Below, piece by piece: positions 1 through 34,706 of a stretch of DNA of 34,706 nucleotides. How positions within the stretch are numbered: position 1 is the first letter of the stretch; each line of letters opens with the position of its first letter. Position numbers and translations under genes: made by a program. The notes beneath the pieces were generated by a model that was not told where the DNA came from, did not search any database, and worked only from the letters and a program-made list of their open reading frames with translations. The stretch is from a virus: IMG/VR virus record IMGVR_UViG_3300045988_070092. One strand, given 5' to 3'.

Positions 1-99
1 ATTTTTTTTGTTGACTGCATCGCTTCATCTACTGCTATAGATGTGCGTCCGGCAATCTCATCAATGACTCCAAGCTCAAGAGCATCATCTGGACCAAGA
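1..99. repeat. Terminal assembly overlap, copy 1 (identical to 34608-34706); the window is a circularly closed 34,607-bp unit
   Basis: Direct reading: the 99 nt attttttttgttgactgcatcgc...catcatctggaccaaga occur at both ends. A minus-strand ORF stays in frame across the junction. Confidence 0.95.
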
Positions 100-626
100 A
101 GTGTCTCCTTGTCCATGACTTCTTTTATCTTTTCTTCTGTGACTTTGCCTTCGCATCTCTGCACGAACAAGGCTCTGGAAGCTTTCATCCAAGCGTCAAG
201 CTTGTCTGCCTCGTTTCTGAGATCATCCGCGCTTCCGACTGCTACCGTCCACATGTTGTGTAGGATCATTCCGGTTCCCTCGCCCATGACTCTGTGGTCA
301 CACGCCTGTAAGATTGTGGCTGCAATACTATTTGCCACTCCGTCTACATAGCCAGTCTTATAAGCTTTGCACCGCTTTAACTGCGTAAAAATAGCGGTTC
401 CTTCTTTTACTGAACCGCCATCTGAATTGATATATAATTCAATTGTATCTCCATCTCCGACCTGTTCTAAGATTTCCTGGAAATGTTTTGCCGATGTCTC
501 TGCGTCATCGTACTTGTACGTTTCCCAATTGAAATCTCCTTTCGCCTTTACTTCATCGTACAGATATATCTTATGTACTGTTCCGACTTTTTGGTATGCA
601 TAGCAAATTCCTCCGATTTTACCCAT
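1..626 (-). CDS. ClpP-like (S14) prohead maturation protease, N-terminal part; continues across the junction into 34475-34607
   Basis: Not in the ORF track because it runs off the window edge. ATG at 626-624 follows GGAGGTGAGTACG and overlaps the portal stop by 8 nt. Hand translation: MGKIGGICYAYQKVGTVHKIYLYDEV..ELYINSDGGSVKEGTAIF..GVANSIAATILQA..GMILHNMW. 626+133 = 759 nt, in frame. Lies between portal and capsid. Confidence 0.85.
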   Translation of the reverse strand, partial: MGKIGGICYAYQKVGTVHKIYLYDEVKAKGDFNWETYKYDDAETSAKHFQEILEQVGDGDTIELYINSDGGSVKEGTAIFTQLKRCKAYKTGYVDGVANSIAATILQACDHRVMGEGTGMILHNMWTVAVGSADDLRNEADKLDAWMKASRALFVQRCEGKVTEEKIKEVMDKETLLGPDDALELGVIDEIAGRTSIAVDEAMQSTKK

Positions 627-1779
627 CGTACTCACCTCCTTCCACATTTTCCGTTGCATCTTCCACATTTTGGAAGTTCTTTGTAATTCTGTACTGCTTG
701 CTCCATTCTGTATCTAATGGCATCAGTTCCAACTCCTCTCTTACTTCATCTGTGTTCAATACCGCTGATCCAACAATTTTTTCTACGTTTGCCGCTGAAT
801 CAAACAAGTCTCTGTGCTTGATTCTTCCACTGTAGCATTTGTAATAATTTCCTTTTGTGTATTCATAGGCTGTCGCTCTTTTGTTTAGGACCTCCGATAT
901 TGTGTTTGCCAGCGGGTCAACTGCAAATGTCAGAAAAATATCTAATACATCTTTTACATTCGTGACGCTTCCGAGCATCATAGAAGCTGGGATTTTGAAT
1001 GCCTGTCCCACGACCTCAAAAATGTCTTTTCTGATGCTAATAAAATCTTCTGATGATTTTTGCGGTTTGTTCGAGGACTCTTCTGTTAATTCCTCTCCTT
1101 CATACTCCACGTAGGTCGCATATTCATTTTCCATGTATGCTTTTATGTCTTTTGAAATGATATCTGAAAATGTTTTTTCAAACTCTTTATCTCCCGCTTT
1201 CATTGCATCTACTTTATACTTGAACTTTCGACCGTTTGTGTCTCTGAATGTTCGCGCTGCTGTTTCCAGCAGCTTTCCATATTCCTGATACATTCCGTCT
1301 ATTAGTCCTTTTACGCACTCGTCTTCCATTTTGAACAGATATACTTCCTGTGCAGTAAACACCTTGTTCAGTTGCAAGCCTCCAGTCAGTACTACACCGC
1401 CGTATATATTTCCCAGTATCGGCCGTTCCTCCAATATCGAAAAATCTTCTGCACAATGCAACTCGCCATTGATTTCTACTACCAGCGCGCCTTTTTCTTC
1501 ACGGGTCATCTTCCGGATTACCTTGTGCCAGAAGTAATTGCTGTTTTCATTTTTATTCGGTGACACATTTAACAGATAATAGTCTTCATTTTTCACCGGC
1601 TTTCCTTTTGAAAAAACGCGCATCTCGCACATGCTGATTGCATTCGCAAGGTATGACTGTGCGGTGTATATTGCTAGTTCCTCATAGTAGATCGTTGCCG
1701 GGATGTCTATCACTACTGTCTGCTCTGATCCTATTTTTATTTTTCCAATCCATTTCGCCAAGTAGCTTCCTAGTCCCAC
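619..1779 (-). CDS. Portal protein (HK97-type size and position)
   Basis: 386-aa ORF, GTG start 6 nt after GGAGGA, directly downstream of TerL and upstream of the protease. Confidence 0.85.
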   Translation of the reverse strand: MGLGSYLAKWIGKIKIGSEQTVVIDIPATIYYEELAIYTAQSYLANAISMCEMRVFSKGKPVKNEDYYLLNVSPNKNENSNYFWHKVIRKMTREEKGALVVEINGELHCAEDFSILEERPILGNIYGGVVLTGGLQLNKVFTAQEVYLFKMEDECVKGLIDGMYQEYGKLLETAARTFRDTNGRKFKYKVDAMKAGDKEFEKTFSDIISKDIKAYMENEYATYVEYEGEELTEESSNKPQKSSEDFISIRKDIFEVVGQAFKIPASMMLGSVTNVKDVLDIFLTFAVDPLANTISEVLNKRATAYEYTKGNYYKCYSGRIKHRDLFDSAANVEKIVGSAVLNTDEVREELELMPLDTEWSKQYRITKNFQNVEDATENVEGGEYDG

Positions 1780-1789
1780 TTTTTTCCTC

Positions 1790-3421
1790 CTAACATATTG
1801 TCCTTAACCTTTTTCGTCCAATTGCTGGACGCTGCTTTATGATATCTTCCCATGTCATTGCGGCTACCCACGCCATTGCTCCGTCAGTCTTTCTGGACCT
1901 TGGCTCTATTTTTTGATAGTCAACATTCCCTTTTTTGTCTGTGACTGCCTTGACGTTCCACACGTACCAACGCATGATCGGGCATGTTCCCCACGCTATC
2001 AATTCTTTCGATAGTACGTATCCGATTACCGGCGCAACTTTCATGATGTCACTCGGTCTGATCAGCTTCAGGTTTTTCTTCTCATAAGAAAATCCTATCT
2101 TTTTCAGTTCATCTCTGAACAACGTTTGCCTAAAATTATCCATTACCACTCCTTCTATGATGTATAATTTCGCCATTTCTTTTAGCCACTCTACGATTAA
2201 CTTTGGTGATATTTCTACATCATTTACCATGGTTAATACTCCTGCTTCTTCCGCTTCTTTCAGTGGATAGCGGATTCTTGGCAAATCTCTTGATTTTGTG
2301 CATACCCATGTATGATGCAGCCAGTATCTTTGGTCACCTACCTTAAACAACAGCCCTGCTACTACAAAGTCATCCGTTTTCGAAAAGTCAATTCCGGCTA
2401 CGCAAGAATATCCCTTTAAGTCTGGAAGCTCCCGCGTGGCTTTCACCAGATTATTCCAATCTGTCACGCAATACTGTGTTTCTCCAGGCGGTCTGTTCAT
2501 TCGTTTTGTCATAAATGCTGTGTGAGTAACTGGATCTCTTTTGTAATCCACATACTCCAATTTCATTTCATAAAGCAGGTTTGGAAAGAATCGTAGTGAT
2601 GGATTTGCTTTGTTCCACATTTTTTCTGTGTGTACTTCTTCCGGATCATCCAGCCAGCAAATGAATGGTAGCGTTCCGTTATCCGGTAACTCTCCCTTTA
2701 AAATTTCCAGGCATGTATCTATCAACTGATCCAGCGGACCGTCTCTTACGTCTCCCTGTGTTGTGATGATTGTTCTTCGCGGAAACTGTTTTTTTCCAAG
2801 TCCTCCGGTAGCTACCTCTATCAATTTGTAATTTTCATAAGCGTGATACTCATCAAAATCAACCTTTCCTGGGCGTCCTCCATCTTTTGTCCCCGGAGCT
2901 CGTGTATGATATTTTAATTTTGAACCTGTATTTATGTTTGTGATACACTCCAAATTCCATTTAAAATAGTTTTTGAAATAATCTTTTTTATCTTCCAGAA
3001 TATTGTAAATGTCTTCAAATGTCGCTTTTGCCTGATCTTCCGATGTTGCGAACATATCTATGTGATAATATTTCACGCCATTGATCGGTGTCATCAATGC
3101 AAAATCTTCAAATGCAAGATATCCATTTTTCCCAGCCCCTCTTCCCACCAAAATTACAAGTACAGGAAAGCGTAATTGTCCGTCTCTCCTGTATACGCAA
3201 TTGTGAAGTGCAAAGCAAAATTGTTCCCATGGCAATAACTTATATGGGAAATGCTTTTGTAATCCCAGATATCTTTCTAATTGCTTTTCGTCTACATATA
3301 CGTCTTCCTCCGCAAATACTTTTTCCACAAAGTCGCAAAGAAGCAGTTGTTCTTTGCACACAACTGCTTCGTCACTTCGCACGAATGCGATATATTCATC
3401 TATCTGCTTACAGATCTTCAT
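1790..3421 (-). CDS. terL: Terminase large subunit
   Basis: 543-aa ORF. Walker A-like VGRGAGKNGY near the N-terminus. The nuclease-half length and the position after TerS fit the Terminase_1 type. Confidence 0.9.
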   Translation of the reverse strand: MKICKQIDEYIAFVRSDEAVVCKEQLLLCDFVEKVFAEEDVYVDEKQLERYLGLQKHFPYKLLPWEQFCFALHNCVYRRDGQLRFPVLVILVGRGAGKNGYLAFEDFALMTPINGVKYYHIDMFATSEDQAKATFEDIYNILEDKKDYFKNYFKWNLECITNINTGSKLKYHTRAPGTKDGGRPGKVDFDEYHAYENYKLIEVATGGLGKKQFPRRTIITTQGDVRDGPLDQLIDTCLEILKGELPDNGTLPFICWLDDPEEVHTEKMWNKANPSLRFFPNLLYEMKLEYVDYKRDPVTHTAFMTKRMNRPPGETQYCVTDWNNLVKATRELPDLKGYSCVAGIDFSKTDDFVVAGLLFKVGDQRYWLHHTWVCTKSRDLPRIRYPLKEAEEAGVLTMVNDVEISPKLIVEWLKEMAKLYIIEGVVMDNFRQTLFRDELKKIGFSYEKKNLKLIRPSDIMKVAPVIGYVLSKELIAWGTCPIMRWYVWNVKAVTDKKGNVDYQKIEPRSRKTDGAMAWVAAMTWEDIIKQRPAIGRKRLRTIC

Positions 3422-3767
3422 CTATCATTTCATTTCCGGTCGGTTCATCAGTCGTCAACCCCATTTCTTTCAGGAGCTGAAGCATCTGCTTTTCCACCGC
3501 TACCAAATCCTTTACAGATTGGTTCTGTTTAATGATCGGATAGCCATTCGCGGAGGTTGTCTCATAGGCTACTCCCCTCTCTTTTACATCTTTTTGGAGG
3601 TCTTTTTTTATATCATATAGTGACATATAGTCATAAATAAGATCCATAAAATGAGCTACATTCGCGCCTTTTGCTTCTAGCTGCTTTATTAGCGAAGCCT
3701 TAATTTGCGCCTTTGTCGGCTTTTTTGTCTTTTCCATCTTGACACCAACTTTTTTATTTTTTATCAT
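3408..3767 (-). CDS. terS: Terminase small subunit (P27-like); the start may be the internal Met at 3737
   Basis: 119-aa ORF overlapping the terL start. The C-terminal ERGVAYETTSANGYPIIKQNQSVKDL..LLKEMGLT resembles P27-family TerS. Confidence 0.75.
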   Translation of the reverse strand: MIKNKKVGVKMEKTKKPTKAQIKASLIKQLEAKGANVAHFMDLIYDYMSLYDIKKDLQKDVKERGVAYETTSANGYPIIKQNQSVKDLVAVEKQMLQLLKEMGLTTDEPTGNEMIDEDL

Positions 3768-3793
3768 GCGCGACTCAGCGCGGTTTAGTCTTG

Positions 3794-3848
3794 CCCCCTA
3801 CCCGTTGTAAGCTCCCCCACGAAAATTAGGGTATATGGGGGTAGGGGG
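3794..3848. repeat. GC-rich inverted repeat (10-bp arms ccccctaccc / gggtaggggg, 35-nt spacer); candidate cos/packaging signal
   Basis: Arms read at 3794-3803 and 3839-3848, with extra C5/G5 runs between them. Lies between the HNH and terS genes. Confidence 0.5.
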
Positions 3849-4040
3849 GTCTGTTTTAGTGAAAAAAATCTCGCTGTACATGCCAATCACATCATCAAGT
3901 ACCAGGAATCGGTTGCAACAGGACGTTCGCACCTCTGTCACTCTGTGTGGTGAGTTCCCGAACACTCTGTCATACTTGTATTCAATTGCTCTCCTGTATC
4001 CGTGTCCAGTAAACACGACATAGTCTCCAACTTTTACCAA
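3798..4040 (-). CDS. Hypothetical small protein (TTG start); its 3' end overlaps the GC-rich repeat
   Basis: 80-aa ORF from the track. No convincing SD. The C-terminal TDPPTPIYPNFRGGAYNG is encoded by the inverted repeat. Confidence 0.4.
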   Translation of the reverse strand: MVKVGDYVVFTGHGYRRAIEYKYDRVFGNSPHRVTEVRTSCCNRFLVLDDVIGMYSEIFFTKTDPPTPIYPNFRGGAYNG

Positions 4041-4375
4041 CGTTCTTCATTCACCTGTTTCTTTTTCTTATACTTCATTCGTTCATGTGCTCTGTCGTGG
4101 CAGTCGTGGCAGAGCGGCACAAGGTTCCTGTATCTCTGCCCTCTGTAGTCATAGTACTCACACAGTGCAAGCTCTGGGTACTTCTTAACATACTGTATGT
4201 GATGTACCTCTTCTGCTTTGGATATGATTCCCTCTTCTCTGCACCATAGGCATTCATTGTGGAATTCCTTCAGGACTTTCTCTTTCAGTTCCTTCCACTC
4301 TCTACTCTTGTAGAATCTATACAGCTTATCTTCTGCTATCAATTGTTTTATCTTTTCTTTTGTCCACTCTGCCAT
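4034..4375 (-). CDS. HNH endonuclease (terminase-associated type)
   Basis: I start at MAEWTKEK (ATG 4375). Motifs EVHHIQ..., NLVPLCHDCHDRAH. The track's longer 4034-4462 start runs through the tRNA-like gene. Confidence 0.88.
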   Translation of the reverse strand: MAEWTKEKIKQLIAEDKLYRFYKSREWKELKEKVLKEFHNECLWCREEGIISKAEEVHHIQYVKKYPELALCEYYDYRGQRYRNLVPLCHDCHDRAHERMKYKKKKQVNEERW

Positions 4376-4380
4376 ACTCT

Positions 4381-4396
4381 TTTGCGACGTCGCACG
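4381..4396. promoter_or_regulatory. Palindrome copy A (minus strand: CGTGCGACGTCGCAAA), 5 nt upstream of the HNH start region
   Basis: Read directly. Its 12-bp perfect core TGCGACGTCGCA is shared with 18788-18803, 22639-22654 and 11670-11685. Confidence 0.6.
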
Positions 4397-4397
4397 A

Positions 4398-4471
4398 TTG
4401 CAGGAGCAGGAATCGAACCTGCTTCCTCCGGCTACTAACACCGGTGTGCTTGCCTTTCGCACCCTCCTGCT
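4398..4471 (-). tRNA. tRNA-like gene, 74 nt, anticodon UAG (Leu by anticodon) with atypical features
   Basis: Hand-folded cloverleaf: acceptor AGCAGGA/UCCUGCA (A1-A72 mismatch), D stem GUGC/GCAC with GG in the loop, anticodon stem CCGGU/GCCGG, loop GUUAGUA, 5-nt variable loop, T arm GCAGG-UUCGAUU-CCUGC, discriminator A. No encoded CCA. Confidence 0.55.
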
Positions 4472-4736
4472 ACATTACTCTACAATCACATTTTCTCTTT
4501 TCTGTAAAGAGAATTACCTTGTTCCTGTTCATATATGTGCAAGCATAATGATATTCCTTTCCATCATTGGTAGTGATCCTTTTGCAGTACTCACATTCCT
4601 TGCACTTCGGTATCTTGCTGTTCGCTTTTCTTTTGTTTGTTGTGTATCCGGGACACCCTTTCTCTGCCGGACAGTGCCGCCCTTTCTTGAGTTGGTAATA
4701 ATATTTACAGCATGTGTTTTTACATGTAACTAGCAT
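4470..4736 (-). CDS. Cysteine-rich small protein (putative zinc-binding)
   Basis: I start at MLVTCKNTCC after GGGAGGGAAT. Many CxxC pairs, e.g. CKECEYC. First gene after the 4764-4948 intergenic region. Confidence 0.7.
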   Translation of the reverse strand: MLVTCKNTCCKYYYQLKKGRHCPAEKGCPGYTTNKRKANSKIPKCKECEYCKRITTNDGKEYHYACTYMNRNKVILFTEKRKCDCRVM

Positions 4737-4754
4737 ATTCCCTCCCAAATCAAA

Positions 4755-4780
4755 TGGCAGCAATCAATTGACTGCTGCCA
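4755..4780. promoter_or_regulatory. 26-bp near-perfect palindrome/hairpin TGGCAGCAaTCAATTGAcTGCTGCCA, followed on the minus strand by TTTGATTT
   Basis: 8-bp arms at 4755-4762 and 4773-4780 plus an inner TCAATTGA palindrome. Lies about 20 nt upstream of the 4736 start. Could be an operator or an attenuator-like terminator. Confidence 0.5.
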
Positions 4781-4822
4781 CTGTTCATTCTCTTCTGTTG
4801 TTCTCTTTCGTTCTTCTTTTTT

Positions 4823-4851
4823 ATCAGAGCGTGATTAGGCCACGCTCTGAT
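4823..4851. other. 11-bp-stem GC-rich hairpin (atcagagcgtg / cacgctctgat, 7-nt loop)
   Basis: Read directly. No U-tract follows it on either strand, so it is not a canonical terminator. Confidence 0.5.
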
Positions 4852-4948
4852 GTGTGAAATTCTAAGGAGTCCTTTGTGATTCGTCTGATCTCATCTTTTG
4901 GACGCTATCATATTAACACGGTTTTTTGTCCTGTGAGTTTTTATTTTC

Positions 4949-5368
4949 TTAATATTTCCATCTTTTTTTATCCAGCAACCAATAGAACTTTCTCCTTGCC
5001 TCGTAATAGTCCGTATTTTTGCAATCCATTCCTTCCATCATTCGTAGATTATTAAATGTTACGCCTTCTTGCGTAACTGCTTTTAATATCCAGCTGTACA
5101 AATCCGGGCTCGCTTCTATTGCTGTCTGCTCAACTATCTTACACTTTTCTTCCAGCTCCATTCTTCTGATTGCCAGCTGTTCCGTGGCGCTCCCCTGTGA
5201 TGGGCTTCCTTTTCCTTCCTGTCCATACTGGATGGCCTTTACTGTATTTGTAAGATTTGCAAGTTCTTCGCGCCATTCTGGATATTGATAGCATCTGTAT
5301 TTTAATTCACAGAATCTATCTTTTGAAATATTATATTTCTTTTCATTGATCGGTCTTGTGTCTGGCAT
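4949..5368 (-). CDS. Putative late-gene transcriptional activator (ArpU/RinA/sigma region-4-like)
   Basis: 139-aa ORF, the last gene before the packaging module. A C-terminal helical segment ...VTFNNLRMMEGMDCKNTDYYEARRKFYWLL resembles this class. Assignment rests on position plus loose similarity. Confidence 0.5.
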   Translation of the reverse strand: MPDTRPINEKKYNISKDRFCELKYRCYQYPEWREELANLTNTVKAIQYGQEGKGSPSQGSATEQLAIRRMELEEKCKIVEQTAIEASPDLYSWILKAVTQEGVTFNNLRMMEGMDCKNTDYYEARRKFYWLLDKKRWKY

Positions 5369-5409
5369 ATGCTCCTCCTACGCTGTTCTCCGTGCTGCTA
5401 CCACAGTCG

Positions 5410-5685
5410 TTACACTCTTTTTTGGAATTTTTCAAGCATTCTTGCTTTCCAGCCTTCCGGCTGTTCTTCTGGCTGTTCCTGTTCTTCTTCATTGTATAAA
5501 AATGATTTTATTTCCCGTTTACACTCTCCGCAGTAGCATCTGGCTTTTACCGCGTCTGCTTCAAATGTTGTTGCAAATGTGTCTGCTGTGCCAAGTATGC
5601 TTACGCTCTCGGCTGTGATTGCCACTCTGTAGATGGTTCCGTCTACGATTTCTTTTCCGCAACGGTCACAATAATATGCTATCAT
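5410..5685 (-). CDS. Zinc-ribbon small protein
   Basis: 91 aa. CDRCG...CGEC pairs and an acidic C-terminus. Confidence 0.7.
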   Translation of the reverse strand: MIAYYCDRCGKEIVDGTIYRVAITAESVSILGTADTFATTFEADAVKARCYCGECKREIKSFLYNEEEQEQPEEQPEGWKARMLEKFQKRV

Positions 5686-6149
5686 TTTGTACCTCCTAAT
5701 AATTCCGGATTGTCATAGATATTACCGATAACCTTCATTTCGCATCTCTTGACATTTTGATGATTTAATGGCATTGGATAGCAAAATGGCTCACACCTAC
5801 TGATTGCGTCTGTTGGAACCACTTCATAATGCCAGCCAATCGCGGTATCGACTGCTTGCTCTGTTATGATGTCAATTACACGGAATTCTCCAAACACTGC
5901 CTTTACAAGATCGTCCGGGTTGCCGTGACACATCAGAATATCATTCTCCCATATTTTCTTTCCATTCTTGTCGGTCAGTCCTGTATACTGGCAAATGGTA
6001 TCTTCATCAACCAGGAATTCACCCTCAAGGCTTTTATCATTGATATAATTCTTGTCACTAAGATAGCCATGCACCCATCTTCCATTAAGATACTCGTTAC
6101 TATCTATTGCATGGATATGTTTTGCTCTAAAAAGCATTTCTCTACTCAT
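5682..6149 (-). CDS. YopX-family protein
   Basis: 155 aa. MLFRAK.., QYTGLTDKNGKKIWENDIL and C-terminal VIGNIYDNPELL are hallmark YopX motifs. Confidence 0.85.
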   Translation of the reverse strand: MSREMLFRAKHIHAIDSNEYLNGRWVHGYLSDKNYINDKSLEGEFLVDEDTICQYTGLTDKNGKKIWENDILMCHGNPDDLVKAVFGEFRVIDIITEQAVDTAIGWHYEVVPTDAISRCEPFCYPMPLNHQNVKRCEMKVIGNIYDNPELLGGTK

Positions 6150-6171
6150 ATTCCTCTACTACCTCCAACTC

Positions 6172-6450
6172 TTAAACCCAAAATTCCATGTGCAGATATT
6201 TTCCCGGATATTCTGTTTCCCAGTAATAATGACCGTAATAGTCATCTTCACAGCATCCAGTCCACTGTTCGCTCCATTCTTTGCATTCATCATTTCCTTG
6301 CTCTTTTCCTGTGTGATAGTCTGTAATATCGGCGCAATCCGAATCCATTCCATCCATATCAAGATTTTCTTTGCACCATACGTCTATTTCTTCGTTAAGC
6401 TTATTTCTCTGCTCAATCTTGTCCACTATTTCTTTTGGAATTTTACTCAT
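6172..6450 (-). CDS. Acidic, Cys/Trp-rich hypothetical protein
   Basis: 92-aa ORF in the same-strand early gene string. Confidence 0.65.
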   Translation of the reverse strand: MSKIPKEIVDKIEQRNKLNEEIDVWCKENLDMDGMDSDCADITDYHTGKEQGNDECKEWSEQWTGCCEDDYYGHYYWETEYPGKYLHMEFWV

Positions 6451-6456
6451 AACTGT

Positions 6457-6615
6457 CTATCGCCTCCTTATAACGTTCAGCAAGTCTTCCACTCCCTGGA
6501 CGTATCCGTCTTTATATTCTGTAGCCTCTTTTATTTTCTGGCTACACTTTCTCTCTGCTTCATTTTGCAACTTATTTGCTCGTTCTTCTATCTGGTCATA
6601 TTCTTTCTTGTCCAT
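6457..6615 (-). CDS. Small coiled-coil protein (52 aa)
   Basis: Below the track cutoff. ATG 6615 follows GGAGGCTGCA. Hand translation: MDKKEYDQIEERANKLQNEAERKCSQKIKEATEYKDGYVQGVEDLLNVIRRR. Confidence 0.55.
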   Translation of the reverse strand: MDKKEYDQIEERANKLQNEAERKCSQKIKEATEYKDGYVQGVEDLLNVIRRR

Positions 6616-6624
6616 TGCAGCCTC

Positions 6625-7176
6625 CTAAATCTTATCTCCTATAAGCTTTTCTGTTAATTTCATGTATAAGTCTTTGTATATGTCTCTTTCTGCCGCGACT
6701 TTGATGGTTTCGTCTGTGTTTTCTTGTTGTGATAATTGTTTTTCTAATTCCTGTTGTTTATCAGTCTCTTCCTTAATTCTGTTTCGAAGTCCATCATTTA
6801 TTCTCTGTGCCTCACTCAGAGAATCTGTCAGCTCTTTCAGTTTTTCTGTCATAGTGTCGTCGCTTTCTGTAATTCCGAGCGAGATGGATAACCCCTTGTT
6901 AATTCTCTCTATTTCCTCGTCCGTACAGGTGCGTATGAATCCGTCAATTCTGTCTTTGCTGACACTCACAACCTGCTCACATAGCGCCGTAGATGGTAGA
7001 TGGCATCTTACTTTTGCGTGTGTTGGCAGTGATTCATTTGGCTTTTCTACCAGATATGCCACTTCTACCATGTTCTGGCTTTCGTTAATGTCGTTGTTCG
7101 ACACGATAACCGCCGGTCTACCTGTGTCCTGATTTATTTTTTTGATGTAGAATATGTCTCCTCTATATATTTCCAT
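6625..7176 (-). CDS. MazF/PemK-like toxin domain fused to a roughly 75-aa C-terminal coiled coil
   Basis: 183 aa. YRGDIFYI..GRPAVIVSNNDINESQNMVEVAYL..P.THAKV..STALCEQVVSVSKDRI matches the PemK/MazF pattern. The C-terminal part is heptad-like and charged. Confidence 0.8.
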   Translation of the reverse strand: MEIYRGDIFYIKKINQDTGRPAVIVSNNDINESQNMVEVAYLVEKPNESLPTHAKVRCHLPSTALCEQVVSVSKDRIDGFIRTCTDEEIERINKGLSISLGITESDDTMTEKLKELTDSLSEAQRINDGLRNRIKEETDKQQELEKQLSQQENTDETIKVAAERDIYKDLYMKLTEKLIGDKI

Positions 7177-7265
7177 TGTTTTTTTGCTCCCTTCTCTGTA
7201 TTTTTGATAGCTTGAAATGCTGTTGGGTCGTAATAACCGGCTCCATTTCTTTTTATGTTATCCAT
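7134..7265 (-). CDS. Small ORF (43 aa) overlapping the MazF-like start by 43 nt
   Basis: ATG 7265 follows AAGGAGTAAGAAA. Hand translation: MDNIKRNGAGYYDPTAFQAIKNTEKGAKKQWKYIEETYSTSKK. Confidence 0.45.
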   Translation of the reverse strand: MDNIKRNGAGYYDPTAFQAIKNTEKGAKKQWKYIEETYSTSKK

Positions 7266-7269
7266 TTTC

Positions 7270-7581
7270 TTACTCCTTATATGGTTCTGGAAGTGGTCTC
7301 CATGCTTCTACGGCTATTCCGAAGTCTTCACATGGTATGTCTTCGTTAAGATAGAATATTCCTCCAATATCGTCTTCCTCGTATTTTCCGACGCCTAGAG
7401 TGCTAAAGCCTTCGCATGATATCAATACATATTCTCCAGTTTTCGGCAATCTTTCACTGCATGGAATCCACTGAGTTTCTTTCAGTACATGTATCCCCAT
7501 TTCAATAGCATCTACTGTTTCCTCAGACCAGCCCCATTCAAGATGTTTCACCAATCTATCTATTGCTTGTTGATTATTCAT
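7270..7581 (-). CDS. DUF551-like protein, paralog 2
   Basis: WIPCSERLPKTGEYVLIS...VEAWRPLPEPYKE. Start MNNQQAID overlaps the upstream stop (ATGAATAA). Confidence 0.75.
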   Translation of the reverse strand: MNNQQAIDRLVKHLEWGWSEETVDAIEMGIHVLKETQWIPCSERLPKTGEYVLISCEGFSTLGVGKYEEDDIGGIFYLNEDIPCEDFGIAVEAWRPLPEPYKE

Positions 7582-7942
7582 CTTCGCCCTCCTTATACGG
7601 TTCCGGCAATGGCATCCAGGCAGCAATTACTTTTGTCGTATGTTCATAGATTCCTTGAAAGATTCCATTTCCCCAATATCTCATCTCTGTTACTGTTCCG
7701 CTGTAAAAGCATACAATTACATCCGTATTATCCTCCGGCAACCTCTCGCTGCATGGAATCCATCTTGTCTCTTCTACTACATTTTCCGGGTAATACTGTG
7801 GTAGTCTGTCTATTACGCGTTCCATGCAGTTATAGCAAAATTCAATTAATTTCTTTTCCTGATAGCCTTCATAGCACTTTTGGGTATCTTGCATATCTTC
7901 TCTCAATGCATTAATTACCATGCCTTTTCTAAGATATCCCAT
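7574..7942 (-). CDS. DUF551-like protein, paralog 1
   Basis: WIPCSERLPEDNTDVIVC...AAWMPLPEPYKE. SD AAAGGAGAAAAAG lies before the ATG. Confidence 0.75.
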   Translation of the reverse strand: MGYLRKGMVINALREDMQDTQKCYEGYQEKKLIEFCYNCMERVIDRLPQYYPENVVEETRWIPCSERLPEDNTDVIVCFYSGTVTEMRYWGNGIFQGIYEHTTKVIAAWMPLPEPYKEGEDE

Positions 7943-7980
7943 CTACTTTTTCTCCTTTCATAATATCTATCGCTGATTTG

Positions 7981-8154
7981 CTATAGTAATGATTCTGCAT
8001 CAATCTCACGTTCTTTTATCCACTTTCCTATGTCTTTAATCCATTTGTATTCTTCCGAGCACAAGCTCCGGTCTGGAATAATATATCTGCATGGTTTCTT
8101 CGCGTTAGTGCATTCCCAACCATGGTCCGTTCTTTTTGCATATTTACAAGCCAT
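7981..8154 (-). CDS. Small Cys-rich protein (57 aa)
   Basis: I start at MACKYAKRTDHGWEC after AAGGAGACAGAA. The track's extension to 8322 crosses non-coding repeats that are not in codon phase. Confidence 0.6.
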   Translation of the reverse strand: MACKYAKRTDHGWECTNAKKPCRYIIPDRSLCSEEYKWIKDIGKWIKEREIDAESLL

Positions 8155-8170
8155 TTCTGTCTCCTTTCCT

Positions 8171-8234
8171 TGATGGTACCTTTTTAAACGCTCCGTGGTG
8201 CTTAATGGTAGCATTTTGATAGCTCCGTGGTGTT
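8171..8234. repeat. Tandem 32-bp repeat, 2 copies (25/32 identical), each ending in gctccgtggtg
   Basis: Hand alignment of 8171-8202 with 8203-8234. The period is not a multiple of 3. Confidence 0.8.
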
Positions 8235-8267
8235 TTTGTGGTATTTTCGTCCATTTTTGTTCATTTT
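8233..8267. other. Four helically phased T-tracts (starts 8233, 8244, 8254, 8264); predicted intrinsic bend
   Basis: Read directly: tttttgtggtattttcgtccatttttgttcatttt. Confidence 0.7.
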
Positions 8268-8287
8268 CGGGGTAATTTGCCTTTGTT

Positions 8288-8307
8288 TCCCTATATATCC
8301 CTATATA
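8288..8307. repeat. Tandem 10-bp repeat tccctatata x2
   Basis: Read directly. On the minus strand it reads TATATAGGGATATATAGGGA, directly after a GGGGTGTTTTGGAAAACCCC hairpin. Confidence 0.8.
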
Positions 8308-8356
8308 AGCGGGGTTTTCCAAAACACCCCGGAAATGTTATTGTTACTCTACTATG

Positions 8357-8653
8357 TTATTTTCCGATTGCATCCTGAAGCATTTTATCTAAGCGATCAG
8401 ATATGACTGGTGCTTTCTTTTCTGATGCTTCAAGCATTTCTGCTGTAATCTTCCGTATACCGCCTAATTCATGATTCTGTAAGCCTTCATCATGTTCCTT
8501 TTCCTCGCATTCTATAACTGCAAAATGAAAGTCGCATTCGCTACATACTACGGTTCCATCTCCATAGTATGCGTTTGTTCCCAACACCGCTCTGCATAAT
8601 GGACAATAGTTTATTCTACTACTGTCAGCAATTCCACTTATATATCCTCGCAT
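8357..8653 (-). CDS. Zinc-ribbon protein
   Basis: 98 aa. CPLC...CSEC pairs. Confidence 0.7.
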   Translation of the reverse strand: MRGYISGIADSSRINYCPLCRAVLGTNAYYGDGTVVCSECDFHFAVIECEEKEHDEGLQNHELGGIRKITAEMLEASEKKAPVISDRLDKMLQDAIGK

Positions 8654-8684
8654 CTTTTTCTCCTTGATAGCACATTTCCGTAGG

Positions 8685-8939
8685 CTATTGGCTCTCGACT
8701 ACATTTAAGATTCTCTCGACTGCCTTGTCCCAAAAGATTCTTAAGAAATCGTCAAGTGTGGCAAATTCATATTTATCATCTTCCAATCCTACTTCGTCTG
8801 GGCATCTTGTGTCGCTTCCAAGTTCTTCAAGTGTTTCTGCTGTAATTTCCTGCACAATATCTTCTGTTCCAGAATACTCACAGTCGTAACTGCAGCATTC
8901 TCTCAACTCTTCCATATCTTGTTTTGTTAATTTGCTCAT
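8685..8939 (-). CDS. Highly acidic small protein (84 aa)
   Basis: I start at MSKLTKQD after AAGGAGGGTACAC. Hand count: 24 D/E versus 8 K/R. Confidence 0.7.
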   Translation of the reverse strand: MSKLTKQDMEELRECCSYDCEYSGTEDIVQEITAETLEELGSDTRCPDEVGLEDDKYEFATLDDFLRIFWDKAVERILNVVESQ

Positions 8940-8950
8940 GTGTACCCTCC

Positions 8951-9328
8951 TTAATGTGGTTTTTCTTTCATTGGCTTTCCTTTTTCGTAGACGGTGCAAT
9001 TATCGGCTGTGCAGTAATGACTTCTGGAAAATTTGTGGAATGCTCCGTAATTACAGAAGCTGACGGGGTATCTTGCACGCCATTTACAAGTCTTACATTT
9101 TTTTCTGTCACCGTTCGAGCCTTTTGGTTCTTCTTTTGGTTTTGGCTTTGTTTCCCGCGGCTTTCTCTGTGTTGGGTCTCCTCCCTCTCTTCGAATTCCG
9201 ACTAATCCGTCTGCCGTAATTCTATATTGTACCTGCGTCTGGGTGAGCCCCATCTTTTCTGCTATCTTTCTATTGGTCAGCCCCTGTTCTACCAGGGACC
9301 TTAATAGCTCTTTGTCATATTCTTTCAT
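8951..9328 (-). CDS. HTH (LuxR/sigma region-4-like) DNA-binding protein with a Cys-rich C-terminus
   Basis: 125 aa. LTNRKIAEKMGLTQTQVQYRI, then a basic linker, then CKTCKW...C...C..C. Confidence 0.7.
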   Translation of the reverse strand: MKEYDKELLRSLVEQGLTNRKIAEKMGLTQTQVQYRITADGLVGIRREGGDPTQRKPRETKPKPKEEPKGSNGDRKKCKTCKWRARYPVSFCNYGAFHKFSRSHYCTADNCTVYEKGKPMKEKPH

Positions 9329-9447
9329 GTAGCCATCCCCTTTCTCGCTTTCCGGAACAACTTGGCTTTCTCAGCATGGTACCGGATCAGTTCCTCAACT
9401 GCTGCCATCTGCGCTACTTCTACCTGGTGTTGTTCATAGATTTTCAA
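9325..9447 (-). CDS. Possible 40-aa ORF (TTG start)
   Basis: Hand translation: KIYEQHQVEVAQMAAVEELIRYHAEKAKLFRKARKGMAT. Its stop overlaps the next ATG (ATGA). Confidence 0.3.
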   Translation of the reverse strand: MKIYEQHQVEVAQMAAVEELIRYHAEKAKLFRKARKGMAT

Positions 9448-9449
9448 AT

Positions 9450-9581
9450 CTATAGCTCGTCCTGTTCTGTCATTTTGAGATAGAATCCCACCGATATAAA
9501 GCTCTCTGCTATATCGTTTAATAGTGCTTTTATGATTATCGTCATCTCGTCCAATGACTCGGTTACTCTTATTTCATCCAT
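9450..9581 (-). CDS. Possible 43-aa ORF
   Basis: The ATG follows the stop of the upstream ORF (TAATATG). Hand translation: MDEIRVTESLDEMTIIIKALLNDIAESFISVGFYLKMTEQDEL. Confidence 0.4.
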   Translation of the reverse strand: MDEIRVTESLDEMTIIIKALLNDIAESFISVGFYLKMTEQDEL

Positions 9582-9582
9582 A

Positions 9583-11538
9583 TTATCCCGCCTTTCTCAT
9601 TTGAATCCGCTTTTTGAATGTATTCATAAACTTTTTTACATCTTCTCCCGGATCTTTGTTGTACTTCCCACGCACCTGGATCACTTCTCCCTCTCTGACC
9701 TCGACCGTGTAATAACTCTCTTCCGGTTCTTCCTTTTTTCTGATAAAAAGAATACAGGTCTCTCCGGATACCATTCTATCTATATAAGTCGCTACACAAT
9801 GGTGCTGGTTCTGCCCTTCCTGCCTGATTTCTCTTACTCTTTTTGGTAATCTCATCAACAGGTCATCCGTCTCCATTTCGTAGGCTTTCCATCCACGCCT
9901 TTTTATCATCTCTCTTAACGTTCCGTCCTTTTGGTCGTCTTTCTTTCCCTGCAATTCTATTTTTCTTTCTTCCTGCTCTTGCACGAGCTGATCATGACGT
10001 TCTTTTAAGTTCTTTGGATATAATGTATATGGGTCGTCCATGTTGTATCCCAAGATTGCGGCCATCTGTAGATAATCGTGATAATCCGTGACTGTCTGTC
10101 TATCCCCGTCATTCCATTTTCTTGTGGTATTTTCCCGGATATATCTAAGCATCTTATGTGGTGTTGTATGCCTCATGTATATTGCGAAATCCCTGCCAAA
10201 TTTAGACATTTCCTGAACCTGTTCCCATGTTACCCGGATTCCTGCCTGCTGGCAGTTATACAGTGCACTATATTCGCTCATGTATGGGTCTTTCTTTTTG
10301 ATGAGATTGTAATATTCGCCTTGAAGTCCCAGCACTTTTCTTAATTTCTTTTCTCTCAAGGAAAGCAGTGCATGATTTCCTCTGTCAATGCAGTCTGCAG
10401 TCAGATTGTAATATCCTGCTTTTACCAGTTTTTCGATTCCCTGATATTCCTTTGCCGTATCTATGTAATTCTGTTGGTAAAATGGAATATTCTGGCGGGC
10501 AAATTCCGGTAATCCTGAGTATTCCAATTTACTTCCTTTTAGCGCCCTTTTTAAATTTCGCGGATATAGGACTGCTTTTCCTTCTTCTTTTCTTTCTCCC
10601 CAATAATATCCTCCGAACTCATATCCATTACACCAGCGCACCTTATTCGTGGTCTTATATCTGTGGTAAGAATAAATGTATCGTCTATACCACAAGTCGT
10701 CGTATGTGATCCTTATACTTTCGTAGATGTTAAATTCCGTTCTTTCTCCTGCACGTATTCGCTGGTATACATGGAAGTACCGGAACACGAATCCGGCCGG
10801 AGTTTTCTGAATCAGTGCAGCGCCCGATTCATCCTTAATATTTGGGCTCTTTTTATAAGTTTTGTAGATAACTTTTCTCTTGCAGTATTTGCATTTCCCT
10901 TCCTGCCCGTACTTATGACCGGACAGTTCCTGCATCTTTCCGCAACAGGTGCATCGTCCTATTTTCTTTCCTGATTCGTAATACATGTATTGCGGAACGG
11001 CATCTTTTTTCGCCCATTCTTCAAAATCTTTCGGAATCTCTGGAATGATTGCCATCTCATCATCAATCCGATCCGTTTCTTTCCGATGCTTTTCGTACTG
11101 CTGCCACCCAAGGATTGCACTATGCAGGCTCTCTTCTCCATTCTTTGTAAAATCTTTTATAGTTTTACGGTCTTTTTCTGTAATCCAGTATGTCTGATAC
11201 GCGGCACTCTCGCCGTCATTGTAACTCACTCCAAACTGCAGGTTCTCAATGGTGGCTGTGCGCCACTTTCCTTCAATCGTCTCGTATGTATCGTACTTTC
11301 CATCATGTAAAAATATCCGAAATGCTGGGCGAGATGTTTTTAATCTTAAGTCCCTGTAGTAAAATACATCGACTTCCAATATTCCTTGTGTTTTTCTGGC
11401 TCTGTAGAATTTTCTGTATTTCGGTCCGGTGACTGATGGACGCTGATAACGATCATACTCCTCTTCGAGCCATGCTTTTTCGTACATTTCTTTTGTGGCT
11501 TTCATAGCTGGAAGCTTTAATAATTCGCTCTTTTTCAT
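9583..11538 (-). CDS. PcfJ-like protein with an internal zinc ribbon
   Basis: I start at MKKSELLK after GGAGGCGTAAGT. C-terminal ..EIRQEGQNQHHCVATYIDRMVSGETCILFIRKK.. is the PcfJ-type signature. CTCCGK...CKYCKRK zinc ribbon. Confidence 0.75.
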   Translation of the reverse strand: MKKSELLKLPAMKATKEMYEKAWLEEEYDRYQRPSVTGPKYRKFYRARKTQGILEVDVFYYRDLRLKTSRPAFRIFLHDGKYDTYETIEGKWRTATIENLQFGVSYNDGESAAYQTYWITEKDRKTIKDFTKNGEESLHSAILGWQQYEKHRKETDRIDDEMAIIPEIPKDFEEWAKKDAVPQYMYYESGKKIGRCTCCGKMQELSGHKYGQEGKCKYCKRKVIYKTYKKSPNIKDESGAALIQKTPAGFVFRYFHVYQRIRAGERTEFNIYESIRITYDDLWYRRYIYSYHRYKTTNKVRWCNGYEFGGYYWGERKEEGKAVLYPRNLKRALKGSKLEYSGLPEFARQNIPFYQQNYIDTAKEYQGIEKLVKAGYYNLTADCIDRGNHALLSLREKKLRKVLGLQGEYYNLIKKKDPYMSEYSALYNCQQAGIRVTWEQVQEMSKFGRDFAIYMRHTTPHKMLRYIRENTTRKWNDGDRQTVTDYHDYLQMAAILGYNMDDPYTLYPKNLKERHDQLVQEQEERKIELQGKKDDQKDGTLREMIKRRGWKAYEMETDDLLMRLPKRVREIRQEGQNQHHCVATYIDRMVSGETCILFIRKKEEPEESYYTVEVREGEVIQVRGKYNKDPGEDVKKFMNTFKKRIQMRKAG

Positions 11539-11540
11539 AC

Positions 11541-11981
11541 TTACGCCTCCAGGAAGTAATCTCTTGCCCATTCAAATACTGTCATATCTGCCACATAATG
11601 TTTTCCAGTATCCTTCTGGATCTTTTTGCAATTATCCTCAATCACTTTCATGCAGTTTTTTACGGATCTTGTGCGCCGTCGCACACATACCGCAAAGTGT
11701 TCGTCAACGCATTGACTCTTCAGATAGTCCAGAATCGGCTCAACCGGAATCTGATTATTTTTATAGTCCGCCGCCTCAATGTCCAGTTTTCCAATGGCTG
11801 CATTCATGCAGTCTGTCAGCTCTTTCGAACGTCCCTCTATCATGTCCTGCGCGAAAAATTCCGGAATACCGTTCTCTTTTGCAAGTTCCTTGATTCTTTC
11901 GGCATCCCCTTCCTGCAGTAACCCTAACGCACATGCATTGATTTCTTCTATGGAGTCCATATTTCCGAAAATATCATACAT
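11541..11981 (-). CDS. PcfK-like protein
   Basis: I start at MYDIFGNM after AGGAGGATAAGGAGA. ..ILDYLKSQCVDEHFAVCV..SVKNCMKVIEDNCKK..VADMTVFEWARDYF resembles PcfK-family proteins. Confidence 0.65.
   Translation of the reverse strand: MYDIFGNMDSIEEINACALGLLQEGDAERIKELAKENGIPEFFAQDMIEGRSKELTDCMNAAIGKLDIEAADYKNNQIPVEPILDYLKSQCVDEHFAVCVRRRTRSVKNCMKVIEDNCKKIQKDTGKHYVADMTVFEWARDYFLEA
11670..11685. promoter_or_regulatory. Palindrome copy D (minus strand: TGTGCGACGGCGCACA), inside the PcfK-like ORF
   Basis: 15/16 match to the perfect copy at 18788-18803. Confidence 0.45.
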
Positions 11982-12183
11982 TCTCCTTATCCTCCTTCGC
12001 CATTTCAATTCCGTAACTCGCCGTGTCATGAATTAATCTTTCTGCCATTTCCGGCAGCATATCCGTTTCCAGCATTCCTTCATACATGGACTTGGTTATC
12101 ATTATGTATTCTCCCAGTGTTTCTTTTCCCGTTCCTTCCACTTTTGCATGGGTTTTATCTCCATTCGTTTTCGCTTCGATCAT
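11974..12183 (-). CDS. Hypothetical protein (69 aa)
   Basis: I start at MIEAKTNG, coupled to the upstream stop (ATGA) after AAGGAGAGAAAG. Confidence 0.6.
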   Translation of the reverse strand: MIEAKTNGDKTHAKVEGTGKETLGEYIMITKSMYEGMLETDMLPEMAERLIHDTASYGIEMAKEDKENV

Positions 12184-12605
12184 CTTTCTCTCCTTTTCAT
12201 TTCCGTGTCCAGCCATTCGCTATAGCTGTGTCTGCCTTCTTCTGTGTGGATTTCCTGCCCTTGTATCCGCTCGTACACTTCTTCCCATAACTCTGCGTGC
12301 TTGATCGGCTCGCTCTTGGCATTCAAATAGTTATTGCCCGCCCATTTCTCTAACTGGGTACCGAGCATGTTCAGGACGAAACGGTCTTCTGTGTGGATAT
12401 GGACTTCACAGCTCTGATTAAGCCTGTCCAGTGCGTCAGACAGTGACCTTAATGTCGCCTCGTGATATGTACCGAATATATGCCCGAATCCGTTTACAGT
12501 TTTCTCCTCACCGTTCTTTATACAGGCGACCACGTAACCGTGCCACCTTTCGTCTTTACTAAGGCTGGCAGTACTTTGAGCGAGATAAATATCTACTTTG
12601 TACAC
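12180..12605 (-). CDS. RNase H-like domain protein
   Basis: 141 aa. ..GTYHEATLRSLSDALDRL..CEVHIHTEDRFVLNML...W..NNYLNAKSEPIKHAELWEEV follows the RNase HI layout. Confidence 0.6.
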   Translation of the reverse strand: MYKVDIYLAQSTASLSKDERWHGYVVACIKNGEEKTVNGFGHIFGTYHEATLRSLSDALDRLNQSCEVHIHTEDRFVLNMLGTQLEKWAGNNYLNAKSEPIKHAELWEEVYERIQGQEIHTEEGRHSYSEWLDTEMKRRER

Positions 12606-12799
12606 GCCTGTTCCTCCAGTTCTCTTTTTCTTTTCTCGTTAGCTTCGATGCGGTCTCTCATGACCATGACCGCTTTCGCAATTGCCATATCTGCCAATGC
12701 TCTGGTGTCCAATACCGGCTCCATGCCATGTTCCTTGTTCCAGGCGTTATACACGCGCCCAAACTCTTTCAAAAGCGTCTCATTCACTTCAGCTTTCAC
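12593..12799 (-). CDS. Hypothetical protein (68 aa)
   Basis: ORF from the track, tightly packed between rep and the RNase H-like gene. Confidence 0.6.
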   Translation of the reverse strand: MKAEVNETLLKEFGRVYNAWNKEHGMEPVLDTRALADMAIAKAVMVMRDRIEANEKRKRELEEQACTK

Positions 12800-12800
12800 T

Positions 12801-13562
12801 TTAAATCCTCCTGTTCAATCGTATTTGCGTGACTCTTCGGAATCTATAGCCTGTGGCCGGGTTGATTCCTTCATGCATGTGAGCTATATAATACCCAGCC
12901 CTTGGTTTTACCTTTTTCTTCCATCTCGTCATCTTTTTTACTCTTGCTTCCGGAAGCGGCATATTCCGGGAGGTGGAATAATTCGATTCCTTGACTCTCG
13001 GCTTTCCCTCGGTGCCATCTTTCTTGGTTTCTGTAGTTCTCTCATCTTTTGTCATGTATGAGGAAAGCTTCGTGAAATCCTCATCATAACTCTTTGAATC
13101 CTTGATCGATTCTATATAGACGCCTCCGTGCTCCCAGACTTTCTGAATAAGGCTTGCTGTGTTGCCAGTGTTGTTGACTATCAAGTGGATGTGCCACGCT
13201 CCGCGAGTACCCATTTCAATATTGCGGATCCAGTACAGCTCAATACCTCTCTTTTTGTACTCTGTCCGGATTTTTCTGATAAACTTCGAAAAGTCTTTTT
13301 TTGCTGATGCCATGTCCGGTGGACGTTCCTCCACCTTGTATGTCAAGGTGGCGAATAGGTCTCCCTCCCGGAAATATGTCAGCATTCTCTGTCTGCATCG
13401 CTTCTCTTTATTCCTTTTATTAACTCTCTCCATTTCTTCCGGAGTTGCCTTTTTTCTTTTTATCCTTTTTTCTCCAGGAGCGCCATATTTTCCATCGTGA
13501 AATTCTTCCGTGTCAATGATGTCTCCTCCCCGAAAAGAATATGTTTTCTTTTTTATAGCCAT
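12801..13562 (-). CDS. rep: Rolling-circle replication initiator (HUH endonuclease)
   Basis: 253 aa. Motif 1 FATLTY, HUH motif AWHIHLIVNN, and a Tyr motif LSSYMTKD in the canonical order and spacing. SD GAGGAA. Confidence 0.75.
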   Translation of the reverse strand: MAIKKKTYSFRGGDIIDTEEFHDGKYGAPGEKRIKRKKATPEEMERVNKRNKEKRCRQRMLTYFREGDLFATLTYKVEERPPDMASAKKDFSKFIRKIRTEYKKRGIELYWIRNIEMGTRGAWHIHLIVNNTGNTASLIQKVWEHGGVYIESIKDSKSYDEDFTKLSSYMTKDERTTETKKDGTEGKPRVKESNYSTSRNMPLPEARVKKMTRWKKKVKPRAGYYIAHMHEGINPATGYRFRRVTQIRLNRRI

Positions 13563-13641
13563 GTGTGTTCCTCGTCTTAATCTGTCCTAAAATTAATAGC
13601 CTAATGGACTATTTAAAAGGGTTGTTATGCCCTTTATTTCC

Positions 13642-13670
13642 TTGACTTTTCCGCATCATTCAGCTATACT
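13642..13670 (+). promoter_or_regulatory. Sigma70-type promoter TTGACT-N17-TATACT on the plus strand
   Basis: -35 at 13642-13647, 17-nt spacer, -10 at 13665-13670. No plus-strand ORF lies downstream. Confidence 0.55.
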
Positions 13671-13676
13671 ATAATT

Positions 13677-13755
13677 GTTTTTAGTTAGCTGAACTTCCAG
13701 TGGGATTGGAAGGGCGAAAAAGGAATTTGTTGACGCAAGTTCCTTTTTCTTTTTT
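13677..13755 (+). ncRNA. Candidate ~80-nt small RNA (promoter to terminator), antisense to the region upstream of rep
   Basis: Bounded by the 13642 promoter and the 13717-13760 terminator. Contains the hairpin cttcca-gtgggat-tggaag (13694-13712). No ATG. Confidence 0.35.
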
Positions 13756-13760
13756 ATTTT
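13717..13760. terminator. Bidirectional intrinsic terminator
   Basis: 9-bp stem aaaaaggaa/ttccttttt (13717-13725 and 13740-13748) with inner pairs. T-runs follow on both strands (plus: cttttttatttt; minus: TTTTTCG). Confidence 0.7.
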
Positions 13761-13975
13761 ACATACCTGACCGCCTTATTGACTATGTACGCTGCTGTCA
13801 CGATGATTAATCCGGCCACGATTCTTGTCCCTCCTGGGAGTAATGCCGGACTACTGTTTGTCATATGACTTACACCTATCCAGGTGGCTGCCATTCCGAT
13901 GACTCCGACCGTCTCCGTGACTGCTCTTACTGCCTTACAAATCAATATCTTTCGCTTGTGCGCTTTAATACCCAT
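13754..13975 (-). CDS. Small membrane protein with 2 predicted TM helices
   Basis: I start at MGIKAHKRK after GAAGGTGGTG. Hydrophobic stretches VGVIGMAATWIGV and IVAGLIIVTAAYIV. Confidence 0.65.
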   Translation of the reverse strand: MGIKAHKRKILICKAVRAVTETVGVIGMAATWIGVSHMTNSSPALLPGGTRIVAGLIIVTAAYIVNKAVRYVK

Positions 13976-14210
13976 TTTTCTTACACCACCTTCTATACTC
14001 AATATCCAGCCTTGCTTCCTGGATCACCGATTCTAATGCTCGGAGCTTGGCTATTTCTGTTCGTCTTCCTACTTGACAGACTTCCATGCTTTCACAGTGT
14101 TTTCTCTGTTCTGCTGCATGCCGGAACAGTATCTCTTCTATTTTTCTCACATTACACCTGCTCTCTGCTTCCTTACTTTTTGCTGGAGCTTGATGTCTTT
14201 CTGCCTCCAT
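13965..14210 (-). CDS. Hypothetical protein; start uncertain
   Basis: 81-aa ORF from the track, overlapping both neighbours. Poor SD. Confidence 0.4.
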   Translation of the reverse strand: MEAERHQAPAKSKEAESRCNVRKIEEILFRHAAEQRKHCESMEVCQVGRRTEIAKLRALESVIQEARLDIEYRRWCKKNGY

Positions 14211-14386
14211 TCCTCGAGGCCTTCGGTATCGTAAAAGAATTTGCTATTTTGTACTGCGGGATCATCCTGCCACGCGAACGTCTGCCCTGTCGATGCAAAC
14301 GCTCTTATCAAATATTTCTCTGTAAATCCCATCTTCATCAATTCAGAACGTGACATTATTTTTTTTGGATATTCCATGGTTATCAT
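14147..14386 (-). CDS. Small DNA-binding protein (excisionase/HTH_17-like)
   Basis: 79 aa. MSRSELMKMGFTEKYLIRAF...FAWQ....NSKFFYDTEGLEEWR resembles excisionase-type wHTH proteins. Confidence 0.5.
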   Translation of the reverse strand: MITMEYPKKIMSRSELMKMGFTEKYLIRAFASTGQTFAWQDDPAVQNSKFFYDTEGLEEWRQKDIKLQQKVRKQRAGVM

Positions 14387-14622
14387 CCTCTTTTCTTTTT
14401 TATTTCTACATTTTCTAGATCTTTTGACAAAAGTTCTGCAAATCTTTTAGAGCATCTCATACCTATCTCAGGTTCTCTGTATGCAATTTCTTTCCACGCT
14501 CTCTCGCACCCTTTCTTGAGTTCTTTGTAAGTCTGGCTCTCACCTCTGATTCGCTTATATTCCGCATCAATACTTTTGAATATTTCCTCCAACAATCTGT
14601 TTTTGCTCACGCTCTTTCTCAC
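14383..14622 (-). CDS. Hypothetical protein (GTG start)
   Basis: 79-aa ORF. Its GTG overlaps the TGA of the questionable ORF 14619-14831 (GTGA). Confidence 0.55.
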   Translation of the reverse strand: MRKSVSKNRLLEEIFKSIDAEYKRIRGESQTYKELKKGCERAWKEIAYREPEIGMRCSKRFAELLSKDLENVEIKKKRG

Positions 14623-14627
14623 CTCTC

Positions 14628-14657
14628 TTGCATTATTTTTCTCCTTCTTTTATACTT
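14628..14657 (+). promoter_or_regulatory. Candidate promoter TTGCAT-N18-TATACT for 14692-15192
   Basis: Read directly. The -10 lies in a 10-bp direct repeat ttttatactt (14648-14657 and 14660-14669). Confidence 0.45.
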
Positions 14658-14691
14658 GTTTTTATACTTAGTATTTCGAAAGGATGTTGCT

Positions 14692-15192
14692 ATGAATTTT
14701 GTTAAATCTATTCTTACTCGCGATAACATCACGCTTTTTCTATCCATTTGTGGTGCTCTTGGTAGCTTGTTTCTTTTTATTCGCACCCGAATCTTAGAAA
14801 AAGTCGACATCGATGTTAAAATCCCTGGCATTTGTAAACCTGAAATGGGTTCTCTTATTGCTTATTTCACATTTGCAAATAACTCGCGCTTGCCAGTTTC
14901 TATCACTGGAATTTCCATCGTTTGTGGCGAAGATCTGTATCCTTGTGAAAATATTTCAGATTACATTATCAATGTCACCTACAGTTCTGGTGATTGGCCA
15001 CAATCTACGATTCAAAATATTCCGTTGCCGATCCATCTCCCAGCGTTAGGGGCTGCTTGCGGATATGTATCTTTTGCTGTTCCTTCAAAAGATTTTCAAT
15101 TTCCTTCCAAGCTTCTGACGATTCGATTGTCGACCAATCGGAACCAAATAATCGAAAAGACACTTGAACCCGAGACTCTTCTCGATCTATAA
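14692..15192 (+). CDS. N-terminally membrane-anchored beta-rich protein (Sie-like architecture)
   Basis: I start at MNFVKSILTRDN after GAAAGGATGTTGCT. TM helix ITLFLSICGALGSLFLFI. One of only three plus-strand genes. Confidence 0.7.
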   Translation: MNFVKSILTRDNITLFLSICGALGSLFLFIRTRILEKVDIDVKIPGICKPEMGSLIAYFTFANNSRLPVSITGISIVCGEDLYPCENISDYIINVTYSSGDWPQSTIQNIPLPIHLPALGAACGYVSFAVPSKDFQFPSKLLTIRLSTNRNQIIEKTLEPETLLDL

Positions 15193-15412
15193 CGCGAACC
15201 TCCGAAACAAAAACATCATACATATCTGCCTCGTGTATTGTATTTGGGAGCTCTATTTCAACTCCATTAAGCAGCTCCCAAATACGATTTTGTGCCTGTG
15301 CCAATAGCTTCGATGCTTTTTCCAGCTTTTTATTTGCTCCGTATCCTTCTCTTAGCACTTTTATCGGTCCCTTTCCTCTTTTTATGTTTATTAGTGTTGT
15401 TTTCTTTAACAT
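15005..15412 (-). CDS. Hypothetical protein; its 3' 188 nt are antisense to 14692-15192
   Basis: 135-aa ORF from the track. The sequence looks protein-like throughout. Confidence 0.55.
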   Translation of the reverse strand: MLKKTTLINIKRGKGPIKVLREGYGANKKLEKASKLLAQAQNRIWELLNGVEIELPNTIHEADMYDVFVSEVRVIDREESRVQVSFRLFGSDWSTIESSEAWKEIENLLKEQQKIHIRKQPLTLGDGSATEYFES

Positions 15413-15453
15413 CTTTCTCGCCTCATTTCTCTAATACTTGCTAAAAATTAATT

Positions 15454-15606
15454 TTATTTTTCTGCCTGCTGGTTGTCTTCCGGCAGATCTTTTAATATTT
15501 TCAGAACTTCCGGTAATATAGCCACTTCTTGTGGGTGTATATCTCCATCTCCATTTAATGTTCGAATTGCAAAATTTTCCATTGTTTCAACAATCTTTTT
15601 ATCCAT
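15454..15606 (-). CDS. Small ORF (50 aa)
   Basis: ATG 15606 follows GGAGAGGTAAGGAAG. Hand translation: MDKKIVETMENFAIRTLNGDGDIHPQEVAILPEVLKILKDLPEDNQQAEK. Confidence 0.5.
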   Translation of the reverse strand: MDKKIVETMENFAIRTLNGDGDIHPQEVAILPEVLKILKDLPEDNQQAEK

Positions 15607-15611
15607 CTTCC

Positions 15612-15812
15612 TTACCTCTCCATCTGTGTTGTATTTGTATTAAAGTTTTCGAGTAACTCTTTAATTTCATTTCTGAATCCCTTAATACTTTCTACCAGCT
15701 CTTCATCATCATTTAGTTTTTCTTCTATATATTTTTTTATAGTTAGCTGTTCTTTTTCGAGAGCAGCTACTTTTCCCCTTAATTCATTCCATTCTTTTTC
15801 TGGAATCTCCAT
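15612..15812 (-). CDS. Small coiled-coil protein
   Basis: I start at MEIPEKEW after AAGGAGGCGAGGAAG. Confidence 0.6.
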   Translation of the reverse strand: MEIPEKEWNELRGKVAALEKEQLTIKKYIEEKLNDDEELVESIKGFRNEIKELLENFNTNTTQMER

Positions 15813-15835
15813 CTTCCTCGCCTCCTTATGTTTTA

Positions 15836-15864
15836 TTGACATTTTTCTCCGCTTCTCCTATCCT
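15836..15864 (+). promoter_or_regulatory. Sigma70-type promoter TTGACA-N17-TATCCT for 15918-16103
   Basis: -35 at 15836-15841 and -10 at 15859-15864, followed by the conserved box TTTAATTACAAG. Paralogous to 16472-16512. Confidence 0.6.
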
Positions 15865-15917
15865 TTAATTACAAGCTCTGGCCGGAGCCTAGTTTTTGAA
15901 GAAAGGAGATATATTGC

Positions 15918-16103
15918 ATGTTTAAAGACGTAAGTGTAGAACAGCGTACACACGATTTAGCCTTACAGGCTACCATCCTTTACTATCAGCAGCACGATAT
16001 TTCTGTTGACGAATCTAATGCCTGGGATTTTGTAATGAAATATCGCAGTCTGTTAAAACCTATTCGCAATTGTGTTGAAGAAGGTCGCACTGATCTTCAG
16101 TAA
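15918..16103 (+). CDS. Hypothetical 61-aa protein (plus strand)
   Basis: SD AAAGGAGATATATTGC precedes the ATG. Its 3' end overlaps the convergent 16060-16284 by 44 nt. Confidence 0.6.
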   Translation: MFKDVSVEQRTHDLALQATILYYQQHDISVDESNAWDFVMKYRSLLKPIRNCVEEGRTDLQ

Positions 16104-16284
16104 TCGTGGTCTGAATCTGTACATTTGCTACAATCTTTTTTATTTCTTCTTCTGCAAATGTGCCAATCATCAAGAACTGTTGTACTGTGAAGTTTTTCTT
16201 TGAACATTCTTTTAGGAAGTTTCGAAAAGCCTCCAGTGCATCAGTTCTTTTTTGTTCATATTCTTCAAATGTTTGTTTTTCCAT
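16060..16284 (-). CDS. Hypothetical protein
   Basis: I start at MEKQTFEEY after AAGGAGGCGAGGTGAAGAAG. Confidence 0.6.
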   Translation of the reverse strand: MEKQTFEEYEQKRTDALEAFRNFLKECSKKNFTVQQFLMIGTFAEEEIKKIVANVQIQTTITEDQCDLLQHNCE

Positions 16285-16302
16285 CTTCTTCACCTCGCCT
16301 CC

Positions 16303-16452
16303 TTATGCGCTCTTATCTTCTTTCTCACGTTCGCTTTCGCGAACAATGCTCATTCCTTCAGCTACTCCAAGAAGCCTCTCTTTCTTTGTGTCTGGTAGCT
16401 TCGGAACTATCTCTGATAACTTCTGTAGTATTTCTCTTTCTTTTTCAGACAT
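16303..16452 (-). CDS. Small ORF (49 aa)
   Basis: ATG 16452 follows GTGAGGCGAAAAAA. Hand translation: MSEKEREILQKLSEIVPKLPDTKKERLLGVAEGMSIVRESEREKEDKSA. Confidence 0.5.
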   Translation of the reverse strand: MSEKEREILQKLSEIVPKLPDTKKERLLGVAEGMSIVRESEREKEDKSA

Positions 16453-16471
16453 TTTTTTCGCCTCACTTTCA

Positions 16472-16500
16472 TTGACTTTTTGTTTTTTCTCTCTTATCCT
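16472..16500 (+). promoter_or_regulatory. Sigma70-type promoter TTGACT-N17-TATCCT for 16545-16874
   Basis: -35 at 16472-16477 and -10 at 16495-16500, followed by TTTTAATTGCAAG. Confidence 0.6.
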
Positions 16501-16544
16501 TTTAATTGCAAGTTCGTTTAAATATAAAGGAAAGTGGTGTGTTT

Positions 16545-16874
16545 ATGTCTACTGATATAAGTCACCGACAATTTGTTCTTCTCAGAAAATTCCAGAATGG
16601 TCATCCTATCATCTCTTCTTTCAGCAAATCTGATAGGGATGATTGTATCTATCTTGTTAAATCTGGTTTTTTAGTTCCAGTCAAAGAATATGTTCATTCT
16701 GATTTTGCCATTGGCGGAGCTCGTCCAGTCCCAACGGTTGTATCGTATTCCACTACCGCTGCAGGTCGCGCTGCTATGTATGATTTCAGAGCCGCTTTCC
16801 ATAAATGGTGGATATCTGTTGTTATTTCTTCCGCCGCTTTTATGGTTTCGTTGCTTGCATTCTTATTTAAGTAA
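16545..16874 (+). CDS. Tail-anchored membrane protein with an N-terminal winged-helix-like region
   Basis: I start at MSTDISHRQF. FVLLRKFQNGHPI...CIYLVKSGFLVPV looks wHTH-like. C-terminal TM helix WWISVVISSAAFMVSLLAFLF. Confidence 0.65.
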   Translation: MSTDISHRQFVLLRKFQNGHPIISSFSKSDRDDCIYLVKSGFLVPVKEYVHSDFAIGGARPVPTVVSYSTTAAGRAAMYDFRAAFHKWWISVVISSAAFMVSLLAFLFK

Positions 16875-16932
16875 AACCATACAGATAATCGTTACTATCT
16901 CCATCTCTTATACATAATATTAAATAAAAGTA

Positions 16933-16965
16933 CAAAAAAAAGCAAGAACCTTTAAAGTTCTTGCT
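16933..16965 (-). terminator. Intrinsic terminator after the tRNA-Lys fragment and XRE gene
   Basis: 9-bp stem agcaagaac/gttcttgct (16941-16949 and 16957-16965), then T8 on the minus strand. Confidence 0.8.
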
Positions 16966-16973
16966 TGTCTACA

Positions 16974-17020
16974 TGAGCGTGCGGGGATTCGAACCCCGGA
17001 CAACTTGATTAAAAGTCACG
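16974..17020 (-). other. 3' fragment (47 nt) of a tRNA-Lys(UUU): anticodon loop, variable loop, T arm and acceptor 3' strand; putative attP core or relic
   Basis: Minus strand: CGTGA-CTTTTAA-TCAAG-TTGTC-CGGGG-TTCGAAT-CCCCG-CACGCTC-A. No D arm or 5' acceptor strand upstream. Confidence 0.7.
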
Positions 17021-17024
17021 TCGT

Positions 17025-17339
17025 TCAAATCCTTGCAAGCGCCGTAATAACGCCGTTTTTCAAGTGTGCTCTGAGACACATTTGAGACATCTTGATTTTA
17101 ATTGATTTTTTCGCTCTTGTCAATAATATTATTTTTTCGTCTTTTCGACCAACCAAATAGTCCAAGCTTACATTAAAATAGTCAGCAATATTAATAAGCA
17201 TACCAATGTCTGGTTGTCTACCTTTTGCCTCATACCCAGCAATTGTTGACCTTGACACACCGAGTTCAAGTCCTAATCCAAATTGAGATAGATCATTCTC
17301 TTTTCTTAGCATTATTAATCTTTTTGAAAATTCTTCCAT
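17025..17339 (-). CDS. XRE-family HTH transcriptional regulator
   Basis: I start at MEEFSKRL. LRKENDLSQFGLGLELGVSRSTIAGYEAKGRQPDIGMLINIADYFNVSLDYLVGR is a classic HTH_3 sequence. Confidence 0.88.
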   Translation of the reverse strand: MEEFSKRLIMLRKENDLSQFGLGLELGVSRSTIAGYEAKGRQPDIGMLINIADYFNVSLDYLVGRKDEKIILLTRAKKSIKIKMSQMCLRAHLKNGVITALARI

Positions 17340-17350
17340 ATATATCACCA

Positions 17351-17404
17351 ATTCTACAATACAGAAAAATGTGTAAAAAGTGAAGTGGTAATATTTTACA
17401 ATAC
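17351..17404. promoter_or_regulatory. Two copies of a 12-mer, ATT(C/T)TACAATAC, 42 bp apart, upstream of the XRE gene; candidate operators
   Basis: Read at 17351-17362 and 17393-17404. Confidence 0.4.
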
Positions 17405-17435
17405 TTCCCAGAGATTTTACCCAAGAAGTAAAAAA

Positions 17436-18773
17436 TTATCTAAATTGAATCGCTTCGATTCTGAGCGCCTGTCCGACCGTTCCCATCGTGGCTACTCCGT
17501 CCGCCTTTGTCCAGTCTGTCCAACCGGAATTCTGAACATGTACGCGATACTCGAAGTCACCTTCGAAGCACAAGCATTCCAGGCGTTTACCCTCGCCTAC
17601 TGTGCCGATAATAGTATCTTTTTTGATGACACCGTAGTCTTCCCATCCGATTCCCTGGATGTGCGCTTTCGCCTTGATTTCCGTGCCAAGTGGATTGATT
17701 TTGAAAGCTTCTAAGCGAAGATTATGGCCGGTGATACCAGCGACGTTCTGACAAGCTTTTTCGCCGATCCAACCATAATCCTGTACGTGTGGATTGACAA
17801 GGAATTTAGCAGCCATGATCTCAATCGCTTCAATTTGCAGTCCCTTTCCTTTTGTGCCCGCCCAGGATCCGTTGAATGTCCAATCTGTCCATCCGATGTT
17901 TTTCTGGTGAACTCTGTAGATATATGGCGTATCCTTACCGGTAATCTTGATTGCTTCGATACGTTTGTTCTGACCTGTGGTGCCAAGGATAGTGTCTTTG
18001 TTGATGTTTTTAAACTCTTTGTCGCCTACATCCTTGATATGCACTACTACGTCTGTTTCTCCGACCGGAATAAGTCGGAACGCTTCGATTCTTCGGTTCT
18101 GTCCGGTCGTTCCAACCATTGCTCCATCGCACTGCCAAGACGCCCAGCCGATTTCGCGCATGTGCGCCTGGTATGAAATTTCTCCAAGGTGACCGGTGGA
18201 ATTTTGTGTAACGCCTCCACTTTTTAATTCTCCGTCGATTGGTTCTTTCTTTGGTGCGGATGCGACAATTCCGAATGCATTTAAAATACCTCTAGCTAAG
18301 TCGTCTGTCTTGGCGTTAAATTTATTCAGGTCTTCTGCGTTGGTGATAAATCCATTTTCTAACAGGCGATAGCTGTATCCTTTTTTAGCTGCTCTTTTTG
18401 CGTTTGCAAGGTCGCTTCGCCCTACAATGCTATTGCTACGTCCCGGGAAAAATGAGGTGATGAAATCCGCGAGCTTATTGTCGTACTGATCTGCTGCAAC
18501 ACCACCTTTGATAATTACATGCCCGCCTTTCGCAGATGCAGATGCACTGTCCATGTGGAGTTCCAGAATTTCATAACTTTTTGGAATGTTGAGTGAACTG
18601 ATTCCCTTGTCTGCGTACCAGTTTCGATTGGTATCCGCAATTGTGACGTTGTTTCCTCCTAATACTGCGAGTCTGGAAGCAAGGTATCTGACTCTCTCTG
18701 CTTCTGTGTATCCGTGCCCTACGGCTCCTGAATCTCCTGCGCCGTGTCCGGCAATGACAAGTAAATGTGCCAT
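17436..18773 (-). CDS. Endolysin: N-acetylmuramoyl-L-alanine amidase (Amidase_3-like) plus six ChW cell-wall-binding repeats
   Basis: N-terminal LLVIAGHGAGDSGAVGHGYTEAE. Six repeats of the type Y..H.q.iGW..W...G...GT.G...R.EA..I. Confidence 0.9.
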   Translation of the reverse strand: MAHLLVIAGHGAGDSGAVGHGYTEAERVRYLASRLAVLGGNNVTIADTNRNWYADKGISSLNIPKSYEILELHMDSASASAKGGHVIIKGGVAADQYDNKLADFITSFFPGRSNSIVGRSDLANAKRAAKKGYSYRLLENGFITNAEDLNKFNAKTDDLARGILNAFGIVASAPKKEPIDGELKSGGVTQNSTGHLGEISYQAHMREIGWASWQCDGAMVGTTGQNRRIEAFRLIPVGETDVVVHIKDVGDKEFKNINKDTILGTTGQNKRIEAIKITGKDTPYIYRVHQKNIGWTDWTFNGSWAGTKGKGLQIEAIEIMAAKFLVNPHVQDYGWIGEKACQNVAGITGHNLRLEAFKINPLGTEIKAKAHIQGIGWEDYGVIKKDTIIGTVGEGKRLECLCFEGDFEYRVHVQNSGWTDWTKADGVATMGTVGQALRIEAIQFR

Positions 18774-18787
18774 GTTATTCTCCTTCC

Positions 18788-18803
18788 TGTGCGACGTCGC
18801 ACA
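18788..18803. promoter_or_regulatory. Perfect 16-bp palindrome TGTGCGACGTCGCACA (copy B), abutting the endolysin SD
   Basis: Read directly, between the holin stop and AGGAAGGAGAATAAC-ATG. Confidence 0.65.
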
Positions 18804-18806
18804 TCA

Positions 18807-19241
18807 CTATTTGCTTTCCGCATCTTCTGGTAATTCTTCTGTCATATCTTCCAAGAATTTCTGAATCCATTTCTTGATTCTTGCCGGGACTGGCAAGCCA
18901 CATAGAGTCATATTCTTTAAAATACTGACCGCTTCGTATAGTATAAATAACAGACAGAAAAATTCACAGATTCCAAGTTTCTGAATTCCCATAATCTGTA
19001 TGTACTTCTCTGGCACCATGCCAAGCATATTAATATGCATGATTACATCTGTTGCCATTAAAAGACAAACTGAGAAAAGCATGGCTGCCTTGCGGATTGC
19101 TCCGTCAATTCCAACACAACTATTAAACTTATGCTCCTTGATTGCCCGGAGGACTCCAAGAAGCGTGTCCAGTGTCACTGCAATCAGCAGAATCCTGATA
19201 AATGAGTTACTTGATAGTAATACTAAAATCTTTTCCATCAT
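18807..19241 (-). CDS. Holin
   Basis: 144 aa. Several TM helices. ..LDTLLGVLRAIKE..S....G..RK.. and ..YEAVSILKNMTLCGLPVP.. are typical of Firmicute phage holins. Lies directly upstream of the endolysin. Confidence 0.85.
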   Translation of the reverse strand: MMEKILVLLSSNSFIRILLIAVTLDTLLGVLRAIKEHKFNSCVGIDGAIRKAAMLFSVCLLMATDVIMHINMLGMVPEKYIQIMGIQKLGICEFFCLLFILYEAVSILKNMTLCGLPVPARIKKWIQKFLEDMTEELPEDAESK

Positions 19242-19267
19242 ATAAATCGTCCTTTCCTTATTTTATG

Positions 19268-19293
19268 GTATAAAAATAAGACCTTACGGTCTT
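19268..19293 (-). terminator. Intrinsic terminator 2 downstream of the moron
   Basis: AAGACC-GTAA-GGTCTT, then ATTTTTAT on the minus strand. Confidence 0.75.
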
Positions 19294-19326
19294 GCTCTGA
19301 TTTCCATGTGTTCACCTCTTTTGCAT

Positions 19327-19351
19327 AGAAAAAGAGAGGCGTTAACCTCTC
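19327..19351 (-). terminator. Intrinsic terminator 1 overlapping the moron stop codon
   Basis: GAGAGG-TTAACG-CCTCTC, then TTTTTCT on the minus strand. Confidence 0.75.
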
Positions 19352-19899
19352 TTGTCTTTCTTTTTCTTGTTCTTTCCTAATAACGGATTGATAATAAGTA
19401 CTCTGGTTACAACAAGTAATATCACAATACAAATTACAACAAATATATTTACTTCTATTATCCCCCAAAATACATCATACATATTTTCTTGCGTAAGCTT
19501 AAAAGTAATATTTGCATTAACTGTTATCAAAGCAAATATGGCAACAAACACAGATATAATAGATATTATATTTGCATACAGCCCATTAACGTTTTTACTA
19601 ACTTCATCATACTTTTCTTCCAAATCATCATATGTATCTTTTGCATTTACAGTCTCTTCTTTTACTACTTTACGTATATTTTCCCAATCGTTAACTGTCG
19701 TATCTTCTTCTATAGAATAATATGTTTTTTCACCATTTTTGGTCTTGAACGAATACACTATTTTCTTATCAATCAAATCATTAAGGCAAATTATACAAGT
19801 AGCTCTTGATATTCCCAACTGTTCCGAAATATTTGTTGATGTCATTGCTGGGCTTGTCTTTAATAACTGTTGGATTTCCTCGCCTATGTCTCTAATCAT
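19342..19899 (-). CDS. Moron gene: winged-helix N-domain, acidic coiled coil, two TM helices and a basic tail
   Basis: 185 aa. ..TSTNISEQLGISRATCIICLNDLIDKKIVYSF... TM helices LYANIISIISVFVAIFALITV and IIEVNIFVVICIVILLVVTRVLII. Visibly AT-rich. Confidence 0.85.
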   Translation of the reverse strand: MIRDIGEEIQQLLKTSPAMTSTNISEQLGISRATCIICLNDLIDKKIVYSFKTKNGEKTYYSIEEDTTVNDWENIRKVVKEETVNAKDTYDDLEEKYDEVSKNVNGLYANIISIISVFVAIFALITVNANITFKLTQENMYDVFWGIIEVNIFVVICIVILLVVTRVLIINPLLGKNKKKKDKRG

Positions 19900-19925
19900 T
19901 TTATACCCACTCCCCTTCCACCACC

Positions 19926-19954
19926 ATTATACAGCAGAAGGAGATGTCTGCCAA
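19926..19954 (-). promoter_or_regulatory. Near-consensus sigma70 promoter TTGGCA-N17-TATAAT (with TG extension) for the moron
   Basis: Minus strand: TTGGCAGACATCTCCTTCTGCTGTATAAT. -35 at 19949-19954 and -10 at 19926-19931. Confidence 0.75.
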
Positions 19955-19956
19955 GA

Positions 19957-21747
19957 TTACTCTCCCAGTATCAACGCCAGCTTCTTAGCTCTAAGGTTGT
20001 CTCCTCCACCGGCAGATACTTCCATATAGCATTCTGCATCATTCTCCACGATTGTTGTTCCGGCATAAGTTACAAGATTCTGGTAGGCTTGAATCTCTTC
20101 TGGTGTGAGGTCGCGCTCGATTGGCTCTGCACGAACATATAATACGTGTGTATCCGTCTGCTCAACAATCTTTTTGAAAGATTCTATTGCCTTTTTGTTA
20201 TCCGATGCATCATCTAAATCACTTGTATGCAATGAAATTGTAATATAGTTACCATTCACTTCTGCATTGCAACCAATTTTTCTCCCTCCCCAGGCGTCAG
20301 CATTATGTTGGCATATAGTAGCTAATGTTTTTGTATTTCCTACATGCGCATATTTCATTAAATGCGCATAAAATCCAGTACCATTACTGACAATATAATT
20401 CACTCCCCAGGTACACCATTCGAGGTTGATATCTTTTAGCGGTAAGTCACATATATTCTGCACATACTTTCCTCGCTTCAAATCCACATAGTCCGCTATC
20501 CACTGCTGACCATTGGCATCGGTGTAGTTGCCGTCTGTGTCTACTGGAATAGCTGGAAGACTTGTTGGCGTGCTGATGGAGAGGGATTGTGGCTCATGGT
20601 ATGGTTCATAGGAAGTGTACCCTCCTTCTTCAATTTGAAAGTTCTTAATTGCAACGCTGCAATTATTACAAGTAATGGTAAAATATATAGAATCCGTTCC
20701 GTCTGGAATTAAAAGTGGAATTTCTACATCTACATATTTCCCTATTTCTTGTTTTATTTCTTCATTTAAAATAATGTTTTCACTATCTTTAAAAACCAAT
20801 ATTCTTGCAGGATCTAATTTTTCAATCTCCATCATTTTTTGCACTGCTTTGTATGATAATGACATTGTGTAAAGTATACCTGATATTACTTTGATTTTTT
20901 CACTGAAGTTAACCCAACCATTAGAATAGTTTGTTGTTCCAGGAGATTCTGCATTCATATTGGTAGGTCTCGCATAAATCGTATTATTTTCAATTTTTTC
21001 AATTTTTAAATATTCGTTGTCACGAATATCGGTTAGCTCAAACAGGTTCTTCCCTCGCACTTCTACGCCAATCTTCCCATCACTGCCAGCGCTTACAATC
21101 TGCTGTGGATAGTCTGGCGATGGGCTTGGTTGCCCGCCAGTGTAAGGCTCCCACGGAATAACTTTATCTCCGATAGACGCCATGAGTCCTTTTATGGTCG
21201 TTGTATACGTGCCATATCCTATTGTTTTTTCGTTTTCCTCGATAATATGAATACGACACTTTACTAGTTTGGCATCTGCTGGTATTGAAACTGTTATAGG
21301 CTTATTCATTCCAAACAAATTCCAAGAAATTGCGCCATCTGGTTTTTTGTAGTTAATATCGCATATCAGCCTCAATGCCTCGCCCGCATCGTTTTCTGCT
21401 GACTCAACACTTGCTGTAATTATTTTCCCTGCCACTTTTGCTGTGTCGAGTTCGATACTTACGTTTCTATACGCACTATTGTCTCCCTCTGCATATACCC
21501 CTTGCGCAGTTATTACATATCCGTCATGTTGAGTTGAGGCTATTTCTCCTGCACTACTGCCTACATTTTTAATATCTAACAACTGCGCTCCTGTGGTACG
21601 CTCCTGCTTGCTCCAGCCAAATACTTTCATCTCATTCATCGGATTATTTTTTAACGTATCCGTCATGATTGCTGGGTTCCCGGAGGCAGATATCTCTGCC
21701 CCGGTTCTGTTCTTGAGGATTTTATATAATAATAAGCTATCCATCAT
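19957..21747 (-). CDS. Large tail fibre / receptor-binding protein (second fibre module)
   Basis: I start at MMDSLLLYKI, coupled to the upstream stop (ATGA). ..GGQPSPSPDYPQQIVSAG...VRGKNLFEL.. is a recurrent fibre motif. The central section is AT-rich. Confidence 0.75.
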   Translation of the reverse strand: MMDSLLLYKILKNRTGAEISASGNPAIMTDTLKNNPMNEMKVFGWSKQERTTGAQLLDIKNVGSSAGEIASTQHDGYVITAQGVYAEGDNSAYRNVSIELDTAKVAGKIITASVESAENDAGEALRLICDINYKKPDGAISWNLFGMNKPITVSIPADAKLVKCRIHIIEENEKTIGYGTYTTTIKGLMASIGDKVIPWEPYTGGQPSPSPDYPQQIVSAGSDGKIGVEVRGKNLFELTDIRDNEYLKIEKIENNTIYARPTNMNAESPGTTNYSNGWVNFSEKIKVISGILYTMSLSYKAVQKMMEIEKLDPARILVFKDSENIILNEEIKQEIGKYVDVEIPLLIPDGTDSIYFTITCNNCSVAIKNFQIEEGGYTSYEPYHEPQSLSISTPTSLPAIPVDTDGNYTDANGQQWIADYVDLKRGKYVQNICDLPLKDINLEWCTWGVNYIVSNGTGFYAHLMKYAHVGNTKTLATICQHNADAWGGRKIGCNAEVNGNYITISLHTSDLDDASDNKKAIESFKKIVEQTDTHVLYVRAEPIERDLTPEEIQAYQNLVTYAGTTIVENDAECYMEVSAGGGDNLRAKKLALILGE

Positions 21748-21968
21748 AACCACGGTCCCCATGTGCCATCATTGGCCATAATGCATACATCACATGCAGT
21801 AGTGTAGCAAATTGACCCTGGTAGAATCTTTCCTTTGAATGTGTCTCCCAAACTTGCTCGTTTCCACTCTACTTCTGTCGGAAGAGTGTCTTCCTTGGAA
21901 TCCGCAAGAAATTTTCCAAGAATTCCCTCTCCCACTTCTGCCTTTTTTGCTTTGATTAGTGATACCAT
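21744..21968 (-). CDS. Small tail-module protein
   Basis: 74-aa ORF, translationally coupled to the fibre gene. Confidence 0.6.
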   Translation of the reverse strand: MVSLIKAKKAEVGEGILGKFLADSKEDTLPTEVEWKRASLGDTFKGKILPGSICYTTACDVCIMANDGTWGPWL

Positions 21969-21980
21969 AGATTGCGCCTC

Positions 21981-22160
21981 CTAGTCCACGATAACCTCAT
22001 CGTAACCATCAGTTTTTAATATAGTGTCAACATCGTCTTTCCATCTCTTGTATAATCGCGTCTTCACAAAATATGCGCGGTATTTCTTCTGTCCTGCCTC
22101 AACGCTTTTCTCTGCTTCTTCTATAATTCTTCTTGCAATAAATGTAGTCATATCATTCAT
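21981..22160 (-). CDS. Small conserved phage protein (59 aa)
   Basis: I start at MNDMTTFIARRIIEE, downstream of the 22177 stop and the AGGAAAGGAAAAGAAAGG SD. Confidence 0.6.
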   Translation of the reverse strand: MNDMTTFIARRIIEEAEKSVEAGQKKYRAYFVKTRLYKRWKDDVDTILKTDGYDEVIVD

Positions 22161-22176
22161 CCTTTCTTTTCCTTTC

Positions 22177-22623
22177 CTATTTTGTATCCGTGTTTTCTGT
22201 ATCAGTTTCTTCTGTGCCATCACCGAGCAGTGCCGGCAGCACGTCTGTGAGGATACTGTCTATGGTGGCGGTAAGCTCTGCATTTTCAGCCTCACGGCTT
22301 TTGTCAGCTTCCGTTAGATTGTCCACACGCTCTTCCAGTACACCAATACGATCCATTGGTGATTCTTTTTCCCGGTACATCACTACGCCCAGGATTCCAG
22401 CCGTATATTTTACTACGGCATTTAAATCCGTGTAATTCTCGTATTCTGCAATGGTGGACTCCCGCTCTGTCGCGGTCATCTTCTTGGTTTTGAAGGCATC
22501 TTGGAACATGGTTCGAAGTTCCTCTTCCGTTGCTGATATTGTCTTAATTAGTAGACTTCCATCTGCACGGATCGATGCGGACTGGATTGTCAGTTCCGTC
22601 GCATCGTTAAATGTAATCTTCAT
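22177..22623 (-). CDS. Tail-module protein with a C-terminal coiled coil and an acidic tail
   Basis: I start at MKITFNDATEL after GAAAGGAGTAAAAAA. The track's extension to 22713 crosses a terminator. Confidence 0.65.
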   Translation of the reverse strand: MKITFNDATELTIQSASIRADGSLLIKTISATEEELRTMFQDAFKTKKMTATERESTIAEYENYTDLNAVVKYTAGILGVVMYREKESPMDRIGVLEERVDNLTEADKSREAENAELTATIDSILTDVLPALLGDGTEETDTENTDTK

Positions 22624-22638
22624 TTTTTTACTCCTTTC

Positions 22639-22654
22639 TGTGCGATGTCGCACA
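22639..22654. promoter_or_regulatory. Palindrome copy C (minus strand: TGTGCGACATCGCACA), abutting the SD of 22177-22623
   Basis: 15/16 match to copy B. Lies directly after the terminator at 22655-22678. Confidence 0.6.
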
Positions 22655-22678
22655 ATATAAAAAGAGCCTTTCGGCTCT
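22655..22678 (-). terminator. Intrinsic terminator ending the first tail operon
   Basis: AGAGCC-GAAA-GGCTCT, then TTTTTATATT on the minus strand. Confidence 0.8.
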
Positions 22679-22697
22679 GGTTGACGGGTTTCTATAT

Positions 22698-22785
22698 AAT
22701 AAGCGCATGACATATGAGTGTGAATTGTATTTATCGTAAGGAAGGCTCTCCTTTCTTTTTATTATTTTATTGTCATGCGCTTATT
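22698..22785. repeat. Perfect 15-bp inverted repeat (aataagcgcatgaca / tgtcatgcgcttatt) flanking 58 nt
   Basis: Arms at 22698-22712 and 22771-22785. The spacer contains a further small hairpin, aagga-aggctc-tcctt. Confidence 0.85.
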
Positions 22786-22826
22786 TTCCTTAACTAAATA
22801 GCAATTCTATTCATGTTCTTCCCCCA

Positions 22827-23336
22827 TCAGAAATTGTACGTCGTAACTACCATATTATCGGACCACAAACTGAATGTCTCATTTTCTCCGTAGGCTTTCA
22901 CTCTGACCGTCGCATTCTCCAATCCATCTTTAAGGAATTCATCGTAATAATTCGCTCGCACAATCGCATTGTAAGAAGTGGTATATGTCTTTTTCGTTCC
23001 ATCCGTCTTGGTCACCATTACCTCATAATGTGTTTGTGTTGCATTGTCAACCTTATCCCACTGCACGCTCAGACATCCGTATGTGCCGTATCTGGATGTT
23101 CTTTTGATATATGATGCATACTTAACTACCGGCTTTTCCAATACGTTCTTCTCGAGGAACTTCTTCGCTGCTGCGTCCATTGCCTCCTGCAACTTATCGT
23201 CAATCTTGACTGTAATCTCTGGGATTTCCACTTTTGGCGGGTTAAGTGGTGGGGTGCATGCCATAGTCGGCACTGCACAGGTGAGTGTTAAGGCTACTAA
23301 TAATACAGTTGCTAATAATTTTCTCATTTTTCTCAT
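22827..23336 (-). CDS. Secreted or lipoprotein-like protein with a beta-sandwich (FN3/Ig-like) C-terminal domain
   Basis: 169 aa. Signal peptide MRKMRKLLATVLLVALTLTCAVPTMAC. ..YEVMVTKTDGTKKTYTTSYN..ATVRVKAYGENETFSLWS. Confidence 0.75.
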   Translation of the reverse strand: MRKMRKLLATVLLVALTLTCAVPTMACTPPLNPPKVEIPEITVKIDDKLQEAMDAAAKKFLEKNVLEKPVVKYASYIKRTSRYGTYGCLSVQWDKVDNATQTHYEVMVTKTDGTKKTYTTSYNAIVRANYYDEFLKDGLENATVRVKAYGENETFSLWSDNMVVTTYNF

Positions 23337-23348
23337 AGTTTTTTCCTC

Positions 23349-24470
23349 CTATTCTATCGCATACCATGTGTATGCACTATTACTTATTAATCCTTGTGCT
23401 TCGTTACTTGGTGTATATGTTACTGTCCCACCATTTACCGTTACTGCTCCAACACTTATGCTTGGACTTTTAACATACGAACCTGCACTGACTCCAAAAC
23501 CTCTACAAGTACCGTCTATTCCATTCACTACTAATATTTCTATTCCAGTTGTGGCACTAACAAATGAATCTTTAACAACCAATAAGGTTGTAAAACTGTT
23601 TAGCCCAGTGTCTATCGTTACAGCATTTGTTCCAGCACCGGTAATCGTGCCCTGTGCAACATTCTTTCCTCCTGAAGAGCCAGAAGATTCATATGTTCCA
23701 GTGACTCCAAAAATTGATATATCTTTCTTAATATTCTCCGCTAACAGGTTTGCATCTCCATCAATTAATTGAGCGCCAGCAAGATATTTTCCTTCTGGAA
23801 TTGTTTGGTTGGAAGTTGATGGAGTAATTTTTTGAGATGCTATACTTTCAATCGTTCCTTCAATCTGTCCGTTTTGTCCACAAGCAATTACTCCCTTGAG
23901 CATTTTATTTGCTTGTACGGTTACATCTGGACTGAATATTTTAATGTAATAATATCCATCTACAACACCGCTATCAGGATAAGCGTCAGATATGTCAGCA
24001 GATATATATTCAATCAGATTGTCTCCACGTTCATCCAACTCAACTTTCTCATCAGATAAAGTCCAAATTTGGTAGTTACTCATATATGGTTTATATAAAA
24101 TCTTTTTTGCTTCTCCATTTTTTGTATTGGTTGGCAAATATAACTTATTTAAACTAATTGCAGAACTACTCAAAGAATAATATCCATCATCTGTAATTGT
24201 GCGAGAAGTGTATTCTGCTGCTGCAAATCCATTTGGTTTTGTTGTGCTACCAGTATTTTCTTTGGTTTCTTTCCAACCAATTTTACGGTCATACTTTGCC
24301 CACACATAAGCGCCGTTCCCGATACCCTTCTCACACTGATGTGTTCCAATAACCTCTTCGCCCGCAGCGTTATACCCTATGATTCCTTCCAACATCTTAT
24401 CTGGAGCTACCGTAGAGCCCGATAGGTCTATGACCGTCTTTGAGCCATACATTACCTTGTTGATTCCCAC
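23349..24470 (-). CDS. Tail fibre-like protein
   Basis: 373 aa. Repeated motif (D/N)KML(E/K)G(I/V)I...G...GT. ITPSTSNQTIPEGKYL motif shared with the upstream protein. Gly/Ser/Thr-rich C-terminus. Confidence 0.7.
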   Translation of the reverse strand: MGINKVMYGSKTVIDLSGSTVAPDKMLEGIIGYNAAGEEVIGTHQCEKGIGNGAYVWAKYDRKIGWKETKENTGSTTKPNGFAAAEYTSRTITDDGYYSLSSSAISLNKLYLPTNTKNGEAKKILYKPYMSNYQIWTLSDEKVELDERGDNLIEYISADISDAYPDSGVVDGYYYIKIFSPDVTVQANKMLKGVIACGQNGQIEGTIESIASQKITPSTSNQTIPEGKYLAGAQLIDGDANLLAENIKKDISIFGVTGTYESSGSSGGKNVAQGTITGAGTNAVTIDTGLNSFTTLLVVKDSFVSATTGIEILVVNGIDGTCRGFGVSAGSYVKSPSISVGAVTVNGGTVTYTPSNEAQGLISNSAYTWYAIE

Positions 24471-24481
24471 TTTTTCACCTC

Positions 24482-25504
24482 CTATCCGATATTGACGGTT
24501 GTGCCACCAGATGAATCATCCTGTTCACTATAAGGAATGCCCTGTACTGTAACTTCCGCAAGGTAATCATATCCAGTGTCCGGTGTCACTACCTGTTCCG
24601 ATGTTCTTGGTGTGATTGTTTTTGACTGTACTTTTGCGCTTGAAGAACCGTCACTCGAAGAGCTTGTGCTTGTTCCGAAGTATGTAATTATATAATTGAT
24701 TCTAATAGGACCTGCTTTTGCGCCAGATGCCAATGTTGCGTACCATGTTCCATTTTCATATGTGGCGCCCTGAACATGCACCTTCTGGGCGCCTCCATCC
24801 CCGTTTGAAAATGATACGGCTACGTTAGCGTTTGAGGCATCGCTTATACCGAGCACTTTGTTTATATCTGAGTTTGAGATAACCGAAACTGATGTGTTGT
24901 CTTTTAGACTTATGTTGCATACTCTGGACCCAGCGAAAAACATCTGTATATTTTTTCTTAATGAATTAAAGTTATTATTTAGTGACTCAAGTTCTTTTTC
25001 CAATTCCTCATTGGTTTTTCTCAGCGTAAAGAGCTGTTCTAGCGCCGTGATGCTCAGTCCCTCTATCTTCACCCTGTACAGAGGAAGTTCTCTCACCTTT
25101 CCCGCCTTGTATAGGTCTTCTTGTACAATCTCTGGATCCGTTTCTGTGCTTCCTGCCGTGCCCTTCTTGACTTCACATGTGTATGTATCGATACCACCGG
25201 TCCCGGTCGTTTCGAATCTTGCTACAATGATGTCGTTTCTGTTCTTGCCGCTCTGTCCATTTTCGATTTCGCAATCAATATAATCCCCGTAAGGGATACG
25301 GGCGAAATGTCCTCCTACGCAGATAATTCCATCTGCAATTCTTACCTTGTTATTGGACAGCACTGTGGCTTTACACGACTGTCCGTTGGTAGATACTCCG
25401 TCTCCGCCAAAAAGGCTCAGGTAGACAGACGCGTCATCTTCCGCGCGTATGTGCGCTTCTTCTCCCGGTGGTGTGCTTACTGTGATTGGTATTAATCCAG
25501 ACAT
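24482..25504 (-). CDS. Baseplate / tail fibre protein
   Basis: 340 aa. N-domain, central coiled coil (LEQLFTLRKTNEELEKELESLNNNFNSL), beta-rich C-domain. KTITPRTSEQVVTP motif. Confidence 0.7.
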   Translation of the reverse strand: MSGLIPITVSTPPGEEAHIRAEDDASVYLSLFGGDGVSTNGQSCKATVLSNNKVRIADGIICVGGHFARIPYGDYIDCEIENGQSGKNRNDIIVARFETTGTGGIDTYTCEVKKGTAGSTETDPEIVQEDLYKAGKVRELPLYRVKIEGLSITALEQLFTLRKTNEELEKELESLNNNFNSLRKNIQMFFAGSRVCNISLKDNTSVSVISNSDINKVLGISDASNANVAVSFSNGDGGAQKVHVQGATYENGTWYATLASGAKAGPIRINYIITYFGTSTSSSSDGSSSAKVQSKTITPRTSEQVVTPDTGYDYLAEVTVQGIPYSEQDDSSGGTTVNIG

Positions 25505-26560
25505 TTAATCATCTCCTTTCATTTTATAATCCACTGTCGCCTCTCCTTTTTCTACTTTAAATATCTTTTGGATAATTGGCTTTTTTACTTCTGTATCCGT
25601 GATTTCATCGTATCCAGCTACGATATCTCCAAGCTCTAAATCAATGTCTTCTATGTTTATATCGCATTTTTTGTGATTTTGAAGCTCTTGAAGACGCTTT
25701 ATTCCACCTTCCTCGAGCTTTTCTCTATCCGCCGATGAATAGTCATAGACTGCAGCTATCTCGTTAGCTCCGTAGTAATACTGATTTTTTCCGATGCTGC
25801 CATCTTCCTGCACGTACAGGTGGAGTACTATTCTGTCTTGGTTTTCTCCTTCTCCTACACACACTAGATGGTTCACACCCGCTCTGTAGTCTTCTACTGT
25901 GATATCTGCTTTGCTCTCCTGGCTATATTCCAGCTCTTCCGAATAATCCTTTATTGGGACAGCTTCCAGCTTTACATAGCCATAGTCTAGTCCACTTGGC
26001 TGAATATACTTAATATCCAGTCTGTAAGCGTACTGATCCAGTAGTTTCTGTATCGCGTCGTACAGCGTGACGTATCTGTCTACTTTCCAGTTGCTCACTT
26101 CTATTCCAGTTTTAGAAGAGGTCACTACGAACAGGCTTCCGAAACTGTCTTCAACCAGCTGCGTGATTATCTCATTTATGTCTCCGGATAATATTAGATG
26201 GTCTTGTCCAGCTGGCGGTTCCACAATCTTATAGATCAGCATTCCTCTCCATGTATATCCTGAGAGTGTGAGCTTTTCTGTTTTGGAAACCGACTTGATT
26301 CCTTTTATGATTCCTCCGTATTCCGTATCTGGAACAAAAAATCTGCACCCGTATCCGTATCTTTCTTCATTCCATTCGCTGCTGTCGATCTCAATTTCGA
26401 AGTCGCACTTGTCGCCGATGTCTATGTCTACTTTTGCACTGTCCGTGAGATTTCCCTGTTCTTCCCCGGTCGGTTTTGTAACTATGATTTTAACGGGATC
26501 CATTTTGGCTCTGTCCTTTCTTCGAATATAATCAAATCGAAATCGAAGCCTCCCGGCCAT
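25505..26560 (-). CDS. Tail-tip protein in the Tal position (Gp37-like?); an alternative start is Met at 26503
   Basis: 351-aa ORF directly after the Dit-position gene. Function assigned by synteny. Confidence 0.6.
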   Translation of the reverse strand: MAGRLRFRFDYIRRKDRAKMDPVKIIVTKPTGEEQGNLTDSAKVDIDIGDKCDFEIEIDSSEWNEERYGYGCRFFVPDTEYGGIIKGIKSVSKTEKLTLSGYTWRGMLIYKIVEPPAGQDHLILSGDINEIITQLVEDSFGSLFVVTSSKTGIEVSNWKVDRYVTLYDAIQKLLDQYAYRLDIKYIQPSGLDYGYVKLEAVPIKDYSEELEYSQESKADITVEDYRAGVNHLVCVGEGENQDRIVLHLYVQEDGSIGKNQYYYGANEIAAVYDYSSADREKLEEGGIKRLQELQNHKKCDINIEDIDLELGDIVAGYDEITDTEVKKPIIQKIFKVEKGEATVDYKMKGDD

Positions 26561-27327
26561 GATACTGTATTTCTTCCAGGCTTTATTTTTTGAAAGAAGG
26601 TGCGCGACTTCTCTCTGGAATGGAAAGTATTTACTTCTTCTCCATTTCTCATTATTTTTGTTATAGTCTCTGTTCTACTGTCTATTTCAAGTCGTTCGCC
26701 TTCTTCTAAAATAACGTTCGCCCGGTATGATGCTTCTCCAATCGAGACCTGTGGGTTTGTTACTTTTCCGTATATGATTAATCTAAAATTTGAATCCGTA
26801 AAATGCGGATTGATGAAATAATTGCTATTCTGCCCGGTAGTGTATCTATATGGGTATCTTCCTGGGTATCTTTTATTGTTCGTTGTTGCTTGATTGTAGC
26901 TATGGAATTCATAGGTATGCTTGTTGATCCAAAATGGATAAAATGATACTAATGTTGCATCTATGTCAATCGTGTAAAATGCGTCATCGTAATCTTTTGG
27001 AGCTAATCCTGTAATATAGCAAGGCAGGTAGTAATCTCCATACCAGAGCTTGCCCTCTGCCTTGCTTAGAATATCTTCATCTGTAATTTCACTGATGCTG
27101 TTTACAATCTCGCAATATTCGCTTTCGGAATCGCAAAATATCTGAAGCGTGATTTTTTTCTGTACGCTGGTCCTGTAGAATTTATTGAGTTTCGCCCTGT
27201 TTCTCAGCTTATTTTCGCTTGCCTCGTAGCTCCAGCTTTTCCCGAATATGTCTGTAATATCATTAAGTACAACCGGCCACTTATCCAACTCTATTTTCTT
27301 TTCATTGCTATTTTCGTAGCATATCAT
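26482..27327 (-). CDS. Distal tail protein (Dit position)
   Basis: 281-aa ORF whose ATG overlaps the tape-measure stop (ATGA-type coupling). Confidence 0.7.
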   Translation of the reverse strand: MICYENSNEKKIELDKWPVVLNDITDIFGKSWSYEASENKLRNRAKLNKFYRTSVQKKITLQIFCDSESEYCEIVNSISEITDEDILSKAEGKLWYGDYYLPCYITGLAPKDYDDAFYTIDIDATLVSFYPFWINKHTYEFHSYNQATTNNKRYPGRYPYRYTTGQNSNYFINPHFTDSNFRLIIYGKVTNPQVSIGEASYRANVILEEGERLEIDSRTETITKIMRNGEEVNTFHSREKSRTFFQKIKPGRNTVSWPGGFDFDLIIFEERTEPKWIPLKS

Positions 27328-30290
27328 TATGTCGTGACCTCCTCGATAATTCGTCCAAATTCTCTTCCATTATATTCTACAGTTACTTTTCTTCTTGCCA
27401 TCGCATCAGCCAGCCGGTCATAGTCAATCGGATCTGTCTCTGTTCTTTGCAGCCTCGCCAGTGCGCTTTCTACAGATTCTTCTACGTATGACCTTAATAG
27501 TGTGATTGGTGCTACTGCTTCCTCTCCAGCTTCTCCCACGCCTTTTAGCCCGCTGTAAGTCGGTAAAATAGTGGCTTGTCTGAATATCGCTCCTTTTGCA
27601 TACCAGTTAATTCCAAACTTTGGAACTGATGGCGGATCAAGAGAAAATGATCCAGTGATAGAAAAATGTGGCAACTTTAAATCTGGCAGCTTCCATGTGA
27701 AATTGAAGAAACTCTTGATTTTTTCAATTGCACTTTTTACGGTATCTCTAGCTGCATTAATTTTTGTAGAAATTCCATTTTTGATTCCTTCAAACGTATT
27801 TTTCACTCCGTTTGTAAATGAATCTAATCCACATGCATGTAAAAGTGATGTGAAGAAATTCACCAGTCCACTCAAAAATCCGTTCAGTCCTCCTACTACT
27901 AAGCTCCACAGTCCGGAAAATGTCGTTCCAACTCCTGACTTCCATGTCTGCAATCCCTGATAGGCCTTATCCATATCTCCCGTAAATACTCCGACAATAA
28001 ATGTTCCTAGTCCGGAAAGCTGGTCGATTAATCCTCCGATGATCGTCAAAATTGGATTGATAATACTAAGCAGCATGCTGAATCCTGCTGCTACCTGTGC
28101 AAGTGCCGGTATGATAATTATCGCCAATACTGTGCCTACTATTTCGAACAAATCTTCCAGCCCAAGAATCTTTTCCTCGAATCCTCCCAGTGTCTGCTTA
28201 ATCTCATCTATTTTCCCACTGATATCAAGAGAGTCTAAGAATCCTGAGATAGTATCCTGAAAGATTCCAAATAATTCCGTGAAAAAATCCCGGAATGATT
28301 CGCTCTTCTGCCATAGTAATGCGATTGCCCCTGTAATTGCAGCTATCGCCGCGACTATTAGCAGTATTGGTCCCAGTGCTATTCCAGCGCCCCCTGCTGC
28401 GGCTGCCCCTGCTCCTTCTGCTGCTGTTCCAATTCCGGCAATCATACCTGTTAATTTAGAACCGACTCCGATAATTGCAGATATCCCCGTCGACACTTTA
28501 CCGATTCCTATCAGCAATGGCGATAGGATTGCTACGAATCCCAAGATTCCAAGAAGTATTTTTTGCTGATTTGAATCCATCTGTGATATTGCATCGGCAA
28601 ATCCTTTTATCTTCTCTGTTCCCTGTGCGATCATTGGGAGAAATGTGGAACCTAATGTGATTCCTACGTCTTTCAGATTATTACCCATAATCTGTATTTT
28701 GCTTTTCGTGGTTTCGTATCTCTTATTTGCTTCTTCTGTTAGAGCCGTGTTTTCATTCCAAGCTTCATTTCCTGTCTGTATTGCTGAAGTAAATACGTCG
28801 CTTGCATTTGCGGATCTTAACAACGCGTCTCGCATTCTGGTTTCTGTGATTCCCATATCGTCCAGAACTTTAATAGCGGAGTCCGTTTCTCCCCCACACT
28901 GTGAAAGTCCTGTGATAAACGCTTCCAGAGCACCCGTGGCGTCTTCCCGGAACAATGTGGAGAACTCGTCCACACTCATTCCTGCCACATTAGCCCAGTC
29001 TTTTAATCCCTCGCTATTTGTCTCTACGTCGAGCTGCATCTGTACCATAGCTTTTGAAAATGCTGTACCTCCAGCCTGTGCTTCCATTCCTACAGAAGAT
29101 AGTGCTGTAGCCAGTGCCAGGATGTCTGATTCTGACATGCCGACCTGTGCTCCTGCAGATGCTAGATTCGTCGCCATGTTCATAATGTCCGCTTCCGTTG
29201 TTGCGTAATTATTTCCAAGGTCAACAATAGTGCTTCCCATTTTCGAGTACTTTTCCTCTGCTGACATAGATTGGTCTGCTGCTAATCCTGTAACATTTGC
29301 AAACTTCGCGATTGCTGTTGCCGCGTCGTCTGCTGCCAGGTTCGTAGAATTTCCCATATCAATCATGACGCGGGTAAATCCCAGTATGTCTTGTGTCTTA
29401 ATGCCAAGTTGCCCTGCCGTCTCAGCCACCGACGCAATCTCCGTTGTTGATGCAGGAATCTCTTTTGCCATATTTCGGATTCCATCTTCCAGTTGCTGAT
29501 AGCTGTAGATACACTGGCCATTTGCATCGTAGACTTCGTCGGAAGTCTTTTTTACGCCCGCAAATGCATCTTCGAATGTAATTGCAGAAGCGGCTACTCC
29601 TGTTAAGGCTCCGGCCGCTGTGGTGCTGACTGTTCTTAAGCTCTGCCCGACCTTTTCCGTTCCTTCACCGAATTTTCCAAGTCCTTCACCGAAAGTCTGA
29701 ACCGCGCTTTTTTGTTCGCTTAGTTCTTTTGTGGTATTTCGAATCTCATTTTGGATTGCCGCCTGCTGCGTCTGTGCTTCTACAAGGCTTGACTTCAATT
29801 CGTTGTACTTCTCTGAATTTTCTCCAACTTCCTGAGAACACGCGTCCAGCGCACTTTGAAGTGTTGCTGTTTTTTGTGCGGCAATCTGTGACTGATTGGC
29901 AAGTAGTACCTGTCTTTCTCTCAGTAAACTGGTCTTATTTTCAGATCCGTCCAGTTTCGTCTGATTAAGCTCCAATTCCTGATCAAGCTGCTTTATTTTC
30001 TGATCAGCCTGTTCAACAGCGCTCTGAAGCTGTGCTTCTGCCTCAGCCTGTTCTTTTAGTTTTTCGGTTGTACCGGATAACTCCTGAGCTATTGCTTCTT
30101 GTACGCGCTTCGCGTCTGCAAGCTTTGTTTTCCAAGTGCTTACTTCTGCGGAATTTTCTCCAAATATATCTCTTGCCTTGCTTAACTTATTATTCGTAAG
30201 TTCTACTTTAGTACTGCTCTCCTGCAGCTCTTTCCTTAGAAGTTCTTCTTTTTGCTTGAGTAGATCTACTGTCTCTCCAGCGCCTTTCAT
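27327..30290 (-). CDS. Tail tape measure protein
   Basis: 987 aa. N-terminal coiled coil, a TP901-type core (..AFAGVKKTSDEV..MAKEIPASTTEIASVAETAGQLGI..) and Gly/Ala-rich hydrophobic segments. The frame is open 47 codons upstream of the first ATG. Confidence 0.9.
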   Translation of the reverse strand: MKGAGETVDLLKQKEELLRKELQESSTKVELTNNKLSKARDIFGENSAEVSTWKTKLADAKRVQEAIAQELSGTTEKLKEQAEAEAQLQSAVEQADQKIKQLDQELELNQTKLDGSENKTSLLRERQVLLANQSQIAAQKTATLQSALDACSQEVGENSEKYNELKSSLVEAQTQQAAIQNEIRNTTKELSEQKSAVQTFGEGLGKFGEGTEKVGQSLRTVSTTAAGALTGVAASAITFEDAFAGVKKTSDEVYDANGQCIYSYQQLEDGIRNMAKEIPASTTEIASVAETAGQLGIKTQDILGFTRVMIDMGNSTNLAADDAATAIAKFANVTGLAADQSMSAEEKYSKMGSTIVDLGNNYATTEADIMNMATNLASAGAQVGMSESDILALATALSSVGMEAQAGGTAFSKAMVQMQLDVETNSEGLKDWANVAGMSVDEFSTLFREDATGALEAFITGLSQCGGETDSAIKVLDDMGITETRMRDALLRSANASDVFTSAIQTGNEAWNENTALTEEANKRYETTKSKIQIMGNNLKDVGITLGSTFLPMIAQGTEKIKGFADAISQMDSNQQKILLGILGFVAILSPLLIGIGKVSTGISAIIGVGSKLTGMIAGIGTAAEGAGAAAAGGAGIALGPILLIVAAIAAITGAIALLWQKSESFRDFFTELFGIFQDTISGFLDSLDISGKIDEIKQTLGGFEEKILGLEDLFEIVGTVLAIIIIPALAQVAAGFSMLLSIINPILTIIGGLIDQLSGLGTFIVGVFTGDMDKAYQGLQTWKSGVGTTFSGLWSLVVGGLNGFLSGLVNFFTSLLHACGLDSFTNGVKNTFEGIKNGISTKINAARDTVKSAIEKIKSFFNFTWKLPDLKLPHFSITGSFSLDPPSVPKFGINWYAKGAIFRQATILPTYSGLKGVGEAGEEAVAPITLLRSYVEESVESALARLQRTETDPIDYDRLADAMARRKVTVEYNGREFGRIIEEVTT

Positions 30291-30420
30291 CTGTGTCGCA
30301 TTTAGTTTAAGCTCTGCTCTGTATTGCTTTAAACCTTTCTCCGCTTTACTTATGCCTTCCGTAAAATCCTTTGTATCTGCATTAAATTTTACATTTGCTT
30401 CGTTCTTCTTAGCTAGTAGA

Positions 30421-30992
30421 TCACCCTCTTTCTATCAATTTCTCTTCCATGTAGTTTTTCCAACTCATGTAAGCGTGTTTATCTTCCAAAATTGTTAATA
30501 ATACGTTGTACTCGGAATTCCAGAACAGCTCTTCGCTGATTCCGTTTATAATTACATAATAGGTATACATATCTTCCACTTCCTCAATTTCAAATCTCGG
30601 AAGCCTCAGTGTATTTTTGCTTTTTCCTACTGTTGCTCTTCTGAAGGCTGTTCTGAATCCTGCTTTTTTGACGGTGAGATCATTTCCTGTACTACATTTA
30701 CATTTTTCATGTAATCTGGGTTTGCATTTTCAATGAATTCCGTGAATGTCATCAAATTCTCTTCCTCTTCATCCTGATTAGCATTCAAGTATGCCGAATG
30801 CATGAACTCATACACTTCCATGACATCTTTTTCGTTTACTCCTTTTACCAGGACTTTGCTAATCTTTTCATATGCCTTTTTATTTTTATTTCTCAGGCTC
30901 AACAGCAAAATGGGAGCTGTGGACATTGTCACAAACTCCCCGTCTGCCATTTCATACTCCTGGAAATTGAATACGTCCTTACTGCGCATCAT
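30421..30992 (-). CDS. Tail assembly chaperone, frameshifted long form (GT-like), made by a -1 slip at 30663-30669
   Basis: Hand translation shows the -1 frame open from the slippery site to the TGA at 30421-30423: ..AGRFRTAFRRATVGKSKNTLRLPRFEIEEVEDMYTYYVIINGISEELFWNSEY.. Confidence 0.7.
30627..30992 (-). CDS. Tail assembly chaperone, short form (G-like)
   Basis: 121-aa acidic ORF between the major tail and tape-measure genes. Confidence 0.8.
   Translation of the reverse strand: MMRSKDVFNFQEYEMADGEFVTMSTAPILLLSLRNKNKKAYEKISKVLVKGVNEKDVMEVYEFMHSAYLNANQDEEEENLMTFTEFIENANPDYMKNVNVVQEMISPSKKQDSEQPSEEQQ
30663..30669 (-). promoter_or_regulatory. -1 programmed frameshift heptamer A AAA AAG
   Basis: Zero-frame codons are TCA AAA AAG (SPSKKQ), 12 codons before the G stop. 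The phase was checked codon by codon. Confidence 0.75.
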
Positions 30993-31311
30993 TTTCCTCC
31001 AGTTCTACAAGTCTTTCGATAATTTCATCTTTCTTACCTTCGGCGCTTACGCCTTTTTCTTCCGCAAGCTTTTTCAGTTCTTCTACGTTCATTTTCTTCA
31101 GCTCGCTTTTAGTGTAGTGTTCTGCTCCTGGCGCTTCCTCTTGATTCTCTTCCTGTGTTTCTTCTGGAACTGTCTCCAACGGCTCCAAAATGCCTTCCCG
31201 TACTTTTTCAATCTCCTCGTAGCGTTCTTTGCTCACTTCGATGATTTCTCCTACCAAGTGTAAATCGTGTGTATATTTGTCTCTGAATTTAATCTTTACT
31301 TTCGCTTCCAT
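30979..31311 (-). CDS. Small protein with a C-terminal HeH/Rho_N-like (SAP-like) motif
   Basis: 110 aa. ..LKKMNVEELKKLAEEKGVSAEGKKDEIIERLVE. Confidence 0.65.
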   Translation of the reverse strand: MEAKVKIKFRDKYTHDLHLVGEIIEVSKERYEEIEKVREGILEPLETVPEETQEENQEEAPGAEHYTKSELKKMNVEELKKLAEEKGVSAEGKKDEIIERLVELEENDAQ

Positions 31312-31320
31312 AATTTCCTC

Positions 31321-31893
31321 CTATGCGTTAAGCTCAACAAGTTCTCTTGAAAATTCTTCCATCCACTTTGTTTTTACCGTCGCGTCCTGCAGATCTGACT
31401 CTACAGCTTCGTACATGCCTTCTCCATTCTCATCTGGCATTACTGCTATTTCGAGTTCTAACATGGCTACGTCTTCCGTGTCGTTATCTACAGTCCTGCT
31501 AAGTCCATTTGTGATTGTACAATTTGGATAAGCCTTATACTTCACATCTCCGTCCTCATTCAGGATTTTAGCCGTAACACATGCCACCGCGTGCAAAGAG
31601 CTTTGTCCGTATGCCACGATTCCGTCTTTCAGTTCTTTCCTGCTCATTCCATGCATATCAACAAGCATGTCCTGTGGCGTGTATGCCGAAAATTTCAGCG
31701 TTCCGGATCCCGTTCCTTTTGTTCTTGTTTTTATGACTTTCGAGCCACATTTTTTCTGTACGGTCTTGCTCGTAAGCTCCTCTTCCAATTTTCCCACGCA
31801 TTTCAGAATATCTGCTTTTACCGCCGGAGATATTCTGATTCCCAGCTCTGTAATTTCATATTCTGAAAAATCCACATTTGTGATTCCTGCCAT
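31321..31893 (-). CDS. Major tail protein
   Basis: 190-aa ORF in the canonical position upstream of the chaperone genes. Confidence 0.75.
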   Translation of the reverse strand: MAGITNVDFSEYEITELGIRISPAVKADILKCVGKLEEELTSKTVQKKCGSKVIKTRTKGTGSGTLKFSAYTPQDMLVDMHGMSRKELKDGIVAYGQSSLHAVACVTAKILNEDGDVKYKAYPNCTITNGLSRTVDNDTEDVAMLELEIAVMPDENGEGMYEAVESDLQDATVKTKWMEEFSRELVELNA

Positions 31894-32312
31894 TATATTT
31901 CCTCCAATCTTTTTACTAATTCGTCTATAACTTCATTTACAATTTTGTCTTCGCTTGCATTCGCTCCATCAAACATGAACTGCTGATTCCCATAATGATG
32001 CTGTGTATTTGATCCATCATCTGGGAAATACAGATAGTGATACGGTCCTTTTGTTTTTACGATTACTGCAAGGTTCTCTTCCTTAAGTGTGAATGGATCT
32101 GTCTGTGAAGCAGCTGCTTTCTTTCCATTCCACGTTCTTCCGGATACAGGGAGAATCTTCTGAATGTTCTCTTTGATGATCCTTCCTCCTTCTGTGTGGA
32201 GGTAATCATTAATAATTCTTTCTGCCACCGCCCCATCGGAAAACTTGGAAATCGCATCTACAACACGTTCGAATTCTTTGGCGTCTAAATAGAAATAACT
32301 CATACTCTGCAC
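31893..32312 (-). CDS. Tail terminator / HK97 gp10-like protein
   Basis: 139 aa. ..PVSGRTWNGKK...YHYLYFPDDGS... Assigned by position. Confidence 0.65.
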   Translation of the reverse strand: MQSMSYFYLDAKEFERVVDAISKFSDGAVAERIINDYLHTEGGRIIKENIQKILPVSGRTWNGKKAAASQTDPFTLKEENLAVIVKTKGPYHYLYFPDDGSNTQHHYGNQQFMFDGANASEDKIVNEVIDELVKRLEEI

Positions 32313-32647
32313 CTTTTTTCTACTTTGGAAAATTCCATGGTCGCAATTTCAACCATTGTCTCTCCAGATTTTTCCACGTAATCATAAGTAGTCTCTGTGT
32401 TCGACTTATCAAATCCGACTTTTTTCATAGCTTGTAACACTTTTTCTTCCATTCCTTCTGGAATTTCCTCTTCTTTCACAATTGCTACGAAATATCTGGT
32501 AATCACACCAGCTCTACTCTCTGTCTTTCCTTTTCTCCGGCGGCCATAAACGATGCAGTCCCAGTTATTTCTGTTTTGAAAGCGTCCAATACCATAGAGT
32601 ACTTTTGGCTCTACCTCCTGTAATGCTTCTTTGATTTTTTTATTCAA
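32300..32647 (-). CDS. Head-tail joining / tail completion protein
   Basis: 115-aa ORF with overlapping starts and stops in the connector cluster. Confidence 0.6.
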   Translation of the reverse strand: MNKKIKEALQEVEPKVLYGIGRFQNRNNWDCIVYGRRRKGKTESRAGVITRYFVAIVKEEEIPEGMEEKVLQAMKKVGFDKSNTETTYDYVEKSGETMVEIATMEFSKVEKRCRV

Positions 32648-32972
32648 TCTTTCTCACCTCTTCCAGATAAAAATACAATTCCTGCTCCGCTCTCGACCTG
32701 TCGATGTAGATAATCGCATAGATCGTGTCTCCTATTACCACGTTTCTTGAACTGTCCATGTTCCCGTCATCCGGAGTAGCGATTTTAAGCGAGAGTGTTG
32801 TTCCTAACTGTTGCGCAAACTCTACGTCCTGCTGCCGGTTCGACTTTTCCGTATAATACAGAAAGCCCAGATGTTCTAAATCATCCAGGCTTTTTACATT
32901 GCTCTCTGGGTCTTTTTTTCTGTAGAGCTCTGCAATTCCATCACTGTAGCTCTTCTGTTTCTTCCTTGCCAT
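32640..32972 (-). CDS. Head closure / head-tail adaptor protein
   Basis: 110 aa. ..VVIGDTIYAIIYIDRSRAEQELYFYLEEV is like the C-terminus of SPP1 gp16-type adaptors. Confidence 0.65.
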   Translation of the reverse strand: MARKKQKSYSDGIAELYRKKDPESNVKSLDDLEHLGFLYYTEKSNRQQDVEFAQQLGTTLSLKIATPDDGNMDSSRNVVIGDTIYAIIYIDRSRAEQELYFYLEEVRKIE

Positions 32973-33267
32973 ATTTCACCTCGTATCTGTGCCTCTGTGT
33001 CAAGATTTCCCGTCTATAATTCACAGTGAATTCATTTGCCTGGTTGCTCCAACGATACAGGCAATATTCCAAAAACAATCCCCTTGTTAATCCTGGTGAT
33101 AACAGGTCGCTTTCATCTTCCTCTTTTATGCCAAGCAAATGCGTGATAACCGGAACTGCATCTTCTACAATTCTGGTTATCTGTTTATTTGTCTGTTCTT
33201 TCGACCAACTGATTTTGCATTTATTTTTTGCAAGCTCTACAAGAGTTCCTATCTGCTCTTCTGTCAT
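32941..33267 (-). CDS. Head-tail connector (gp6-like)
   Basis: 108-aa ORF immediately after the capsid gene. Confidence 0.65.
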   Translation of the reverse strand: MTEEQIGTLVELAKNKCKISWSKEQTNKQITRIVEDAVPVITHLLGIKEEDESDLLSPGLTRGLFLEYCLYRWSNQANEFTVNYRREILTQRHRYEVKYGKEETEELQ

Positions 33268-33272
33268 ATCTC

Positions 33273-34463
33273 TTACGCTGTTAATACATCAGCGTCGTTT
33301 CTGACTACGAAGTAAGCAGGATCCAGCGCTGAGATATCCAGCACAATTGCGACCGTATTATCCCAAGGGCGGCCATTTCCATGCATTTTAATTTTGTAGA
33401 CTCTCGCATCTTCGATGAATTTTGTAGAATCGTCTTTTTCGATGTTTCCATCTTTGTTTCCTCCGATTCCCATGAAATACTCTTCCGGCAGACAGAGGAT
33501 AGCCTGACCTGTCTTGACCTCATTCGATCTTACGACCTCTGTCGGGAACGGGAATAAGTCTTTCGCATAAGTTCCTGCTGCTGTCATGACCGTAGTTGCC
33601 GGCATAATTTTGGTCAGATAATCAATCTGGTTGCAGATCAGGAGTACTTCGTCAAATGCTCTAAGTCTTCCGCTTTCTGTCGTTGCAAGCTTTGCCACGA
33701 CCGGACCGTATTCTTTCGGCATGAAGCTTGTAACCTTAATCGGTGTCTTCTCCGGATATCCGGTAGAAGAATTGAAATCTACACCCTCGTGGATATCTCT
33801 GTTCAATCCGATCGGCTCATTTTTTCCTGATCCGCAAATGATTGCTTTCTCCAGTGCCACGTAAAGTGCCTCTTTCAGAATTGTTCTGATGTAATTATCG
33901 AGATAGGTAGGTCCCAAGTCTAACATGTCCTGCGGAATAACCGCGTAAGCACTTAACTTATACAGAGTCACTTCAATTTCTTTGAAGCCTGATGTGATCT
34001 GCTGCTTAATTTCATCGTTGATATTTCCCCACGCTGCGCTCTGCTTTGTATGGTCATTCAAGATCCATCTGGTCAGATACTTCACGTTCTGGAACGTAAT
34101 TTTATTTAAAAGCGGGTGTTCCTCTGTTAATTCTCTGTAGACATCCTCGATGATCGTCTCCGGCATTCCGCCATTTGTTGTAATGAGATCCGTAAATGCC
34201 TGCCGTGCATTACTCTCTTTTTCCGCTTTTACGAGCTTCTGATAGAACTCTGTCTCTTCTGTAGTCAGCATTCTATATCCGCGCTGTGCAAGCACCTTCT
34301 GATTGGTGTTGTACATCTCGCAATCTGTTTTTACCTTGTCTGAAATAGAATTGATGACCTGCTGCCACGCCTTTCCCGCTCCTTCTACATCTCCGCTCTG
34401 GAGTGCCTTTTGAAGCGCTGCTACTGCTTCTTTCTGTGCTACATCTGCTACGTTTCCTAACAT
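33273..34463 (-). CDS. Major capsid protein (HK97 fold type)
   Basis: 396-aa ORF after the ClpP-like protease. SD AGGAGGAAAAAAG. Confidence 0.88.
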   Translation of the reverse strand: MLGNVADVAQKEAVAALQKALQSGDVEGAGKAWQQVINSISDKVKTDCEMYNTNQKVLAQRGYRMLTTEETEFYQKLVKAEKESNARQAFTDLITTNGGMPETIIEDVYRELTEEHPLLNKITFQNVKYLTRWILNDHTKQSAAWGNINDEIKQQITSGFKEIEVTLYKLSAYAVIPQDMLDLGPTYLDNYIRTILKEALYVALEKAIICGSGKNEPIGLNRDIHEGVDFNSSTGYPEKTPIKVTSFMPKEYGPVVAKLATTESGRLRAFDEVLLICNQIDYLTKIMPATTVMTAAGTYAKDLFPFPTEVVRSNEVKTGQAILCLPEEYFMGIGGNKDGNIEKDDSTKFIEDARVYKIKMHGNGRPWDNTVAIVLDISALDPAYFVVRNDADVLTA

Positions 34464-34474
34464 CTTTTTTCCTC

Positions 34475-34706
34475 CTATAATGAAAACATATTGAAAAACG
34501 TCTCCATAGAGACATCGTCTTCCTGCTCTTCCGGTTTTACCAGTTCTTCAAATTCTTTTAGCTGGTCCGCAAAATTGGACTGCTTGATCTTGTCTTTCAT
34601 CTCATTGATTTTTTTTGTTGACTGCATCGCTTCATCTACTGCTATAGATGTGCGTCCGGCAATCTCATCAATGACTCCAAGCTCAAGAGCATCATCTGGA
34701 CCAAGA
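34475..34706 (-). CDS. ClpP-like prohead protease, C-terminal part (stop at 34475-34477); 34608-34706 duplicates 1-99
   Basis: Hand translation continues ..AVDEAMQSTKKINEMKDKIKQSNFADQLKEFEELVKPEEQEDDVSMETFFNMFSL*. Confidence 0.85.
   Translation of the reverse strand, partial: LGPDDALELGVIDEIAGRTSIAVDEAMQSTKKINEMKDKIKQSNFADQLKEFEELVKPEEQEDDVSMETFFNMFSL
34608..34706. repeat. Terminal assembly overlap, copy 2
   Basis: Identical to 1-99. Confidence 0.95.

Follow-up and report, generated by a model that had tools for sequence, protein, structure and literature searches.

Classical morons, such as those of HK97 and lambda, are promoter–gene–terminator units inserted in phage genomes. Ltp and Sie2009 are examples of prophage exclusion proteins that act from outside. 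A different layout is found in class II holins and in holin-like abortive-infection effectors such as AbiZ: a short loop joins two transmembrane (TM) helices, and the C-terminal tail is highly basic. Toxins that carry TM helices at the C-terminus and are neutralised by PanA antitoxins have been found experimentally to depolarise membranes; experimentally validated PanTs include WP_077993242.1, WP_000019185.1 and WP_095295403.1 (PMC8832971). The PanA-binding region of such a toxin is predicted to lie just ahead of its TM segment (PMC8832971; PMC10440598); for PanT D11, an interface on the head or pre-TM helix is reported. CapRelSJ46 provides a precedent for a toxin with two forms of control, either an antitoxin encoded separately or a variable, cis-acting sensor fused to it (PMC9712102).

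The locus described here lies in a window of 34,706 nucleotides, the whole stretch of phage DNA that was analysed. In a Dorea formicigenerans prophage, an AT-rich cassette of ~635 bp separates the tail-fibre gene from the lysis genes. It consists of a predicted promoter, a ribosome-binding site (RBS), one gene and one terminator, all on the minus strand. As described in the initial annotation, the gene encodes 185 residues and is located between the tail fibre and the holin. Its protein cluster has members from Dorea formicigenerans. The features of the region are listed below.

~19323..19957, minus strand: cassette (moron), delimited by BLAST against the empty site L029, with ~4 nt of ambiguity at the joints
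19926..19954, minus strand: predicted sigma-70/SigA-type promoter, TTGGCA-N17-TATAAT, with 11 of 12 consensus matches
19910..19919, minus strand: strong RBS, GGAAGGGGAG, 10 nt upstream of the ATG, read from the sequence
19342..19899, minus strand: coding sequence, 185 aa, 100% identical to DAS67446.1 (Caudoviricetes sp.)
19705..19899, minus strand: winged helix-turn-helix (wHTH) head, residues 1–65, predicted cytoplasmic (AlphaFold, Foldseek, HTH_24 in homologs)
19588..19704, minus strand: acidic helical linker, residues 66–104, net charge −6, possibly a coiled coil (model and charge)
19384..19587, minus strand: two-TM hairpin module, residues 105–172 (conservation and hydrophobicity)
19345..19383, minus strand: basic C-terminal tail, residues 173–185, net charge +6 (charge)
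19323..19353, minus strand: predicted cassette terminator, a 9-bp stem with the stop codon in its loop, then TTTTTCT (folding)
19278..19320, minus strand: backbone element outside the cassette, comprising an RBS, the mini-ORF MEIRARP, hairpin 2 and a T-run (also seen in L029 and L030, where the site is empty)
19957..21762, minus strand: left flank, 601-aa ORF, by its position alone a putative tail fibre or receptor-binding protein; no family match
18807..19241, minus strand: right flank, holin, Phage_holin_4_1 (family match)
17436..18773, minus strand: endolysin, Amidase_3 with ChW repeats, next after the holin

The boundaries of the cassette are resolved almost to the base. In a BLAST of the window, homology to L029 stops at the fibre stop codon (window ~19958) and restarts at window 19322, the two stretches overlapping by 4 nt in L029, and the joints fall at the same places in an alignment read by eye. 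Both empty sites, L029 and L030, carry a 100% identical holin and a fibre of the same cluster. As the site is empty in phages that share the holin sequence and the fibre family, the insert measures ~635 bp. The unit is also portable between unrelated phage backbones: promoter, RBS, terminator and low GC recur in the same arrangement next to holins of three different families and alongside differing tail modules. In most contexts a holin gene follows downstream, directly at some loci and after one or a few intervening genes at others.

This recurrent position would suit a lysis accessory, that is, an antiholin, a holin modulator or an XhlA-like factor belonging to the lysis cassette, and the membrane module itself is laid out like a class II holin, its two TM helices being joined by a short loop and followed by a basic C-terminal tail. 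We consider this explanation highly improbable. Among 80 phage contigs that have a related holin, just 1 carries the cassette; the 79 that lack it include the two with the 100% identical holin, and these presence/absence data led us to reject a lysis component, the outcome that the initial annotation had named as refuting its own reading. The gene also stands beside three unrelated holin families, has an integrase and three genes between itself and the holin in L013–L017, lies inside the head–tail block of a 50%-GC phage in L121, and has its own predicted promoter and terminator. A bona fide Phage_holin_4_1 gene stands beside the cassette, and hhalign against three neighbouring holins gave a probability below 1%. 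No holin family in Pfam or PHROGs matched the protein. The module alone fits the layout of a small holin with two TM helices and a charged tail; the full protein is longer by a head and linker of ~100 residues. An XhlA-like identity was likewise rejected, as no family match was obtained.

The predicted promoter has its −35 hexamer TTGGCA at 19954..19949 and its −10 hexamer TATAAT at 19931..19926, separated by a 17-nt spacer, and is thus near-consensus, as first reported. The TG extension ascribed to it is absent: a TG directly abuts TATAAT, out of the TGnTATAAT register. Nor does the promoter overlap the fibre stop, since the −35 hexamer begins 2 nt past that codon. Sites within one mismatch of TTGACA-N17-TATAAT number 3 in the 34.7-kb window against 0.43 expected, with at least 3 in 2 of 100 shuffles, a statistic that is borderline taken alone, so that the case for the promoter rests on conservation. 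An equivalent promoter is kept in L007, L013, L018, L021, L022 and L121; a matching promoter recurs upstream of homologs with just 45–50% identity, and homolog loci have a GGAGG-type RBS in the same position.

Two hairpins followed by T-runs are present downstream, as expected from the two tandem intrinsic terminators described earlier. Hairpin 1 (19353..19332, minus strand) has a folding energy of −13.6 kcal/mol (z −3.6) and hairpin 2 (19293..19278, minus strand) one of −8.3 kcal/mol (z −3.9). Only hairpin 1 belongs to the inserted unit, whereas hairpin 2 is also found in empty sites. Equivalents of hairpin 1 that overlap the stop codon occur in L007, L021, L022 and L121. A search of Rfam returned no match within 18700..20100. 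The mini-ORF of the backbone element, at 19307..19284 on the minus strand, is overlapped by hairpin 2 and lies just upstream of the holin; its peptide, MEIRARP, is invariant over 7 synonymous nucleotide versions in 9 loci.

The base composition of the insert is also distinctive. GC content is 0.296 in the 185-aa gene and 0.317 in the cassette, compared with 0.470 in the endolysin gene and a window mean of 0.412, close to the earlier hand counts of 28% for the gene and ~50% for the endolysin. Among windows of the same size, 0.4% are equally low, and the lowest are those over the 185-aa gene and its immediate flanks. At other loci, cassette homologs have GC contents of 0.27–0.33 versus 0.35–0.50. 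The empty/occupied polymorphism with base-level boundaries, the portability, the conserved promoter, RBS and terminator, and the odd composition together provide strong support for a mobile moron of Lachnospiraceae siphophage prophages, the reading first proposed for this locus.

A survey of what related phages carry at the fibre–holin junction had been suggested, and it revealed other AT-rich cargo: Abi_alpha (PF14337, E 1.9e-52) together with a DUF2971 protein; an ORF that weakly matches AbiGi; and a further membrane protein. The fibre–lysis junction is a cargo hot spot in these phages.

The AlphaFold model of the protein, with a pTM of just 0.35, shows a canonical winged helix at the N-terminus (helices 5–15, 21–28 and 32–44, strands 48–52 and 59–63; pLDDT 83–89), followed by a long helix (70–136) and a further helix (140–175). 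Foldseek matched the head to MarR/ArsR winged helices with an rmsd of 1.3–2.8 Å over 62–66 residues; in searches against PDB and BFVD, the winged helix alone was matched and never the whole architecture. The Pfam model HTH_24 is above threshold in homologs, whereas the window protein lies below the cut-offs of Pfam MarR, Pfam HTH_24 and NCBIfam MarR. Hydrophobic spans cover residues 103–135 and 140–177. The N-terminal wHTH, two TM helices and basic tail described in the initial annotation are thus all borne out. Of the acidic coiled coil, the acidic helical linker stands, while the coiled coil itself is merely suggested, by a helical model with a pLDDT of 53–67 and one heptad register with hydrophobic residues at 8 of 10 a/d positions. 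Given the basic C-terminal tail and the positive-inside rule, both termini are predicted to be cytoplasmic, leaving a very short extracytoplasmic loop of ~10–15 residues.

Homology searches place the protein outside described families. No family in Pfam, NCBIfam or PADLOC was above cut-off, and PHROGs gave weak matches to just two families of unknown function. In PADLOC-DB v2.0.0, there were weak wHTH-level matches (Csa3, CasR, SoFic) and a CorA-like match (E 0.007–0.05) but no system, in agreement with the initial annotation, which did not recognise the architecture as that of a named defence system. We rejected a CorA-like identity: the match is weak, what is shared is topology at most, and the loop contains no GMN motif. 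A PDB sequence search with the 185-aa protein gave nothing meaningful, and a literature search for an equivalent architecture gave nothing relevant.

The protein belongs to a small family. The two-TM module has 107 representatives in 1.84 billion proteins and is always C-terminal; searching a 90%-clustered database with the module alone yielded mainly short fragments and little that was new, and a scan of genome representatives gave only 5 loci. Within assemblies the protein is common, the exact 185-aa sequence being indexed in 139 blocks of the assembly collection and individual cluster members occurring on dozens to more than 100 contigs. A chance ORF was rejected, as more than 100 protein clusters exist, under purifying selection. 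No match was found by tblastn against 50,697 GenBank phage records, so no annotated cultured phage could be used.

Conservation is concentrated in the membrane module. Mean pairwise identity is 70% in the two-TM module, in which Y108, N110, N128, N130, N151 and C157 are invariant, and 31% in the wHTH head; dN is 0.15–0.28 in the module versus 0.6–1.0 in the head. Purifying selection on the head in close pairs (omega 0.16–0.36) indicates that it is functional, and, since dS is saturated in distant pairs, dN/dS gives no clear sign of positive selection there. The functional weight that the initial annotation had placed on a DNA-sensing wHTH therefore shifts: the wHTH is the variable part and lacks conserved DNA-contact residues, whereas the TM hairpin is the conserved core.

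This pattern bears on whether the protein could be a membrane-tethered transcription regulator, whose wHTH would bind prophage or host DNA and whose TM anchor would set its availability. Public databases do name it “winged helix-turn-helix transcriptional regulator”, in keeping with the MarR/ArsR-like fold of the head in the AlphaFold and Foldseek analyses and with the HTH_24 matches of its homologs. Against this, conservation is lacking at the exposed recognition-helix positions, where the window protein has a single basic residue, the MarR dimerisation helices are missing from the model, and conservation peaks in the membrane hairpin rather than in the DNA-binding domain. Furthermore, phages that share the identical holin and the fibre family can do without the gene, and an unrelated helical bundle can take the place of the head. 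A role as a transcription regulator thus appears improbable.

The replacement of the head is seen in a sister subfamily. Its proteins P0101, P0102, P0105 and P0108 contain the same TM module (58–76% identical) fused to an unrelated helical head, for which Foldseek gave no structural match. In 4 of 4 contexts, their genes lie immediately downstream of a 144-aa SocA_Panacea (PanA antitoxin) gene, with an overlap of 14–17 nt, a gene order that suggests a toxin–antitoxin-like layout. In contrast, no Panacea-like (PF13274) ORF was found in the window or in the 24 wHTH-type loci L001–L024, while positive controls gave E values of ~1e-90. Without a PanA partner of its own, the window protein would belong to the toxin class by homology of one module only.

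Since the junction carries Abi_alpha and other AT-rich cargo and the TM module occurs in PanA-paired proteins, a defence role is plausible, and the protein is probably a new single-gene superinfection-exclusion or abortive-infection protein. We tentatively favour, at somewhat less than even confidence, a constitutively made membrane effector that would stay inactive until its cytoplasmic wHTH head senses infection, by analogy with fused toxin–antitoxin sensors. Host RNA polymerase would transcribe the cassette from its own promoter in the lysogen. The product would sit in the inner membrane, with its N- and C-termini both cytoplasmic, and comprise a winged-helix head, an acidic linker, an Asn-rich two-TM hairpin and a basic tail. 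We hypothesize that the hairpin acts as a membrane-damaging effector, depolarising and holin-like, of the same kind as the sister-protein module that PanA would restrain in trans. In the wHTH subfamily, the head would take over PanA-type control in cis and keep the protein inert in the lysogen. Binding of a component of the infecting phage, either protein or DNA, could then release or cluster the TM hairpins, with abortive infection or exclusion of the competitor phage as the outcome.

The expression signals and the conserved hairpin may also be read differently. A near-consensus promoter and a strong RBS would yield abundant constitutive protein, which fits a harmless exclusion protein better than a latent toxin. 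Conservation of the TM hairpin, too, could equally be explained by binding to a conserved membrane partner. A non-toxic superinfection-exclusion protein of this kind would dock its hairpin on a conserved component of the membrane, from host or phage, and block DNA entry or another membrane step, and the cell would survive. A membrane-located product, as indicated by the model and the hydrophobic spans, encoded by a prophage moron and with no antitoxin gene alongside, is consistent with such a protein. Its external loop of ~10–15 residues and cytoplasmic head, however, are unlike exclusion proteins that act from outside, and the pairing of the module with PanA in each of the four sister contexts suggests that the module is harmful when unrestrained. 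On balance, we regard non-toxic exclusion as unlikely.

A more specific form of the sensor-controlled effector that we favour would make the protein the membrane-toxin counterpart of fused toxin–antitoxin sensors, with one depolarising module controlled either by Panacea in trans or by a hypervariable wHTH in cis. This would represent an undescribed single-gene abortive-infection system of human-gut Lachnospiraceae prophages; stated this fully, the proposal is somewhat doubtful. If true, it would describe a membrane toxin that can be switched between control by a trans antitoxin and control by a cis sensor. The putative effector module is separable from two alternative control domains, one of which has a link to Panacea, a well-studied antitoxin. 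Among the dominant Firmicutes of the human gut, prophage-encoded defences have hardly been explored, and this protein, common in gut metagenomes, is annotated merely as a hypothetical protein or a transcription regulator. Isogenic phages that have the cassette and others that lack it occur naturally and make the case directly testable. Confirmation would mark the fibre–lysis junction as a defence-cargo hot spot worth mining.

Compared with described systems, the cassette resembles classical morons in being a promoter–gene–terminator unit of deviant GC content, placed between genes that are adjacent in related phages, and it resembles the prophage exclusion genes for Sie2009 and Ltp in that its product is a membrane protein. 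Unlike the products of HK97 and lambda morons, Sie2009 and Ltp, its soluble domain is predicted to be cytoplasmic rather than external, and there is no sequence relation. With class II holins and AbiZ, the protein shares its layout and the neighbourhood of lysis genes; it differs in having no detectable similarity to the adjacent holins and no AbiZ match in PADLOC, and in being dispensable for the lysis cassette. Residues 1–65 share the fold of MarR/ArsR regulators but lack N- and C-terminal dimerisation helices and conserved recognition-helix residues, and are fused to a membrane hairpin.

The likeness to PanT toxins (Kurata et al. 2022, PMC8832971; Ernits et al. 2023, PMC10440598) is one of layout and genomic linkage: both are prophage-borne and have C-terminal TM helices behind a cytoplasmic helical or coiled-coil N-terminal part, and the sister subfamily shares with PanTs a gene located downstream of, and overlapping, a SocA_Panacea gene. 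In contrast to PanT, the window gene has no PanA partner and its product has a winged-helix head. CapRelSJ46 (Zhang et al. 2022, PMC9712102) is a single prophage polypeptide with a conserved toxic part and a more variable antitoxin/sensor part, and unfused two-gene relatives of it exist. Whereas the effector of CapRelSJ46 is a tRNA-modifying enzyme, the effector here would be a membrane hairpin, and the domain order is reversed; as the wHTH is not homologous to PanA, the antitoxin of the two-gene form, the relationship would be one of replacement and not fusion. The parallel between the two lies in the division into a conserved and a variable part, corresponding here to the module (70% identity) and the head (31%).

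The cassette lies on the minus strand of the window, between the tail-fibre and lysis genes, with the following features:

Ending at 19957, minus strand: putative tail-fibre gene (601 aa), upstream of the cassette promoter
19954..19926, minus strand: promoter TTGGCA-N17-TATAAT, 11 of 12 matches, beginning 2 bases past the fibre stop
Between promoter and ORF, minus strand: RBS GGAAGGGGAG, read from the sequence
19899..19342, minus strand: ORF of 185 aa
19353..19332, minus strand: hairpin 1, 9 bp with the stop codon in its loop, then TTTTTCT (-13.6 kcal/mol, z -3.6)
19307..19284, within 19278..19320, minus strand: mini-ORF ATGGAAATCAGAGCAAGACCGTAA (MEIRARP, 7 codons), preceded by an RBS; backbone sequence between cassette and holin gene
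19293..19278, minus strand: hairpin 2, with ATTTTTAT (-8.3 kcal/mol, z -3.9)
Downstream of hairpin 2, minus strand: holin gene (Phage_holin_4_1), then endolysin gene (Amidase_3 plus six ChW repeats)

Sites within one mismatch of TTGACA-N17-TATAAT number three in the window, against 0.43 expected, and 2 of 100 shuffles get to three. The gene has a GC content of 0.296 (GC3, 0.253), lower than that of the window (0.412) or the endolysin gene (0.470), and the lowest-GC windows of equal size are those over the gene and its immediate flanks. The near-consensus promoter and single AT-rich gene of the initial annotation are confirmed, with small corrections: the promoter follows the fibre stop rather than overlapping it, and there is no TG extension, as no base separates the TG from the -10 hexamer.

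We retrieved 80 IMG/VR loci with a holin 75-100% identical to that of the window. The 3-kb region ahead of each holin was then searched, using a profile built on the C-terminal module of the window protein. The gene was found in one locus only (L031). Two phages, L029 and L030, carry a holin 100% identical to the window's and a fibre from the same cluster, with no cassette and 77-78 nt from fibre stop to holin start. In a BLAST comparison of the window with L029, homology extends to the fibre stop (~19958) and picks up at 19322, with a 4-nt overlap, and an alignment shows the same joints; the insert therefore measures ~635 bp (~19323..19957) and comprises the promoter, RBS, single ORF and hairpin 1. 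With empty sites in related phages, its own predicted promoter and terminator hairpin, and a deviant GC content, the cassette has every sequence-level property of a moron, as had been proposed, and its boundaries can be mapped. Of the two tandem terminators described earlier, both hairpins are real, and hairpin 2 belongs to the phage backbone, since it is also present in the empty sites.

The 5' arm and loop of hairpin 2 consist of the last two sense codons and the stop of the MEIRARP mini-ORF, an overlap that explains the earlier reading of two terminators in tandem. The peptide is invariant in nine loci (the window, L029-L032, L046, L007, L021 and L022), encoded by seven nucleotide versions whose differences are all synonymous (for example, Arg as CGC or CGT vs AGA), and it precedes two different lysis cassettes. 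An Rfam search of this region gave no match. The element is possibly a leader-peptide, translation-dependent attenuator of late transcription that reads through into the lysis genes. Its end, IRARP-stop, recalls IRAGP, the arrest motif of SecM.

Genes for the identical protein and for homologs at 81%, 48%, 47% and 46% identity all stand downstream of tail-fibre or receptor-binding genes and upstream of a lysis cassette. These loci have different tail modules and several endolysin types (Amidase_3 with and without ChW repeats, Amidase_2 and GH25), and their holins belong to three families (Phage_holin_4_1, Phage_holin_5_2 and Phage_r1t_holin). In L121 (Candidatus Acetatifactor), the gene lies within the head-tail block of a phage of 49-50% GC and retains TTGCAT-N17-TATAAT, an TAAGGAGG RBS, a stop-codon hairpin and a GC content of 0.33; promoter, RBS, hairpin and low GC likewise accompany it in L007, L013, L018, L021 and L022. 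The cassette is a portable unit. A role as a lysis accessory is very improbable, given that 79 of the 80 related-holin phages lack the gene, that it occurs with three holin families and lies in a head-tail block in L121, and that the window protein shows no similarity to neighbouring holins.

In L021, a ~170-nt remnant of the 3' end of a window-type fibre gene adjoins the cassette although the tail genes are different, which points to recombination between homologous flanks as the route of transfer. This locus has two copies of the 31-nt promoter core of the cassette (L021:5990-6020 and L021:7961-7991), the second copy being 90% identical. This copy precedes another block of three genes (285, 76 and 149 aa) that is absent from L022 and gave no match in a Pfam search. 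The doubled promoter core and retained fibre remnant suggest cargo stacking by recombination at shared joints.

The fibre-holin junction, suggested earlier as a place to look for different cargo in related phages, is a cargo hot spot. In L078-L080, ~300-2300 nt upstream of the holin, it holds Abi_alpha (PF14337, E 1.9e-52) and a DUF2971 protein; in L051 and L053, a 207-aa protein family, whose L103 copy, further upstream and not at the junction, gives a sub-threshold AbiGi match; and in L050, a protein of 184 aa that has a TM helix at its N-terminus. This alternative cargo is also AT-rich. In L013-L017 (8565-11620; the P0049 loci), the moron is separated from an r1t-type holin by a tyrosine integrase and three small genes, themselves preceded by repeated GCACAG..TATA..AGTG-like motifs. 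This may be a further insertion at the hot spot.

Variation was also observed at the prophage ends. In L005-L008, L010 and L022, prophages of two different lysis types abut, just past the endolysin, a shortened Mn_catalase/CotJC gene beside cotJB and cotJA, which suggests integration into the sporulation gene cotJC. An HTH_3/CI-repressor-like gene just past the endolysin (window 17025..17351, minus strand; GC 0.343) is present in L001-L004 and not in L005 and L006, where host DNA directly follows the endolysin; it looks like another variable accessory gene. Early/replication genes follow the lysis module in the window (9583..17000) and L003 (REP_ORF2-G2P, PcfK and PcfJ, per the L003 annotation), whereas host genes do so in L001, L002 and L004-L006. 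For this reason the window, in which no integrase was recognised, looks like a circularly permuted or excised phage form.

AlphaFold, run with a 42-sequence alignment (mean pLDDT 71.8, pTM 0.35), modelled a canonical winged helix at residues 1-63 (pLDDT 83-89), followed by a long helix (70-136) and a second helix (140-175); hydropathy gives hydrophobic spans at 103-135 and 140-177. Together with a C-terminal tail of charge +6, these results uphold the initial assignment of an N-terminal wHTH, two TM helices and a basic tail. In the family as a whole, a slightly acidic loop (-0.8) joins the two helices and the tail is basic (+3.7); the positive-inside rule therefore predicts that both termini, and hence the head, are cytoplasmic.

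Foldseek matched the head alone, to MarR/ArsR-type winged helices. No curated family matched the window protein at cut-off (HTH_24 scored 21.2 against 21.9, a cut-off exceeded in its homologs), two PHROGs families of unknown function were matched, and NCBIfam and PADLOC gave weak wHTH-level matches alone, in line with the earlier view that this is no named defence system. The identities holin and MarR-family regulator were rejected for the protein, as was a PADLOC system for the cassette. The protein is identical to DAS67446.1, whose cluster holds Dorea formicigenerans proteins; named sources of the family are Dorea, Roseburia, Anaerostipes, Acetatifactor and Lachnospiraceae MAGs. Two homologs 88-99% identical to it, P0003 and P0018, share an extra segment, FRNMGCSSVVFDKRQMNGVDRIV, within or replacing the winged helix, and may be alleles in which an insertion or rearrangement has disrupted the head.

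Among 42 aligned full-length homologs, 13 positions are invariant, and all but Y61, in the head, lie in or near the TM hairpin (Y108, N110, I112, V119, F122, L124, N128, N130, N151, C157, L162 and I170). The module has a mean pairwise identity of 70%, against 38% in the linker and 31% in the head, which keeps chiefly its hydrophobic core. On the recognition helix, the exposed positions vary and include one basic residue in the window protein. Distant pairs show 3-5 times as much non-synonymous divergence in the head as in the module; in close pairs, purifying selection acts on both (omega 0.16-0.36), so the head is functional, if fast-evolving. In a search of 1.84 billion proteins, the module profile matched only 107 representatives, all with the module at the C-terminus. 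From module matches with an N-terminal region of at least ~60 residues we compared 90 heads: 67 cluster with the wHTH and eight have a common different head.

In four proteins (P0101, P0102, P0104 and P0105), the same module, at 58-76% identity, follows an alternative head unrelated to the wHTH. This head contains the motifs GNRHSYS and KLYDHxxLECNR; its model is a confident helical bundle with a disordered stretch at the N-terminus, and a PDB structural search gave no match. Such a head swap, like the conservation pattern, does not fit a membrane-tethered regulator, which the winged-helix fold and the database name would favour and which we consider improbable.

In all four contexts examined (P0101, P0105, P0102 and the frameshifted P0108), the alternative-head gene lies directly downstream of a 144-145-aa SocA_Panacea (PF13274) gene, its ATG 14-17 nt before the Panacea stop codon; the pairs lie in accessory regions of prophages, either past the endolysin or close to the integrase. 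At L115:4595-5309 (an Anaerostipes MAG), the putative alternative-head toxin gene beside PanA is frameshift-split into ORFs of 126 and 102 aa, possibly an inactivated toxin. Panacea is the antitoxin domain of PanA-PanT pairs, and validated PanTs include membrane toxins that depolarise cells, one with a coiled-coil N-terminus and C-terminal TM helices (PMC8832971). PanA is predicted to neutralise one such toxin by binding it ahead of the TM segment (PMC10440598). An HMM built from the four PanA proteins found no match in the window or in 24 wHTH-type loci (positive controls, ~1e-90).

The conserved hairpin, with Asn-rich TM helices, a short loop and a basic tail, is most simply interpreted as a membrane-damaging effector. 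A non-toxic exclusion protein is the main alternative and would suit the strength of the promoter and the missing antitoxin; we regard it as unlikely, as it accords poorly with the linkage to PanA and with so short an external loop. If the hairpin is a membrane-damaging effector, PanA would restrain it in trans in the alternative-head subfamily. In the wHTH subfamily, whose one-gene cassette has no partner gene, the head would supply whatever control exists, keeping an abundant, constitutively made protein inert until its release upon infection. The head would sense DNA or protein, its variable recognition surface being compatible with both. We infer this toxicity, head control and release, and regard the cassette as a candidate prophage-borne, single-gene, membrane-acting exclusion or abortive-infection module.

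The window gene lacks the PanA gene pairing that defines the PanT class, and so is not a member by pairing, whereas its module is common to proteins that are PanA-paired. For the proposed control in cis, the closest precedent in logic is CapRelSJ46, in which a variable domain is both cis-antitoxin and phage sensor, and of which unfused two-gene relatives exist (PMC9712102).
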